Both the position numbers and the translations under genes were made by a program. A stretch of 52,545 nt of DNA from a virus. Lineage: Duplodnaviria; Caudoviricetes. Positions 1 to 52,545 of the stretch are shown one piece after another. The stretch covers positions 1 to 52,545 of IMG/VR virus record IMGVR_UViG_3300005825_000043; one strand, 5' to 3'. Position 1 is the first letter of the stretch; the number at the start of each line of letters is the position of its first letter. Below the pieces are notes generated by a model. It saw only the letters and a list, made by a program, of their open reading frames with translations. It was not told where the DNA came from and did no database searches.

Positions 1-136
1 CCTCGTCCTTTTCGATGTCTATCAGCGACAGGGGCAACCATACGGCGTTGCTCTCCTCGCCATCATCGGAAACCAGCACAGCGCGCTCGGTCCTATGGTG
101 TACATGTAATTCCAAGTCAATCAGTTCATTGCTCAT
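1..136 (-). CDS. Small phage protein, truncated by the window edge (MSNELIDLELHVHHRTERAVLVSDDGEESNAVWLPLSLIDIEKDE...)
   Basis: Own translation from ATG at 136, open to position 1; overlaps stop of upstream gene; T-x-RA-V/I-L and W-x-P-x-S pattern shared with 43708..43938. Confidence 0.7.
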   Translation of the reverse strand, partial: MSNELIDLELHVHHRTERAVLVSDDGEESNAVWLPLSLIDIEKDE

Positions 137-794
137 TTTCTGCTCTCTCTCGAATAGCCTGCATGATCTCAATTACAACCGGCCAAGGGACGTCTACAAT
201 AATTTCTGGAGCATTTATACCATGTGACCCATGTACGCAGAAACCCGTTCTTGTTTTGAAGCGACCACTATACGTCTTGCGAGTGTCTTCACTTGGCGTC
301 AGCGCCTCGACATAACGGTCGATGGGCGTGGCTTTCAAAATGCGTAGACCCGAAAGAAACTTCTCGGCGTAACTATAAAATTTATTCCTTACGCCATTCA
401 GCTCTGCGTCCCAAACGCGCCCTATCTTATTGTCATAGAGCCACTGGGCAACGTATTCCAATGCAGGATCAATTGTTTTCGCCTTTTTCTTATTGTTCTT
501 CAGCTCTTCTATTATTATTTGTATATCCTTACGATACTTGTCCTTAATATGATCCCCTGTTCTAGCCCAATCATCTTTCATCATCGAATAAAACAACTCA
601 GCGGCACATAATTCTACGAGTTCTTCCAAACTCGTGTCAGTTTCCGACCATTTTTTATATTTCTTTATTACAGGGTTCATAATGTTATAATACTTATATT
701 TTATTGTATTATCTGCACTGTCCCAACATTGGCCATTCATGATTATATAAAGTCGCCGTGACGCCATCTCTAATTCTGGGTATTCAATTTTCAT
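126..794 (-). CDS. Hypothetical protein
   Basis: 222-aa ORF tightly coupled in a leftward operon. Confidence 0.7.
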   Translation of the reverse strand: MKIEYPELEMASRRLYIIMNGQCWDSADNTIKYKYYNIMNPVIKKYKKWSETDTSLEELVELCAAELFYSMMKDDWARTGDHIKDKYRKDIQIIIEELKNNKKKAKTIDPALEYVAQWLYDNKIGRVWDAELNGVRNKFYSYAEKFLSGLRILKATPIDRYVEALTPSEDTRKTYSGRFKTRTGFCVHGSHGINAPEIIVDVPWPVVIEIMQAIRERAENEQ

Positions 795-1104
795 CTTTTC
801 TCTCCATTTTCCGCTGTTGATTAATTTCCGGTGGCACCGGCTCTATGTGATCCGGGTTCACACACATGCTGAAGTGACATAGGTGGTCGCGATGGTATCC
901 CGGTGGACATGACTTCTTCCCTATCACGTCACATGCGAACCGGTGCGCCCGCACGGTCCTCTTGCCCAGGTGAAAGGACCCATACCATTTCCTGTTTCCC
1001 TTCCCCCGCGATCGTCCTCCTGTCCAGAACCAACATCCGTTCGGCAACTTGTCGACCTTTGACATAAACCGTTTGATATCGGCTTCTGTTGCATACAGCA
1101 TCAT
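784..1104 (-). CDS. HNH endonuclease
   Basis: CWFWTG...YG...RAHR...DHLC....CVNPDHIE pattern typical of phage HNH nucleases. Confidence 0.85.
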   Translation of the reverse strand: MMLYATEADIKRFMSKVDKLPNGCWFWTGGRSRGKGNRKWYGSFHLGKRTVRAHRFACDVIGKKSCPPGYHRDHLCHFSMCVNPDHIEPVPPEINQQRKMERKDEN

Positions 1105-1337
1105 GCATCACTCGTAATGTGCAACAGCGACACGACCACCATTCCGCCGATCGTGTACGCCTCGGGTTCTCGGAGCCACATCAACACTTTGGCTATAGTG
1201 CTGTAGTCCGGCACCTCCCCTTTTTCAATGCGACACAGCGTCGATGGGCTTATCCCCATCTCCTCGGCAGCCTTGCGCAGGGAGTAGTGCTTTTTTTGTC
1301 TGGTGTTATGTAGCGCTTCTCCCAGTTCCTGCATCAT
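1101..1337 (-). CDS. XRE/Cro-family helix-turn-helix regulator
   Basis: LHNTRQKKHYSLRKAAEEMGISPSTLCRIEKGEVP; start at 1337 gives ATGA overlap with upstream stop. Confidence 0.85.
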   Translation of the reverse strand: MMQELGEALHNTRQKKHYSLRKAAEEMGISPSTLCRIEKGEVPDYSTIAKVLMWLREPEAYTIGGMVVVSLLHITSDA

Positions 1338-1591
1338 AATCTCCCCGTGATCTTGTCGCCCCAATGAAACGGCGGCGGTGCGCCCCACCTTGCTTCGTAG
1401 GATACTCGAATGTCGTCGTAAGACTCTTTCAGCTCTCCGAGACTGATGAGCTTGTGCTCGTACGCGAAGCGCAACCGCAGCAGGTGCAACACGTAGGAGT
1501 GCGCCGCGAGGGCACATGATTTCCCACCTCGGCGGGAGGCGAACGCTATCGACGTCACTTTGTGCGGTTTGAAATTATTCAGTAATTTCAC
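1334..1591 (-). CDS. Hypothetical protein
   Basis: 85-aa ORF with overlapping start/stop on both sides. Confidence 0.6.
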   Translation of the reverse strand: MKLLNNFKPHKVTSIAFASRRGGKSCALAAHSYVLHLLRLRFAYEHKLISLGELKESYDDIRVSYEARWGAPPPFHWGDKITGRL

Positions 1592-2280
1592 TTCGTGTCT
1601 CCTAATATCTCTTTCCTCAGCCGATAGTAGCTCGATTTGCTGATTTGGAAGTAGCCCCTCAAATCCTCAAAGGATTTGTCCGTCAATATCGCCGCCCTTA
1701 TTCGATCCATCGCTGCGGGCGGCATCATGTCTTTGCGCAAGCGCCGCTCCATCGCTTCATACTTTTCAGCCTGCATCTTTTTCAACACGTGCGCGGGCGG
1801 TAATGGCTGCAGTTTAGAAGTGATGTCCGAGTAATTCCTCCCGGACCTTACGTGCGCCACCGTTGATTTGCCGATCCCAATGGACTTGGCTATCACCATC
1901 TTCGGCCATCCTTTGCACAGCATCTCCCAGATCTTGATCACTTCTTTTTCGGTCAACGGTGCACCGGGTTTCCGTATCACGTCCTCCTGCCAGTTTATAA
2001 CCCGCCATTCTATGTGGTTTGGGTTCATGCACCGGTCGAATGGATTGATGCATTTCATACAAGCCCTGTGATGCTCCGGGAATTGTCCTGTTACCCGTTC
2101 ACACATGTAATCGCGGGCATCAACCTCCCTATCCGAAACAAGGGCTATAACCGGGCCAGTCCTTTTTTTAGACCACGGCCAAACAAAACACTCGTTACCT
2201 ATAATGTCTCGGCTGTCTAAAGCCCAGTGCAACCAATCCACTGGATCTATTTCCTTGTAGTCCCCACTTAACTCGTACAT
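1588..2280 (-). CDS. HNH-like protein with C-terminal HTH domain(s)
   Basis: CFVWPW...C..C...RCMNPNHIEW followed by LTEKEVIKI...IAKSIGIGKSTVAHVRSGRNY. Confidence 0.65.
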   Translation of the reverse strand: MYELSGDYKEIDPVDWLHWALDSRDIIGNECFVWPWSKKRTGPVIALVSDREVDARDYMCERVTGQFPEHHRACMKCINPFDRCMNPNHIEWRVINWQEDVIRKPGAPLTEKEVIKIWEMLCKGWPKMVIAKSIGIGKSTVAHVRSGRNYSDITSKLQPLPPAHVLKKMQAEKYEAMERRLRKDMMPPAAMDRIRAAILTDKSFEDLRGYFQISKSSYYRLRKEILGDTK

Positions 2281-2328
2281 GTTGGCGTCTCACCCGAATA
2301 AATGACAAGGCACCAGCGCCTCATCTAT

Positions 2329-2357
2329 AGTATAGCACAGGGACGAGGCGCTGTCTA
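2329..2357 (-). promoter_or_regulatory. Sigma70-type promoter for the leftward operon
   Basis: Minus strand TAGACA-N17-TATACT with TGn extension; -10 flanked by inverted repeat CAGCGCCTC/GAGGCGCTG. Confidence 0.65.
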
Positions 2358-2422
2358 TGTTGATTTATGAGCCATGGTGCAGTGCACTTGTAGACGTACT
2401 ACAGCATATCTACGAATAAGTG

Positions 2423-2777
2423 CTCTAGAGTATGTCCAGAGACAGTTTCCATGTGCTGCATAGTATCTCAAAAATATAGTTTCTCCGTCCCTTATAGTAT
2501 CTCTTAGGCCAGCACGGTTTCCGACGACCATGTACCCTAGATACCACAGGTATGGTGACTCGGAGAGGTCATTACTCTGGCACACGTACCGGTTGCATGA
2601 CATAGTCCGAAGTTGTACCCTCTGGCAATGAGGTCCGGGAGTCGGTATACCTGTGGCGAGAGGGTAGGCTCGTAATCGGAAATGGTGCTGGCCTAAGAGA
2701 TACTATAGAGCACGGGGAAACGGGGGGTCTGAGATAGTATGCGGGAGGGTGGAAACGAAGGGGGAGATACTATAAAG
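2423..2777. repeat. Long imperfect inverted repeat centred at ~2600
   Basis: Perfect 23-bp arms 2493-2515 and 2685-2707; further symmetric arms 2544-2553/2647-2656, 2458-2470/2730-2742, 2423-2437/2763-2777. Confidence 0.9.
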
Positions 2778-3123
2778 GAACGAAGGGGTTAGCGAGGGCA
2801 AGGGCGCAGGAGCGGCGGAGGGACGCGGCGTAGAGGGGATTCAGTGGCCGAATAGAGGACAGTACAAAGTCCATAGTATCTTATCTCTAGGACTATATAT
2901 ACCAAGGTGGAGAGAGGGGGATACAACTTGCGAAAGCATTACAAAAAGAATCCTACGTTAGTATTACCGCCAGACCCCCCCGTAGCTACCTTGGGAGACG
3001 CGGCCCTAGACATAGGATACTGTGGACCTTGCTCTCTGTGTGCACTGCAGCAATTACATGCCCTCTGGAAACGCTCTCTTCATTCGGGTGTCCCCGTGTC
3101 CTTGATTCCCTCTCTCCTCTTCA

Positions 3124-3247
3124 TTCGGCTATTCCGCGACGGAGGAAACTCGCTCCCTGTCCCCTTTGGCTATTCCGCGACGGGCCATTTCGGTATTCCG
3201 CGACGTCCCTTCGGTATTCCGCGACGTAATTTCGGTATTCCGCGACG
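3124..3247 (+). repeat. Direct repeat array A1 (TTCGGTATTCCGCGACG x5, last three at 21-bp period)
   Basis: Seen directly in sequence. Confidence 0.9.
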
Positions 3248-3259
3248 CATTGTAATCGT

Positions 3260-3446
3260 GCCACATTGTTGCCACAATGCCACGTTACAGGCTTGCCACA
3301 TGTTACCCGGCTGCAACATTGTTGCCACAATGCCACGTTACAAGTTTGCCACATGTTACCAGCGTAACACACTGTTACCCGGCTGCAACACCATGTTACC
3401 CGGCTGCAATATTGCATATAAGTTACGTTACCAGCCAGACACATTG
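3260..3446 (+). repeat. Degenerate repeat array B1 (GCCAC..GTTACCCGG units)
   Basis: Multiple GCCAC and GTTAC(CCGG) units immediately after array A1. Confidence 0.8.
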
Positions 3447-3509
3447 TGTCCCTGTTATCACATTTCCGTGCTCCCATGGTTGCGGGCGCACCTGTGTGGC
3501 GCGCCCTCC

Positions 3510-3525
3510 TGTTTCACGTGGAACG
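3510..3525. promoter_or_regulatory. parS-like site TGTTTCACGTGGAACG
   Basis: 15/16 match to bacterial chromosomal parS consensus TGTTYCACGTGRAACA. Confidence 0.75.
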
Positions 3526-3530
3526 TTTCC

Positions 3531-3743
3531 TCATCGCCATGGAATTATTGGCCCGGTTGTGCCTTCTGGCACTGCAACCATAGTTCCGCTGTCGCACTGG
3601 CCTGCTTCTTCGATGGCCCACAGCACGTCGTCCTCGTCCAGCTGCAGCAGCATAGCGGCCTCGGAAACGTCCGCCCCCGTGCGGGTTATTCGGATTTCCT
3701 CCTCCCCGGAGGCATTCCATACGTCGTAAATGTCGAACGTCAT
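3531..3743 (-). CDS. Small early protein, YDI/V-x-N...WAI-x-E...CD family (paralog 1)
   Basis: MTFDIYDVWN...DDVLWAIEEAGQCD; aligns with 7150..7356 and 7682..7882; ATGA-coupled to upstream ORF. Confidence 0.8.
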   Translation of the reverse strand: MTFDIYDVWNASGEEEIRITRTGADVSEAAMLLQLDEDDVLWAIEEAGQCDSGTMVAVPEGTTGPIIPWR

Positions 3744-3856
3744 TTTGCAACTCCTTCGGGTATCGGCTTCGTTAGTTCGGCGATTGTAGCATCGAGCCGC
3801 TTCAACTGGGCCTTGATTGTGGCCATCGTCTTCTTCCACTCGCGGTCGTTTTCCAT
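3740..3856 (-). CDS. Small coiled-coil early protein (38 aa)
   Basis: AGGAGA RBS and promoter upstream; MENDREWKKTMATIKAQLKRLDATIAEL... Confidence 0.7.
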   Translation of the reverse strand: MENDREWKKTMATIKAQLKRLDATIAELTKPIPEGVAK

Positions 3857-3881
3857 TTGCCCTGTCTCCTTATTACTCCTC

Positions 3882-3986
3882 ATTCTACCATGGCGGATTG
3901 CCCATGTCAATATGTGTTGTATGCATGGCGATATGCACGGAATGCATGGCTGGAGGGTTGACACGGCAATCCGGATGTGGTAAGAT
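3882..3986. promoter_or_regulatory. Divergent promoter pair with central GCAT-N6-ATGC element (cassette 1)
   Basis: Minus TTGACA-N17-TAGAAT (3882-3910); plus TTGACA-N17-TAAGAT (3958-3986). Confidence 0.85.
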
Positions 3987-3992
3987 GGGGGC

Positions 3993-4036
3993 ACGGTCCA
4001 ATGAAGCGAAGCGAGGACCCGGAGTCCAACTATGCC
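3993..4036 (+). ncRNA. Putative small RNA 5' motif, copy 1
   Basis: ACGGTCC-loop-GGACCCGGAGTCCAAC starting 7 nt after a -10 box; no RBS/ORF follows. Confidence 0.5.
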
Positions 4037-4065
4037 CGTGTAACCGAGTCCAGACGTAGCAATGC

Positions 4066-4215
4066 GTGTAATTACACATGTGCGCTGACACCATGGAAGA
4101 ATGCGTGTTGGGACACTCGTGTAATTACACGCATTCGCTACAGCGATCACGGGGAAAGACATCCGGCGTCCCAGTGCAACGGCACCGATGTAAACATGCG
4201 TGTAATTACACGCAT
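4066..4215. repeat. Three GTGTAATTACAC palindromes (4066, 4119, 4200)
   Basis: Perfect 12-bp palindrome; extends to a perfect 20-bp palindrome at 4196-4215. Confidence 0.85.
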
Positions 4216-4226
4216 TTGAAGATTAA

Positions 4227-4260
4227 GGCATAGTTGGACTCCGGGTCCTCGTTGGACCGT
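4227..4260 (-). ncRNA. Putative small RNA 5' motif, copy 2
   Basis: Minus ACGGTCC-AACGA-GGACCCGGAGTCCAACTATGCC just downstream of a perfect TTGACA/TATAAT promoter. Confidence 0.5.
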
Positions 4261-4266
4261 ACGCGT

Positions 4267-4382
4267 ATTATACCATATAAGCGCTGGGCTGTCAATATCG
4301 TGAGCCATGCGTCGGACGCATGGCGGTATGCACGAGACACATACTTATGGCGCTTGACAGGGGGGTTTGGGTGTGGTAGAAT
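4267..4382. promoter_or_regulatory. Divergent promoter pair (cassette 2)
   Basis: Minus TTGACA-N17-TATAAT (4267-4295); plus TTGACA-N17-TAGAAT (4354-4382). Confidence 0.85.
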
Positions 4383-4432
4383 AGGAACAGATCGGAGGGC
4401 AGGGTGCCACCGACAAACAGGAGACTAGGAAC

Positions 4433-5182
4433 ATGAACATCCATCACGCAACCGCCAAAAAGGCAGAAGCAAATGGCGTCATCCTCACTGTGGAAGCGGG
4501 CGACGTGATCCGGGCACACTGGGTGGAAGGCAACCGGGTTCTCATCGGCAACGATCCGAAGCAGGTTCTGGCTGATATGCTCGTCATCAAGATGGCCGCG
4601 ATCGAATATCCGGCGATCAACATCGTCGCCGTGGCGATCGGCGAGTTCCAAGCCCAGATCGGTGAGGAAGTCGTGGCGGAAGCCAAAGACGCGCAGACGA
4701 CACTGGCTCTCGCTCTAGAATATGCCGAAGAGAACGACATCGACCCCGAGGAAGGGGCGGAGGAAGCGGACGAAGAGCGCCGTAACGTTGTAGTCCCGGA
4801 GCGCTACAAGGAGGAATATAAGGCACGCGGCAACGCCAATCACTGCGGCGACTGGCTTGCAATCACGCTGGATGGCAAGTTCATCGTGACAACCGAAGGT
4901 GGTCCCCAGTTCGACGTGGACGGCTTCCGGAGATGCCTCGCGGCAAACGGCGTCGACATGACCGGCAAGTGGGCCGGTCTCCCGGAAAGTGGCCAGCGCG
5001 GATGGCAGGGCCGGTATCGGATGAACGGGCGGCAGAAACTCGAAATCCGGGTTGCAGAGACCGGCGAGCTGAAACTGGGAAATACCACCCTCAAGGCTCC
5101 GCTGGAAGCACTGGACGCGATGTGGGAGCGCCACCCGGAAGCAGCCCTCAAATATGCGGAGGCCCACGAAGAAGCAGCCTGA
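4433..5182 (+). CDS. Acidic early protein; C-terminal domain paralogous to 47936..48367
   Basis: 249 aa, RBS, own promoter, GC3-rich codons. Confidence 0.9.
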   Translation: MNIHHATAKKAEANGVILTVEAGDVIRAHWVEGNRVLIGNDPKQVLADMLVIKMAAIEYPAINIVAVAIGEFQAQIGEEVVAEAKDAQTTLALALEYAEENDIDPEEGAEEADEERRNVVVPERYKEEYKARGNANHCGDWLAITLDGKFIVTTEGGPQFDVDGFRRCLAANGVDMTGKWAGLPESGQRGWQGRYRMNGRQKLEIRVAETGELKLGNTTLKAPLEALDAMWERHPEAALKYAEAHEEAA

Positions 5183-5205
5183 TCCGACTGAAGCCCAGCG
5201 CCCCC

Positions 5206-5221
5206 TGTTTCACGTGAAGCA
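5206..5221. promoter_or_regulatory. parS-like site TGTTTCACGTGAAGCA within a GC hairpin (5199-5228)
   Basis: 15/16 match to parS consensus. Confidence 0.75.
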
Positions 5222-5272
5222 GGGGGCGAAGGCGTATCTGGAAACCAGCCGGTACTCATTCGGGTATTCGGG

Positions 5273-5318
5273 CATCCCTCGCCTCCGGGTCCTAGGCGCT
5301 GGGCCATCTTTGAACCGT
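5273..5318 (-). ncRNA. Putative small RNA 5' motif, copy 3
   Basis: Minus ACGGTTC-19 nt-GGACCCGGAGGCGAGGGATG after a TATAAT box. Confidence 0.45.
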
Positions 5319-5324
5319 AACTCC

Positions 5325-5430
5325 ATTATACCACAGGGATCAACCCTTGTCAATATGTGTTGAGCGCATGGCGATATGCGTCGGACGCATGGCCGATCGA
5401 CTTGACAGGAAGCGCTGGGCATGGTACAAT
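5325..5430. promoter_or_regulatory. Divergent promoter pair (cassette 3)
   Basis: Minus TTGACA-N17-TATAAT (5325-5353); plus TTGACA-N17-TACAAT (5402-5430). Confidence 0.85.
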
Positions 5431-5460
5431 AAGTAATCGATCAAGCAGGAGGACTAAGCA

Positions 5461-5721
5461 ATGACGTCAGTAGCAACCGCAGTGTACCACGTCAAGTTGA
5501 ATCGCCAACGTGTATACATCATCACTGAATTGGACGAATCAGCAGTGCGGGATTGGTGCAACCAGGAATTCGGTTCTAAATGGCTGCATAATCGCCTGCC
5601 CCTGGATGGGTTCGGCATAGTGGACGTGCTGGTACAACTTGGGAATGTGCCATTCGTGGGCTTCAAGCCAACTCAGATCGTGGTGCTTGCGGATGGCACA
5701 GTGATCAAGCTCAAGGCGTAG
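5461..5721 (+). CDS. Small early hypothetical protein
   Basis: AGGAGG RBS, promoter upstream, GC hairpin downstream. Confidence 0.8.
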   Translation: MTSVATAVYHVKLNRQRVYIITELDESAVRDWCNQEFGSKWLHNRLPLDGFGIVDVLVQLGNVPFVGFKPTQIVVLADGTVIKLKA

Positions 5722-5776
5722 GATCAAGGGGGCGCTGGACGCGCCCCCACCACCAATCAAGCAGGAGACTAGAGTA

Positions 5777-5968
5777 ATGGAAAGCCTGACGCAAAAGATC
5801 AAAATCGCCGGTCGTCGAGTCGCTCCCACTCTGAGGAAAGGCGACCCAGCTAAGTGGGCTGCTTATCAGCGCCTCACCAACTACGAGCAGCGACTGAAAT
5901 GGCGTAAGGCCGTGGGTCATGCTGAATATTGCCGCCTTAGTCGCCTTGCATTTCACGGTTTCTTATAA
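5777..5968 (+). CDS. Small basic early hypothetical protein
   Basis: AGGAGA RBS in the shared ATCAAGCAGGAG leader. Confidence 0.7.
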   Translation: MESLTQKIKIAGRRVAPTLRKGDPAKWAAYQRLTNYEQRLKWRKAVGHAEYCRLSRLAFHGFL

Positions 5969-5987
5969 GCTTCAGCCCGTCGCGGAT

Positions 5988-6066
5988 TTTGGTATTCCGC
6001 GACGGGCATTCGGTATTCCGCGACGGGATTTCGGTATTCCGCGACGGGATTTCGGTATTCCGCGAT
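5988..6066 (+). repeat. Direct repeat array A2 (TTCGGTATTCCGCGACG x4, 21-bp period)
   Basis: Same unit as 3124-3247. Confidence 0.9.
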
Positions 6067-6070
6067 GCAG

Positions 6071-6225
6071 CGGAGCAACAATGTTACTCGGAAGCCACAT
6101 TGTTACCCGGAAGCCACGTTACCCGGGAGCAACAATGTTACCCGGAAGCCACGTTACCCGGAAGCCACGTTACCCGGAAGCCACATTGTGATCCGGAAGC
6201 CACATTGTGATCCGGAAGCCACACC
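6071..6225 (+). repeat. Tandem repeat array B2 (GTTACCCGGAAGCCAC-type, 18/21-bp units)
   Basis: About 8 units seen directly. Confidence 0.9.
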
Positions 6226-6253
6226 ACCGAGGGAGGGCGATCCAACATCCCCA

Positions 6254-6282
6254 AGCATAGCACGTCGGGACGCCGGTGTCAA
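6254..6282 (-). promoter_or_regulatory. Leftward promoter firing into repeat arrays B2/A2
   Basis: Minus TTGACA-N17-TATGCT; GCAT-N6-ATGC element at 6295-6308. Confidence 0.6.
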
Positions 6283-6432
6283 TACTCCCCGGACGCATGG
6301 CGGTATGCGTCGGACGCATGGCTCCGGGTACAATCCGGAGTTGCATATGCGAACCCCCCACAACCGAGCGAAGCGCGCAGCTCCCGGTTGCGCGCATTGG
6401 CGGCGTACAACCGGCTTCCGATCGCGCCCATG

Positions 6433-6460
6433 GTTGGACTCCGGGTCCTCGTTGGACCGT
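6433..6460 (-). ncRNA. Putative small RNA 5' motif, copy 4
   Basis: Identical 28-mer to copy 2; downstream ~100 nt (6335-6432) closely resembles 6860-6960. Confidence 0.5.
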
Positions 6461-6466
6461 AGGAAA

Positions 6467-6572
6467 ATCGTACCACATCCGGCTTCCCGAGTCAATACTC
6501 CCCGGATGCATGGCGATATGCGTCCCGTGCATGGTTTCTGGGGTTGCGTCGGCGATCCGGATGTGGTACAAT
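6467..6572. promoter_or_regulatory. Divergent promoter pair (cassette 4)
   Basis: Minus TTGACT-N17-TACGAT; plus TTGCGT-N17-TACAAT with TGTGG before -10. Confidence 0.75.
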
Positions 6573-6603
6573 GGGACATAGATCGAGAGCAGGAGATACG
6601 GAC

Positions 6604-6822
6604 ATGCAGAACGGATACATAGCGATGGCGATCCATACGAATTCCGACGGTAGCGGCAACCCCGGCGTGGAATATGGATGGGGTGCAACCGAACAGGCCG
6701 CTACCGATCGCCTATGGGAGCGCCTACGGGGGCAGGCATCCGAAATGTCCGACGACGAGGCCGAGATCGCGGCGCTCGTGGCGGAGTGGGAATTCGTCTG
6801 GGCGCTCCCGTTCGAGCAGTAG
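6604..6822 (+). CDS. Small acidic early protein
   Basis: GATCGAGAGCAGGAGA leader; MQNGYIAMAIHTN...WEFVWALPFEQ. Confidence 0.8.
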   Translation: MQNGYIAMAIHTNSDGSGNPGVEYGWGATEQAATDRLWERLRGQASEMSDDEAEIAALVAEWEFVWALPFEQ

Positions 6823-6838
6823 GAGCCATCCGGGGCGG

Positions 6839-6854
6839 TGTTCCACGTGGAACA
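6839..6854. promoter_or_regulatory. Perfect parS site TGTTCCACGTGGAACA at the centre of a perfect 36-bp palindrome (6829-6864)
   Basis: 16/16 match to parS consensus. Confidence 0.85.
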
Positions 6855-6960
6855 CCGCCCCGGAGTTGCATATGCGAACCCCCATACAACCGAGTGCAAC
6901 CCGTACACCCGGAATTGCATGCATGTTCGTGTCTACAACCGGCTTCCGATCGCGCCCATG

Positions 6961-6990
6961 GTTGGACTCCGGGTCCGCCCGCTGGACCGT
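6961..6990 (-). ncRNA. Putative small RNA 5' motif, copy 5
   Basis: Minus ACGGTCC-AGCGGGC-GGACCCGGAGTCCAAC. Confidence 0.5.
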
Positions 6991-6996
6991 AGGAAA

Positions 6997-7102
6997 AGTA
7001 TACCACATCCGGCTTCTCGGCGCAATCCCCGGAGCCATGCACGGAACGCATATCGCCATGCGTCGGAAACAGGTTGACACGGGCGTCCCGGCGTGGTAGG
7101 AT
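6997..7102. promoter_or_regulatory. Divergent promoter pair (cassette 5)
   Basis: Minus TTGCGC-N17-TATACT; plus TTGACA-N17-TAGGAT. Confidence 0.8.
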
Positions 7103-7149
7103 GGGGTATCGATCGGGGATGGCCCGATCGGGCATCGGGAGACACGGAC

Positions 7150-7356
7150 ATGCAGCGATACGATATCTACAACCAGGACGGGCAGACCATCCGGATGCGG
7201 GGCGTAGGCATCCGCACCGCCGCGCGGATCGCGGCCATCGATCCGGACGACATCCGATGGGCGATCGACGAGGAGGCCCGATGCGATGGCGCGGGCATCG
7301 TGGTCGTGGAGGCCGGGGATCCCGCGCCCGGCGTATGGGACGGCCTCCCCGGATAG
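7150..7356 (+). CDS. Small early protein, YDIYNQDG family (paralog 2)
   Basis: GGAGA RBS; MQRYDIYNQDG...DPDDIRWAIDEEARCD...VEAGDPAPG. Confidence 0.85.
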   Translation: MQRYDIYNQDGQTIRMRGVGIRTAARIAAIDPDDIRWAIDEEARCDGAGIVVVEAGDPAPGVWDGLPG

Positions 7357-7398
7357 CCCGGACGCGCGGCGGGGGGCCATCCCCCGCCCCATCCCCCC

Positions 7399-7414
7399 TG
7401 TTCCACGTGGAACA
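7399..7414. promoter_or_regulatory. Perfect parS site TGTTCCACGTGGAACA
   Basis: 16/16 match; not embedded in a longer stem. Confidence 0.85.
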
Positions 7415-7466
7415 CGCCCCGAAATTGTGGGCATTTTCGTGTCTACAACCGTGGTCGAAATCGGCC

Positions 7467-7512
7467 CATCCCTCGCCTCCGGGTCCTCTTGCTTGCGCCG
7501 TCCTTGGACCGT
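7467..7512 (-). ncRNA. Putative small RNA 5' motif, copy 6
   Basis: Minus ACGGTCC-19 nt-GGACCCGGAGGCGAGGGATG. Confidence 0.5.
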
Positions 7513-7518
7513 ATAAAA

Positions 7519-7634
7519 AGTATACCACGCCCGGATTCCCGTGTCAAGCCCAGAGGCCATGCGTTTCGTGCATGGCGGTATGCATTCCGTGCATGGCCTC
7601 CGGGCTTGACGCGGCGATCCCGGCATGGTATAAT
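7519..7634. promoter_or_regulatory. Divergent promoter pair (cassette 6)
   Basis: Minus TTGACA-N17-TATACT; plus TTGACG-N17-TATAAT. Confidence 0.85.
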
Positions 7635-7681
7635 CGGGGATGATCGGGGATCGGCCCGATCGGGGATCAGGAGCTAGGGAC

Positions 7682-7882
7682 ATGCAGGCATACGATATCT
7701 ACAACCAGGACGGGCGTACGGCGATCGCGCGGGGCATCGGGATCGATCGGGCGGCGGCGATCGCCGGGATCGATCCGGAGGACATCGGATGGGCCATCGA
7801 CGAGGCCGGACGATGCGATACCGATACGCATACGATCGTGGAGGCGGGGGATCCCGCCCCCGGCCCGATGCCGGCCCCGTAG
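7682..7882 (+). CDS. Small early protein, YDIYNQDG family (paralog 3)
   Basis: AGGAG RBS; MQAYDIYNQDG...DPEDIGWAIDEAGRCD...VEAGDPAPG. Confidence 0.85.
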   Translation: MQAYDIYNQDGRTAIARGIGIDRAAAIAGIDPEDIGWAIDEAGRCDTDTHTIVEAGDPAPGPMPAP

Positions 7883-8036
7883 GCATCCGGGGCGCGCGGG
7901 GGGGCCATCCCGGCCCCCCGCCATCCGGATGGTGTTTTCGCGTTTTCGCGTTTTCGCGTTTTGCATTTTCGATCACAGTTGTAGACACGAAAACACATAC
8001 AATTCCGGGACGCGCTGGGCGCGTCCCGATGCCGTC

Positions 8037-8318
8037 CTAGATCGCGCCCAGCGCGATGCGATCCAATATCGGGACCACATCCCAATGGGTATCCGGATGC
8101 GCGTGCACTCCGTCGCCCGATACCACCAGAGACGGCGATCCATGCCGGGTATCGTACGGATGCCACAACTGCCAGTGTTCGTCCGACCACCCGGCACACG
8201 CTAGGATCAGCGTGGGCGCATGTCCCCATATCGCCTCCGCCGCCATAGCTGCCCGGCGTGCGGTGCGCGCCATCTGGTCCGTATCGGGGGTGTCGATGGT
8301 CTGGATCGTATTCGTCAT
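8037..8318 (-). CDS. Small early hypothetical protein (93 aa)
   Basis: Shared GATCGAGAGCAGGAGA leader and promoter on minus strand; MTNTIQTIDTPDT... Confidence 0.8.
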   Translation of the reverse strand: MTNTIQTIDTPDTDQMARTARRAAMAAEAIWGHAPTLILACAGWSDEHWQLWHPYDTRHGSPSLVVSGDGVHAHPDTHWDVVPILDRIALGAI

Positions 8319-8349
8319 GTCCGTGTCTCCTGCTCTCGATCTATGCTCC

Positions 8350-8455
8350 ATTGTACCACGGCAGACCGCCCGTGTCAAGCCCGGAAGCCATGCACGGGAT
8401 GCATATCGCCATGCGTTCGACGCATATTGACGCGGGCGATCCGGCATGGTATAAT
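8350..8455. promoter_or_regulatory. Divergent promoter pair (cassette 7; both arms drive ORFs)
   Basis: Minus TTGACA-N17-TACAAT; plus TTGACG-N17-TATAAT. Confidence 0.85.
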
Positions 8456-8500
8456 CGGGGATAGATCGGGGATGGCCCGATCCGATCAGGAGATACCGAC

Positions 8501-8740
8501 ATGCAGACCGCTCCCAACACAACCGTCGCGCGCATCCGGGCCCTAAACGCGGAAGTTGCAGACCGGGCGCTATATATATCCCAGGCGGATAACGGCACGT
8601 GGGGCGTGTGCGACCGCTCCCAGCGCAACTCGGACGGGTATGTGATCCCGCGCCGCATCCGGGGCGCATCCGGATACCCGACGCTCCGGGAGGCCGGGGA
8701 GGCCGCCCGCACGCTATACGCCGCCCGCGCCCCCCGGTAG
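8501..8740 (+). CDS. Small basic early hypothetical protein
   Basis: AGGAGA RBS and promoter. Confidence 0.8.
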   Translation: MQTAPNTTVARIRALNAEVADRALYISQADNGTWGVCDRSQRNSDGYVIPRRIRGASGYPTLREAGEAARTLYAARAPR

Positions 8741-8826
8741 GGGGCGCATGCCGCCCGCGCGCGGGGATGGCCTCCCCGCGCCGGGACGGGCGCATGGCGG
8801 GTGCTGGGCGCGCCCCCCGCCAGAGG

Positions 8827-8924
8827 GCGCAAGCAAGATGCAAATGCAAGAGCACAAGCAAGATGCAAATGCAAGAGCGCAAGCAAGATGCAAGAGCGCA
8901 AGCAAGATGCAAATGCAAGAGCAC
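8827..8924 (+). repeat. Tandem GCAAG/GCAAAT-rich repeat (GCGCAAGCAAGATGCAAATGCAAGA x~4)
   Basis: Seen directly, just upstream of promoter 8938-8966. Confidence 0.85.
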
Positions 8925-8937
8925 ATGGCCCATGGAC

Positions 8938-8966
8938 TTGACAAGGCAAGCGTGCTATGGTACAAT
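8938..8966 (+). promoter_or_regulatory. Sigma70-type promoter
   Basis: TTGACA-N17-TACAAT with TGG before -10. Confidence 0.85.
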
Positions 8967-8997
8967 GGGGCATAGATCGAGAGCAGGAGACACCGAA

Positions 8998-9258
8998 ATG
9001 CAGAACACGGACCACGCCAACAACGTAGCAACCATCGTCCTCGGAATTGTAGTCGCCATCGCACTGGTCGTGGCGGGTGGCTTTCTTGGGGCGCTGATCA
9101 GCAAAGGCGATCCCGATACGAAATGGGAATTCGGGATCGAATACGAAGGGACTGCGGCGATCCTCGATTACGACCTGTCGTGGGAAGACTGCGTCGCCCT
9201 CTGGGCCGGTTCCGACGATGGTGTGTTCTGCCGGGTCGCACAGTTCGAGGTGGAATAG
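8998..9258 (+). CDS. Small single-pass membrane protein
   Basis: Shared leader; hydrophobic IVLGIVVAIALVVAGGFLGALI. Confidence 0.8.
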   Translation: MQNTDHANNVATIVLGIVVAIALVVAGGFLGALISKGDPDTKWEFGIEYEGTAAILDYDLSWEDCVALWAGSDDGVFCRVAQFEVE

Positions 9259-9302
9259 AGCATCGGGGGGCGCATTGTGCCCCCCTACTCTGCGGTCGAT
9301 AT

Positions 9303-9352
9303 GTGTAATTACACGCATCCGAAAACGTATATACCAATATGTGTAATTACAC
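9303..9352. repeat. Two GTGTAATTACAC palindromes (9303, 9341)
   Basis: Same motif as 4066-4215. Confidence 0.85.
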
Positions 9353-9447
9353 GCATTCGCTACTGCATTATTTAATACACCAAAGCATTATTCCAGCTAT
9401 ACTTATAGCAAATACAAATTCACTCCACCCGATGATGTCGAGGACAT

Positions 9448-9678
9448 TCATTCGGGTATCCCTTCATCAAGCGTTTTTGCAAGCATACGTATTAGTTGCA
9501 CTTTTTCATTTACCCCACGGGCCAAAGGGTCCTTGATTTTCTCCATACGATTGGCTATATCATATAGATATTTCTGCACGTCTATGATACCATTCAGTCT
9601 CCCTTCTTTTCGAGCTTCTTCGATCAGTTTGTGAAAGTTCGTCTTATCCTCAACTTTTTCGCGATTTGTTACTGGCAT
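9448..9678 (-). CDS. Hypothetical protein
   Basis: Last of four coupled leftward ORFs. Confidence 0.65.
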   Translation of the reverse strand: MPVTNREKVEDKTNFHKLIEEARKEGRLNGIIDVQKYLYDIANRMEKIKDPLARGVNEKVQLIRMLAKTLDEGIPE

Positions 9679-9918
9679 CTAAATGTCCCCTAATAATTGG
9701 TTAATGAGGATTTCGAAAGCTATACGAAGTGCTTTCTCCATATCTTTGTCAGTAAGACCGTATTCAGGATCACTGATATATGAGGCTTGAGCAGCAGAGA
9801 CTGCATTCTTCCATGCATTCTTCTTTCGGATTTCTTTGCGACGCCGTTGTTCTTCTTTTGTGGCTTCTGCAAGAATAGCTTCACGGATTATTTGTCTAGA
9901 GGACTCATGCATTTTCAT
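9679..9918 (-). CDS. Hypothetical protein
   Basis: Coupled ORF. Confidence 0.65.
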   Translation of the reverse strand: MKMHESSRQIIREAILAEATKEEQRRRKEIRKKNAWKNAVSAAQASYISDPEYGLTDKDMEKALRIAFEILINQLLGDI

Positions 9919-10259
9919 TTCCTCGCAGGCTTTATTTGTTTCAGTCGAGCTTTGATAGCTTGATCGAGGTTTAATAACATACCTTCATGCCATTGAAACA
10001 GTATTGTTTGATATGGAGAGGGTATGTTGGACCCCTTTTTTGCTTGTTGAACTTCAAACCGGGATAAATTGACGTGTGTCACTGTGCCCATGGAGTTTTC
10101 ATCATCGGCAAGTTCTCGCATAATATCAAGGGCACTCGCCAAGTCTGTTGTAGCGAAGGGATGAGAGGTTCTGACAACAGACTCATCAGTGTATTTATAG
10201 TACCAAGTGGTCTGTACTGCATATTGAGGCATATCTGTCAGTCCTTTTTCCTGGGCCAC
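9915..10259 (-). CDS. Hypothetical protein
   Basis: Coupled ORF; start may be the later ATG. Confidence 0.65.
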   Translation of the reverse strand: MAQEKGLTDMPQYAVQTTWYYKYTDESVVRTSHPFATTDLASALDIMRELADDENSMGTVTHVNLSRFEVQQAKKGSNIPSPYQTILFQWHEGMLLNLDQAIKARLKQIKPARK

Positions 10260-10690
10260 GGGAATTCTGAAGTAGGTAGATCACTTTCAGTGAAGTCATT
10301 GCTGCTGACAACAATTACTTCAGTAGGTCTATGTGCATAATGTGGCACTTTACCTTGCTCTTGTAGAGCTTGGGCGGCAGACAGTGAACTCTCGGAGATG
10401 ATCCATTCCTCGAAAAAACTGTCGCCGTACCATGGACGAAGGATTGGACCAAATTTGTCGAAACAATATTGTAGGACGACTTGAAATTTAGCATCACTGA
10501 TGATGAAGGTTTTAGCGAAATAGCCTTTTCCTTCGGTTGCGTCGAACCCGTGAGAAATCGAGTACACTTTCAGCAGCCTAAGGCGCTGGGCTAGTGTTCT
10601 TTTTGCCCGTTCATGAGATAGGCATTCAGCTTCAGTAGTAAATTCTTTACCATCATCAGCCACATACACGTTCTTGGTAACGGTCTTCAT
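10238..10690 (-). CDS. Hypothetical protein
   Basis: AGGAGA RBS; early-type promoter TTGTGT-N17-TACAAT at 10718-10746. Confidence 0.8.
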   Translation of the reverse strand: MKTVTKNVYVADDGKEFTTEAECLSHERAKRTLAQRLRLLKVYSISHGFDATEGKGYFAKTFIISDAKFQVVLQYCFDKFGPILRPWYGDSFFEEWIISESSLSAAQALQEQGKVPHYAHRPTEVIVVSSNDFTESDLPTSEFPWPRKKD

Positions 10691-10825
10691 TTATTTGTCT
10701 CCTGTATTCGATTGTTCATTGTACCACATCTGAGCCGCTGACACAATAGTACTTTATACCACATACGTGCGCGCGAGTGGAAACGGGACTTCCCACCGCC
10801 CTCCGCCTGTGCTATACTGCAGGGT

Positions 10826-11332
10826 ATGGAGCATGACTGGTTCATATTAAGGGTCCTATCAGGACAAGATGAAAGCGTTGAGGAAGCGCTGAGAACGCGT
10901 GGCTACAACGTTTATATGCCTTATTTGATTGAGTCACGACGTCATCGAAGACACAAGTGTTTGATAAATAGAGCAGTTCCATTATTTCCAGGGTATTTAT
11001 TTGTATCATTGAATGCACATGGGAACTGGAGAGACCTAAACAGCGTCCGTGGAGTGCTTGGGCCGATAAAATCACAAGGTGATCCTGCATTGATAGAAAG
11101 TGCAGAAATCGAGCAAATAATGGAAGCAGAAGCGCTAGGGCGTTTTGAAAATACAAGAACGGTCCGAATGGGCTTTAAAGTGGGCGACAAAGTATCCTTC
11201 GAGGCATTCGGGGCTGTAGTAACAGCATTCGTGAAGTCTTTCGTAGGAAAGAGTGGTTTCGAGGTATCTGGAGAAGCTGGAATGGGGCATTTCAGTGCTA
11301 CGAAATCATTCGATGAGTTAATTCCAGCATAG
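10826..11332 (+). CDS. NusG/RfaH-family transcription antitermination factor
   Basis: WFILRV.SGQD...L...G..VY.P...PLFPGYLFV...VRGV NGN domain; FKVGDKV KOW-like motif. Confidence 0.85.
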   Translation: MEHDWFILRVLSGQDESVEEALRTRGYNVYMPYLIESRRHRRHKCLINRAVPLFPGYLFVSLNAHGNWRDLNSVRGVLGPIKSQGDPALIESAEIEQIMEAEALGRFENTRTVRMGFKVGDKVSFEAFGAVVTAFVKSFVGKSGFEVSGEAGMGHFSATKSFDELIPA

Positions 11333-11429
11333 AACCTGTTCTGAGCGGGGGCGACAGCTTTCCGACGGGGTTCATGGCACAAGGAAGTATCCTTGAGTGC
11401 CACGCATGCTTGTATAGGAGTTTTCCGAT

Positions 11430-11930
11430 ATGTCAGAAAGCACTCAGGAGGCATTCGAAGAGCGTTTCGCTGCTCTCAGAATACCCGAAGAATATGTCGG
11501 ATATGATTTCAAGACATGTCTGACGGCTATCGACAACATCGGGCCATATTTCAAAGAGGATGTCATTGCGGCGATCTACCATTCGCGCGGACATCTCGGC
11601 GAGATGGCTTATTTGCTTAATAGAAACAGGGCGCGGGTTCGCGATTATGTTTTTGCCAACCGAGACGTCAAAGAAGTATTCGATAATATCCGAGAGACTT
11701 CTGTCGACTATATCGAAAGGTCCCACATGACTGCTGCATTGATGGGAGACGCACAAGCGGAGCGTTTCACATTGACCACGTTGGGCAAGGGGCGCGGTTA
11801 TACCACCCGAGTTGAGGCCACAGGCGAGGATGGTGGAGCTATTAGGTTTCAAGAGGTGGTCCGGAAAATTGTCGATCCTGTTGTACCTCCTTCGGATGAG
11901 GATAGTGCAGCCGATGAGGGCACCGATTAG
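11430..11930 (+). CDS. terS: Probable terminase small subunit
   Basis: Directly before terL; HTH-like segment and LGKGRGY..R.E.TG.DGG motif. Confidence 0.7.
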   Translation: MSESTQEAFEERFAALRIPEEYVGYDFKTCLTAIDNIGPYFKEDVIAAIYHSRGHLGEMAYLLNRNRARVRDYVFANRDVKEVFDNIRETSVDYIERSHMTAALMGDAQAERFTLTTLGKGRGYTTRVEATGEDGGAIRFQEVVRKIVDPVVPPSDEDSAADEGTD

Positions 11931-13201
11931 TGGCTGAGCAGGTACTTAGGCTCGAAATTGAGACTCCTAGAGTTTTCGTACCTGCACTGCAGCCGTCCAG
12001 ATATAAGGCCATCCATGGCGGCAGAGGCTCCGGGAAATCTCACTTTTTTGCTGAGAGGTTAGTTGAAAGAGTAGCATTTGAGGGTATTTCTGCAGTCTGT
12101 ATTCGTGAGTATCAGAAATCTCTTGACCAGTCAGTTAAGCGCCTATTGGAATTTAAGATCAGGGCGCTGGGCTTGCAGTCTTATTTTAAGATTTATGAAA
12201 ATAGGATCGAGTCAATAACTGGTGGTTTGATAATATTTCAGGGCATGCAGTCTCATAATGCTGAAACTATCAAGTCTCTGGAGGGGTTTGATGTAGCATG
12301 GGTGGAAGAGGCACAGAGCCTTTCCCAGCATTCTCTTAGTCTCCTTCGTCCTACTATTCGCAAGCCCAATTCTGAAATCTGGTTCTCTTGGAACCCGGAT
12401 AAAAAGAGCGATCCTGTCGATGCACTGTTCAGGGGTGGCACTCCCCCCATTGGTACTATTCTCATAGAAGTGAATTATTACGATAACCCATGGTTCCCGG
12501 ACGTACTCAGGGAAGAAATGGAATACGATAAGAAAAGGGACCATGCGAATTACCTTCATGTTTGGATGGGCAAGTACCACAGTGTCTCTGAGGCATTAGT
12601 ATTTAAGAATTGGAAGATACAAGAATTCGAGGCACCAGAGGGTGTAAGGCTTCTATTTGGTGGTGACTGGGGTTTCTCTAAAGATCCGTCTGTTCTTGTT
12701 CGCTCTTTCATCGAAGATAGGCAACTGTTTATAGATTATGAAGCGTACAAGATTGGATGTGAGATTGATTATCTGCCCGCATTATTTGCTGGGTCAGACA
12801 CCAAGAAGCCGAGGCGCTGGCAAAATCCATTCGGTTTTCCGGGTGTCCCCGGTGCCGCTGTTTGGCCAATAGTAGCGGACAGTGCTCGCCCTGAAACTAT
12901 TAAATACATGCGTATGCGCGGTTTCGATATAAGGAAGGCTATCAAGGGCGCTAGGTCCGTGGAAGAGGGTGTTGAATTTCTTCGTTCTTATGACATAATA
13001 GTCCACCCACGTTGCACGAACACTATTTATGAGTTGGAGAATTATTCTCACAAGATAGACAAGATGACGGAAGAGATCCTACCTACTCTTGAGGACAAGG
13101 ATAATCACGTCATTGATGCCCTGAGATACAGTGCCGAAGGTGTAAGAAGGGCTACGAGGCATCAACAGATGTCTGGACCAATAGTTATTGGCAGGAACTG
13201 A
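11930..13201 (+). CDS. terL: Terminase large subunit (PBSX family)
   Basis: GGRGSGKS Walker A, AWVEEA Walker B, DWGF and NHVIDALRY nuclease motifs. Confidence 0.95.
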   Translation: MAEQVLRLEIETPRVFVPALQPSRYKAIHGGRGSGKSHFFAERLVERVAFEGISAVCIREYQKSLDQSVKRLLEFKIRALGLQSYFKIYENRIESITGGLIIFQGMQSHNAETIKSLEGFDVAWVEEAQSLSQHSLSLLRPTIRKPNSEIWFSWNPDKKSDPVDALFRGGTPPIGTILIEVNYYDNPWFPDVLREEMEYDKKRDHANYLHVWMGKYHSVSEALVFKNWKIQEFEAPEGVRLLFGGDWGFSKDPSVLVRSFIEDRQLFIDYEAYKIGCEIDYLPALFAGSDTKKPRRWQNPFGFPGVPGAAVWPIVADSARPETIKYMRMRGFDIRKAIKGARSVEEGVEFLRSYDIIVHPRCTNTIYELENYSHKIDKMTEEILPTLEDKDNHVIDALRYSAEGVRRATRHQQMSGPIVIGRN

Positions 13202-13233
13202 TATCACACTAAACTCGGAGAAGGAATACAGTC

Positions 13234-13659
13234 ATGGCAACTTATACTAAATACGAGAGTTGGGCCGAATACCTTGCTGACAAGCAAATCGATGCATTCG
13301 GCACAACCGATACGTTCAAGGCTGCCATTCATTCGGATGCTCCCGTTGTTGCGACCGACGATGCGCTGGCCGACTTGACGCAGATCACAGGCACCGGCTA
13401 CACGGCTGGTGGTGAAGACATTCAAAACGATGCCACTCGCGCTGGCGGCACAGTGACAATGACCGCCGTTGACGTGGTGTGGACGGCATCGGCTGCGGAT
13501 TGGGTCGCTGGTCGTTATGTTTCGATTTATGACGATACACCGACAACGCCAGTCGCTGATCCGTTGATGTGTTCATTCGACTATGGCAGCAACTTCACGG
13601 TTGGAGATGGCGAGACTTTCACGCTTGATTTTGGCGCTAGTCTTAATACTCTGGCGTAA
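13234..13659 (+). CDS. Probable virion structural protein
   Basis: Beta-rich Thr/Ala/Gly composition (GYTAGG, VVWTAS, FTLDF) in late operon. Confidence 0.7.
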   Translation: MATYTKYESWAEYLADKQIDAFGTTDTFKAAIHSDAPVVATDDALADLTQITGTGYTAGGEDIQNDATRAGGTVTMTAVDVVWTASAADWVAGRYVSIYDDTPTTPVADPLMCSFDYGSNFTVGDGETFTLDFGASLNTLA

Positions 13660-13695
13660 TTCTCAACACTATGGTATAATCCACCAATATAAGGA

Positions 13696-14124
13696 TTGGC
13701 TGATATGAGTACCAGAATTCTCGCTTGTCACCGCATTCCGCTGTCGAAAATCATGCACAAGGATGAATTTCGGTCCAAGTACAAGTATATAGAGCAGCAG
13801 GAGCAAAACCAGAAGATCGCCTCGTGTTGCCGCCACCCCGAGAACGGTGAGATCGAGGCGTGGAAGTCAAGCGAGAAAGAGCAAGTGCCGGATATCTATG
13901 TCCTGCATTGTACCTGTGGCCGTAAGCACCAGAAGTTCTGTGTCGGTATTGAAGATAAGCGCCCGGTCTGGACTGCAGATGGCACGTTGATGTGCGTTAC
14001 AGTTTACGATTCTATTAAGCGGAAGGCATTGGAGGAAAGTGCAGCGAGGCTTGCCAACCTGACACCGGAGCAAAAAGCGAAGATGCAGCGCAAGCAGGTG
14101 CAAGGTGATAGAGGCGCTCAATAA
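13696..14124 (+). CDS. Hypothetical Cys/His-containing protein
   Basis: CCRH...HCTCGRKH..FC; TGGTATAAT box upstream at 13672-13680. Confidence 0.6.
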   Translation: MADMSTRILACHRIPLSKIMHKDEFRSKYKYIEQQEQNQKIASCCRHPENGEIEAWKSSEKEQVPDIYVLHCTCGRKHQKFCVGIEDKRPVWTADGTLMCVTVYDSIKRKALEESAARLANLTPEQKAKMQRKQVQGDRGAQ

Positions 14125-14127
14125 GTT

Positions 14128-17100
14128 ATGGCTGTCACCGGTTACAAAACTGTCGGCACAGCAGCGAATGCGGCACGGTCTGGGTCTGGTGATGTTTGGG
14201 CAAACCCAGGCAATGCAGTCGCGTCTGACAACAGCTATGCCGAAACAGACCTGAACGATAACCAATGGTCCGATTGGCTCAGGTTAACTAACTTTGGTTT
14301 TACCGCGACGGATATTCCTTCTGGTTCGACCATCGACGGTATTGAAGTTGAGTATGATTGCGTAGGTGAAGATAACCAAATCAAAGATAGCCAACTTTTT
14401 ATTCGTAAATCTTCCGGGCAAGTTGGTACGTCGCAGCATTCCACAACTGCCTGGGGAACATCCGAAACCACAAAAACAAGGGGCGGAGCGACCAACCTAT
14501 GGGGAACGACGTGGGCTGATACAGATATCGTTGGTGTCAGCTCTTTTGGTTTCGATCTATCCGCGCTCAAAGATGGTACTGCAGGCATCAGAAGGCTTGC
14601 TGAAGTCGACACCTTTCGTTGCCGGGTCCATTACACTGTAGGTGTCACAAATTATACCCTTCCTGCAGACGCTGGTTCTTATTCAGTTTCTGGCACGGCA
14701 GTTAATTTAGAGTATGGTCGAGAAGTCGCTGCTGGTGCCGGTTCTTATTCAGTATCTGGGACTGATACCACTTTAACACTTGGGTATACAGTAACAGCTG
14801 ATGCCGGTTCCTATTCAGTTTCTGGTACGAATGCTTCTCTCGAACATGGGTATGAAGTCGCAGCCGGTGCTGGTTCTTATGCACTAACTGGTCAGACTGC
14901 GGCACTAGAATTCGGGTATGAGGTTGCAGCTGGGGCTGGTTCTTATTCGGTTTCTGGCACTGATGCCACTTTAGACTATGCCTCTGGTGGTGACCTGGAT
15001 TTCAGTAGTGTTGTGTTCCTTTGTTCCTTTGACGGGTCAGATACGGCGACATCGGCAACGGATGACAGTAACTCAGCTCATTCCATAACATTCGCTGGTA
15101 ATGCTCAATTAGACACTGCCGACAAAAAGTTTGGCTCAGCCAGCCTTCTGTTAGATGGATCAGCAGATTTTATTTCTTGCGCCGATAACACCGACTGGGA
15201 TTTCGGTTCAGGCGAGTTCACTATTGAGCTTTGGCTAAAGCAAACCACTCACGGCGCGGGTCACATCATCAGTCAGTACGACAGCGGCCAACTTTCATGG
15301 TGGCTGTTCGATGGTGGTGCAGGGAAACTGCGTTTTCGTGCGTCGACTGATGGAACGACTGTTAACTATGACACGGGCAACAGCCCGACTGGTGCCACCG
15401 AAAATGCTTGGAACCATGTCGCCGTTGACAGGGATGCTGCCGGAAAGATTCGCGTTTACATCAACGGCACGATGGTTGACAGTGTCACTGGTGCTACTGG
15501 AACGCTACACAATTCAACTGCGAAAATGCGCATCGGCTCAATTGAAGGCACGCTTGATTGGACCGGGTGGATTGACGAAGTACGTATAACTAAGGGAGTT
15601 GCGCGATACGCTTCTGATAGTGGGTACACGGTTCCGACAGAGGCGTTTCCAAGAGGCACACAGGGAATCAGTCTTGAAGCTGTAGCCGGTTCTTATTCGG
15701 TTTCTGGCACGGCTGCGTCACTTGAATATGGTCGCGTACTTGCAGTCAACGCTGGTTCCTATTCGGTTTCTGGGACTGATGCTTCTCTCGAATATGGGTA
15801 TGAAGTAACTGCAGGTGCCGGTTCCTATTCGGTTTCTGGGACTGATGCTACTTTAGTACTTGGATATGCACTTGCAGTTGATGCCGGTTCTTATTCGGTT
15901 TCTGGGACTGATGCTTCTCTAGAGCTTAATCGCGTGCTTGCAGTTGATGCCGGTTCCTATTCAATTTCTGGTACTGATACCACTTTAATACTTGGATACG
16001 TACTTGCAGCTGGCGCTGGTTCTTATTCGATTTCTGGGACGAATGCTTCTCTAGAGTTCAATCGCGTACTTGCAGCTGACGCCGGTTCCTATTCGATTTC
16101 GGGTACCGATACCACTTTAACACTTGGATATACAGTAACAGCTGACGCCGGTTCTTATTCGGTTTCGGGTACTGACGTCGCTTTAGAATATGGTCGCGTG
16201 CTTGCAGCTGACGCTGGTACATATACTATTTCTGGTACTGACGCTTCTCTCGAATATGGGTATACAGTAACAGCTGATGCCGGTTCCTATTCGATTTCTG
16301 GGGCTGATACCACTTTAACACTTGGGTATACAGTAACAGCTGATGCCGGTTCTTATTCGGTTTCTGGGGCTGACGCCGCTTTAGAATATGGTCGCGTGCT
16401 TGCAGCTGATGCTGGTTCCTATTTGGTTTCTGGGACTGACGTCGCTTTAGAATATGGTCGCGTGCTTGCAGCTGATGCCGGTTCTTACGTTCTAACGGGT
16501 CAAGCCGCATCACTGATATATGGCGCGAATATCGCCATTCTTGCTGAGGCAGGAAGCTACACTATCAGTGGGACTAGTGTAAGTCTAGAACTGAATAGAG
16601 AGGTAACTGCTGGGGTTGGTTCTTACGTACTAACTGGCCAGGATGTCGGCCTTTCAAGGGACCTACCGATTACTGCTGACGCCGGTTCCTATTCGATTTC
16701 TGGGACGAATGCTTCTCTAGAATTCGGGTACTCGGTTACTGCTGACGCTGGTTCTTATTCGGTTTCTGGGACTGATGTAAATGCCGAATTGAATAGAGAG
16801 GTCACTGCTGACGCTGGCTCTTATGCTATAAGTGGTCAAGATGTTTCCATCAATCTTGGCAAGACATTAGCAATTGATGTTGGGTCTTATATTATAAGCG
16901 GACAGGATGCTGCTCTCTATTTAGGTAGAGAAATACCTGCTGAGATTGGGTCTTACATCATAAGCGGACAGGACGCCGCTCTCTATTTAAATAAGACACT
17001 AGAGGTCTTGGCCGGTTCCTATACTATAAATGGCCAGAGTGCTGCTTTAAGTCTTGGTAAAGCGCTGTCGGCCAATGCCGGTTCTTATTCGGTTTCTGGT

Positions 17101-17352
17101 ACAAATGCAGTATTGGCTTATGGTAGAATAATTGATGCTGATAGCGGTTCTTATGTGTTAACTGGAGCAGGTGTAACACTAACTTATACGCCAGCTGTTA
17201 TTGCAAACGAATTCATAAGTTATCTCGATCTTATAGGAACATCCTCGTTACGAACTGATCTGATTGGTGTAAAAATTGATAGGGAGCAGCTTACTGGTGT
17301 AAAGACCGATGTAGAGCGACTAATTGGTGTAATGACTGGTAGAATTGGATAG
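14128..17352 (+). CDS. Large virion fibre protein with ~28 22-aa repeats and a LamG/concanavalin-A-like domain
   Basis: Repeats A(D/G)AGSYS(V/I)SG...LEYGR; FTIELW, WNHVAV, RVYING, IDEVRITKGVARY LamG signature. Confidence 0.85.
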   Translation: MAVTGYKTVGTAANAARSGSGDVWANPGNAVASDNSYAETDLNDNQWSDWLRLTNFGFTATDIPSGSTIDGIEVEYDCVGEDNQIKDSQLFIRKSSGQVGTSQHSTTAWGTSETTKTRGGATNLWGTTWADTDIVGVSSFGFDLSALKDGTAGIRRLAEVDTFRCRVHYTVGVTNYTLPADAGSYSVSGTAVNLEYGREVAAGAGSYSVSGTDTTLTLGYTVTADAGSYSVSGTNASLEHGYEVAAGAGSYALTGQTAALEFGYEVAAGAGSYSVSGTDATLDYASGGDLDFSSVVFLCSFDGSDTATSATDDSNSAHSITFAGNAQLDTADKKFGSASLLLDGSADFISCADNTDWDFGSGEFTIELWLKQTTHGAGHIISQYDSGQLSWWLFDGGAGKLRFRASTDGTTVNYDTGNSPTGATENAWNHVAVDRDAAGKIRVYINGTMVDSVTGATGTLHNSTAKMRIGSIEGTLDWTGWIDEVRITKGVARYASDSGYTVPTEAFPRGTQGISLEAVAGSYSVSGTAASLEYGRVLAVNAGSYSVSGTDASLEYGYEVTAGAGSYSVSGTDATLVLGYALAVDAGSYSVSGTDASLELNRVLAVDAGSYSISGTDTTLILGYVLAAGAGSYSISGTNASLEFNRVLAADAGSYSISGTDTTLTLGYTVTADAGSYSVSGTDVALEYGRVLAADAGTYTISGTDASLEYGYTVTADAGSYSISGADTTLTLGYTVTADAGSYSVSGADAALEYGRVLAADAGSYLVSGTDVALEYGRVLAADAGSYVLTGQAASLIYGANIAILAEAGSYTISGTSVSLELNREVTAGVGSYVLTGQDVGLSRDLPITADAGSYSISGTNASLEFGYSVTADAGSYSVSGTDVNAELNREVTADAGSYAISGQDVSINLGKTLAIDVGSYIISGQDAALYLGREIPAEIGSYIISGQDAALYLNKTLEVLAGSYTINGQSAALSLGKALSANAGSYSVSGTNAVLAYGRIIDADSGSYVLTGAGVTLTYTPAVIANEFISYLDLIGTSSLRTDLIGVKIDREQLTGVKTDVERLIGVMTGRIG

Positions 17353-17363
17353 GGTAATAGAAT

Positions 17364-17702
17364 ATGGCAACCGATTTTGAAATGTTCTCAGGCGACAACA
17401 AAATTCTGTCAGTATCGGTTGTCGATAGCGCTGGCGTTGCTGTTGACCTGACTAGTGCCACGGCGAGTTGGCAATTGGCACGCTCTAATGATGCCGCGCC
17501 GCTTATCCAAAAGGCTACTGGTGGAAGTGGCATCGTCATCACGGATGCTGCCGGAGGTGTCCTAGAAATTACTTTGAGTGCGTCTGACACTGACGCCCTC
17601 AAAGGCAGTTTCTATCATGAACTTCAAGTCATCGATACCAGTGGAAATATCGCCACAGTGTTGGCAGGAAATGCCACCATCAAGAGAGACCTGATAACAT
17701 AG
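17364..17702 (+). CDS. Ig-like/BppU-like virion protein
   Basis: GD...L...V.D..G.AVDLT.A...G...ITL...DT..L.G..YHELQV pattern. Confidence 0.65.
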   Translation: MATDFEMFSGDNKILSVSVVDSAGVAVDLTSATASWQLARSNDAAPLIQKATGGSGIVITDAAGGVLEITLSASDTDALKGSFYHELQVIDTSGNIATVLAGNATIKRDLIT

Positions 17703-17712
17703 GAATAATCCG

Positions 17713-18036
17713 ATGGCAACGGGTAATGGAGAAAACAGTCTGTTGCGCTTTTGGCCCGTCATCGCGTTCGTCCTGTTGTATGGCTTCTTAGGGATTGGCG
17801 GGTGGTACAGTGTAAAGCTTATGGGTGAGGCCAATGCCGAGGACGTCCGCGAGCTTAAGAACCGGGTAAAGGACAACGAAAACAAAGCGAACGAGTTGCT
17901 TCGTGGCGATGATAAGTTGTCTGCCAAGATCGAACTTGAAAGTACTAAGTTGCGTGGTGAGATAGAGCGCGCCAATCGTGCACAGAACCAGCAACTGGAC
18001 ACCATATTGCAATTGCTGCAGCGGCAACAGAACTAA
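17713..18036 (+). CDS. Membrane-anchored coiled-coil protein
   Basis: N-terminal TM segment then heptad-rich region. Confidence 0.7.
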   Translation: MATGNGENSLLRFWPVIAFVLLYGFLGIGGWYSVKLMGEANAEDVRELKNRVKDNENKANELLRGDDKLSAKIELESTKLRGEIERANRAQNQQLDTILQLLQRQQN

Positions 18037-18045
18037 AGGTATTGT

Positions 18046-19467
18046 ATGACTGATCCTGTAGAAAAGCAAATTCGCCCCAATTTCGGTGAAATCGGTGTAA
18101 CCGGACTCAAGGTCTGGGGCGGGTATATTCAAGAAGAGTTCTTAACTGAACTCCGGGGTCAACGTGCTTATCGTATATACGACGAAATGTCGAAAAACGA
18201 CCCTACGGTCGGTGCCATTTTAAATGCCATCGACCTGTTGGTAAGGGCCGCTGAGTGGGAAGTTGAACCAGCAAACGATACCCCTGCGGCGAAGGCGGAA
18301 GCAGAATTTGTCACGTCATTGATGGATGACATGTCTGGCACGTGGGAGGACTTTATCTCCGAAGCCATGACTATGTTGGTGTTCGGCTGGTCCTTTTTCG
18401 AACATGTCTGGAAACGCAGGGTAGGTCCGAATGAAAGGGACCCAAAGCGTCGCTCCAAGTATTCGGATGGCCTGATAGGGATCAGGAAATTTGCTTCCCG
18501 TGCACAAGACACCCTCGACAGATGGAATATGCAAGAGGATGGCGGAGTAAGTGGTTGGGTACAGATGCCAATTACTGGTTATACTCAGCCCATTTATCTC
18601 CCTATCAAGAAGGGTATGTTGTTCAGAACAGTTACCCGGAAGAACAATCCAGAGGGCATGTCCATTCTTCGGTCTGCTTATACTTCGTGGTATAGACTGA
18701 AACAAATTCAGTCCTACGAGGCTGTCGGCATAGAGCGTGAATTGGCCGGTCTGCCAATACTATACGCCCCCAATTCCCTGTTGAAAGATACCTCCGAAGC
18801 GGGGATGGCGGCGATCAACAAGTACAAACAGCTGGTGCGAGATGTGCGCCTTAATGAACAGGGTGGGGCTATTATTCCTTCGGACGTATACGAAGACGCC
18901 GAGGGTAAACCCTCGACTGTTCGTCAGTTCGAAATGCAGCTACTTAGCACTGGTGGTCGCCGTGCTATTGATACTGATAAAGTTGTTTTGAGGTATCAGA
19001 GGGATATAGCCCGTTCGGTTCTGGCTGATTTCATCATGATGGGGTCGGAAAAAGTTGGATCTTACGCGTTGGCTGACAACAAGACCAGCCTATTTTTGAC
19101 GTCCATCGAGACGCATGGGAATAACATCGCAGCTGTTCTCAACAGGTACATGCTTCCCCGGTTATGGGATTTAAATGGTAAGAACCGCGATTTGATGCCT
19201 AGTTTTAGGCCGGGTTCTGTGTCCCCGACCGATCTTACTGTCTTGGGGCAATTCCTTGAGAGCATGACTACTTCTGGGTTCTCATTCAGTGGGGATGGTC
19301 CTCTTGAAGAATTCCTTCGCGACGAGGCCGGTCTTCCGCCGCGCCCCAATGACTTGCCATTAGTTCCGCTCGCCCCGGAGCCACTAGTTGACGAAACAAC
19401 TGGTCCGGAAGATGCGAGCGACGAAACAACCCCTCCGAATGAGGACGAGACAGATGCTAACGAGTAA
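18046..19467 (+). CDS. Portal protein (Mu gp29/DUF935-like)
   Basis: EIGVTG...NPEGMSILRSAY..W...E.VGIERELAGLP...GSYAL motifs and position. Confidence 0.9.
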   Translation: MTDPVEKQIRPNFGEIGVTGLKVWGGYIQEEFLTELRGQRAYRIYDEMSKNDPTVGAILNAIDLLVRAAEWEVEPANDTPAAKAEAEFVTSLMDDMSGTWEDFISEAMTMLVFGWSFFEHVWKRRVGPNERDPKRRSKYSDGLIGIRKFASRAQDTLDRWNMQEDGGVSGWVQMPITGYTQPIYLPIKKGMLFRTVTRKNNPEGMSILRSAYTSWYRLKQIQSYEAVGIERELAGLPILYAPNSLLKDTSEAGMAAINKYKQLVRDVRLNEQGGAIIPSDVYEDAEGKPSTVRQFEMQLLSTGGRRAIDTDKVVLRYQRDIARSVLADFIMMGSEKVGSYALADNKTSLFLTSIETHGNNIAAVLNRYMLPRLWDLNGKNRDLMPSFRPGSVSPTDLTVLGQFLESMTTSGFSFSGDGPLEEFLRDEAGLPPRPNDLPLVPLAPEPLVDETTGPEDASDETTPPNEDETDANE

Positions 19468-20125
19468 TTCTAATCTTCCTGTCCATATTCGGAAGGCTCT
19501 GCCGAATGAAGCCCAGACGGTGTTTCGGGAAGCTTATAATGAGATTTTCGGGGCAGACAACAGCTCTGTCATTCGTGCTACGCATTCTGGGTGGAATGCC
19601 GTGAAGAAGGCATTCCACACTGAAGGTGGTAAGTGGGTTCGAAAGGAAAATCCTACTCCTTCGGATGTTCATTCGGATGCCCCCTTCGATGGCAAAAAGC
19701 CTAAGCGCAAGAAGGGCGACAGCATGGACAAGTTCGAAGCATTTGGTGAAGCACAAGTGCTCAAGGTCGACGAGGAACTTGGCCTTGTATTCGGGTGGGC
19801 CATCGTCTGTAAAATTGATGGAGAGCCTTATTTCGATACTCAGGGTGACCATATTCCGGAAGATGCCCTGATCAAAGCCACTCTGGATTTCGCAGAGGTT
19901 CGGGTTGCTGGCGACATGCATCAGGGGGAAGACGTGGGGTCTATTCCATTCATTTTCCCTCTCACCACTGATGTGGCTAAGTCTCTGAATATTGAGACGC
20001 CGGTCACTGGCCTGTTGATCGCGATGCGCCCCTCTGATCCTGAAATCCTGGAGAAATTCCGTAGCGGTGATTATACCGGGTTTTCCATCGGTGGACGCCG
20101 AATTGTTGATGAGGAGGTTGACTGA
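19454..20125 (+). CDS. ChaB-like domain fused to XkdF-like prohead protease
   Basis: LPVHIRKALPNEAQTVFREAYN...WNAVKK (ChaB-like); LVFGWA...DTQGD...MH...G.YTGFSIGG (XkdF-like). Confidence 0.8.
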   Translation: MLTSNSNLPVHIRKALPNEAQTVFREAYNEIFGADNSSVIRATHSGWNAVKKAFHTEGGKWVRKENPTPSDVHSDAPFDGKKPKRKKGDSMDKFEAFGEAQVLKVDEELGLVFGWAIVCKIDGEPYFDTQGDHIPEDALIKATLDFAEVRVAGDMHQGEDVGSIPFIFPLTTDVAKSLNIETPVTGLLIAMRPSDPEILEKFRSGDYTGFSIGGRRIVDEEVD

Positions 20126-21327
20126 TGGCCAAGCGCCGAGTGATGAAAGAATTCTCTATTTCTGAGATTAGTGCCGTCGATAGGCCTGCTCAAAAGGGGG
20201 CCAAAATGACTATCATGAAGCGTGATGCTTCCGGTGTAGTCGAGGCGGTAGACTATTCGAAGAGTGATTTGTTCGGGGATATCGTTCAAAAGTGTTATGA
20301 TTACGTCTCCAGTTATGACGTGTCCCCGAGAACCTTTACCGAAATTGCTGCAGAGAATGAAAAGCGTCGTCGTTATTGGGAAGCTCAGGAAGAGATCTGG
20401 CCCTTCATCGATGCGCTGTCTTCTTCTCTTCGGTCTATCGTTGGTGCTGCATCGTTGTCGGCCTCTGCTAAAGAGCAGATGATCCGCACTGATGTGGAGA
20501 GTTTCTTCGAAGCTGTCAAGGATAAACTCCCTGAAATCGAAGAAGAATTGACTAAGTTTTTCGCTGACCCCGAATGTTTCGGGGTCCCTACTGCCGGACA
20601 CAACCCCGGCGATCACGTCAGTAAAACGGAAAAGGAAACCGACATGACTGACAATGAAAAGGCGGTCGCCGAGCTTGAGAAAAAGCTTGCCGACGTCACT
20701 GGTCAGTTGGCGAAAGCCAATCTGATGAATAGCCTGTCCGACGCCGAGCGTTCGTATGTGAAGCGTTTGTCTGGTGATGAAGCTGATCGTTTCATCAAAA
20801 TGGGCACCGTCGAGCGATCGGCCCTGATGAAGGCCGCTGAAAGCAACGATGAAGTGGTCAAAGTCGACGGCCAGTCTATCCGCAAGTCGGAAGTTGGTGA
20901 AATCGCTTTTGGCATCATCAAGAAGGGCCAGGAAGACCTCGTCGTGTCCAAGAAGGCTGCAGAAATTGCTGCTTTCACCAAGCGCGCCGAGGAAGAGCTT
21001 CCGAACCTACCCGGCGAGGCGGTGGCCAAGGGTGAAGTCCTTCGAGCTATCGAAACTCTTGACGAAAACGTCAAGAAGACCCTCACTGCCATGCTTGTCG
21101 GCGGCAATGCTGCTGTTGGCAACAATCTCGACGAAGTCGGCAAAGTCGACTCCACCGGCAAGCCCCTCAAGGGCGAACACACGACGAAGGCTGAGGCCAA
21201 ACTCGACGTCAAGGCCAAGGAAATGGCCAAGGCTGAGAAGATCACCTATAGCCAAGCTTATGCCAAGGTCATGCAGACCGAGCCGGAGCTTTATCAGGAG
21301 TACCTGAGCGAGCGCTCCGCCGCATAA
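20125..21327 (+). CDS. Scaffolding/head maturation protein
   Basis: EISAVDRPAQKGA N-terminus, helical Ala/Lys/Glu-rich body; between protease and capsid. Confidence 0.75.
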   Translation: MAKRRVMKEFSISEISAVDRPAQKGAKMTIMKRDASGVVEAVDYSKSDLFGDIVQKCYDYVSSYDVSPRTFTEIAAENEKRRRYWEAQEEIWPFIDALSSSLRSIVGAASLSASAKEQMIRTDVESFFEAVKDKLPEIEEELTKFFADPECFGVPTAGHNPGDHVSKTEKETDMTDNEKAVAELEKKLADVTGQLAKANLMNSLSDAERSYVKRLSGDEADRFIKMGTVERSALMKAAESNDEVVKVDGQSIRKSEVGEIAFGIIKKGQEDLVVSKKAAEIAAFTKRAEEELPNLPGEAVAKGEVLRAIETLDENVKKTLTAMLVGGNAAVGNNLDEVGKVDSTGKPLKGEHTTKAEAKLDVKAKEMAKAEKITYSQAYAKVMQTEPELYQEYLSERSAA

Positions 21328-21382
21328 CGTCATCCATTTTCGGCTGTCTTTCAGTTGAAATGATCCAAAAGGGATAATCGAA

Positions 21383-21751
21383 ATGGCTACCTCTGATGCT
21401 GTAAAAATGGCGTCGTTCCCTGCCAATGCCGACTTGTCGGCTAGTCAGTACTGCTTCGTTTCTGTGAATTCTTCCGGGAAAGTCGCTGTCACTGGTGATG
21501 GCTTGTCGGCTGACGGCATTCTTCAAAATGACCCGGCTGCGGCAGACCGCGAGGCTGCTGTTGCCATCGGTGGTCGTTCCAAGGTGAAACTTGGCGGGAC
21601 CGTTGCTGCTGGCGATGACGTCGGCTCTGACTCCACGGGTCGCGCTGTTACTGCGGCCACTGGCGACGTCATTCTTGGCAAGTGTGTCGAGGGTGGTGCC
21701 GTCAACAACATCGGTTCCATCATCTTCCAGCCGCGCGGCGACGCAGCGTAA
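21383..21751 (+). CDS. Capsid cement/decoration protein
   Basis: GILQN...G.SKVKLGGTVAAGD.V.SD.TGRAV pattern upstream of MCP. Confidence 0.75.
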   Translation: MATSDAVKMASFPANADLSASQYCFVSVNSSGKVAVTGDGLSADGILQNDPAAADREAAVAIGGRSKVKLGGTVAAGDDVGSDSTGRAVTAATGDVILGKCVEGGAVNNIGSIIFQPRGDAA

Positions 21752-21813
21752 GGCTATTCACGTGATCTAGTCGCCCCTTGGCACTTAGGTCTTCCTTCAT
21801 AAGGAAAAAGGAA

Positions 21814-22812
21814 ATGCTTCCGACTCCCTCTGATGTCCATGTCAACACTCCGTTGACTCGGATTTCCGTCGGGTTCCTGCAAAGCGCGAGCAACTTCGTA
21901 GCTGGCAGGGTATTCCCGATTGTTCCGGTGCTGAAACAGTCCGATCGCTACTACACGTATGATCGTGGCTACTTCAACCGGGACGAAATGCAGCTCCGTG
22001 CCCCTGCAACTGAGTCTGCAGGGACCGGTTATTCGGTCGACAACACGCCGACCTACTACTGCCCGGTTCGCGCCCTCCATCATGATATTCCTGATGAAGT
22101 ACGCGGAAACGCAGACGTCGCCGTCAATTCCGACATGGACGCCACGAACCTTCTCACCCACAAGGGCCTCATTAATCGTGAAGTCAACTGGGTTGCGAAG
22201 TATTTCGCTGGTGGTATCTGGACGAACGACTATGATGGTTCTGCGGCTCCGGCCACTGGCGAATATTTGCATTGGAGCGATGCGAATTCGACTCCTATCG
22301 AAGATATTCGTGCTGCTGGCACCACCGTTCAGGAGTCCACGGGTTATCGACCGAACAAACTCGTGATCGGTCGTCGTGTCTTTGATGCGCTCGTTGATCA
22401 TCCTGATCTGGTCGATCGTGTCAAGTATTCGGGCGGCGTCGGCAACAACACCCCGGCAATGGTCAACATGCGAGCCATGGCTGAGTTGTTCGAAGTCGAT
22501 CAGGTTCTCGTGTCGGGAGCCATCCAGAACACTGCCCTTGAGGGTGCGACGAATTCTCATTCGTTCATCGGTGGCAAGAAGGCACTGCTCGTCTATGCAG
22601 CTCCTTCTCCAGGTCTGCTTGTTCCGTCCGGTGGTTACACGTTCGCGTGGACCGGTCGTGTCGGTGCATCGGCTGACTCGGAAGGCTTCGTGATGTCGAA
22701 ATTCCGTCGCGCTGCTGAATACAAGGCGGACCGTGTTGAAATCGAAAGTGCATACGATCAGAAGTTGATTTCTGCTGATCTCGGCGCTTTCTGGGACAGC
22801 ATCGTCCTCTAA
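21814..22812 (+). CDS. Major capsid protein
   Basis: 332 aa, LTRISVGF...FVAGRVFPIVPV, GYRPNKLVIG; strong codon bias; followed by terminator. Confidence 0.9.
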   Translation: MLPTPSDVHVNTPLTRISVGFLQSASNFVAGRVFPIVPVLKQSDRYYTYDRGYFNRDEMQLRAPATESAGTGYSVDNTPTYYCPVRALHHDIPDEVRGNADVAVNSDMDATNLLTHKGLINREVNWVAKYFAGGIWTNDYDGSAAPATGEYLHWSDANSTPIEDIRAAGTTVQESTGYRPNKLVIGRRVFDALVDHPDLVDRVKYSGGVGNNTPAMVNMRAMAELFEVDQVLVSGAIQNTALEGATNSHSFIGGKKALLVYAAPSPGLLVPSGGYTFAWTGRVGASADSEGFVMSKFRRAAEYKADRVEIESAYDQKLISADLGAFWDSIVL

Positions 22813-22831
22813 AGAGCTTTCCGCCCAAACT

Positions 22832-22859
22832 GGACCGCCTTAACTGGCGGTCCTTTTTT
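22832..22859 (+). terminator. Intrinsic terminator after MCP
   Basis: GGACCGCC-TTAACT-GGCGGTCC-TTTTTT. Confidence 0.85.
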
Positions 22860-22873
22860 ACAGGAGACATAAT

Positions 22874-23071
22874 GTGGCAGAATATGAATACATATTGCAG
22901 TTTTTCGCCTATGGTCATTTGCCTGCACACTTGCAGGCAATAAGCATGCCATTCCATGACCATGCGCAAAGAATTGTGGATACTATTCCTAGAAACCCTG
23001 AACGGACTGTGGCTCTTAGGAAGCTATTAGAGGCCAAAGACGCGGCTGTTCGTGCCGTGGTTGCGAAATAG
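22874..23071 (+). CDS. Small helical-hairpin phage protein, possibly Acb2/Tad1-like
   Basis: FFAYGHLPAHLQ...PERTVALRKLLEAKDAAVRA; AGGAGA RBS; family link tentative. Confidence 0.7.
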   Translation: MAEYEYILQFFAYGHLPAHLQAISMPFHDHAQRIVDTIPRNPERTVALRKLLEAKDAAVRAVVAK

Positions 23072-23083
23072 AGGAACACTGAT

Positions 23084-23560
23084 ATGGCTAAAAAAGTAGT
23101 GTGGTTGCCAAAGTTCGATCCGGATGCTGCTTTCGTGTTTCGCAGGCGGATCAAATTCGCTGGAAAAATGCATGAGGCCAATGAGCCTGTAAACAAGGAC
23201 GAGATCAACAAGCGTCGGCTCCGTCAGTTGTACGAGATGCGGGCAATCACGCTTGATGTCGGTGTACCTTCTGGATGGGGCGCGGAGACGCCCGTGGAGA
23301 CGCCGCCTACTCCCGCCGCCCCTACCATAGCGGCCACTCCTGCAGCGCCTACGGGGACCCCCTCCCCTCTGCGGGACGCCACCACTCCGCAGTACGGGCT
23401 GGAGATCAAAAAGGGTGGGTGGTTCAAGGTCCTCAAGGACGACGTGTCGCTCACTGACAAGTCTTTGAGAGAGGATGAAGCTCGTGAGTTGCTGATGGCA
23501 GAATTGCCTGCAGACAGTGAGGACCTCAAGGAACTTTTGGCTCAGATTTCGGATGATTAA
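23084..23560 (+). CDS. Probable head-associated protein with a Pro/Thr/Ala-rich linker
   Basis: GAGGA RBS; ETPPTPAAPTIAATPAAPTGTPSP. Confidence 0.75.
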   Translation: MAKKVVWLPKFDPDAAFVFRRRIKFAGKMHEANEPVNKDEINKRRLRQLYEMRAITLDVGVPSGWGAETPVETPPTPAAPTIAATPAAPTGTPSPLRDATTPQYGLEIKKGGWFKVLKDDVSLTDKSLREDEARELLMAELPADSEDLKELLAQISDD

Positions 23561-24329
23561 TTTCGTCAAATTAAGTGAGCCTTGGTGGAACGACAAGCCC
23601 GTCATCATCGTTGGTGGCGGGAATTCTCTTGAGGGGTTTGATTTCGAGCGTCTACGTGGTTTGGGCCATGTATTGGCTGTCAAAGGTAGGATGTTTGATA
23701 TCCCTTGGGCTGATGCAGGTTTCGGACTAGATGTCCCTAGATTTAGAGAATGGTCTGACGCTCTGGGTCGTTTAGAATACCCGGTTTATTGGGCTGTCCC
23801 AGATGTTCCTAAACCGACTTGGGTGCACCCGCCGCCAGCAAACGTACATTTAATAAGGCGATCGAGAAGTGATGTCTTATCCGAAGATACAGGTGCCATA
23901 TCTAATGGGGGAACTTCTGGTTTTGGTGCTATTAATCTTGCTTTTCTTAAGCGTGCGAGACATATAGTTCTATTCGGGTTTGACTATCAGCCCATAAATG
24001 GGCAATGGCATTCCAATAGGGAGCCATATAAATCAGGCAGAGTTCAGAATGTTATAAGATGGCGAGAGTGGGCTTCGAGGTATTCAATTGCTGCTGCAAG
24101 GCTTAAAGAAGCTGGTGTGGAAGTAATAAATGCCTCGCCCAATAGCATTCTGAAAGAGTTCACAAGGACAACTATAGATGACGCCGTTTCAGATCTACAT
24201 AGGTTTCGATCCGAGGGAGGCAGACGCCTTTGCCGTAGCCCGTACCTCGATCCGCCGATTTCTTACCCTTCCAATCTCGATCCGGGGGCTAGTATTAAGA
24301 GAGCTGATAGAGCAAGGCGTATACGATAG
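23553..24329 (+). CDS. MptE/Maf/CstII-like fold transferase (putative glycosyltransferase)
   Basis: IIVGGGNSL...GGTSGFGAINLA...IVLFGFDY...VINAS. Confidence 0.7.
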   Translation: MINFVKLSEPWWNDKPVIIVGGGNSLEGFDFERLRGLGHVLAVKGRMFDIPWADAGFGLDVPRFREWSDALGRLEYPVYWAVPDVPKPTWVHPPPANVHLIRRSRSDVLSEDTGAISNGGTSGFGAINLAFLKRARHIVLFGFDYQPINGQWHSNREPYKSGRVQNVIRWREWASRYSIAAARLKEAGVEVINASPNSILKEFTRTTIDDAVSDLHRFRSEGGRRLCRSPYLDPPISYPSNLDPGASIKRADRARRIR

Positions 24330-24888
24330 GCCACACGAAATTAGAGATGGCAAATTGTGGGATGTCATTTCAGATGCTCCTTGTTCCACTGAGTTCTCTA
24401 TTTCCAGATTTTTGGTCCCTTACCTTGCTAAAGAAGGATGGGCATTATTTCTTGATGCCGACATGATGGCGCTTAATAATTTCTGCCGCCTCATGGACTT
24501 AGTGGACGATACTAAAGCAGTTATGGTCGTTAAGCATAATCACCTTCCTAAGAACAAAACTAAGATGGATGGTCAGATACAAACCGTTTATTTCAGGAAG
24601 AACTGGTCATCGTTTATAATGTTTAATGCCTCGCATCCAAAATGTAAAGCATTAACACCAGAGGTAGTAAATACTGCTACTGGTTTATTCCTGCATCAGT
24701 TTCAGTGGCTGGATGACGATGATATTGGAGAGCTGAACGTTGAGTGGAATTGGCTCGTAGGTCATTCTGATCCGTCAGTGTCTCCCAAGTGCGTACATTT
24801 CACTGATGGTATACCTTCTATGGCAGGATACGAAAAGGGTGTTTATTCGCACATCTGGCGTAAGATGCTAGAAGAGTGGGCGATATGA
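24178..24888 (+). CDS. GT-A fold glycosyltransferase (GT8/CDI-like)
   Basis: IYIGFDPRE, STEFSISRFLVPYL, FLDADM (DxD), RKNWSS, EWNWLVG, HFT.G.P. Confidence 0.85.
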   Translation: MTPFQIYIGFDPREADAFAVARTSIRRFLTLPISIRGLVLRELIEQGVYDRPHEIRDGKLWDVISDAPCSTEFSISRFLVPYLAKEGWALFLDADMMALNNFCRLMDLVDDTKAVMVVKHNHLPKNKTKMDGQIQTVYFRKNWSSFIMFNASHPKCKALTPEVVNTATGLFLHQFQWLDDDDIGELNVEWNWLVGHSDPSVSPKCVHFTDGIPSMAGYEKGVYSHIWRKMLEEWAI

Positions 24889-25538
24889 TTACTATAGCGT
24901 GCGTCCGGACTGGTAACAAATATGGACCCGAGTATGTTGAACGCCTACGAAATATGGTGAGAAGGCACTACCCATTCGAGCATGAGATCATTTGTTTAAC
25001 TGATCAACCGGAAGAATTCGAAGGAGTGAAGAACGTTCCTGCGAAGGGTTTAGGTGGATGGTGGGCCAAAATGGGCTTGTTTCATCCCGGCATTCGTGGG
25101 GACAATTATACCATATATTTCGATCTTGATACTGTGATATGCGACGATATAACGCCCCTGATCAGGATTGAGGAACCATTCGGTATTTGTGCTAATTTCA
25201 CTAGGTTATCTGGTCACCCCACTTGGCCATGTAACTATGGCTCATGTGTGATGACGTTTGAGGCTGGTTGGGGATATGGTATCTGGAGTGATTTTATCAG
25301 CAACAGAAATGTATGGACAAAGGGTGCTGGTAAATATGGGGATCAATGGGTTATCGAGAGGTTAGCGCCGAAAGCGAGGATACTTCAAGACGCCTGCCCT
25401 CATGGCTTCTTTCTAGGACGAAGGGAAATATCTAATCACCCCGATACCAAGCCAGACGCAGCAGCAGTAGTTATATTTGCTGGCAATACTAAGCCCAGCA
25501 ATTGCAGCGTGAAATGGATAAAGGATGAATGGCGGTGA
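24885..25538 (+). CDS. GT-A fold glycosyltransferase
   Basis: CVRTGNKY...YV..L, CLTD, GWWAK, YFDLDTVI (DxD), GDQ. Confidence 0.8.
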   Translation: MITIACVRTGNKYGPEYVERLRNMVRRHYPFEHEIICLTDQPEEFEGVKNVPAKGLGGWWAKMGLFHPGIRGDNYTIYFDLDTVICDDITPLIRIEEPFGICANFTRLSGHPTWPCNYGSCVMTFEAGWGYGIWSDFISNRNVWTKGAGKYGDQWVIERLAPKARILQDACPHGFFLGRREISNHPDTKPDAAAVVIFAGNTKPSNCSVKWIKDEWR

Positions 25539-26122
25539 CAGTAATTAATGGAAGACAAGTGTCTAAAACAGTTGATGGTATAAGAGAAGACCACGTAAGA
25601 AGGTATAAGTTCGCGGCTAATCTTCTTAAAGGAAAAACTGTCATAGATGCTGCTTCTGGTGTGGGTTATGGCTCTAGTATATTGTCTGATGCAGGCTGTG
25701 TTGTGCATTCTTATGAAGTAGATGAATATTCTATGCTCCTTCATAGAAGGCACTACGGCAGATCCACCACTGTGTATCATCACGCTAATTTGAATTTTGT
25801 TGAATTCATTAAAGCTGATGCTGCAGTATCCTTTGAAACTATAGAGCATCTGTGCGATCCTAAGATATTTCTTAGCAAACTAAGCAAATCCTGCTCTATT
25901 CTCATAGGTTCAGTTCCAAATCAAGATGTCATCCCATTTAATCCAGTCCGCCACAAGTATCATTTCAAACATTACACTATTGAAGAAATAACAAATTTGT
26001 TGAAGCAGTCGGGGTGGACAATATATGAAATGTTATATCAGCACGGAAAGTACGGCACAGAGTCTAAATTAGATAATAACAGGAATGGTGGAAGTACGAT
26101 AGTGTTTAGGGCGCGCTCATGA
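25529..26122 (+). CDS. Class I SAM-dependent methyltransferase
   Basis: H..RY.FA...VIDAASGVGYGS...SFETIEH. Confidence 0.85.
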   Translation: MAVTVINGRQVSKTVDGIREDHVRRYKFAANLLKGKTVIDAASGVGYGSSILSDAGCVVHSYEVDEYSMLLHRRHYGRSTTVYHHANLNFVEFIKADAAVSFETIEHLCDPKIFLSKLSKSCSILIGSVPNQDVIPFNPVRHKYHFKHYTIEEITNLLKQSGWTIYEMLYQHGKYGTESKLDNNRNGGSTIVFRARS

Positions 26123-26937
26123 AAGTTGGTCTGTTTTATCCTCCATATAATGACGGCAATGCTAGTGTAATAAGAGCTTTTCATTCGGGTATTCCTAATT
26201 CGTCATTGTCCGATGACACTAGATACCGTAAATGCGACGTATTAGTGATCTTTGGTTTAGTTAAATATTCATTCAAGAAAAGTTTCGCCAAGGGCGAATT
26301 AATGAACAGTCACGATGGCCCTGTGATAGTGGTTGAGCGTGGGTTCATCAAACGAGACAAATACTGGTCCATCGGATTTGGTGGTATAAATGGGCGAGCC
26401 AATTTTGTAAATGCGAATTCGCTCTCTGATCGATGGAACAAATTAGGAGTTGAACTTAAGCCGTGGAGGGATCCCAGAGGGGGTGTCGTCCTGGTTTCCG
26501 GACAGGTCCCATGGGATACGTCAGTCCAGCATATGGACCATCTAGGATGGTGTCGAGAAACTGTTAATACGGTGCGCCAGATGGGCATGGAGCCTATATT
26601 GAGGCCGCATCCGTTAGCCGTCAAACGTAATGTTGACTATGACGTTGACTGTGAAGTATCGAATAAGACACTAGAGGAAGATCTAACACGATCCGATCAC
26701 GTAGTTACGTGGTGTTCAAATTCTGGTGTTGATGCGGTGTTAGAAGGTGTTCCGACGATCGCAATGGATAAAATGTCGATGGTCTGGCCGGTCACTGGTA
26801 AGACTCTGCTTGACTTGGTTGACCCCTTTACACCTGATCGCCAACAATGGGCAAACAATATCGCGTATGCGCAATGGTCTTTAGATGAAATGCGCTCCGG
26901 TGAAGCCTGGCAACATATCTCAAGAGGTATAACATGA
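26119..26937 (+). CDS. KpsS/KpsC-like (GT-B) glycosyltransferase
   Basis: GQVPWD.SV, RPHP, VVT..SNSGVDAVLEGVP. Confidence 0.75.
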   Translation: MKVGLFYPPYNDGNASVIRAFHSGIPNSSLSDDTRYRKCDVLVIFGLVKYSFKKSFAKGELMNSHDGPVIVVERGFIKRDKYWSIGFGGINGRANFVNANSLSDRWNKLGVELKPWRDPRGGVVLVSGQVPWDTSVQHMDHLGWCRETVNTVRQMGMEPILRPHPLAVKRNVDYDVDCEVSNKTLEEDLTRSDHVVTWCSNSGVDAVLEGVPTIAMDKMSMVWPVTGKTLLDLVDPFTPDRQQWANNIAYAQWSLDEMRSGEAWQHISRGIT

Positions 26938-27389
26938 CTTGGTCTTATGATACTTGCCTGTATGCTTCAAAAGATGTAGTCCGCCTTTACATCGGCGATA
27001 CAAACTCCAGTTCGCAGTTGTTCTCTAATGAAGAGATAGAAGCTCTTCTGACAGTGAATAGCAATGATGTGTTCGAGACGGCGGCTCAATTGGCCGACAG
27101 TTTATCTGGTAAGTATGCCCGCTCGCAGTCGCTGGCCATTGATGGCTTTAAGATCGATTATTCTGATCGCGCTTCTTTTTATTCGAATTTGGCCACGAGG
27201 CTAAGAAGGTCTGGAAAGACGGCTTCAGGTCAATTTGGTGCGCCTTTCGTGTCTGGTGTATCGGAGTCCGAAATGGACGCCGTCCGCGACAACGATGACC
27301 GGGTTCCAAATAGGCTCAGAATAGGCCAATTCGATCATCCTGGAACCGAAGTAATCGAAGAAGACTCTAATGACGAGGCTGAGCTTTAA
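26934..27389 (+). CDS. Head-tail adaptor
   Basis: MTWSY...VRLYIGDT......FSNEEI pattern. Confidence 0.8.
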   Translation: MTWSYDTCLYASKDVVRLYIGDTNSSSQLFSNEEIEALLTVNSNDVFETAAQLADSLSGKYARSQSLAIDGFKIDYSDRASFYSNLATRLRRSGKTASGQFGAPFVSGVSESEMDAVRDNDDRVPNRLRIGQFDHPGTEVIEEDSNDEAEL

Positions 27390-27778
27390 TGTCACACGCC
27401 TCTGAAATAAACGCTAGTGTCCTCGACGCCTTGACCGAGTATGGTCGTAGCGTAATACTCACTCAAGTAGTGGAGGGAACCTATAATGCTGCTACTGGCT
27501 TATATTCTGGCGGTTCTACTAACGACTTAACTGTTAAGGCTTTACTCCTTTCTTATCGGGATAGGGACGTCGACGGTTCGAAAATAATGGCAGACGATCG
27601 TCGCTGTATTTTGGCGGCGTCTGGTATGACTGTCATTCCCAAAACTGGAGATCTTATTACCCCGTCTGGCGATACGGACGATCCTTCTTCTGGCACTTAT
27701 TCGGTTATTCGCGTGAAAACGTATGAAGTTCAGGGCACACCTTTTGCGTATGTACTGCAAATAAGGAATGTAGGCTGA
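27389..27778 (+). CDS. Head closure/stopper protein
   Basis: YG..V.L....G.YN..TG...DG..I...D...Y.LQIR; gene order. Confidence 0.7.
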   Translation: MSHASEINASVLDALTEYGRSVILTQVVEGTYNAATGLYSGGSTNDLTVKALLLSYRDRDVDGSKIMADDRRCILAASGMTVIPKTGDLITPSGDTDDPSSGTYSVIRVKTYEVQGTPFAYVLQIRNVG

Positions 27779-28212
27779 TGCCCGCTACTCCAGACACCTT
27801 TGAGCAAGACATATCAAGGTTCATTAGAAAGGCTAAGGATAATACTACTTTGTTGCCTCGTCTGGTAGCTCAAGAGGTAAATAGGCGGCTGGTTCACAAC
27901 ACTCCTGTGGTAACTGGTAATTTGGTTGGTTCTTGGTATGCTGCTATAAACGGTCCACCTAGTGGCATCGAAGGGGCGCAATCAGATCCGATCGGTAGCA
28001 TGAATTCGGTGGCAAACACTCTTTCCAAGGGTCAGAGATTGTATGTTGGTAATGTTGCTCCCTACGCAAGACGAGTAGAATATGGCTTCGTAGGTGAGGA
28101 CTCATTGGGTCGATCGTACAATCAACCTGGTAGGCATTTCGTCAGTTCTGTGCTGAACGATGCGCCGAATATAGCTAGACAAACTGCAGCGCGTTTGGTT
28201 GAGAGGCGATAA
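27778..28212 (+). CDS. HK97 gp10-like neck/tail completion protein
   Basis: TPVVTGNL..SW...N.APYARRVEYG. Confidence 0.85.
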   Translation: MPATPDTFEQDISRFIRKAKDNTTLLPRLVAQEVNRRLVHNTPVVTGNLVGSWYAAINGPPSGIEGAQSDPIGSMNSVANTLSKGQRLYVGNVAPYARRVEYGFVGEDSLGRSYNQPGRHFVSSVLNDAPNIARQTAARLVERR

Positions 28213-28626
28213 ATGTCATTGTATAATGATATAAGGGGTGCTCTAGCTGCCCAATTGGCCACGGTAAGTGGCCTCCCTGAAATAGCGCCAGAGGCCGTGC
28301 CTTTCCGCCCGACTGTTGGTACTGCTTTCGTGGATTACGTCTTAGTGCCTTTATCAAGTCGTCCTTCTACCATGGGTACAGACCACTTAATACTGCATGA
28401 AGGCACATTCGAAATGGGGGTAGTATACCCGGTTAACGATGGTATTGGGGCTGCAGAAACGATGGTTGATGCCATCAAAGCTGTATTTACTGCAGATACC
28501 GTGCTGACTTTGAACGCAAACAAGGTCCGTATAAGGTATTCTGAGCGTAGACAGGCGCTCTTAGACTCTACATGGATGAGAATTCCAGTGTCTGTCGGAT
28601 GGTTCTTGTACACGACAACTTACTAA
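28213..28626 (+). CDS. Tail terminator protein
   Basis: Size, position before tail tube, W..IPVSV.W C-terminus. Confidence 0.7.
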   Translation: MSLYNDIRGALAAQLATVSGLPEIAPEAVPFRPTVGTAFVDYVLVPLSSRPSTMGTDHLILHEGTFEMGVVYPVNDGIGAAETMVDAIKAVFTADTVLTLNANKVRIRYSERRQALLDSTWMRIPVSVGWFLYTTTY

Positions 28627-28657
28627 TTGTCGGCGCTGAAAATGGAGCGATAACGCT

Positions 28658-29581
28658 ATGACTACTCAAAATACTGCACAGGGTGCCCGCAGCCAGCTTC
28701 TGTACAAGAAGCAGTCGGTTCTTGGCACTCCCGCCACTGGTAACTTCACTGTGGCTCGTTACAACACTCATTCTCTCAATGTTATCAAGGACAGTATTGA
28801 GAGCGGTGAAATTCGATCGGACCGCGAGGTCGCCGATTTCCGTCATGGCAATCGGTCTGCTTCGGGTAGCATCTTGGTCGAGTTGTGCTACGGAGATCAT
28901 GACGATCTGATTGAAGCTGCTATGTTCCAAGCATTTGGAACTGATAGCGTTCAGATCGGCACCGAACCACAGTATTTGTCCATCGAGGATGGGCAGTTGG
29001 ATATTTCGCAGTATCAGATGTTTCAGGACATCCTCGCAACGTCCATGAAGATCTCTATCGCACCGAACCAGATGGTGACCGCTGAATTTAGCCTCGTTGG
29101 CACTGACGGCGGCACCCCGGCTGGTTCTTCTTCGGGTGGCACTCCTGTTGCTGCTTCTTCGAACAGTCCGTTTGACAGCTTCAATGGTGCTGTTTACGAC
29201 AATGCAGCAGAAACTGGGTCTGAAATCGCGGTTATTTCGGCTCTCGAATTCACCGTCGACAACTCTGTCCAGCCAGCCTTCGTTGTAGGACAGGCTACTC
29301 CTCTTGCGCTCGAATATGGTCGCGGGCGAGTAACCGGGTCCATGACCCTACGATTTGTCGACAGCGTTTGGATCAATCGCTTTTTGGCCGAAGACGAAGT
29401 TCCTCTCGTCGTCAATATCACTGACCCTGATGGGAACATCATGGAGTTCCGGTTCCCCCGGATCAAGGGAACCGGTGCGGACAAGCCCGTCCAAAATGAG
29501 CAGGCTCGTCTTATCACCTTCCCATTTGTGGCGTTGTATGATGCTACGTTGGGAACTGCCCTGCAGATCACTAAAGCATAA
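28658..29581 (+). CDS. Major tail tube protein
   Basis: S.EIRSDR...D.RHG...G.I..EL motif; position. Confidence 0.85.
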   Translation: MTTQNTAQGARSQLLYKKQSVLGTPATGNFTVARYNTHSLNVIKDSIESGEIRSDREVADFRHGNRSASGSILVELCYGDHDDLIEAAMFQAFGTDSVQIGTEPQYLSIEDGQLDISQYQMFQDILATSMKISIAPNQMVTAEFSLVGTDGGTPAGSSSGGTPVAASSNSPFDSFNGAVYDNAAETGSEIAVISALEFTVDNSVQPAFVVGQATPLALEYGRGRVTGSMTLRFVDSVWINRFLAEDEVPLVVNITDPDGNIMEFRFPRIKGTGADKPVQNEQARLITFPFVALYDATLGTALQITKA

Positions 29582-29590
29582 AGGTGGAAC

Positions 29591-29992
29591 ATGGATCTTG
29601 CGTCTCTGAACGCGGGTGCTTCGGATGGAGCAAAAATGCAAATTCTTCATCCGGGCACTAATGAACCAATACCCGATAGTAAGGGTGAACCGATAACTAT
29701 CACAATGCTCAGCAAGGACCATCCTTCGGTTCAAGCCGCATGGCGGACGTGGCTTCAAGAGACAATCGATACCAGAAAATCTGGGAAGAAAGTCTCTGAA
29801 GATTTCGATCCCGATCTTGAGGTGTTGATCGTTGCAACTGTCGCATGGTCGATCGAAGAATATGCTGGAGACAAAAATCCCCGGTGTATCGCAGAAAATG
29901 TAAGAAAAGTATACAAAAATGAAATTTGGCTCCGTGAGCAGGCGACTACCTTCTATGCGAAACGAGCAAATTTCATTCCGGCCTCATCTTAG
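29591..29992 (+). CDS. Tail assembly chaperone
   Basis: Between tube and tape measure; ends ...RANF with slippery A AAT TTC (29968-29974). Confidence 0.8.
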   Translation: MDLASLNAGASDGAKMQILHPGTNEPIPDSKGEPITITMLSKDHPSVQAAWRTWLQETIDTRKSGKKVSEDFDPDLEVLIVATVAWSIEEYAGDKNPRCIAENVRKVYKNEIWLREQATTFYAKRANFIPASS

Positions 29993-30327
29993 AACTGGAA
30001 CGCTATGCTGAGGCCGAATTCGCTCTATCCGTACTGGAAAACGGAATTCCAGTACGGGACCATCTAAGGCAAGCTGAAAAGCAGGGCCAATATGTTCCAG
30101 AATTACATCCGGCTCCACCACCGTTCGAAATGGTTCACGTGTGGAATTGGTATTGTGAACTAAGTGCTGCTAGAACTTCTAATGGGTTCGGGCTAAATCC
30201 AATCTCGTATACTGAAATAGACGCATGGGTGCGATTGTTGCGCATCGATGTCGTGCCTTGGGAAATTCGTGTGATAAAAAACCTGGACAGTATGTACTTA
30301 CAAATTACCAATGCCAAGGGGAAATAA
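29971..30327 (+). CDS. -1 frameshift extension of the tail assembly chaperone (gpGT-like)
   Basis: -1 frame open from 29971 into the 30130..30327 ORF; W.W..ELS..R...G..PISY.EI.AW motif. Confidence 0.75.
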   Translation, partial: FHSGLILELERYAEAEFALSVLENGIPVRDHLRQAEKQGQYVPELHPAPPPFEMVHVWNWYCELSAARTSNGFGLNPISYTEIDAWVRLLRIDVVPWEIRVIKNLDSMYLQITNAKGK

Positions 30328-32259
30328 ATGGTTGACATTGCTGCTCTTGGTTATTCTGTCGATACCTCTGGCCTTATCAAGGGTGAAGCGGCACTTACCA
30401 AATTTCATACTGCTAATCAGAGGGTAGCTGACAGCGCTAAACGAGCAAAAGGGGCCACTGAAGCCTTCGGCGTTCAGGCGCTTAATTCAAGTCGTGCTAT
30501 TCAGTTAAATGCCTTGCAATTACAGAATTTGCAATTCCAGTTGAACGACGTCGCCCTTGGTCTGTCTACCGGTCAGTCGCCATTCACTGTGTTAGCTCAA
30601 CAGGGCTTGCAGGTTGCCCAGATATTTCAGTCTGGAACGGGCCTTAAAGCAGCTATTAAAGCTATCGGATCTGGCATCGGCACATTTCTTCTAAATCCCA
30701 TCAATCTGTCCGTGCTAGCGGTTGCCGGTTTGGCTGGTGGTGTTTCGTTTTTGTATAGCACTATTTCTGAGAGCTTTGACGTAGAAAAAGCACTTGAGAA
30801 GCAGTCAGAGATAGTTGACGAACTTGCCGATAAATATGACTTAGTAGCAGCTGCCCTTAAGCGACTCAAGGAAGAGTCAGATATTACTTTCGCTTCTACA
30901 GTGGCTGACACTGATAAATTAAGCCAGCAGTTAAAAACTACGGAGGCTTTGTATCAGTCTACTATAGAAAACATTGCTGGTGAAATAGAGGATTTGGCTA
31001 GTTATTTGGTTAGGGGCATACCAGTTGAGCTGCTCCCGGACGACTTGTCAAAGTACGAAAATGACCTTAGAGTGTTTGCTGCTGCGGTGCGCGAAGGCGG
31101 GTTGGAAGTAGATGACCTTCGGGGTCGTTTAACAGAATTGGCTCAAGCTGCTCCAGAAGACTTCTTTGCTAGTGAACTGCGGAAAATGTCGGACGAGGCA
31201 GACAATAGCAAAGAGGGCCTGCGGGCTATCGTTAATTTGTTGAATGAAATACAAGCTGCACTTGGTGGCATAGGTGAAACTGCCCAGAATTTAGGCGACG
31301 TAGACGAAAAAGCAAATAGAATAATTAGTAGTACTTTCAGTATATTCGATGAAGCAGCAGCCACGGAGAGACTTACTGGTGCCCTTAAAAAGAGGCAACC
31401 CAAGAAAGGTCGCGAGCCTAAGCTAAACGAGTTCCAAAAGGAACTACAGTCCGTGCAGGAAAGAACACGGGCGCTCCAGATTGAGGCTCAGACATTCGGC
31501 CTCGCTGCGGAAGCTGCTGCCCGTTATCAGACTCAACAGGATCTCATTAATGCGGCCTCTGAGGCTAAAATTGCTCTTACTCCTGAGCTTGTTAGTCAGA
31601 TTAATGAAGAGGCAAACGCTTACGCTGATGCTACCCGTGAACTCGAAGAAATGGAACAGCGCCAGAGCACTATTCAGGGCCTTTCCAGTGTGTTATTTGG
31701 TGCCGTCAGTGGTGCCAATAGTTTGGCTGATGCCTTCACTAGATTGTCCTCTTCTCTAATAGATGTGGTTCTTCGGGCTGCTTTACTAGGAGAAGGACCT
31801 CTAGCTAATTTGGTTGGAACCGGTGGCCTTGGTGGCAATCAAGGTGGCATCCTAGGAACCATATTGGGTGGCTTCTTAGCTCAGGGTGGCATCGTTCAAG
31901 GTGGCCAAATAAGTGCCTTTGCTAGAGGCGGCGTAGTCAACAGACCCACTCTATTTCCTATGGCAAATGGTGCAGGTCTTATGGGTGAAGCTGGTCCAGA
32001 AGGCGTATTGCCACTTAGTCGCATGCCCAATGGTAACCTTGGTGTCCAAGCTGGTGGCATTGGTGGAGGCGGTGGAACTCAAGTAAATGTATATAACTAT
32101 GGCAAAGAGGAAGTACAAGAAAATAGAAGAAAAGATGGCTCCGGTAAAGAAATAGTCGATGTCATCGTCGGCAAAGTACGAGACGACATGGCAAGAGGCG
32201 GTTTCGATCAGACGCTTAGTAGTAGATTTGGCGCAAGACCACAAAGGAAGGGCAGATGA
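30328..32259 (+). CDS. Tape measure protein
   Basis: QLNDV...GQSPFTVLAQQG; helical body; FARGG...GEAGPE C-terminus. Confidence 0.9.
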   Translation: MVDIAALGYSVDTSGLIKGEAALTKFHTANQRVADSAKRAKGATEAFGVQALNSSRAIQLNALQLQNLQFQLNDVALGLSTGQSPFTVLAQQGLQVAQIFQSGTGLKAAIKAIGSGIGTFLLNPINLSVLAVAGLAGGVSFLYSTISESFDVEKALEKQSEIVDELADKYDLVAAALKRLKEESDITFASTVADTDKLSQQLKTTEALYQSTIENIAGEIEDLASYLVRGIPVELLPDDLSKYENDLRVFAAAVREGGLEVDDLRGRLTELAQAAPEDFFASELRKMSDEADNSKEGLRAIVNLLNEIQAALGGIGETAQNLGDVDEKANRIISSTFSIFDEAAATERLTGALKKRQPKKGREPKLNEFQKELQSVQERTRALQIEAQTFGLAAEAAARYQTQQDLINAASEAKIALTPELVSQINEEANAYADATRELEEMEQRQSTIQGLSSVLFGAVSGANSLADAFTRLSSSLIDVVLRAALLGEGPLANLVGTGGLGGNQGGILGTILGGFLAQGGIVQGGQISAFARGGVVNRPTLFPMANGAGLMGEAGPEGVLPLSRMPNGNLGVQAGGIGGGGGTQVNVYNYGKEEVQENRRKDGSGKEIVDVIVGKVRDDMARGGFDQTLSSRFGARPQRKGR

Positions 32260-32603
32260 CCAGTTGGCCTGTATCCCTGCCTACCGCTGAAGCAGGTACT
32301 TACACCGAAACGCCTGTAGACAACAAAGTTGTCTTTGAGCCAGAAATTGGTCCTCCTAAGGAACGCCGCAGGGCGACTTTGGTCGGGTCCATGTTGCGAT
32401 TTGATGTATTTTTGACTGGTACTCAGGCTCAAACGTTATATGACTTTTATAAGACTACTTTGTCCGATGGCATCGACAGTTTTACTATGACGCATCCGAG
32501 AACCTTGGTTACTGACACGTTCAAGTTTGTAAATACTCCTCAATTTCGTCATATGCAAGTAAGTTTTTATAGGGCAACGATAGAGTTGAGGCTAGTCCCA
32601 TAA
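32256..32603 (+). CDS. Distal tail protein
   Basis: WP.SLP...GP.K.RRR...FY..TL.DG..F pattern after TMP. Confidence 0.75.
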   Translation: MTSWPVSLPTAEAGTYTETPVDNKVVFEPEIGPPKERRRATLVGSMLRFDVFLTGTQAQTLYDFYKTTLSDGIDSFTMTHPRTLVTDTFKFVNTPQFRHMQVSFYRATIELRLVP

Positions 32604-33070
32604 TGGTATCCAATGCCTTAATAAGTGCTGCTAATGCCTCTGAAACCACAGAGGTATTTATAGTCCTCCTCAAGATAGATCATTATGATTTGTCTGTCCC
32701 AATCCGTTTGGCCAACAACACCGAGGACGTTATTTCGAATGGCTTTACGTATATAGGGTTTCCATTTGAAGCGATCTTGTTTAATGAAGATGAACAGACC
32801 CCACGTGCTCAAATAAGAGTGCAAAATGTAGACCGAAGGATAGGTCAAGTTATTCGATCTCTTACCAATGCGCCGACATTATCAGTGTCAGTAGTTCTGG
32901 CATCCGATCCTGATGTCATTGAATTGGATTGGTTGAATACTGAACTTGTAAACATTGATGGTAACGTTATCGACGTGACCGGAGACATTGTTGGTCCTGA
33001 TTATACTACTGAACCTTGGCCCTCGCGTCGTGCTACGGCCAACTATCTTCCGGGGTTATTCTTAAGATGA
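32603..33070 (+). CDS. Tail tip protein (DUF1833-like)
   Basis: LL.I.H......IRLANNTED...G..Y...PF...NVDR...PGLF. Confidence 0.75.
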   Translation: MVSNALISAANASETTEVFIVLLKIDHYDLSVPIRLANNTEDVISNGFTYIGFPFEAILFNEDEQTPRAQIRVQNVDRRIGQVIRSLTNAPTLSVSVVLASDPDVIELDWLNTELVNIDGNVIDVTGDIVGPDYTTEPWPSRRATANYLPGLFLR

Positions 33071-33498
33071 GCTGGGTAACCAAGTACCTATCCATACCGT
33101 TTTCCAATGTCGGTTGTGAATTCGATGGCTGCAATTGTTGGGGTCTAATAAAGTTAATGTACGAGACAGAAAAGGGTATTAGATTAATAGCTTATCATGG
33201 TACATCGGCTGCCGATGTCAGTGAAACTAATAAAAGCATAGAACAAGATGGCGCTTCGCCTCCATGGCAAAATATAATTGATATTGGTAAAGAACGGGCT
33301 TTCGATGTTGTTGTAATGCGGGGCATCCTGACGTTAGATGGGAAATCCATCTCAGTTCCGGTTCATATTGGGATAATTATAACTCCGGGCATCGTTATGC
33401 ACATACAAGAGGGATCGAATATTTCATGTGTTCCGATAACACATCCATCAGTACGACGTCGCATAATCTCTATCCACCGGCACGAGTTACTGATGTGA
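33067..33498 (+). CDS. NlpC/P60-family tail assembly protein
   Basis: W..KY..IPF...G.NCWGL...HIGI...H. Confidence 0.85.
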   Translation: MSWVTKYLSIPFSNVGCEFDGCNCWGLIKLMYETEKGIRLIAYHGTSAADVSETNKSIEQDGASPPWQNIIDIGKERAFDVVVMRGILTLDGKSISVPVHIGIIITPGIVMHIQEGSNISCVPITHPSVRRRIISIHRHELLM

Positions 33499-36143
33499 AT
33501 AGACGCTATTCAGTGACGGCCATCCGCCATCCCTTCGGGTATGACGGGAAATGGTCTGCTGTGATGTGCGAGGGGAAGACTGTCAAAGAAATAGTCGATG
33601 CGGTCCCTGTTGACGTCATCCCGGAAGCTATACGGTCTCTGGCGCTGGTCCACGTGAACAGCTGCCCGGTCCCCTACAGCATGTGGAAACATGTAAAAGT
33701 AAAAGCAAATGGCAATACTCCGGTTGCTGTCACCATAGGATTACCCCTATTAGGTGGCGGCGGTGGCGGTAAAAATATTATAGCAGCAGTAGCTTCTATC
33801 GCCATCCTTGCCATAGCGTCCTTCGCTGCCCCCTTCGTGGCCGGTCTGTTCTTCCAAGCTGGTACTGCCGGGTTCCGATTAGTATCTGGTGCCGTATTGC
33901 TGGCTGGTACTTCTGCCGCCGCCTTAGCAGCGTCTGCTCTTTCGCCTCCACCTGCTATTCAAGCTAGGGGCTTAGACAAGAATGAGGGGGATGCAGAACT
34001 AGGATCAGCTTTTGCTAATGGCAACATTCTACAACCAGATGGGCCGATCCCTATCGTTCTTGGTCGTCGTTTCGTATACCCTCCTTTTGCTTGTCAGCCC
34101 TTGGTTGAAATAGTTGGAAATGATGAAATAATTGAGGCGTTGTATGTATTAAATGGACCTCACAGCCTAGAAAACATTAAAATTGGCGGCGTCGATATCG
34201 CTGATTTTAATGGTATAACTTATGAAACTAGAGAGGGCTTTGACAACGACGACGTTGTGTTTATAATTCGTCGTTATGCCGACACTCAAAATCCGAATGC
34301 GGAATTGATAAAGCATATTGTTGATCCTGAACTCCCTAATACTGTAGACGATATCAACGATGACAGCAGTCTTCCGCAGTGGCAACGTTTCGTGTCGACA
34401 TCGAACCCTGATGAAATATGGCTAGCTCTATCGTGGGGGCAAGGGTTAGTTGATGGTGAGAACCCGGACACCGATGTAGCGGTTCCTATTCGTCTTCGTA
34501 TGCGAAGGAAGGGTACCACAACGTGGACTAACCTCCCTGAAATACACTTTACTGGCCAGTCCATTCGGACATACCGGAAACAACTGAAGCTTATATGGCA
34601 GGAGGCTTCTACTACTCCTCCTACTCCTCCCACCCGTAATGGGCCGTACTTTGCTTTCAGGGAGGCCACCGGTCAAACATCGCCGACCACTGACACGTGG
34701 ACTGCAGACGCTCGTTTCGGTTCTAGTGGTTTGGAAGTTACTCAGAACTGTTCTTTATTTTCGGACAGGGTAGAAATTTATTTGGATGAAGCAACTTTTC
34801 CCCGTGGCGGTCAGTATGAGATCGAAATAAAAATGGGGGCCTTATATAATAAAGCTAGCTTTAATACTTCGAATTATCAATACAGTAGTGTAGTAACAGA
34901 CTTCTTCTGGTATAAAGGGTCTGGGACCCTTCCGAAAAGCCTAGACAACGTTTCGTATGACTTGACGATTACTCGTGTTTCGTCTGTATACGAACAAGAC
35001 ATGATAAAAAAGAAGGGCCTCGCTGCTATTGCTATCGTTGGCAAGAATGTTACTGTTGAAGATGTGTCTGTGGAAGCTGCAAGATATGTGGGGGATTGGA
35101 ACGGTGAAGACTGGTCAAATATGGTGGCCACGTCAAATCCTGCTCCCCACTTTAGAGATGTCATGGTGGGGAACCTCACTGTATCTAAAAAGCGAATGCC
35201 TACGTCTGAAATAGACGATGCTGGTTTGCTTGCGTGGAGAAACTACTGTATTGCCAACAATTTGGAAATTTCAGTAGTTATTGATGGCTCTTCTATAGGT
35301 GAAGTTCTCACTGCTATAGCCTCTACTGCTTATGCTAGGCCGACTAGATCAGACACTTATGGCGTCATTGTAGATAATGATAGGACATCTGAAGTACCGG
35401 TACAAGTCTTCTCTCCCCGCAATGCCAAGAATTTTGCTTGGCGTAAAACATTTAATGATGTCCCTGATGCCTATCGCGTCACGTTCGTAGACTCCGATGA
35501 TGATTGGACTACAAGACAGATACTTGTAAATCATCCGGATGTCCCGCCCGGTGAAACCAGCCTCATTGAGTCGATTACTTATGATACTATCACAGATCAA
35601 GCTCAAGTTGAAGCTCGTGCTATATTCGACCTTCGCCAACTCCGTTTGAGGAACACTGCGTATTCGTTTACCGCAGACATCGAAAATTTGGTGTGTCAGC
35701 GCGGAAGTCTAGTTGGCGTAACCACAGATGAATTGGTAGAACAAGCCGTATGGGGCAGAATAAAATCCATAACTAGGTCTTCGGGTGATATTGTTTCATT
35801 AGAGCTAGACACGAGTGCCACTCTAAGTTCCAGTGACAGTGTTTACGATGTTACTGATGTCTGGGCAGTCGAGGACATCTGGTCGCAGGGCATAATTTAT
35901 AGTGCTGTTGTTCGTACTTCTGTTGGAGATATTCTCTCAATGGGTGTTGTCACTAGTTCAGATACTACCTACACTCTGGACACTCCTTATGATGACAGTG
36001 CCCAAGTGGCGGTAGGTGATTTAGTTGTCATAGGAAAATCCGAATTGATATATAGACGAATGATAGTCACAGAAATTAAGCCTGGCAATGACCTAACAGC
36101 CACCTTAACCTTGGTCGATGAAGCACCGGAGTTACATTCATGA
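33495..36143 (+). CDS. Central tail tip/host-specificity protein (gpI+gpJ-like)
   Basis: GGGGGKN..A.VA.IA hydrophobic segment, PIPIVLG, TSNPA, FSPRN; GTG start overlapping previous stop. Confidence 0.85.
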   Translation: MNRRYSVTAIRHPFGYDGKWSAVMCEGKTVKEIVDAVPVDVIPEAIRSLALVHVNSCPVPYSMWKHVKVKANGNTPVAVTIGLPLLGGGGGGKNIIAAVASIAILAIASFAAPFVAGLFFQAGTAGFRLVSGAVLLAGTSAAALAASALSPPPAIQARGLDKNEGDAELGSAFANGNILQPDGPIPIVLGRRFVYPPFACQPLVEIVGNDEIIEALYVLNGPHSLENIKIGGVDIADFNGITYETREGFDNDDVVFIIRRYADTQNPNAELIKHIVDPELPNTVDDINDDSSLPQWQRFVSTSNPDEIWLALSWGQGLVDGENPDTDVAVPIRLRMRRKGTTTWTNLPEIHFTGQSIRTYRKQLKLIWQEASTTPPTPPTRNGPYFAFREATGQTSPTTDTWTADARFGSSGLEVTQNCSLFSDRVEIYLDEATFPRGGQYEIEIKMGALYNKASFNTSNYQYSSVVTDFFWYKGSGTLPKSLDNVSYDLTITRVSSVYEQDMIKKKGLAAIAIVGKNVTVEDVSVEAARYVGDWNGEDWSNMVATSNPAPHFRDVMVGNLTVSKKRMPTSEIDDAGLLAWRNYCIANNLEISVVIDGSSIGEVLTAIASTAYARPTRSDTYGVIVDNDRTSEVPVQVFSPRNAKNFAWRKTFNDVPDAYRVTFVDSDDDWTTRQILVNHPDVPPGETSLIESITYDTITDQAQVEARAIFDLRQLRLRNTAYSFTADIENLVCQRGSLVGVTTDELVEQAVWGRIKSITRSSGDIVSLELDTSATLSSSDSVYDVTDVWAVEDIWSQGIIYSAVVRTSVGDILSMGVVTSSDTTYTLDTPYDDSAQVAVGDLVVIGKSELIYRRMIVTEIKPGNDLTATLTLVDEAPELHS

Positions 36144-37216
36144 CGCAGCGCCGCAGATTTCCTACTAAAACTACAGATCCGACGCCCGCTGACGGCGAGG
36201 CAGTATTCGACAAGGTTCAAGAATATGCTGCTTGGGCACTGAACAATACTCCAGCTATTCTGACGCTGGATACTGGCACGGGTGGTTCCACTGCCAATGC
36301 TCTCGTCGCCACTTCTGAAACAGCAATTGCTTCGTATCAGGCCGGACAACGACACATATTGTACCCGATCGAGGCAAATGACTCTGCAGTTACCATAGAG
36401 ATTGACGGCCTTTCATCTCGTGCCATCGTCAATCCAGATGGGACAGCACTTGTAGGTGGTGAATTTGCCACTGATTATTTGGTGGAACTGCTCGACGATG
36501 GCACGCAGCTTCGTATCGTGTCTATTCTAACTGCGGGTTCTGGGCTTGGCTCTATTGATGTCCAAGAATTTACTTCCAGTGGTACTTGGTCTAAACCAGC
36601 TGGTACTTATAAATGGGCTGAAGTGCTCATGATAGGTGGCGGTGGAGAAGGCGCTACAAGTGCTACAGCTGACACTGAGGTTAGAGGGGGCAGTGGGGGT
36701 TCGGCTGCCGTAGTTCGGATACCGTTCACGAGTTTGGGTAATTCTGAAAGTGTAACTATCGGTGCTGGTGGCAACGATACTGCCACTGGTACGGGCGAAG
36801 ACGGCGGAGATAGTACATTCGGAGCGTGGCTCACTTGTCCAGGTGGCTTAGGTGGAACGACTGGTGCAGGTGAAGACTTTACTGCTCCACCTGATCCCCC
36901 TAGTTTCGCTTCTGGAGTGTATCCCATAAACGTTGAGTCGGGCGGTAAATCAGGTACTACTAATACTTCTGCCCAGGCTTTCTCGACAAACGTTCCGGGC
37001 GATACCACTATTGCTGGTCCAGGTGGTGCTTCGTCCACTACCAATGGCACTGCAAGTAATTTCGCGTCCAATTTATCCGCTAATGCAGGTGTTAGTGGTT
37101 GGGGCGCTAACAGTATAACCAATCGGGGCGGCGGTGGTAATAGAGCACTTAATTCTGGTGCATCTACTGCCGCGAGATTTGGACAAGATGGCTACTGTCA
37201 AGTAGTTTGTTATTAA
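36140..37216 (+). CDS. Glycine-rich tail fibre protein
   Basis: FTSSGTWSKP...IGGGG...VTIGAGG...GGDSTFG. Confidence 0.8.
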   Translation: MTQRRRFPTKTTDPTPADGEAVFDKVQEYAAWALNNTPAILTLDTGTGGSTANALVATSETAIASYQAGQRHILYPIEANDSAVTIEIDGLSSRAIVNPDGTALVGGEFATDYLVELLDDGTQLRIVSILTAGSGLGSIDVQEFTSSGTWSKPAGTYKWAEVLMIGGGGEGATSATADTEVRGGSGGSAAVVRIPFTSLGNSESVTIGAGGNDTATGTGEDGGDSTFGAWLTCPGGLGGTTGAGEDFTAPPDPPSFASGVYPINVESGGKSGTTNTSAQAFSTNVPGDTTIAGPGGASSTTNGTASNFASNLSANAGVSGWGANSITNRGGGGNRALNSGASTAARFGQDGYCQVVCY

Positions 37217-37279
37217 TTTACTCCTGTGTATAGTAATTTTTATTAGTGATAGGGAGTAATTAAACTGGGAGGCTAAATT

Positions 37280-37639
37280 ATGACTACGCCTAGTATTAAG
37301 AACAGAGTTGACCTGCCGCAGGATCATATGAGCATTGATTGGCGGATACCTTTGCCAATCTTCATGTTACTCCTCGGTCAAATGTTTTTGGCCGGGGTAT
37401 GGGCGACAAACTTACAGAACTCAATAACGTCCATTAATGACTGGCAGAAACGTCAAGATGACCGTCTCCAGGTTATTGAGATGAAATTTGATGCCGTAGT
37501 TGAACGGAACACTGGTCTGCAAAGTGACCTTCGACAATTTATATATCAGAACAATGCACTAGAAGGGAAAATTAGGGATAATATGAATGCCATAAAGAAG
37601 CTGCAAGACGCCACATTAGAAAAAGAGGGTAAACAATAA
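37280..37639 (+). CDS. Membrane-anchored coiled-coil protein
   Basis: GGAGG RBS; one TM segment plus coiled coil. Confidence 0.7.
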   Translation: MTTPSIKNRVDLPQDHMSIDWRIPLPIFMLLLGQMFLAGVWATNLQNSITSINDWQKRQDDRLQVIEMKFDAVVERNTGLQSDLRQFIYQNNALEGKIRDNMNAIKKLQDATLEKEGKQ

Positions 37640-37974
37640 TGTCCGTGAGGCAGATGTGTATTACAATACTTATCACGATTGTAATATATTTAATCGTGAT
37701 AAATACCCTCCTGGCTCAGGGCGTTCAACATGACCCGAATAGCTCCAGTCATTGGTATGAAATGCGGTGTTGTTCGTTGCACGATTGCCAGCCTGCTATA
37801 GCCTCGGAGGTAAAAGTCACTTCATTCGGGTATGAAGTTCGTGGCCACGTCGTTCCTTTTTCGGATAAGAGGATACGAAACACCCTTGATCCTTCTGACT
37901 CGCGTTATCATATTTGTCAAAGTCCAAACACTAAAGACATTATTTGTCTTTATATCCCACCATCCGGTTACTAG
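37639..37974 (+). CDS. Secreted Cys-rich protein
   Basis: Signal-like N-terminus; WY...CC...DC...YHIC...CLY.PP. Confidence 0.7.
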   Translation: MSVRQMCITILITIVIYLIVINTLLAQGVQHDPNSSSHWYEMRCCSLHDCQPAIASEVKVTSFGYEVRGHVVPFSDKRIRNTLDPSDSRYHICQSPNTKDIICLYIPPSGY

Positions 37975-37985
37975 GGTGATGACAA

Positions 37986-38195
37986 ATGAAATTAGTATAC
38001 AATTGGAAGCAAGTCTTAACTAAGGCGTGGAGCGTACGTTGGTGGGCAATGTCGATAATATTTACGTTTTTGGAGATGTTTTTACCATACTTTGAATACT
38101 ATTTACCGATACCCCAATATGCCTTCGGTCTTCTATCAGCTACTTGTGGAGTAGTCGGTTTAGTGTCCCGACATCTGGCACAGAAGGATATGTAA
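37986..38195 (+). CDS. Probable holin
   Basis: Two TM segments, directly upstream of endolysin. Confidence 0.6.
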   Translation: MKLVYNWKQVLTKAWSVRWWAMSIIFTFLEMFLPYFEYYLPIPQYAFGLLSATCGVVGLVSRHLAQKDM

Positions 38196-38197
38196 CA

Positions 38198-38725
38198 ATG
38201 CCAATCAAAGTAGGAAAACCCAGTAAAAGGGCGACAGCAGCCCTTGCATCTGGCATGGGCCTGATAGCCATGACTGCTACATACCTCGTTATCCCTTGGG
38301 AGGGAACGGAGAACAAAGCATATTGGGACGCTATCGGTAAGGTGTGGACCATATGTTCTGGTGAAACAAAGGGCGTCAAGCCCGGTATGACGATGACAGA
38401 CGAAGAATGTAATAGAAATACTTACACAAGACTGGAAAACGATTTTCATAGGCCACTTACTAAGTGCATCGTGGGTTTTGACAAAAATCCCATGTCGTGG
38501 CAGGCGGCTATTTTAGATCTGTCATGGAATGTGGGGGTTGGTGCCGTATGCCGATCTACTGCAGCCAAGCGCGCCCGCGTCAATGATTTTATTGGGAGTT
38601 GTTACGCCATGACTTGGTACAACAGGTCGAACGGACAAGAAATAAGGGGCTTGAAGCTCCGGCGAGAAATCGGCGACAGCAGCAGGATTGGCGAGCTTGA
38701 AATTTGTCTGGCGGGGCTGAAATGA
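38198..38725 (+). CDS. Endolysin, T4-lysozyme/GH24 type with SAR-like N-terminus
   Basis: WEG....AYWDAIG.VWTIC.G.T catalytic E-D-T pattern; GL..RR. Confidence 0.9.
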   Translation: MPIKVGKPSKRATAALASGMGLIAMTATYLVIPWEGTENKAYWDAIGKVWTICSGETKGVKPGMTMTDEECNRNTYTRLENDFHRPLTKCIVGFDKNPMSWQAAILDLSWNVGVGAVCRSTAAKRARVNDFIGSCYAMTWYNRSNGQEIRGLKLRREIGDSSRIGELEICLAGLK

Positions 38726-39234
38726 ATTATATAATCGAGTACTTCCAAGCGGGATGGTGGGTATTCGTAGCTTACGCTGGCTTGTTGTTGGCCGGTGGCA
38801 CTTGGCTGGCTATTCGACTAAGACGAATACCAGGCTGGCTTGGCGAAGTCATTATAATGGTGTGTATCGGCGCATCCTTGTATTCATTCGGGTGGACCGA
38901 AGGAAGAAACAATTACAAAGAAACCCGAGAAATCGAAAGATTGCGCGAGGTTGTAGCCATTCAAGCTAAACAGCGTGAAGAAGCAGAATTAATTGCGCGA
39001 CGTGAGCTTCAGCGTGCCTTGGAAAGAGCAGCCGAAAACGAAATATTACAGCAGAAGGTGGAAGAATATGAAACCCTCATCGCCAACGGTACTGCTTCTT
39101 CCTGTCCTGCTGATGATGCTTATACTCGTAGCATGCTCAACATCAAGGTCAATGGTAAACCTCCCGCCTCCACCCCCGCCGCCATCAGCAGACCTTCTGA
39201 CCCCATGCCCAAATCCACGCCTGACGGGGGATAA
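38722..39234 (+). CDS. Inner-membrane spanin (Rz-like)
   Basis: N-terminal TM segments, coiled coil, overlaps lipoprotein ORF. Confidence 0.75.
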   Translation: MNYIIEYFQAGWWVFVAYAGLLLAGGTWLAIRLRRIPGWLGEVIIMVCIGASLYSFGWTEGRNNYKETREIERLREVVAIQAKQREEAELIARRELQRALERAAENEILQQKVEEYETLIANGTASSCPADDAYTRSMLNIKVNGKPPASTPAAISRPSDPMPKSTPDGG

Positions 39235-39379
39235 GGGTAAAGATGCTATTAGACATCGCTCCGCCCTCGCCATTTGCGCGACGAAAAATAAGGGATGGGC
39301 GGAACGGGATGCCGATTTGATGCGGTCTGTAGAAGAATTAAGGGAGGCTGTCAGTCAGTCCTCTTATAATAGCCCATAA
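39068..39379 (+). CDS. Outer-membrane spanin lipoprotein (Rz1-like)
   Basis: Lipobox LVAC followed by poly-Pro; overlaps i-spanin in another frame. Confidence 0.8.
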   Translation: MKPSSPTVLLLPVLLMMLILVACSTSRSMVNLPPPPPPPSADLLTPCPNPRLTGDKGKDAIRHRSALAICATKNKGWAERDADLMRSVEELREAVSQSSYNSP

Positions 39380-40847
39380 TCTTTGCGGCTATTTCTTCTT
39401 TGTATTGTAGAGCGTCGATGATGCGGCGCTCTACTGGACTTGACCAGTAATCTACGATATTAATGGCGGCCATTTGTCCTTCGCCCTGATTTCTTTCTTC
39501 GGATTGGGCGCGGTCGTCTAGCGAATAACTATTCTCGAAATATATAGTGGTTAGGCACGGGTCTTTCTTGGTGCCCATAAGTGTATGACCAAATTTAATT
39601 GCTTTAGATTGACCTATCATCACCGAGCATGCCGGGTCTTCATTGAAACGAAGCTTCTCTTCGTCTGCTGTCCTCCCTTCTTTCTTCATGTGCTTCTCGC
39701 CCCGTATCACGGCGGGATTAAACTTTTTTAGCGCCCTCGTGAGGTAATCGATGGTAGGCGCGTAATGGGCTATGATTATAGTCTTACCAGTGATATAATT
39801 ATCTAGTCGATCTTTCAGGTCGATAAATTTCGGTGTCTTCTCGAATGGGCAGATGTCATTGACGTCTCTGTATTCATCATAGATGAACCCCGAAGAAATC
39901 TGCTGGAGCTTCATATGCTTCGTGATTACTTGATCTACCGTCACGACAGCACCACTGTCCAACCACGTCATAAATTCTTCTTCCATCTCTTTATAGGCTT
40001 TTATTTGTTTTTGCGTCATTTCCAGTTCTATTTGTTCATAATCGGACTCAATAGACGTGCCCCAGTCTGCTCGACGTGCAAAGAAAGTTGAATTGAAAAT
40101 TAGTTTATGTAATCTTTCTTCATTTTTAATTCCTGTGATTTGTCTTCCTTTAAAACCACCCATGATAGCATAAGTATTACGGAACTGGTAGAAGTCCACG
40201 CCGTCTAACTTACGAGCAAATCTTAACTGTGAATACAAGTCAGCCACGCCCTGTGGCGTAGGTTTACCGGTCATAGGGCGCGTCACTGCAGCTTGTTTGC
40301 TTAGTTCAAAACCATTGATAAAAAACAATGACTCCTTATTTTTTATTAATACTGACTCGTCTGCCCCCATATAAGTCCGATCGTCGATCCACTGTGAAAA
40401 TAGCTCGACGTTATCTTTTTGAATTAGTGCCTCATAATTAACAAAAACCATGCCTTCATTAGTAGAATTCATAAAAATAGCAAAGTCTCTCTTTCGAGTA
40501 CTTTCGAATACGAATATAGGGACGTCTATCCCGAAGCGTGCGGCCTCTAAACCCCAAGTGTTCTTATATTTATTTGGCGATAGTACGAACGCCTTATTCA
40601 GGCCAAAGTCCCGTTTGAAAAGCATAAATTCATTAAGTAGTGTTGGCGTTTTGCCGACCCGCATTTCCATCATATGTCCCCAGCCAGCAGCTGGCTGGCC
40701 TGCGTGGGGTAGCCGTCGTGGCACGGGGAGGGCATCCCGTGCGTCTCTGTAGGCATACCCGGTATAGGAGCGCGCCAGCGCCTCTAGCTGCGCCGGACGC
40801 GGCTCTCCTATTAGCAGCCAATCCACCCCCTCGTATTCAGTCTTCAT
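39351..40847 (-). CDS. SNF2-family helicase
   Basis: MEMRVGKT, ADES, MTGKP, LQQISSGF, QSEERN motifs. Confidence 0.9.
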   Translation of the reverse strand: MKTEYEGVDWLLIGEPRPAQLEALARSYTGYAYRDARDALPVPRRLPHAGQPAAGWGHMMEMRVGKTPTLLNEFMLFKRDFGLNKAFVLSPNKYKNTWGLEAARFGIDVPIFVFESTRKRDFAIFMNSTNEGMVFVNYEALIQKDNVELFSQWIDDRTYMGADESVLIKNKESLFFINGFELSKQAAVTRPMTGKPTPQGVADLYSQLRFARKLDGVDFYQFRNTYAIMGGFKGRQITGIKNEERLHKLIFNSTFFARRADWGTSIESDYEQIELEMTQKQIKAYKEMEEEFMTWLDSGAVVTVDQVITKHMKLQQISSGFIYDEYRDVNDICPFEKTPKFIDLKDRLDNYITGKTIIIAHYAPTIDYLTRALKKFNPAVIRGEKHMKKEGRTADEEKLRFNEDPACSVMIGQSKAIKFGHTLMGTKKDPCLTTIYFENSYSLDDRAQSEERNQGEGQMAAINIVDYWSSPVERRIIDALQYKEEIAAKIMGYYKRTD

Positions 40848-41406
40848 TAGTATACTCCATGCCTGGATGAATGACCGGGTGCATTGAGTCGGTAAATTGT
40901 ACAAGCACTTCTGCAGCGCCCATTTTTGGTATGCTGTTATACCAATTTACTTTTTCCCACGCTCTACCAAAATTGGATATGATGTCCATTTTGATGGTTA
41001 CCAGTGACTTGTTGCCCATCCATTCTTCTTCGATTATAAACAGCAAAGCTTCTAACAGGTCCGCTGCCTTGATGAGGTTCAGTATCTCAAGGTCCTTACA
41101 TCCGCTGCCCAGTTTGTATTTTTCTTTCGAGCTTATCAAAGCAGCTTTGATATCAGTACTTTTTGCTACTGATGGGACGTCGCCCGTGATCGCCTCTTCG
41201 TCGTCATGTTCCATGGCGGTTAGCAACAGATCCCCCGTAGCCACTTTCCCGGCCTGTATGGCACCAGTGGCACGGGCCAGAGTGAGGGATATCCAGCCCA
41301 CGTGGAAACAGTGCTCCGCGACGTTTTGCTTACGTATAGTTGGAATAATGGTCCACCTTGGGACACAGGACAACCGCCGAAGTCTTCTCATTCTTTGGGG
41401 GTCCAT
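40837..41406 (-). CDS. datZ: HD-domain phosphohydrolase, DatZ-like dATPase
   Basis: RW...RKQNVAEH, HDDEEAITGD.PS, KAADLLEA; clustered with purZ. Confidence 0.8.
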   Translation of the reverse strand: MDPQRMRRLRRLSCVPRWTIIPTIRKQNVAEHCFHVGWISLTLARATGAIQAGKVATGDLLLTAMEHDDEEAITGDVPSVAKSTDIKAALISSKEKYKLGSGCKDLEILNLIKAADLLEALLFIIEEEWMGNKSLVTIKMDIISNFGRAWEKVNWYNSIPKMGAAEVLVQFTDSMHPVIHPGMEYTNED

Positions 41407-41407
41407 A

Positions 41408-41695
41408 TTATTTGCCCCCATTTTCTGAAGCATCCCTGATGGCTACATTCGCAATCATCATTGCAAAATTGCTGATATCCGATAGCTCTAGTAATATTTC
41501 TACAGCATTGCCATCGGATATGGCTTTGTCAAGTTCATCTATTTCTTCTTGCAGTAGTTTTCGTAGCTGACTTAAATTTAAATTCTCCCATTTGCCTTTA
41601 TGGGCATTCTTATTTAATTTGTATATCATAGCATCCACGAATGTCTTAATTTCGTTCTCAAGATGTATGATGTCCTCTGGAATGTAGATTTTCAT
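41408..41695 (-). CDS. mazZ: MazG-like nucleotide pyrophosphatase, MazZ-like (d)GTPase
   Basis: EEIDEL...ELSDISNFAMM (EExxE...ExxD) MazG motif; between datZ and purZ. Confidence 0.7.
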   Translation of the reverse strand: MKIYIPEDIIHLENEIKTFVDAMIYKLNKNAHKGKWENLNLSQLRKLLQEEIDELDKAISDGNAVEILLELSDISNFAMMIANVAIRDASENGGK

Positions 41696-41696
41696 A

Positions 41697-41906
41697 CTAC
41701 AGTCTCCCGGTTAGTATTTCTTCCTTTAGCCACCGTAAAAACATCGAATACATCATGATTTTCGTTGTGGGATTAGAAATCTGTCGCACGTCACGTTCGA
41801 ACATTCGAATAACTTCATGCGACATTAGGTGGCGCTCACTAAGGACCAACTCGTCCGCGATAGTCTTGTATTCGTTGAAACTACGAATGGCGGTGTCGTT
41901 ATCCAT
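41697..41906 (-). CDS. Hypothetical protein within the Z cluster
   Basis: Coupled to purZ stop. Confidence 0.6.
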   Translation of the reverse strand: MDNDTAIRSFNEYKTIADELVLSERHLMSHEVIRMFERDVRQISNPTTKIMMYSMFLRWLKEEILTGRL

Positions 41907-43003
41907 TATAGCACATGGTCCATTTGATGTATCACCGCGAGATCTTGCGACTTAGGACCATATCCAAGTATGATCGCCTCTGGGTTTTTATCCATTACGA
42001 GGCGGTACTGATCGAGCATATTACGAATAAACACGCCACGCTCCCTTTCCTTCACGTAGTTCATGAAGTTGAGGAAGATAACATCAGGAGAATTGGCGCG
42101 TACTGCCTGCCGAAATTGCTCGTCTGACCAAGTGAACACCCGACGAACTCGTTTTGTCACGGTAGTGTATTCGGGTTCTATGCCCAATTCTTCCCACGTG
42201 ATTTCTTTCTGGTCCAAGTAACATGGCCCAGAATAACCGGTTTCGGTATTGCCTACACGGATCGGATAGGACCGTACAGACAAAATGGATTTTTGGAATG
42301 CCCTGGGAGACATCGAAGCATCAGACAGTGCCTGCGATACTGTGCATTCCCGAGAAGTGCAATAGGGGTAAAACCCTGAGTTGATGCCAAGACTGAAACC
42401 CTGCGAGACTTCGAAAAAACACACTCTATTATACAATAGCGAATGTGCCAAAGAAGCGCCAGAAGTGGCACAATCAGCGTTTATTGATACACTAGTGCCT
42501 ATCACTGCGTCAGCACGACGCTGCAGTTTATTGATCATAGCGGGACCCACGCCCTGACCCGTAGAGGCGACAGCACCGACATTAACCTTATCGGCATTTT
42601 TGTCACCCGAACTGATACGTGCTGCGAACGGGTGTATCAGTACGTTTCGAACGTTACCAAAATGTTCTTCTATTTCTAATTCCAAAATGTCTCGATCGAT
42701 GATGGCCCCGGCATTTAGGAATACCACCGAGTTTGCTTTCATGTTGCCCAGTTTTTTGGATGCTACCGCGAATGTGGGCAGTTGCTTGAGTACAATTTTT
42801 TCGTCGTTGACGTAGCTCGTGTGACCCGAATTTGGACCGGCATTAGACACGATTGCATCGACCCGATCCCCGAAACATTCGGCCATCGCAGCAGCGATTA
42901 CACCTTTTCCGGTGGACCCGTATTGCCCATCGACTAGGACATAGGCACCGGGCTTTGTAAACCAGTCCTTGAGTCCAATTTCTACAGCCTTGTTCATGAT
43001 CAT
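41906..43003 (-). CDS. purZ: PurZ, 2-amino-deoxyadenylosuccinate synthetase
   Basis: PurA fold with DGQYGSTGKG (Ser in place of the PurA catalytic Asp of GDEGKG), NSGH, YPYCTSR, TTVTKRVRRV and LNFMNY (NFxN rather than PurA TKLD). Confidence 0.92.
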   Translation of the reverse strand: MIMNKAVEIGLKDWFTKPGAYVLVDGQYGSTGKGVIAAAMAECFGDRVDAIVSNAGPNSGHTSYVNDEKIVLKQLPTFAVASKKLGNMKANSVVFLNAGAIIDRDILELEIEEHFGNVRNVLIHPFAARISSGDKNADKVNVGAVASTGQGVGPAMINKLQRRADAVIGTSVSINADCATSGASLAHSLLYNRVCFFEVSQGFSLGINSGFYPYCTSRECTVSQALSDASMSPRAFQKSILSVRSYPIRVGNTETGYSGPCYLDQKEITWEELGIEPEYTTVTKRVRRVFTWSDEQFRQAVRANSPDVIFLNFMNYVKERERGVFIRNMLDQYRLVMDKNPEAIILGYGPKSQDLAVIHQMDHVL

Positions 43004-43293
43004 TCTCCTTTGTTTGTTTTGCCGATGCGCTGACGAGTAATTTCTGCATACCCGCTTATGTCTTGCCAGTGATCTTCCAAATCAGGGTCCCCGGCGATGA
43101 TCCTGCCGATTTTGTGGAGGATCATGTCAAGGGCTTCTCTTTGTGTGAGAGCCAATGCGGGTTGTCCTCTACTCCCCCTCCTGCTCAACTCATCATTGAC
43201 TACTGTTTTCAGTCGCTGAGAGCAACGAGCTAAGTCAGTAAAGTCTCCATGAGTGCTACCTCGTTCTTTCAGCACTTCTTCTAGTTCGGTCAT
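43000..43293 (-). CDS. Helical phage protein (DUF6378-like)
   Basis: L.ERG..HG.F...KIGRI..GDP...DHW.DISGYA. Confidence 0.7.
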   Translation of the reverse strand: MTELEEVLKERGSTHGDFTDLARCSQRLKTVVNDELSRRGSRGQPALALTQREALDMILHKIGRIIAGDPDLEDHWQDISGYAEITRQRIGKTNKGE

Positions 43294-43730
43294 CTTTTGT
43301 AAACCCCTTTCAGGGCATAGGCACAGTCCTTCACGTTAAACCCATTTACAGGGTTCCATGGAGATACCCACCATTTGTCCATGTCATTGGACGATAGTCG
43401 CTCCTGATACCAAGGAGCCATAGCTAAGTAGCGCGTCTTGAACTTCCGATATTCCATAATGACGCCTAGTATACAGAACCCACCGGCCTCATGATACATC
43501 TTCAATTCGTGGCGCTGCTTTTCCGTTATGTCCAGTTTTCTATCAAATCTTTCTGTAAGGTCTTTTTCGTATTTGACCTCCATTAGAAATATGCCTATAT
43601 TAGGGAACGATAGCACCAGATCAGGCACGCCGACAGTGTAAGCGGATGACCATTTTTTGCCATAACCGCCTTGCTTTTTGGCTGATTGGATGATTTTAAG
43701 CTGATGATCAGTTTCCTTGACCATCTTCAA
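43290..43730 (-). CDS. VRR-NUC/PD-(D/E)xK nuclease (resolvase-like)
   Basis: E...Q...GVPDL...MEVK...TEKQ. Confidence 0.8.
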   Translation of the reverse strand: MKMVKETDHQLKIIQSAKKQGGYGKKWSSAYTVGVPDLVLSFPNIGIFLMEVKYEKDLTERFDRKLDITEKQRHELKMYHEAGGFCILGVIMEYRKFKTRYLAMAPWYQERLSSNDMDKWWVSPWNPVNGFNVKDCAYALKGVYKR

Positions 43731-43938
43731 AGTCCTCCGGTGTTCTCTCGGTGAATTCGCGCATACCTTTTTTCCCCACGATCCACGCCGACGCTGTTAT
43801 TTGTACTTCCAGTGTATCGTGGTAACGGATGATATCTACTTGTGACTTTGGCATCCAGTCAGGAAGATGCCAAAAGTGATCCTGGAATAAAATAGCTCTG
43901 TTGGTGTCAGCCAGAACATAGCCTATGAATTCGCTCAT
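43708..43938 (-). CDS. Small phage protein, same family as 1..136
   Basis: TNRAILF...WMPKSQV...AW...KG. Confidence 0.7.
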   Translation of the reverse strand: MSEFIGYVLADTNRAILFQDHFWHLPDWMPKSQVDIIRYHDTLEVQITASAWIVGKKGMREFTERTPEDFEDGQGN

Positions 43939-45770
43939 TTATCTGCTCCGAAGGTTGCTTCAGCCCAGTTGTCACCCCATCCACTGTCGAGTACAAAGGG
44001 TACGGCCAGATTGAACGGCGGCTTTTGTACCTTTACGGCGCGGTCTAGCATCTCCACTGCTATGGCGCGTCCCTCTGGCGTGGCCGGGTTCTGAAACTCG
44101 AAAGCATCGTGTACTGTCATCAGCAGATGTACAATATCACCGCCTTCTTCGAGCCATTCATCTAACACCAACATGAAGTATTTCAGTATGTCGGCGTTGC
44201 TCCCCTGAATTATCTTTGATACGGCGCGGTAAGCGAACCGTGGTTGCTCCAGCCTTCCGCGACGACCGAGGATAGTCTTAATATACCCTCGTCTGCTGAT
44301 AACCCCTTTGGCCAAATTCTGAAATTCACGCACCTTTGGAAATGCCTCGAACCATTCATTCCACTTCTCAGTGGCCGTATCGATATCCCAGCCCATATGC
44401 ATGGCGAATGTCTTCGGAAACATACCGGTCAAGATGCCCATATTGATGCGCTTAGCTGTCGGATCACGTTCCACACTAAGCATTTCGGATACGACCGCGT
44501 GCATATCCTTGAACGGTACAGAATTGTACCCTTTAAGCAAAGCTGGCTCTTTCGAATAATGAGCAAAGAGTCGGGGTTCACACTGCGAATAATCTGCTTC
44601 TCCGAATTCATACCCCTCGTCTGGGAGGAAAGCCGAACGGAACAACTTAGCAATCTCTTTATCCCTCTTGGGGATTTGTTGTAGATTAGGCTGGGAACAG
44701 GACAGCCGAGCCGGGGTGCCGTAATCGTCGGACTTCAACTGGTTCAAGGACGCGTGGACACGGCCATTGTACACGTGGTTCTCAATCAAGGGAGTAACGA
44801 AAGTATTGTTAAGATTGGTCCACTTTCGTACCGTTACGATGTGTCGCCCTTCTTCGAATGTCTTGAGCCACTTTTCGTCAAATGACGGATTACCCTTCGG
44901 CGTCGTCGGCCAGTCAGTGCGCCCAGCTGCTGTAACATAAGCCTTAACGTTGTTTGGCGATCGAACATTAAAGTCTTCTGGTAGTGCCTGTTGGGCCTGT
45001 TCTACTCGTTCTATAATTTTCTGCTGCAGCTTTTTCAGGTATTCCACGTCGACGCGTATTCCGCGACGTTCCATACGAAACAACGTCCAAATGAGTCGAT
45101 TTTCAATGTCAAAAATGGAATTAAGTTCTTCTTCCTCAATCTTCTTACGCTGAGCCTGAAAAAGCTCCATTGTCGTAACACCGTCGCCTGTGGCATAATC
45201 CACAGCAATTGGATCATTGCCAGATGTTCTCCAATAGTGCTCCATCGAAGACTTAGTAGGTGGGCAATTAAACAGACTTCCAAGGTGATCATACATCCCC
45301 TGCGCCAGTTTCGCCGTAACTCCGCGACGTTGTGCACAGGCATCAAGCGAATAAGACCGGGCGTATTCATCGAGCAGCGCTTCGTTATTCTGCGTACAAG
45401 TTAGACTCCTGCCGAGCAGAATTCCTACATTGGCTGAGAAGTGACAGTCGAATTTCAGATTGTGGCCAATAGTAAGAAGTTTCTTGACCCGTCGTTCCTC
45501 GAACGCCTCTGATAGGGCTTTCTCAAACCAATGAATGACGTAGGGGTCAGTCGCTGACTCTGGAACTTTTACGTTAGGGTCCGGAAGGTTGCCACCGCCG
45601 CCATGACGAGTCGGAACGTATACCATGTCGGCGGCGTCGGTGCCGATGACATAGCCGATAGGAAAGTTTCTCTTCCAGTCCAAGCCACTGCCTTCTGTGT
45701 CATAGCTCAATTCCTTCGCATTTCGTACCATGTTCAGGGCTTGTTCGGCCTTGGTGGCGACGTCCGTCAT
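43935..45770 (-). CDS. Family A DNA polymerase with 3'-5' exonuclease, DpoZ candidate
   Basis: YDTEGSG/HNLKFD/YA..D exonuclease motifs; RLS..PNLQQIP; ADYSQCEPR; AK.IN.G; VHD; no 5'-3' exonuclease. Confidence 0.92.
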   Translation of the reverse strand: MTDVATKAEQALNMVRNAKELSYDTEGSGLDWKRNFPIGYVIGTDAADMVYVPTRHGGGGNLPDPNVKVPESATDPYVIHWFEKALSEAFEERRVKKLLTIGHNLKFDCHFSANVGILLGRSLTCTQNNEALLDEYARSYSLDACAQRRGVTAKLAQGMYDHLGSLFNCPPTKSSMEHYWRTSGNDPIAVDYATGDGVTTMELFQAQRKKIEEEELNSIFDIENRLIWTLFRMERRGIRVDVEYLKKLQQKIIERVEQAQQALPEDFNVRSPNNVKAYVTAAGRTDWPTTPKGNPSFDEKWLKTFEEGRHIVTVRKWTNLNNTFVTPLIENHVYNGRVHASLNQLKSDDYGTPARLSCSQPNLQQIPKRDKEIAKLFRSAFLPDEGYEFGEADYSQCEPRLFAHYSKEPALLKGYNSVPFKDMHAVVSEMLSVERDPTAKRINMGILTGMFPKTFAMHMGWDIDTATEKWNEWFEAFPKVREFQNLAKGVISRRGYIKTILGRRGRLEQPRFAYRAVSKIIQGSNADILKYFMLVLDEWLEEGGDIVHLLMTVHDAFEFQNPATPEGRAIAVEMLDRAVKVQKPPFNLAVPFVLDSGWGDNWAEATFGADK

Positions 45771-45772
45771 TT

Positions 45773-45976
45773 TTATTTTTCCTTGTTTAGTCTCAGGATT
45801 TCTTCCATGAGGTCTCTTATAAGGTATGACGTGCCCATGTGCATCACGCGCATTTGACCCGGAAGTTCCATAAGTTTGAACTTCAGGACTCTATCTTGTA
45901 AGTCTTGAAGTTTATCAGGGGGTGTTTTACTTGTTGTGGTCATGTCGTCCCCTTCCATTGTAACGACCAGTATCAA
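45773..45976 (-). CDS. Hypothetical protein
   Basis: Short coupled ORF; start uncertain. Confidence 0.55.
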   Translation of the reverse strand: MILVVTMEGDDMTTTSKTPPDKLQDLQDRVLKFKLMELPGQMRVMHMGTSYLIRDLMEEILRLNKEK

Positions 45977-46154
45977 TATACTCCGCCATGTAGTGAACTA
46001 CGGGTATCGTGGCCACTTTTGCCTTCTGGTTCTTTCGGTGCATGATCGGGGGCATGCGTCGCAACACGCAATTCTTGTAAGGGTCAGGTGTCCTAGAAGG
46101 TTTGTCAATGACGATACCTGACAGCAACCCCAACAACATATTCTTAAAGCTCAT
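45927..46154 (-). CDS. Hypothetical protein
   Basis: Short ORF in operon orientation. Confidence 0.45.
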   Translation of the reverse strand: MSFKNMLLGLLSGIVIDKPSRTPDPYKNCVLRRMPPIMHRKNQKAKVATIPVVHYMAEYIDTGRYNGRGRHDHNK

Positions 46155-46208
46155 TTACGTATTCCCATAAAATTGAGGGGACCAATTGGTCCCCTCTTTG
46201 GCTGGTGA

Positions 46209-47051
46209 TTAAAAGTCGCTGCTGGAAGCCGGTGCCGGGCGATCTTCGTCGCCCATTGCCGCCGCTTCCTCGTCCTGGACCTTGTAGTTCTGCAGGGCTG
46301 TTTCGAGTTCCTTGGCCTGATTATACAGGGCCTCCGACGCGAAACCGTTGCCGTTGAACTGCCAGTTCTTGAAGTCCTGATTGACAGTGTTCTTGTCGGT
46401 GAAGGATTTCGCCTGGAACACGATGGCCTGCATCGGGCGACCGGCATTCTGGTGGAGCTGGATCTTGTCGTTCAGTCCCTTCTTCGCCTTCTTCACCGCC
46501 GATCGCGTGATCGAGAGGACAGCCGGACCGAATTCGAGATGATCTGGCAACAGCACCAGATATTCGTAAAACAGCGTAGCTGCTGGAGGCGAGTTTTCGT
46601 CGTCGGGGTCATAAGTCCCCCACTGATCGAGGCCAGACTTAATGACGTTCAGATCATCGATAGTCCACGTAACCAGATCCTTGCGGTCCTTCAACTTGAC
46701 CTGCCAAGATCCGAGCCGATCCCACGTCTTGAAGTCGTCGGCACGGGCGAGGATGCCCTGTCCGTCTTCGAGTGGTGCCACGAGCATAAACTTCTTCTTA
46801 CGCGAACACACGACGAAGTTCAATTCGTTGCCAAGTGGCACGTCGAAACCAGTGTGCCAAAACAGACCAGTCTTGGCATTGTCGAATGTCTCACATTCGG
46901 CACTCGTCCCCTGCAGCAGTTTTACGCGGGGAATTACGACGTCGGTGCTGTCGAAATTGTCGACGGAGTTCACCGACTTACCTTCCATCGCCGTCAGATA
47001 TGAGGGCTTGCTGTCCACTACAGCGACTTCATTTTCCTTCTTCGTAGCCAT
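46209..47051 (-). CDS. Probable single-stranded DNA-binding protein
   Basis: DVVIPRVKLLQG motif, acidic tail ending in Phe, strong codon bias, upstream of polymerase. Confidence 0.75.
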   Translation of the reverse strand: MATKKENEVAVVDSKPSYLTAMEGKSVNSVDNFDSTDVVIPRVKLLQGTSAECETFDNAKTGLFWHTGFDVPLGNELNFVVCSRKKKFMLVAPLEDGQGILARADDFKTWDRLGSWQVKLKDRKDLVTWTIDDLNVIKSGLDQWGTYDPDDENSPPAATLFYEYLVLLPDHLEFGPAVLSITRSAVKKAKKGLNDKIQLHQNAGRPMQAIVFQAKSFTDKNTVNQDFKNWQFNGNGFASEALYNQAKELETALQNYKVQDEEAAAMGDEDRPAPASSSDF

Positions 47052-47115
47052 TTCATCTATTCTCCAGTTGCTGTGTACCAACGCGTTTTACGGCCAGCGC
47101 CACGCCGATCACGGC

Positions 47116-47331
47116 CTAGGGATGGATGATCGTACGATCAACCTTTATCCCTGCCGTCATTACGATACGACGAGGTTTGTGATCCCAGTCGATCCACAAG
47201 CTGTAGGGCCTAGACATGTAAGGCCACAGCATATTCAGCCTGTCGAGAGTTTCTTTCATTTCCTCTAGGACTTCTTCAGCCGACATGCTGGCTGGGTTCT
47301 TGAGGAATAGCTCTGGTTGTTTCCTGAACAT
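47116..47331 (-). CDS. Hypothetical protein (MFRKQPELF...)
   Basis: GAGGTGA RBS before ATG at 47331. Confidence 0.6.
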   Translation of the reverse strand: MFRKQPELFLKNPASMSAEEVLEEMKETLDRLNMLWPYMSRPYSLWIDWDHKPRRIVMTAGIKVDRTIIHP

Positions 47332-47332
47332 A

Positions 47333-47827
47333 TCACCTCGCTTTCGGCGTATATTTGGACGAACCAGTGGTGTAATATGAAGAGAACTTGAAGATGTCGT
47401 CGGGCGCGTCGCGGCCCTGCCCCAGCGTGTAATCCTTGAGGAAGGACGACAGCGTGCCAGCATTGACAGTCTCGGTGATGAGTTCACTGGCACCGTTGCT
47501 CCGCAGCCATTCGAACCCGCGCGATTTGTCGAGAATAGAAGCTGAATATTTGATGACAGGATAGAAGCTGCGACCAAGTTCAGGTATCCGAACTTGATCC
47601 ATGCCGAACTTGTCGATGACCGCTGGCACCAAGAATTTGTCGAATTTATCCTTAACGGCATAGAGTCGCTTACGCTGGTAGTCTAGCGCCTCGTATTCGT
47701 CTTTGATTTTTTGGAAGGCAGAACAGGTTTGGAAGACGTCGCCCTCTTTTTCAGTCACTTCGGCGAGGGCCTCGATTTCTGTGATTTTTTCGGATAGTCC
47801 CGAAACTAAATCCAACATTGTCGGCAT
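47333..47827 (-). CDS. Conserved replication-module protein
   Basis: Coiled coil then FEWLR.NG...LITETVNA.TL motif typical of genes beside phage SSB. Confidence 0.8.
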   Translation of the reverse strand: MPTMLDLVSGLSEKITEIEALAEVTEKEGDVFQTCSAFQKIKDEYEALDYQRKRLYAVKDKFDKFLVPAVIDKFGMDQVRIPELGRSFYPVIKYSASILDKSRGFEWLRSNGASELITETVNAGTLSSFLKDYTLGQGRDAPDDIFKFSSYYTTGSSKYTPKAR

Positions 47828-47864
47828 TTTTGTGTTCCTTTTTGTTTTGCTGTTCGGTAGTGGT

Positions 47865-47896
47865 GCCCCCGACCTACCACGTTGTAGGTCGGGGGC
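47865..47896. other. Strong intergenic hairpin
   Basis: GCCCCCGACCTAC-CACGTT-GTAGGTCGGGGGC, no adjacent U-tract. Confidence 0.7.
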
Positions 47897-47935
47897 TATC
47901 AGCGCTATCAGGAGACTAGGCCATTCGCGCCGATA

Positions 47936-48367
47936 TTATTCTGCTGCTTCCTTCTTGACCGCGCCGATCTTGACGCCGTCCATCGTTTCGATAGCCTCGG
48001 TGATGTCGCCGAGAAATTCCGCCGGAGCCTTGTGAATTTTCTTGTTGGTGTCGTAAAGCGCCAGGCGCTTTTTCGCCCGAGAACGAAGCATGTTGCCGAT
48101 GGTCATCCGGAGACGTCCAGGAGCATTAGGCCGATCAGCCTGCTTCCGGTAGGCGCTGCAGTTGATGTTGTTGGCTTCGGCGAGATTGAAGAGCTTTTCA
48201 AGGTTCAGGATCGGTTTGCCGACGGCTTTGCCTTCCTTGTCGGCGGCCTGATCGAATGCCTGCTCCGTGATGAACTCGCTGAGCCAGTCTTCCGCGCCCT
48301 TGTACTTGCCCTTATACTTGTCCGGGATGATGCTCTTGCTCTCGGTCTGTTCAGCAGTGTCGTTCAT
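47936..48367 (-). CDS. Hypothetical protein paralogous to the C-terminal domain of 4433..5182
   Basis: P.KYK..YK...DWL...AN.I...GR.RM...KAP; own promoter TTGACA-N17-TATAGT at 48428-48456. Confidence 0.85.
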   Translation of the reverse strand: MNDTAEQTESKSIIPDKYKGKYKGAEDWLSEFITEQAFDQAADKEGKAVGKPILNLEKLFNLAEANNINCSAYRKQADRPNAPGRLRMTIGNMLRSRAKKRLALYDTNKKIHKAPAEFLGDITEAIETMDGVKIGAVKKEAAE

Positions 48368-48459
48368 TTTTATTCCCTTTTCTTCTGGTTGAATTGGAGG
48401 TCCGCGCCTCTCTGTCTCTACCCAACTACTATACCACTGTCAGCACCCCGTGTCAAGTC

Positions 48460-48783
48460 CTACTTCCACATGCGAGACACTGATCCTTCGGTTCCTCCCA
48501 CGTACGGCAAACTTACAGACACTCCGTTCATATTCTTCAATATGATCCCCTTAATGTTACTACTACGACTACATTTATAGTCATCAATTTCTGTCATACT
48601 AGTGGTTGTTGGCTCCGGCGTAAGGGCTACTTTATCCCTAAGCCCTAGTTTGTGGATGCGAGTAGCTATCGAACCTCTGGACCTACCCGGGAGGAATACC
48701 TCCATGTGCCTACACGACATGTTTGCTTTTAACATATCGATCAATCGTGCATCCTCGTCTTGGGTCCAATAATAATACGTCAT
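48460..48783 (-). CDS. GcrA-like/Myb-type HTH protein
   Basis: WTQDEDARL..M....MS......L.GRSRGSI...IHKLGL resembles the GcrA N-terminal domain. Confidence 0.65.
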   Translation of the reverse strand: MTYYYWTQDEDARLIDMLKANMSCRHMEVFLPGRSRGSIATRIHKLGLRDKVALTPEPTTTSMTEIDDYKCSRSSNIKGIILKNMNGVSVSLPYVGGTEGSVSRMWK

Positions 48784-48784
48784 T

Positions 48785-49288
48785 TTATTCCTCCAGTTTA
48801 CGCATCACATCACTCAGGTATCTCTGGCATTGTTGAGGGTCATCAAACCTTAGAAACCTTACCCTTGGTCGCAGCGATTCTTCCCCCCACTGGTTCCTCA
48901 CAGTACCAAATCTAGTATGCGACGTAACCTCGGTAATCCTGCCCAAACACATTCTAAATACAGTACGAGTTATTTCGTAGCCGTACTCAGATTTCATGAA
49001 ATCTCGATGCATGGCGTCTAATGATACATATTTTTTCCAGGGTCCTTGCCCTTTATAGTCATAGCCTTCCTTGTAGTCAGCATAACTAGACAACTGACGC
49101 CCTGCGGCGCATCTTACCTGCCACCATGCCCCAATAGCTATTACTGCGCGACGGGTAATCGGGTCCACCAGTTCTTTCTTCGTCAGAACTTTACGAGAAA
49201 CAACTTTTACTTTTTTTCTTGACCCGCCAGCGCTAGTTATTCGCCAACTGCCCTGTCTAGTCCCTGATGGGACTTTATATCCAGACAT
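48785..49288 (-). CDS. Hypothetical basic protein
   Basis: 167-aa coupled ORF. Confidence 0.65.
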   Translation of the reverse strand: MSGYKVPSGTRQGSWRITSAGGSRKKVKVVSRKVLTKKELVDPITRRAVIAIGAWWQVRCAAGRQLSSYADYKEGYDYKGQGPWKKYVSLDAMHRDFMKSEYGYEITRTVFRMCLGRITEVTSHTRFGTVRNQWGEESLRPRVRFLRFDDPQQCQRYLSDVMRKLEE

Positions 49289-49626
49289 TGATCATAGTCC
49301 TTAAACTTAATTAGTCTTTTTTTCTGGCCGTTTATTCGCCGCACAACGTAAGTTATACAGTCTCCAGCGACCATATTAAATATCGTCATGAACCCTACTT
49401 TGTTCATGTCATTAAACAAACCGGCTGGATATTTAGATCTGGCGTGAGCCAAAAACTCTTCGGTTAGATCCTCCGATGACACTATGGATTTCCACGGTAC
49501 ACCGGGCCACTCGCCGCCATACACCTGTAGATTTGGCCGCGTGTACCGAAACTGCTGCCTGTGTTTCAATACTTCGTCCCACCACTTCTCTACGAATGCC
49601 CTCTTAGTTATCCTTGTTCTAGACAT
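49237..49626 (-). CDS. Hypothetical protein
   Basis: Coupled to primase-helicase stop. Confidence 0.65.
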   Translation of the reverse strand: MSRTRITKRAFVEKWWDEVLKHRQQFRYTRPNLQVYGGEWPGVPWKSIVSSEDLTEEFLAHARSKYPAGLFNDMNKVGFMTIFNMVAGDCITYVVRRINGQKKRLIKFKDYDQCLDIKSHQGLDRAVGE

Positions 49627-52032
49627 CTAGAAATCCTCACTACTGTAGTCGTTATCAATCCGGGTTTCTTCACCCATTGAAATCACTGACATCATATTTA
49701 CACCAAATTTTTTATTTATGTATGCCAGCAACATACCCAAATCAGGCATTCTGTATAGCCTGACGCGTTTTATTATTTTCGAGTTCTTCCTGTCGTCGTA
49801 AGAATTCACTGTAATTCTTATAACATCATTTAATGACATGCCACGTACTATAAATGAATTTATAATCTGGTACTCATTCAACATATCGGCATTTTTTAAG
49901 TTATTAAGTCTGACGTGTCTGGTGTAATCCTTTACTAACGCTGTCATGCTTACATAGTCTGGCCACCCATCACGATCTATGTGTTTATTCATTCCCTCTT
50001 TTGTAGCATCGTACCAATTGTCGTGACATTCCTCTGCTATCGGGTGTTCTCTGGATACCATCGCCGCCAGCCACGCATCGAACGGGTCCCAACTACGTTG
50101 CACCATTTCAGTCTTAGCCGCAGTCATCAAGGGCGATCGAATAAGCCCTCTGTCGTACTTTAAATCTAGTAACCAACGGTGAATTTTAGACAGGTTTTCT
50201 GTGGTAAGCCACTCTAAGAATGGTATCCAATATTCTTTTTGTTTCACAGCGCCACATTTATAAGGTGGCACCTTTATCACAGTATATCTTCTGTCCTCCA
50301 TGCCGTCTCGAATGTTCATAGCGTCTTCGGTGTCATTAGATGTAAAACAAAACCTAGAGTGATTTGGCTTGAAATAGGAATCTATACCCTTCGGTTCCAC
50401 TCGACGCTCCGGATCTGTAATAAGTGCTTTTAGCTTGTTAGCTATTCCGCGTTGGCGATTGTTAGTAGCTTCATCACATTGTGTAAAAATCTTGTTATCA
50501 AATGCTACGTTGAAATCCTTCGTTATTGACTCCACGTTATTGGTGGTTGCGGCGTGCTGGGCACCGATGATTTTATTTATAATCTGATGCCCTAAGAATG
50601 ACTTACCGGCTCCCTGTTGCCCTACCAGAACCAGAGCGGTGCCACATTTATCTCCCGGATGCTGGAATATGTCAGCAATCCAAGCAATAACCCAATCGTA
50701 TTTTTCTTCGTCTCCATCACAGATAACATTTTTTACATAATCAAGGAATTTATAAATATCATCATCAGATACTGCCCCTTCCCATGGGGCGATTGTGCAC
50801 CCGCACCACTGATTTACTTTTATCCCTTCGCGTGTGTTCACTAGGGGATCTTGTCCCGGTTCGAATGTTATGCCCGCTATTCTGAGAGTGGATGGCATGT
50901 GAAACAGTAGATCGGCCAATAAGCGTTTTTTGCCGCCGACCGAAACGAACCGATGGCCATAGCTATTTATAAACGACTGACGAGACATAAATGGGCGAAC
51001 AGCACCAGCTCCTGCCGCATCCATATCAACAACAACACCGGGACCCTGCCATATAGAAAATCGAGTAGTGAATTCCTCAATAGCGGCAATATCTTGGCTG
51101 TCAGTAAGCAATATATAAAGTTTTCTAAGTACACTATCATCACCAGCTATCTTAGCAATGGTAGTGCCACCTGTAACCGGGACATCCCTTTCGGCTTTAT
51201 CCCATGTTCTTATAAATGTCTTAACTCTAGCCACTTTGTCTGATGGATCGTCTTCGGCTACCTCCATCAATACTTTTAAAAATAAAAGACTGTCGTCCCG
51301 ATCCATACAAAAAACGTTTTGTGCATTTTCCTCGTCTATTAGGCTTTTACCAATAGTGTAAGCTTTATGTAAAAATCCAGATAGGGCCATTACTAAATCA
51401 TTACGCACGCCCTCCATGAACAGGGGAGCTAGGATGGCTATAGCTCCACCTAGTCGGACGGCACGCAGCAGCACCTCCGGGGTAGTCACGGATACAGACG
51501 ATCGAGCGTCAGATATGTTGTGCCATTCATACGGCTCTCCCTCCGGATGGATGGAGCCGGGCAACATCGAATACTCTCCACGGGTTTGTGGTCCGCCTCT
51601 TAATTCTACTTTAGCTTCATCAATTTTCTTGATTGTGTTCAGGATGGGATAATCAGCTGGATCGAAACTTTCTAAACTCTTAAGCGAATATATACGGTGT
51701 GTCTTTGGTCTACTCGGTCTTCCCCATATATGGGAACACTGTGGAAGCAGACGATCCAGCGCCGCCATTAAGTAAGGGGCATCGGAGTCGATGTCGACAT
51801 CCACCAAATTCGAATGTAGGTGGACACCTAGGTTGTCGTCGGACACTGCTAATTCGTTTATCAGTTCATCCGATTGGTGCCTGTTATTCGTCTTTGGGTC
51901 CCAGCCCTTTGAAGGATTTTTTTGGCCCTTTGGAGCCTTAACTGCAAAACCCCCGCAATTTCTTAAAAGTTCTATCGATATTGCGCGCTGATAAGAGAGC
52001 ACACGGTTGTCTTGAGCCGGTTTGTCTGACAT
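49627..52032 (-). CDS. Primase-polymerase fused to SF3/D5-like helicase
   Basis: NLGV...VDVDID...H..Y...LPGSIHPEG prim-pol; GQQGAGKS Walker A, DE, KLKALIT...EPKG, TSN, DRRY. Confidence 0.9.
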   Translation of the reverse strand: MSDKPAQDNRVLSYQRAISIELLRNCGGFAVKAPKGQKNPSKGWDPKTNNRHQSDELINELAVSDDNLGVHLHSNLVDVDIDSDAPYLMAALDRLLPQCSHIWGRPSRPKTHRIYSLKSLESFDPADYPILNTIKKIDEAKVELRGGPQTRGEYSMLPGSIHPEGEPYEWHNISDARSSVSVTTPEVLLRAVRLGGAIAILAPLFMEGVRNDLVMALSGFLHKAYTIGKSLIDEENAQNVFCMDRDDSLLFLKVLMEVAEDDPSDKVARVKTFIRTWDKAERDVPVTGGTTIAKIAGDDSVLRKLYILLTDSQDIAAIEEFTTRFSIWQGPGVVVDMDAAGAGAVRPFMSRQSFINSYGHRFVSVGGKKRLLADLLFHMPSTLRIAGITFEPGQDPLVNTREGIKVNQWCGCTIAPWEGAVSDDDIYKFLDYVKNVICDGDEEKYDWVIAWIADIFQHPGDKCGTALVLVGQQGAGKSFLGHQIINKIIGAQHAATTNNVESITKDFNVAFDNKIFTQCDEATNNRQRGIANKLKALITDPERRVEPKGIDSYFKPNHSRFCFTSNDTEDAMNIRDGMEDRRYTVIKVPPYKCGAVKQKEYWIPFLEWLTTENLSKIHRWLLDLKYDRGLIRSPLMTAAKTEMVQRSWDPFDAWLAAMVSREHPIAEECHDNWYDATKEGMNKHIDRDGWPDYVSMTALVKDYTRHVRLNNLKNADMLNEYQIINSFIVRGMSLNDVIRITVNSYDDRKNSKIIKRVRLYRMPDLGMLLAYINKKFGVNMMSVISMGEETRIDNDYSSEDF

Positions 52033-52167
52033 AACTGTCCTATTCGCTGACGCGATTTTAAGTGGTTAATTTTAAAGTAGGAAGTTCTGTCGCCCGTTTA
52101 TTTTTTGATTGTTTTTGCACAAATAGTCTCCTGCGTGGCCTATTGCATAACCTTTGACTACAAATCT

Positions 52168-52196
52168 AGTATAGCATGCGGCACGCCCTCTGTCAA
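52168..52196 (-). promoter_or_regulatory. Sigma70-type promoter for the replication operon
   Basis: Minus TTGACA-N17-TATACT with TGn extension. Confidence 0.8.
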
Positions 52197-52235
52197 GTAT
52201 TATTTCCGCTTATCTACCAATCCTGGACGCGACTT

Positions 52236-52433
52236 TCATAGCGGCACGCCATCCTCGTCCCGTTCCACCGGCACCACGGCATAACCGGCGGCACGGAGGG
52301 CATCTAGAGCCGCTTGCGCCTGCCTCTTAGTGGCCTCTCTGTTGAATTGGAATGCCCTGCTATTGGTTCCGGCCACAAAACATTCAGGATTAGTTGCCCG
52401 CGCCATCACCTCGATAAGATGTTCGTCAGTCAT
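52236..52433 (-). CDS. Hypothetical protein (MTDEHLIEVMARA...)
   Basis: AGGAG RBS before ATG at 52433. Confidence 0.7.
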   Translation of the reverse strand: MTDEHLIEVMARATNPECFVAGTNSRAFQFNREATKRQAQAALDALRAAGYAVVPVERDEDGVPL

Positions 52434-52545
52434 CGGCGTTGCTCCTGATTGCATCCAAATATTCCTCCCAAGCTTTCGCATAAGGACAATACGACTGGTA
52501 ATCCTTGGCTTGCGGACATTCTTTCCATATACAATCACCATCGCG

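Follow-up and report, generated by a model that had tools for sequence, protein, structure and literature searches.

The DNA analysed here (the window) is the whole of IMG/VR record IMGVR_UViG_3300005825_000043, 52,545 bases rated 68% complete by CheckV, and comes from a PurZ/DpoZ "Z-genome" siphovirus of 52 kb plus with full structural, lysis and replication modules. Because it carries PurZ, DatZ-like, MazZ-like and DpoZ-like genes, every A in the sites described below should be 2-aminoadenine. A preliminary description had called the phage apparently lytic. This is plausible, since six-frame profile searches of the 52.5-kb window found no tyrosine integrase and no resolvase, and the cultured phage closest to it in the replication module, Ochrobactrum phage vB_OspP_OH (OH; 42% identity for the polymerase, 48% for PurZ and 37% for the helicase), is described as virulent (PMC7139368), but the contig is incomplete and encodes an XRE-type HTH protein.

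The promoters of the early control region (Table 1) all combine a 17-nt spacer with a TG-extended −10, and a promoter scan returned 15 promoter-like sites compared to 4.4 expected in shuffles. Three of the small early genes form a family with the motif ..AA..(I/L)D.(D/E)D(I/V).WA(I/L)(D/E)E.G.CD..; the leftward member has homologues in OH (p02) and in the relative L266, and members are also present in L263, L315 and L330, relatives free of parS. The 249-aa early protein, which served as our query for finding relatives, gave 106 homologues and is homologous to OH p04. Its structure model is confident (pLDDT 92.6), a Foldseek search of the model against the PDB returned nothing at E ≤ 0.001, and Pfam and PHROG searches of the protein gave no match. 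Two copies of a pair of iteron arrays, which may constitute an origin or a protein-binding array, lie in the same region. The parS sites adjoin these arrays, as centromeres adjoin origins.

To locate parS sites, we scanned all 52,545 bases with the pattern TGTTYCACGTGRAACA, allowing up to two mismatches, and obtained exactly four matches, two perfect and two with one mismatch, clustered within 3.9 kb (Table 1). The expectation from shuffled sequence was 0.05 matches, and none of 100 shuffles reached four. When three mismatches were allowed, seven matches were found compared to 2.17 expected; the three extra matches are weak and at chance level, and thus nothing in the remaining 48 kb is comparable. 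This rescan agrees with the preliminary description, which had listed the same four sites and nothing comparable elsewhere. Its further statements, that each site is intergenic and within 45 bp past the stop codon of an early gene and that the flanks differ between copies, also held: all four are intergenic, 5–42 bp past a stop, and have the 16-mer alone in common. The sites stand at the ends of transcription units and not on promoters, and each gene preceding one has a readable Shine-Dalgarno sequence. Sites 3 and 4 lie within tandemly duplicated modules of ~530 bp, and their 16-mers fall at non-homologous offsets when these modules are aligned. The published parS consensus is the 16-bp palindrome tGTTNCACGTGNAACa (PMC3597684). 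The window sites match this published consensus, which may differ from that of the host. The 14-bp core is perfect in three of them, and the outer bases and positions 5 and 12 are degenerate much as in chromosomal parS clusters.

Table 1. Coordinates of the parS sites and of neighbouring early-region features in the window.
Feature	Position	Strand	Description
Iteron arrays beside site 1	3124..3461		Repeats of TTCGGTATTCCGCGACG, then GTTACCCGG...CAAC-type repeats
parS site 1	3510..3525		TGTTTCACGTGGAACG; one mismatch, at the outermost base; 14-bp core perfect; GC hairpin precedes it; 5 bp past stop of leftward gene 3531-3743
Small early gene, 70 aa	3531..3743	-	Family with paralogues at 7150-7356 and 7682-7882
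Early control region	3882..8966	both	14 sigma-70-like promoters, seven per strand
Early protein, 249 aa	4433..5182	+	Widespread uncharacterised phage family
parS site 2	5206..5221		TGTTTCACGTGAAGCA; one core mismatch, position 14; 23 bp past stop of 4433-5182; tops a 13-bp-stem hairpin, 5199-5228
Second copy of both iteron arrays	5986..6222		Between sites 2 and 3
Early gene, 72 aa	6604..6822	+	Precedes parS site 3; no family match
parS site 3	6839..6854		TGTTCCACGTGGAACA, perfect; 16 bp past stop of 6604-6822; tops a 16-bp-stem hairpin, 6829-6864
Early gene, 68 aa	7150..7356	+	Precedes parS site 4; paralogue of 3531-3743
parS site 4	7399..7414		TGTTCCACGTGGAACA, perfect; 42 bp past stop of 7150-7356; no extended hairpin

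A parS scan of OH and of 57 distinct metagenomic relatives, run as a check, showed the motif in OH and in three of the latter. The complete OH genome has a 16-mer identical to site 1 (TGTTTCACGTGGAACG) within each of its two annotated 55-bp terminal repeats, at 27 bp from either physical end and 6 bp past the stop of the leftward gene p01; it is the single unique parS site of this genome and is located beyond the last gene. Window site 1 and the OH site have a common context, with repeats, a GC hairpin, parS and then the end of a leftward gene in the same order. Among the metagenomic relatives (461 kb), sites with at most one mismatch occurred in three compared to 0.07 expected, and these were intergenic, in matching places, amid unrelated flanks, with one or two sites per relative. 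In L266, parS lies 8 bp past the stop of the homologue of the small leftward gene, and a second parS-like site with two mismatches, GTTTTCACGTGAAACA, is flanked by a promoter-like −10 and a gene's ribosome-binding site. In L337, parS lies 15 bp past the stop of the homologue of the 249-aa gene, and L253 carries the identical site-2 variant in the space separating a terminator hairpin from the next promoter. Across ten sites from the window and its relatives, the 16-mer alone is in common and a long hairpin is present at two; the differences are confined to consensus positions 1, 5, 12, 14 and 16, plus position 2 in the sole two-mismatch site. The other 54 relatives have no parS site in the sequence examined, and parS is therefore dispensable for the lineage.

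The parS 16-mer is also found in unrelated phages, including phi29. The virulent Bacillus phage phi29 is reported to carry parS at five sites and to segregate its genome into the prespore with the involvement of host Spo0J (PMC2731898). As a positive control, our scan of phi29 (NC_011048) recovered four perfect TGTTTCACGTGGAACA sites and one core-intact site, and the TGTTTCACGTGGAACA variant differs from window site 1 by a single outer base. Across IMG/VR, perfect parS was found in at least 120 stretches and the site-1 variant in at least 119, compared to 3 for the reversed control in each case; perfect parS is thus at least 40 times commoner than its reversed control, mostly without ParB. Of 50 sampled records bearing parS, 2 had ParB_N; it was found in none of 28 records with two or more parS-like sites in the examined stretch, 19 of which are rated at least 90% complete.

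The preliminary description had reported neither ParA nor ParB, and the HMM check bore this out for the 52.5 kb available: six-frame searches detected no ParB_N, HTH_ParB, AAA_31 or CbiA (ParA-type ATPase) domain, and no cognate parAB operon was found on this replicon. A phage ParB could sit in the unsampled part, because the record is rated 68% complete. Profile searches of the complete OH genome likewise gave no ParB_N, nor did those of G003, G007 and G008.

We consider it roughly an even chance (about 0.5) that the 16-mers are selected, chromosomal-type parS sites at which host ParB loads, coupling the phage genome to the host partition machinery. On the sequence evidence, a phage with parS but no ParB gene probably borrows the machinery that sorts the host chromosome. 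The earlier proposal that the phage recruits host ParB is supported in part and indirectly: the consensus match, the relatives, the OH genome without ParB_N and phi29 all point to parS sites for a ParB that is not phage-encoded; the binding of host ParB, on 2-aminoadenine DNA included, its spreading and a purpose in segregation or positioning are what we infer. The three purposes put forward with that proposal, namely tethering or segregation, titration of ParB and silencing of the early region, would look alike at the sequence level. In this mechanism, host ParB, a CTP-dependent clamp, would load at the parS sites after infection and spread over the neighbouring few kb, iteron arrays included, and a partition complex would form on the phage DNA. 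This complex would link the phage genome to host ParA/ParB, and phage genomes could then be positioned and passed to daughter cells like a small chromosome. The proposed benefit, suggested by analogy only, would be greatest during a delay or stall of the lytic cycle, in a carrier or dormant state.

Coupling to host ParB is an idea known in kind, with phi29 as the precedent and so far the only documented one; the present case is a variant that would place the phi29 strategy in a different phage lineage, probably with a Gram-negative host. Like phi29 and Nf, which are classed as lytic and lack a ParB gene, the window has several host-consensus sites, and no phage-encoded ParB was found in its 52.5 kb. 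However, phi29, a protein-primed podovirus with a 19-kb genome, infects a spore-former whereas the window belongs to a 52-kb-plus Z-genome siphovirus, and the phi29 sites are distributed across the right half of its genome and mostly fall within genes, whereas the window sites are all intergenic in the early region. In phi29, parS has been shown to serve in trapping the genome in the spore, a purpose that would be inapplicable if the host of the window phage does not sporulate. Ochrobactrum, the host of the nearest cultured relative, is not a spore-former, and the benefit must therefore differ from that in phi29. With the ParABS clusters near oriC in the chromosomes of Caulobacter, Pseudomonas and Bacillus, the window shares a 16-bp consensus and several sites within a few kb, but it has no adjacent parAB operon, no ParB in the record, and the replicon is a virus. 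The plasmid prophages P1 and N15 are also phage DNA with centromere sites, but they have their own ParA/ParB (SopA/SopB) and their own centromere sequences, scattered over the genome in N15, and the window has neither. The genomic island SGI1 is reported to carry parS sites that hijack the ParABS system of an IncC plasmid (PMC10954446). SGI1, as described there, is also a mobile element with centromere sites for the ParB of another replicon, but it is an integrative element rather than a phage and uses the ParB of a helper plasmid rather than a chromosomal one.

The same sequence evidence for ParB binding would serve equally if the sites were a sink, in which the amplifying phage genome drains ParB from the host origin and disturbs chromosome segregation, SMC loading and, in MipZ hosts, placement of the division site. 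Early inhibitors of cell division are encoded by other phages, each genome has four sites in the region expressed first, and ParB is established as a factor in SMC loading. However, one unique site in OH and one or two in each of the three relatives would make a weak sink until late infection, the literature searched yielded no phage example of ParB titration, and the sole documented precedent, phi29, uses ParB for segregation. We regard a sink as unlikely.

Host ParB could also act as a borrowed regulator, with its clamps coating the 4–6 kb early region to damp or time the many strong promoters there. Comparable regulation is reported for KorB. In Pseudomonas aeruginosa, ParB is reported to repress the promoters adjoining parS3 and parS4 (PMC5521831). 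All four sites lie inside the region of 14 consensus promoters, and the GTTTTCACGTGAAACA site of L266 is in an operator-like position. Against such a role, no window site overlaps a promoter, the strong hexamers nearest to parS being about 100–140 bp away; the phage has operator-like repeats and HTH proteins of its own; and the OH site is in a terminal repeat, beyond the last gene. Here too we judge the odds to be low.

The palindrome might have no link to ParB and be the operator of some other phage protein or the stem of a bidirectional terminator. Every site ends a transcription unit, the two within 13–16-bp stems could double as terminators, the region is full of other repeats, and the small gene family beside sites 1 and 4 could bind DNA, judging from its helix-rich motif. 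However, chance would bring a repeated palindrome into agreement with a given 14-base consensus about once in 4^7, the stems of other terminator-like hairpins in the region are unrelated, a T-run is absent at all four sites, none of the four was called by a terminator scan, and sites 1 and 4 lack an extended stem. The small gene family, moreover, occurs in three relatives without any parS, and the 16-mer recurs in unrelated phages including phi29. A look-alike is thus quite unlikely.

We think it very unlikely that the sites are the phage's own centromeres, served by a ParAB pair encoded in the third of the genome that was not sampled, in which case the phage would be a plasmid-like prophage resembling P1 or N15. 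The 68% completeness of the record, the iteron arrays and the XRE-type HTH protein would fit such a replicon, but the complete OH genome has the site and no ParB_N, as do 19 IMG/VR records at least 90% complete with two or more parS-like sites; the structural, lysis and replication modules are already complete in the window, and the ParBs of plasmid prophages use their own centromere sequences and not the chromosomal consensus. Finally, a role for ParB at terminal parS in processing, joining or packaging genome ends, like that of IHF at lambda cos, would suit the OH site in its terminal repeat, the like context of window site 1 and phi29-like records of about 12 kb with 2–3 parS sites per inverted terminal repeat, but is highly improbable, as the three further window sites across 4 kb cannot all be termini and the phi29 sites are internal (10445–18760 of 19282).

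If host ParB does load at these sites, part of the chromosome-segregation machinery would be a common phage host factor well beyond Bacillus. It is possible, though we hold this tentatively and as the less probable outcome, that orphan host parS is a widespread and largely unrecognised strategy, from phi29-like podoviruses to Z-genome phages of Gram-negative hosts, and that it allows nominally virulent phages of non-sporulating hosts to persist and be passed on as ParB-partitioned episomes, in a carrier state. The Z-genome setting poses a biochemical question, as a sequence-specific host clamp would load at a site with 2-aminoadenine for all A; if the reading is true, host ParB would read its site where every adenine is so replaced, and the cultured phage vB_OspP_OH, whose terminal repeat holds its single site, allows a direct test of this question. 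Coupling to host ParB would then let "virulent" phages be inherited in a plasmid-like way without a gene of their own for it, with a bearing on carrier states and pseudolysogeny in nature.

We searched the whole window with the 16-mer parS pattern of a preliminary description of this DNA, using dinucleotide-preserving shuffles as background. The pattern returned exactly the four sites that had been described (sites 1–4), compared to 0.05 expected from the shuffles, none of which (0/100) reached four. Allowing up to three mismatches gave seven matches compared to 2.17 expected, and the three extra ones were weak and at chance level for the window, in agreement with the earlier statement that no comparable match lies elsewhere in it. 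The published parS consensus, as excerpted from PMC3597684, is tGTTNCACGTGNAACa with less conserved outer bases; thus, three of the four window sites have a perfect 14-bp core. As had also been described, each site follows the stop codon of an early gene by no more than 45 bp (see table). Unlike sites 1 and 4, sites 2 and 3 each make up the top of a stem (13 and 16 bp, respectively), a T-tail is absent at all four, a terminator scan called none of them a terminator, and the stems of other hairpins in the early region are unrelated to parS.

Positions of parS sites, neighboring genes and other features of the window, and handles of the ~12-kb parS-bearing IMG/VR records
Feature	Position	Strand	Remarks
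parS site 1	start 3510		TGTTTCACGTGGAACG; 1 mismatch
parS site 2	start 5206		TGTTTCACGTGAAGCA; 1 mismatch
parS site 3	start 6839		TGTTCCACGTGGAACA; 0 mismatches
parS site 4	start 7399		TGTTCCACGTGGAACA; 0 mismatches
Gene before site 1	3531-3743	-	stop 5 bp before site; ribosome-binding site read
Gene before site 2	4433-5182	+	stop 23 bp before site; ribosome-binding site read
Gene before site 3	6604-6822	+	stop 16 bp before site; ribosome-binding site read
Gene before site 4	7150-7356	+	stop 42 bp before site; ribosome-binding site read
Iteron arrays, first pair	3124-3461		adjoin site 1
Iteron arrays, second pair	5986-6222		adjoin sites 2-3
Helicase	39351-40904	-	
HD-domain dNTPase	40837-41433	-	
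PRA-PH-like pyrophosphohydrolase	41408-41695	-	
PurZ	41906-43003	-	
DpoZ-like family A polymerase	43935-45770	-	
Primase	49627-52032	-	
~12-kb parS records			L153, L156, L164, L176, L186, L202, L205, L206, L212, L222, L223, L231, L234, L235, L244

Sites 3 and 4 lie within tandem modules of ~530 bp, and alignment of the inter-gene stretches (78% column identity) placed their 16-mers at non-homologous offsets, indicating that the pair did not arise merely by duplication of a single site. Across ten sites from the window and its relatives, the 16-mer was the sole common part, which bears out the claim that the flanks differ. An independent metagenome contig of 1147 bases (L281) from the same phage, covering window 4919-6065, carried three differences, none of them in parS site 2.

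Diverged repeated modules make up the early region in which the sites lie. G+C content was 0.565–0.63 over 4001-8000 compared to 0.43–0.53 over 10001-52000, with the richer stretch spanning 3000-9300, and was 0.49 to 0.65 in loci carrying the family of the 249-aa protein encoded before site 2; the composition of the early module fits a mosaic origin. A consensus scan found 15 sigma-70-like promoters compared to 4.4 in shuffles, and 14 of the 15 combine a 17-nt spacer with a TG-extended −10 element, seven per strand; the early region is thus organised as a series of short transcription units, many of them convergent. parS sites 1–4 are located at the ends of transcription units, and none lies on a promoter. 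The iteron 17-mer had no exact match in IMG/VR.

Several further elements occur in this region. A palindrome based on GTGTAATTACAC (fullest form ATGCGTGTAATTACACGCAT) occurs five times, at 4061-4225 and 9303-9366, flanking the early region on both sides; it resembles operators bound by dimeric regulators. A perfect 25-nt inverted repeat is found at 4012-4036 and 4227-4251. Three diverged copies of a ~76-nt element with GGTTGGACTCCGGGTCC (6380-6455, 6908-6983 and 7418-7493), each 3′ of a leftward promoter and heading for a parS or hairpin, may be small leftward transcripts; Rfam gave nothing at E ≤ 0.1 over window 2300-9600. Estuary RNA libraries contain part of the early region (at most 0.40 of sampled words). 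Contigs from three estuary RNA runs were mostly ≥99% alike, short and of low depth, and neither transcription nor transcript ends were evident in them; several loose contig ends at 6838-6859 and 7399-7423 were DNA of other organisms with parS alone in common.

With 106 homologues at E ≤ 0.001, the 249-aa protein is part of a large phage family that is uncharacterised, and its confident AlphaFold model (pLDDT 92.6) has two domains with a low-confidence linker between them. It was considered as a hidden ParB; it had no match in Pfam or PHROG, and Foldseek of the model against the PDB returned nothing at E ≤ 0.001. A tie between parS and the small-gene family, comprising the gene before site 1 and its paralogues, was rejected, as homologues in three loci (L263, L315 and L330) occur without a site.

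Megablast of window 3000-9000 against the phage collection gave no match. The major head protein was closest to that of Roseobacter phages RDJL Phi 1 and 2 (54%), and PurZ (48%), the polymerase (42%) and the helicase (37%) were nearest to Ochrobactrum phage vB_OspP_OH (OH), a cultured phage grown in the laboratory on Ochrobactrum sp. POC9 and called virulent in the title of PMC7139368, which has the C-terminal domain of the 249-aa protein and the small-gene family in common with the window. The complete OH genome (41,227 bp) contains TGTTTCACGTGGAACG, letter for letter the window site 1 variant, at 27-42 and 41199-41214; both copies fall within the annotated terminal repeats of 55 bp, and the site lies 6 bp past the stop of the leftmost, leftward gene. 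ParB_N was not found in this genome, and parS has no occurrence in the OH paper.

With the 249-aa protein alone as query, two pattern matches were obtained, neither of which was confirmed. Alignment of 36 of the 106 homologues gave 23 IMG/VR loci and 57 metagenome loci, corresponding to 57 distinct relatives when a copy of the window phage was excluded. parS with at most one mismatch was present in 3 of these 57 (461 kb) compared to 0.07 expected, and was absent from the available DNA of the other 54, many of whose loci are short fragments. One of the three (L253) has the window site 2 variant in the gap that separates a terminator hairpin from the following extended −10 promoter; another (L266) has parS 8 bp past the stop of its small leftward gene homologue, and a second site with two mismatches in a 5′ leader; the third (L337) has parS 15 bp past the stop of its 249-aa gene homologue. 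Thus, the scan of related phages proposed in the preliminary description found parS in OH and in 3 of 57 relatives, and parS in the relatives is recurrent and similarly placed, yet dispensable. Among relatives collected by PurZ, one of five records (G003) had a parS-like site with at most one mismatch, a perfect TGTTTCACGTGAAACA at G003:C1:19101-19116 (L126 1501-1516) inside a helicase-like coding region of a PurZ-bearing contig; we placed no reliance on this site. The three structural-module relatives, RDJL Phi 2, Pseudomonas phage RSP and Rhizobium phage RHph_TM3_3_9, had no sites.

Across IMG/VR, perfect TGTTCCACGTGGAACA occurred in at least 120 stretches compared to 3 for the reversed letters, and the site 1 variant in at least 119 compared to 3 for its reversed control. 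In the parS-bearing IMG/VR loci, sites lay inside open frames of ≥100 codons in 149 of 228 cases compared to 3847 of 4360 random positions, and are thus enriched between genes, though not confined there. Of the first 50 parS-bearing records, two had ParB_N (none of the seven with a rating of ≥90% complete), as did none of 28 records chosen for having two or more parS-like sites in the fetched stretch, 19 of which are rated ≥90% complete, for an overall frequency of 2/78 among the parS-bearing records examined. A set of ~12-kb records, most assigned to the inverted-terminal-repeat class, carries two to three parS per repeat and one internal site near 5–7.6 kb, with no ParB_N; the one annotated member (L153) is phi29-like and encodes a DNA polymerase, an upper collar connector, a major head protein and an endolysin.

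The window makes up a whole IMG/VR record, linear and without end repeats. Its structural module is that of a siphovirus, with genes for a large terminase, a portal, a major head protein, a tape measure and a J-like tail fibre, and a lysozyme is encoded as well. Directly 5′ of the terminase and structural genes is a NusG-like gene (10826-11332, plus strand; PF02357, E 1.2e-17), the product of which may be a phage factor that promotes antitermination or processivity in the late operon. The left end (126-2280) carries two HNH/His-Me endonuclease-like genes (784-1104 and 1588-2280, minus strand), an XRE-type HTH protein gene (1101-1517, minus strand) and a 25-nt inverted repeat (2500-2524/2676-2700). 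The right end (39351-52032, minus strand) carries a replication module, and its helicase, DpoZ-like polymerase, primase, PurZ, dNTPase and pyrophosphohydrolase together are the complete set of phages that replace adenine with 2-aminoadenine. No tRNA genes were found in the window. Six-frame searches of the 52.5 kb, in which positive controls responded, detected no ParB_N, HTH_ParB, AAA_31, CbiA, tyrosine integrase or resolvase, and the claim that the phage lacks ParA and ParB therefore holds for this record, the CheckV completeness of which is 68%. A genome_contigs scan for the host gave only three MAG contigs of mixed taxonomy; our guess, from the nearest phages, is an alphaproteobacterial host.

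Judged from sequence, the four sites are real and form a cis element under selection, with a phage ParB absent from both the available DNA and a complete relative. Recruitment of host ParB is a reasonable interpretation. In the reading with the most support, host ParB would bind, load at the four sites and spread, a partition complex would form on the phage DNA beside the iteron arrays, and this complex would couple the phage genome to the host ParA/ParB system. By analogy with phi29, the purpose is most likely genome positioning and inheritance in delayed or stalled infection. Titration of ParB is a less likely purpose, and damping of early promoters by ParB is less likely to the same degree. 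That the sites are an operator or terminator resembling parS by coincidence is unlikely in view of the exact consensus, the way the sites vary, their lack of T-tails and their presence in unrelated phages. The incomplete record leaves room for the phage's own ParB in the missing third of the genome, but this too is unlikely because OH and complete IMG/VR genomes carry parS without ParB_N. A role for ParB at genome ends, suggested by the OH terminal-repeat site and the inverted-terminal-repeat records, is less likely still.

Recruitment of host ParB by a phage has one clear precedent in phi29/Nf, phages with host chromosomal parS according to excerpts of PMC2731898; phi29 has five such sites, and Spo0J, the host ParB, takes part in delivering its genome to the prespore. 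The same scan of phi29 (NC_011048), used as a positive control, found four perfect TGTTTCACGTGGAACA and a fifth site with an intact core. The window has a site set of equal quality (two perfect, two near-perfect) but differs from phi29 in phage lineage, DNA chemistry and site placement, and its host is probably non-sporulating. A less close parallel is SGI1, whose parS sites serve a ParB encoded by its helper plasmid (excerpts of PMC10954446). In the literature searched, partly as excerpts, we found no phage with host chromosomal parS beyond phi29/Nf, and no report of host parS for a phage of Gram-negative hosts or a phage with 2-aminoadenine DNA. The motif is kept in three PurZ-bearing phages (the window phage, OH and G003), a hint that ParB may accept parS in which every A is 2-aminoadenine. 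Host parS on a phage is a known but little-known kind of element, and what is new here is the phage lineage, the DNA chemistry and the placement of the sites.

Follow-up and report, generated by a model that had tools for sequence, protein, structure and literature searches.

Conserved hairpin leaders and mini-ORFs in a putative early array of back-to-back promoters from an uncultured tailed phage

Among the described systems that resemble the locus considered here, the lambda bar minigenes are short phage minigenes acting by tRNA sequestration, and the lambda oop RNA is a short antisense RNA of a temperate phage. Base pairing at the 5' terminus and a 5' Shine-Dalgarno (SD) sequence stabilise mRNA, as in the ompA leader and STAB-SD. 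Promoter-early stem-loop (PeSL) cassettes have been described in the T4-type phages RB49 and phi1 (Arbiol et al., 2010; PMC2839356), and the part of that paper drawn on here notes that arrays of strong early promoters with PeSL need the build-up of transcription to be stopped. We also draw on portions of reports on lambda bar and synthetic minigenes (PMC2490762), the phage 186 pR-pL convergent promoters (PMC7498355) and interference between convergent promoters (PMC5001618), and of PMC3997798, where works on 5'-terminal base pairing and 5' SD stabilisation are cited.

Here we analyse a window of 52,545 nt (the whole stretch of DNA under study) from an uncultured tailed phage that has a tape-measure gene and is distantly linked to Wolominvirus. 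Within ~5 kb of it (3882-8966) lie 16 strong host-type promoters, mostly as back-to-back pairs, and from the sequence we read this region as an early-gene array of repeated bidirectional regulatory cassettes, putatively operator-controlled and related to the PeSL type. As far as the portion of the PeSL paper used here goes, both systems have small repeated cassettes in a plastic early region, a sigma70-consensus promoter with a stem-loop, and an SD sequence plus start codon at the cassette 3' end; in both, the cassettes lie on either side of small genes that lack known relatives, and modules are gained, lost and replaced among close relatives. Unlike those described there, the window cassettes are bidirectional and each promoter pair has a single conserved operator-like site; six pairs have one arm without a cargo gene, and the phage is not T4-type. 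The window stem-loop has only 5 bp and lies inside the predicted transcript at its 5' end, and is therefore not a terminator; separate long hairpins probably terminate instead.

With minigenes, as presented in the part of PMC2490762 used, the gene-less arms share an SD sequence, AUG, few codons, a stop, a phage setting and a strong promoter, but their frames are not conserved in length (2 to 50 codons), and the units are arrayed and bear a conserved 5' stem-loop. As in the ompA leader and STAB-SD, a hairpin (starting 2 nt from the predicted 5' end) precedes a strong SD sequence, although the window RNA would not be a protein-coding message and its stem is short and lacks covariation support. 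What the arms have in common with convergent promoters and antisense RNAs, within the sections of those sources consulted, is a short predicted transcript that has a strong promoter of its own and runs against a neighbouring unit. They differ in their six-fold repetition in a lytic-type early array, in having no sigma70-consensus partner promoter opposite arms 3 to 6, and in that RNAs ending at the hairpins would not reach into the neighbour's coding region.

Promoters, operator-like sites and genes of the array

The pattern TTGnnn-N14-TGnTAnnnT, scanned over the whole 52.5-kb window, occurs at 19 sites, 16 of them inside 3882-8966. The seven divergent pairs with 17-bp spacers reported in the earlier note were recovered (3910-/3958+, 4295-/4354+, 5353-/5402+, 6495-/6544+, 7025-/7074+, 7547-/7606+ and 8378-/8427+), together with two solo promoters (6282- and 8938+). 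The spacer is 17 nt in all 16, and TGG precedes the -10 box in 15. A sigma70-type consensus scan gave 22 promoter-like sites versus 7.0 +/- 2.7 in shuffles. The array's two best promoters, matching the consensus at 12 of 12 positions, belong to hairpin arms 2 and 3; the weakest are those of arm 4 (9 of 12) and arm 5, which falls under the consensus-scan threshold and was detected solely by the pattern scan. Each divergent pair holds one copy of an operator-like 27-nt motif, GCATGGCGRTATGCRYNNNNYGCATGG, that of pair 1 (3923-3949, plus strand) lying between both -35 boxes. A motif search placed further copies at 4318, 5366, 6295, 6508, 7035(-), 7570 and 8388(-), giving 7 exact copies and one with 3 mismatches (0.01 expected by chance).

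Rightward, the promoter at 4354-4382 precedes a 249-aa ORF of an unnamed family (4433-5182), and that at 5402-5430 precedes two ORFs (5461-5721, 86 aa; 5777-5968, 63 aa). The promoters at 6544-6572, 7074-7102 and 7606-7634 are followed by ORFs of 72 aa (6604-6822), 68 aa (7150-7356) and 66 aa (7682-7882), respectively; the 7074+ leader has its own 5' hairpin, and its ORF is a paralog of 7682-7882 and of 3743-3531. The pair 8378-/8427+ is the sole one with real ORFs on both arms (left promoter 8378-8350, ORF 8318-8037, 93 aa; right promoter 8427-8455, ORF 8501-8740, 79 aa), and the solo promoter at 8938-8966 precedes an 86-aa ORF (8998-9258). On the minus strand, the left arm of pair 1 (3882-3910, TTGACA-17-TAGAAT) drives a leftward operon of ORFs 3856-3740 and 3743-3531, and the solo promoter at 6254-6282 (TTGACA-17-TATGCT), which has no hairpin leader, aims into tandem repeats (6222-5970).

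The hairpin leader and the frames behind it

The remaining arms begin with a conserved leader. ACGGTCC-N(3-25)-GGACCCGGAG occurs exactly five times (3993+, 4260-, 6460-, 6990-, 7512-) and in 0 of 100 shuffles, and a variant copy at 5318- has ACGGTTC with the same GGACCCGGAG; the motif pointed out in the earlier note is thus real. In the motif alignment every loop agrees with those listed there. The fixed promoter distance also holds, at exactly 6 nt between the -10 hexamer and the A of ACGG in all six arms, and the GGTTC stem of 5318- does retain one U-G pair. The alternative GGAC/GTCC pairing proposed alongside exists in the four copies with TCCAAC and fails outside them.

Arm 1 (plus strand; promoter 3958-3986, leader 3993-4031) has a GGTCC/GGACC stem, a 15-nt loop and GGAG, followed by mini-ORF 4032-4043 (MPV*). 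It converges on arm 2 (promoter 4295-4267, leader 4260-4232, mini-ORF 4231-4223, MP*), a 22-bp palindrome (AATGCGTGTAATTACACGCATT and variants) occurring three times between the two (4061-4217). Arms 2 to 6 are on the minus strand. Arm 2 has a 5-nt AACGA loop, and the palindrome hairpin comes next (-10.8 kcal/mol, z -4.0). Arm 3 (5195-5353; promoter 5353-5325, leader 5318-5276, loop 19 nt) opens a 21-codon frame (5275-5210) and meets a strong hairpin at 5197-5226 (-25.5 kcal/mol, z -4.85). Arm 4 (promoter 6495-6467, leader 6460-6432) again has the 5-nt AACGA loop; its frame runs for 50 codons (6431-6279), the stop present in arm 5 having been lost, and the arm has a hairpin at 6322-6340 (-11.5 kcal/mol, z -2.9). 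Arm 5 (6830-7025; promoter 7025-6997, leader 6990-6960, 7-nt loop AGCGGGC) has mini-ORF 6959-6933 (MGAIGSRL*) and a bidirectional hairpin at 6833-6866 (-36.4 kcal/mol, z -8.2), and arm 6 (7390-7547; promoter 7547-7519, leader 7512-7470, loop 19 nt) has mini-ORF 7469-7443 (MGRFRPRL*) with G+C-rich hairpins 3' of it. Strong hairpins thus lie 3' of four of the six arms (z -2.9 to -8.2), those 3' of arms 1 and 6 being indistinguishable from shuffles (z +0.3 and -0.8). The downstream hairpins all lack a T-run, which leaves the 3' ends of the arm RNAs as guesses.

The claim that these arms have neither ribosome-binding site nor ORF is refuted, as GGAG is followed by ATG exactly 7 nt on in all six window copies, with frames of 2, 3, 8, 8, 21 and 50 codons; the motif string given with that claim already finished in the mini-ORF ATG. 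This arrangement is constant across two 7-nt spacers and two continuations, found in all four combinations, and the GCGAGGG variant has GGAGG in place of GGAG. Cargo follows leader type: all six hairpin leaders precede frames of 2-50 codons, and all nine other leaders precede ORFs of 38-249 aa. The conserved hairpin leader is never joined to a real gene in the array.

The same element is carried by L144 and L145, metagenomic fragments of an A+T-richer phage with no detectable protein or other DNA likeness to the window. There, TTGACA-17-TATGCT is followed by 6 nt, ACGGCCC, an 8-nt loop and 22 nt identical to arm 3, ending in a 3-codon frame (MPI*); in L144 the middle stem pair is a C-A mismatch, and the likeness begins at the predicted transcript start and halts just past the ATG. 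The L144 arm confronts a promoter-like site, the predicted starts facing each other ~64 nt apart, a further resemblance to convergent promoters as the consulted sections describe them. Because duplication links the six copies in the window, they do not count as six independent observations; we count two independent lineages, the window and L144. Modules 6460, 6990 and 7512 clearly arose by tandem duplication (mean column identity 75%), and their ORFs include a pair of paralogs (65% identity). Across the seven aligned copies (six from the window plus L144), ACGG, GGACCCGGAG and ATG are unchanged. The copies diverge in the promoter spacer, in the 6 nt that precede +1, in the loop and in all positions past ATG+2, so that likeness extends from the predicted +1 as far as the ATG. 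Four of these copies have CCC or CCT as second codon and three have GGC (always Pro or Gly). Comparison of the copies establishes this conserved anatomy between the predicted +1 and the ATG, as well as its recurrence in an otherwise unrelated phage fragment, and supports the leader as a distinct promoter-proximal element of the transcribed strand with constant arms and a variable loop.

The nearest cultured relative, Ochrobactrum phage vB_OspP_OH (MT028492.1, Wolominvirus), has a DNA polymerase at 42% identity, and the 249-aa protein has a homolog there (40.6% identity, covering 48% of the query). It shares the promoter style TTGACA-N14-TGGTAnnnT, with 11 such sites in its first 13 kb (9 on the plus strand; 780- and 333- on the minus), each followed by SD and ATG, as well as an ORF-arm leader ending ...CAGGAGACACCGAAATG. 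It has, however, one weak divergent pair (780-/949+) and no array of pairs, and the hairpin-type leader is absent from its 41-kb genome, where the sole GGACCCGGAG match (at most 1 mismatch) lies inside the primase-polymerase gene.

Candidate roles of the hairpin arms

In our reading, each arm forms a miniature expression unit comprising promoter, 5' stem-loop, SD sequence, AUG, mini-ORF and strong hairpin. Two back-to-back host-type promoters would flank one operator-like site, each leading into a short leader, SD sequence and ATG. The arm transcript is predicted to begin at the A of ACGG, with 2 free nt before a 5-bp stem and a loop of free length; GGAG and, 7 nt later, the AUG would follow, opening a frame that spans 2 to 21 codons, or 50 in the copy that has lost its stop. 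A strong hairpin, usually the neighbouring gene's bidirectional terminator, would end the unit, giving predicted RNAs of ~70-160 nt. Metatranscriptome contigs, which carry neither strand nor ends, span early and late genes alike.

One alternative, which we regard as doubtful, is that the arms yield abundant small RNAs acting in trans as decoy, sponge or anti-defence RNAs, the 5' module serving to dock some host or phage factor, perhaps the ribosome, and loop and body giving specificity or being irrelevant. Near-consensus promoters, two with 12 of 12 matches, and a 5' module strictly kept in two unrelated phages would suit such RNAs, as would loops that change length across copies and strains with both stem arms intact, including a 2-nt insertion within the arm 4 loop in a strain variant from one library. 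Yet the structured small-RNA family suggested in the earlier note found no support: none of the five stem pairs shows compensatory change among the seven aligned copies (one G-U, one C-A mismatch), none of the 10 folds is more stable than shuffles (z -1.15 to +0.92), only 3 of 7 leaders have the 5-bp hairpin as their minimum-energy fold, and Rfam returned nothing at gathering, with three chance-level matches (E 1.1-3.7). Guide-like loops fared no better, since three of the four loops searched within the phage match at chance level; the other, a point in favour of trans-acting RNAs, has an unusual 13-mer in common with the tandem repeat at 8826 (2/200 shuffles). RNA bodies differ among arms, and just one of six predicted RNAs shows enrichment for GGA motifs at p < 0.05 (p 0.03, uncorrected for six tests). 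Translation of the 2-8-codon frames might itself matter, massive early expression tying up ribosomes or the matching tRNAs as peptidyl-tRNA for translational host shut-off or as a timing device, like the lambda bar minigenes. We consider this quite improbable, although SD-7 nt-AUG is present in 7/7 copies, likeness stops just past the AUG, and five frames have 2, 3, 3 (L144), 8 and 8 codons with Pro or Gly second. One copy runs for 21 codons and another for 50, so the mini-ORF stop is not conserved, and both 8-codon stops sit in a separate conserved DNA motif that is also found outside such frames. In the portion of PMC2490762 used here, tRNA sequestration by minigenes is an established mechanism, but toxicity arises in peptidyl-tRNA hydrolase-defective cells.

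It is also conceivable, if unlikely, that the cassette is intrinsically bidirectional and that its leftward arm, with nothing to express in a one-way array, is retained through co-duplication with the useful arm. Both arms of 8378-/8427+ drive genes, the tandem duplication of modules 6460, 6990 and 7512 fits such copying, and irregular frame lengths and the weak promoters of arms 4 and 5 point the same way; however, the leader is much better conserved than the surrounding DNA, it sits on no real gene (versus 9/9 other leaders), the same cargo-less arm reappears in an unrelated phage, and the array's two best promoters are on such arms. A site acting as DNA, either two protein-bound GGWCC half-sites or a cruciform or recombination site at cassette borders, seems very remote. 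Both stem arms are conserved as sequence, not via covariation, and in contigs of related strains whole modules are found joined or replaced, but the strain-level junctions lie at terminator palindromes or inside a 43-nt repeat, away from the motif, and GGWCC is a frequent sequence, with 104 occurrences in the window. The constant place after the -10 box fits the transcribed strand, and a site for a dimeric protein is unlikely because half-site spacing ranges from 5 to 19 nt, the arm 3 wobble suits the transcribed strand only, and conservation extends from +1 to the ATG.

Tentatively, the likeliest role of each arm is that of a stabilised short counter-transcript insulating neighbouring modules. 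Five of the six arms aim at the upstream gene's terminator, and the remaining one (3993+) runs head-on toward arm 2; the overlap with the neighbouring ORF's 3' end proposed earlier would be absent if the RNAs stop, as predicted, at the strong hairpins. Insulation by itself needs no exactly conserved SD-AUG, so RNA function or translation may be selection's target. The 5' stem-loop and a bound ribosome would confer long life on the short RNA, and the unit would act mainly in cis, its strong promoter firing counter to the upstream module and the shared operator shutting both arms off together. Counter-transcription may block read-through polymerases, and the stable antisense RNA may meet read-through message, so that each module would be insulated from its neighbour.

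Architecture of the early promoter array

Motif and promoter scans bear out the earlier note's description of divergent promoter pairs and of a recurring motif, with its loops, wobble and spacing, in the early region 3882-8966. When the window was scanned with TTGnnn-N14-TGnTAnnnT, 19 sites were found, 16 of which lie inside this array, and a general consensus scan of 2500-11500 gave 22 promoter-like sites as against 7.0 +/- 2.7 in shuffles. The 16 array promoters, packed into 5.1 kb and arranged as seven back-to-back pairs and two solo promoters (6282- and 8938+), all have a 17-nt spacer, and TGG precedes the -10 box in 15 of them. A GGAG-type Shine-Dalgarno (SD) sequence and an ATG follow 15 of the 16; the exception, 6282-, has neither of the leader types described below nor an ORF and runs into tandem repeats. 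There are four iteron-like blocks of short tandem repeats (5984-6065, 6048-6222, 7934-7966 and 8824-8942, with periods of 21, 16/19, 8 and 19/25 nt), the first two of which lie downstream of 6282- and are predicted to be transcribed from it. The loop of the hairpin arm at 7512- (arm 6) has a 13-mer in common with the first unit of the 8824-8942 block (2/200 shuffles).

Every promoter pair has a 27-nt operator-like motif, GCATGGCGRTATGCRYNNNNYGCATGG, between its two -35 boxes, with seven exact copies and one with three mismatches where 0.01 are expected (3923-3949, 4318-4344, 5366-5392, 6295-6321, 6508-6534 and 7570-7596, and on the minus strand 7035-7061 and 8388-8414). Exact copies are also found in intergenic positions of two unrelated IMG/VR contigs (L115, 1706-1732; L116, 5317-5343), which suggests that its putative regulator is more widely distributed than this phage. 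Candidates for the protein that binds it are the small array ORFs and the ORF 1588-2280, which has an HTH match.

No Pfam family was matched by the eight array ORFs scanned, and no PHROG family by the seven small ORFs scanned or by the 249-aa ORF. Three of the small ORFs are paralogous (7150-7356, 7682-7882 and 3743-3531(-), the latter two 65% and 36% identical to the first) and have in common the core W-A-I-(D/E)-E-x-x-x-C-D, for which neither a Pfam nor a PHROG family was found. The family of the 249-aa early protein (4433-5182) is unnamed; it counts 105 metagenomic relatives at about 29-58% identity, and a PhdYeFM antitoxin domain (PF02604) occurs in two relatives that are shorter. IMG/VR protein searches returned no relatives for the 249-aa ORF, for the small paralog family or for a protein of L145, a metagenomic phage fragment discussed below. 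In the leftward operon adjoining the array, the ORFs 784-1104(-) and 1588-2280(-) are HNH-endonuclease-like, the second with a weak HTH match.

The window, a whole linear IMG/VR record whose completeness is put at 68%, carries genes for a large terminase, portal, tape measure, tail protein, helicase, family-A DNA polymerase and primase, and no tRNA genes were found in the window. The G+C content is 60.5% in the array versus 47.9% in the rest of the genome. BLAST of the window DNA gave no match among phages and none among plasmids. The best cultured matches of terminase, portal, tape measure and PolA come from Ochrobactrum, Roseobacter and Arthrobacter phages and are 41-42% identical (about 42% for the polymerase in Ochrobactrum phage vB_OspP_OH, and about 42% for the portal in Roseobacter and Arthrobacter phages), which sets the genome outside the T4 type; in IMG/VR, the portal recovered only 46%-identical phages. 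The nearest cultured relative, vB_OspP_OH, has the same promoter style, an ORF-arm leader that likewise ends in CAGGAGACACCGAAATG, and a homolog of the 249-aa protein (p15, a partial one). The hairpin-type leader was not found in its genome, and the word "promoter" is absent from the paper describing it.

The hairpin-arm leader and its mini-frames

Six promoters (arms 1-6: 3993+, 4260-, 5318-, 6460-, 6990- and 7512-) lead into the motif ACGGTCC-N(3-25)-GGACCCGGAG, which has five exact occurrences in the window and was matched in 0 of 100 shuffles; the sixth copy, at 5318-, reads ACGGTTC. In all six arms, the distance from the last base of the -10 box to the A of ACGG is 7 nt. The earlier note held that these arms have no ribosome-binding site or ORF. 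This is contradicted by every copy, as the motif-final GGAG is followed, after exactly 7 nt, by ATG (6/6), giving the arms a predicted canonical ribosome-binding site and start codon without a gene of normal size. The frames read MPV*, MP*, MGAIGSRL* and MGRFRPRL* in four of the six copies, a layout like that of lambda bar minigenes (SD, AUG, few sense codons, stop) of 2-8 codons, and extend to 21 and 50 codons in the remaining two.

Leader type goes with cargo: hairpin leaders precede mini-frames in 6/6 arms, whereas the other leaders precede ORFs of 38-249 aa in all nine gene-driving arms. The 5' untranslated part measures 29-43 nt in the hairpin arms and falls in the same range in those nine. 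The leader stem-loop of the six hairpin arms (after the start site, 5 bp, about -8 kcal/mol, no T-run) has a counterpart of another type in three of the nine ORF arms, which start with the hairpin GATCGGG-loop-CCCGATC, then CAGGAG and ATG.

The six window copies were aligned with that of L144, a metagenomic phage fragment with the same leader. ACGG, the ten bases GGACCCGGAG and the ATG are invariant in 7/7 sequences; differences are seen in the promoter spacer, in the six bases ahead of +1, in the loop (5-19 nt) and throughout from the third base after the ATG. The 7-nt spacers TCCAACY and GCGAGGG occur with the continuations ATGCC and ATGGG in all four combinations. These limits of conservation, together with the mixing of spacers and continuations, indicate that the conserved unit consists of the start codon and the predicted 5' untranslated region before it, and our confidence in this anatomy of promoter-leader-SD-AUG arms is high.

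Evidence for a structured RNA is weak. None of the five stem pairs shows a compensatory change, with one U-G pair (arm 3) and one C-A mismatch (L144). Ten of ten folds, of leaders and of whole predicted RNAs, have z-scores between -1.15 and +0.92 and thus no extra stability over composition, and the 5-bp hairpin is the minimum-energy structure in three of seven leaders. Rfam 15 gave no match at gathering over the whole window and only three chance-level matches (E 1.1-3.7) over 3700-9100. With no covariation, no fold-stability signal and no Rfam family, the ORF-less family of structured small RNAs proposed earlier is not upheld; nor are guide-like loops, for which matches sought inside the phage were at chance level in three of four cases. 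For the stem to lie so close to the 5' end, within a few nucleotides of it, transcription would have to begin at the A of ACGG, the position predicted from promoter geometry.

Several known hairpin functions were set aside as well. For a CsrA-type sponge, GGA was enriched at p < 0.05 in one of the six predicted RNAs (p 0.03, uncorrected). A solitary CRISPR-repeat mimic, a nut/boxB-like antiterminator hairpin and an anticodon-loop mimic were dropped because each requires a constant loop, and an integron attC-like site was discarded, as the proteins scanned included no evident integrase.

Downstream of the arms, hairpins stand out from shuffles after 5318- (-25.5 kcal/mol, z -4.85), 6990- (-36.4 kcal/mol, z -8.2), 6460- (-11.5 kcal/mol, z -2.9) and 4260- (-10.8 kcal/mol, z -4.0); those after 3993+ and 7512- do not differ from shuffles, although additional G+C-rich hairpins lie beyond 7512-. 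Because a T-run is absent from all of them, the RNA 3' ends are inferred, and the predicted arm RNAs would be about 70-160 nt long. Five arms are directed at the terminator of an upstream rightward gene, and arms 1 and 2 converge on a 214-bp segment holding three copies of a 22-bp palindrome. These copies (AATGCGTGTAATTACACGCATT and variants, 4061-4217) may serve as an array for protein binding, as bidirectional terminators or as an origin-like element; the only match to their 18-nt core in IMG/VR lies inside a coding region and is put down to chance.

A further conserved motif, TTGnnn-N12-13-TACAAC(C/T)G, occurs at 6388-6411, 6866-6890, 6915-6939 and 7425-7449 on the plus strand and at 8002-7978 on the minus strand. 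At 6866+, 7425+ and 8002- it stands immediately 3' of a terminator hairpin, in the same direction as the upstream gene, and at 6388+ and 6915+ it lies further downstream. It faces arms 4, 5 and 6 with predicted overlaps of 43-57 nt, and both 8-codon mini-frames have their stops within it. As it resembles short-spacer alphaproteobacterial housekeeping promoters, it may be a weak or later promoter.

Relatives of the leader and possible turnover of modules

In IMG/VR, ACGGTCC-N-GGACCCGGAG was found in 103 single-copy stretches, none with a promoter in place and one with an ATG at +7, which is the level of chance. A 22-mer leader pattern gave no match in IMG/VR and 38 chance matches in prokaryote genomes. 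Among its 40 matches in metagenomes, the real ones are only the relatives L144 and L145 and a third stretch, L150, which comes from the same phage and differs by one substitution, in a -10 box. Two other candidate stretches (L117 and L139) were rejected, as they are in fact the start of an ordinary long bacterial gene.

L144 and L145 are overlapping versions of one fragment from an A+T-richer phage; they have no further DNA or protein likeness to the window, and neither IMG/VR nor the cultured phages yielded a relative. Their arm runs from TTGACA-17-TATGCT through 6 nt, ACGGCCC and an 8-nt loop to 22 bases that match arm 3 exactly, followed by the 3-codon frame MPI*, which is again minigene-like. 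It forms half of a divergent pair whose partner half drives a real ORF, and it faces a promoter-like site on the opposite strand, the predicted starts being about 64 nt apart; L145 is promoter-dense, with 13 sites versus 2.6 in shuffles. A repeated, strictly conserved promoter-leader-SD-AUG unit without cargo is present in two unrelated phages. Judged by eye, the common leader appears as a G+C-rich island in the A+T-rich DNA of L144/L145, which, with the G+C-rich array, fits import of the cassette from a G+C-richer lineage.

The phage is present in estuary metatranscriptomes. Ten RNA libraries containing part of the window are listed, and three RNA libraries were compared, together with one DNA run, as contigs over 1-20000. 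In the library contigs, early and late genes are covered at similar low depth, some across promoter gaps, and DNA carry-over or read-through is inseparable from transcripts. In one library contig, 6405 is joined to 6934, possibly through an assembly collapse over a 43-nt repeat; another has 26 other bases in place of 6855-7395; and in one library a strain variant carries a 2-nt insertion in the arm 4 loop with both stem arms intact. Contigs of the DNA run depart from the window sequence at terminator palindromes (6859, 7399 and 7423). Single and of low depth as they are, these contigs would fit a cassette-wise gain and loss of modules. The terminator hairpins at 3512-3523, 6841-6852 and 7401-7412 have in common a palindromic core, TTCCACGTGGAA or a near variant, and since related-strain contigs diverge at these hairpins (6859, 7399 and 7423), they may be joints for module exchange.

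The array can be compared with the promoter-early stem-loop (PeSL) cassettes of the T4-type phages RB49 and phi1 (Arbiol et al., 2010; PMC2839356). Both have a strong sigma70-consensus promoter repeated in a plastic early region (16 in 5.1 kb here), an SD and start codon at the cassette 3' end (15/16 promoters here) and small genes without known relatives alongside. Each also contains stem-loops, which in PeSL act as transcription terminators or attenuators, and recombination between cassettes, which shuffles PeSL modules between related phages, may have a counterpart here. Unlike PeSL, the array is bidirectional with one operator-like motif per pair, its stem-loop sits inside the leader, six of its arms are without cargo, and the phage is not T4-type. 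By analogy, the array appears related to PeSL in build and working, but set apart from PeSL membership.

Possible role of the arms

We tentatively propose, with somewhat less than even confidence, that the arms serve counter-transcription and insulation in cis. Arm RNA would be made early and in abundance by host polymerase, its life would be lengthened by the 5' stem-loop (two free nucleotides, then the stem) and by ribosome binding, and each arm, as a cis counter-transcription unit, would shield its module from the read-through of its neighbour. Both 5'-terminal stem-loops and ribosome binding are established RNA stabilisers. For PeSL arrays, a need for shielding between modules is stated in the original paper (PMC2839356), and convergent-promoter interference is established in phage 186 (PMC7498355) and in model systems (PMC5001618).

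The weak point of insulation is that it does not obviously need an invariant SD-AUG, and for this reason a decoy RNA acting in trans and a minigene effect of mini-frame translation are kept as live rivals. A bolder version, which we consider improbable, would make the transcript-start-to-AUG unit a horizontally mobile "mini-message": six short, stabilised, ribosome-loaded RNAs, produced in large amounts in the first minutes by the strongest promoters, would act as trans effectors on host translation, by tying up initiating ribosomes or Pro/Gly tRNAs, or on an RNA-binding defence factor. That the leftward arms are simply empty is disfavoured by the sharp conservation of the leader and by its recurrence in a second phage. 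A DNA-level site is disfavoured too, as the half-site spacing is variable; free spacing of the stem arms, a wobble that pairs on the transcribed strand only and the loop-insertion variant speak for an RNA-level feature rather than a double-stranded DNA site.

Phages keep functions for host takeover and anti-defence in arrays that combine strong early promoters with small unknown genes. Only in a few model phages is it known how these arrays are insulated, timed and reshuffled. Unusual here are the strictly back-to-back promoter pairs around one common operator-like site, the second arm that in six pairs is predicted to express only a conserved leader and a tiny frame, and the exact bounding of this leader by the predicted transcript start and the start codon, along with its recurrence in an unrelated phage. 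If the arms are insulators, they would represent a compact natural design, with a unit of about 100 bp, to isolate strong promoters. Should the short translated RNA be the effector instead, phages would have an early product of a new kind, and were the mini-message reading true, they would possess a class of early effectors distinct both from proteins and from classical base-pairing small RNAs.
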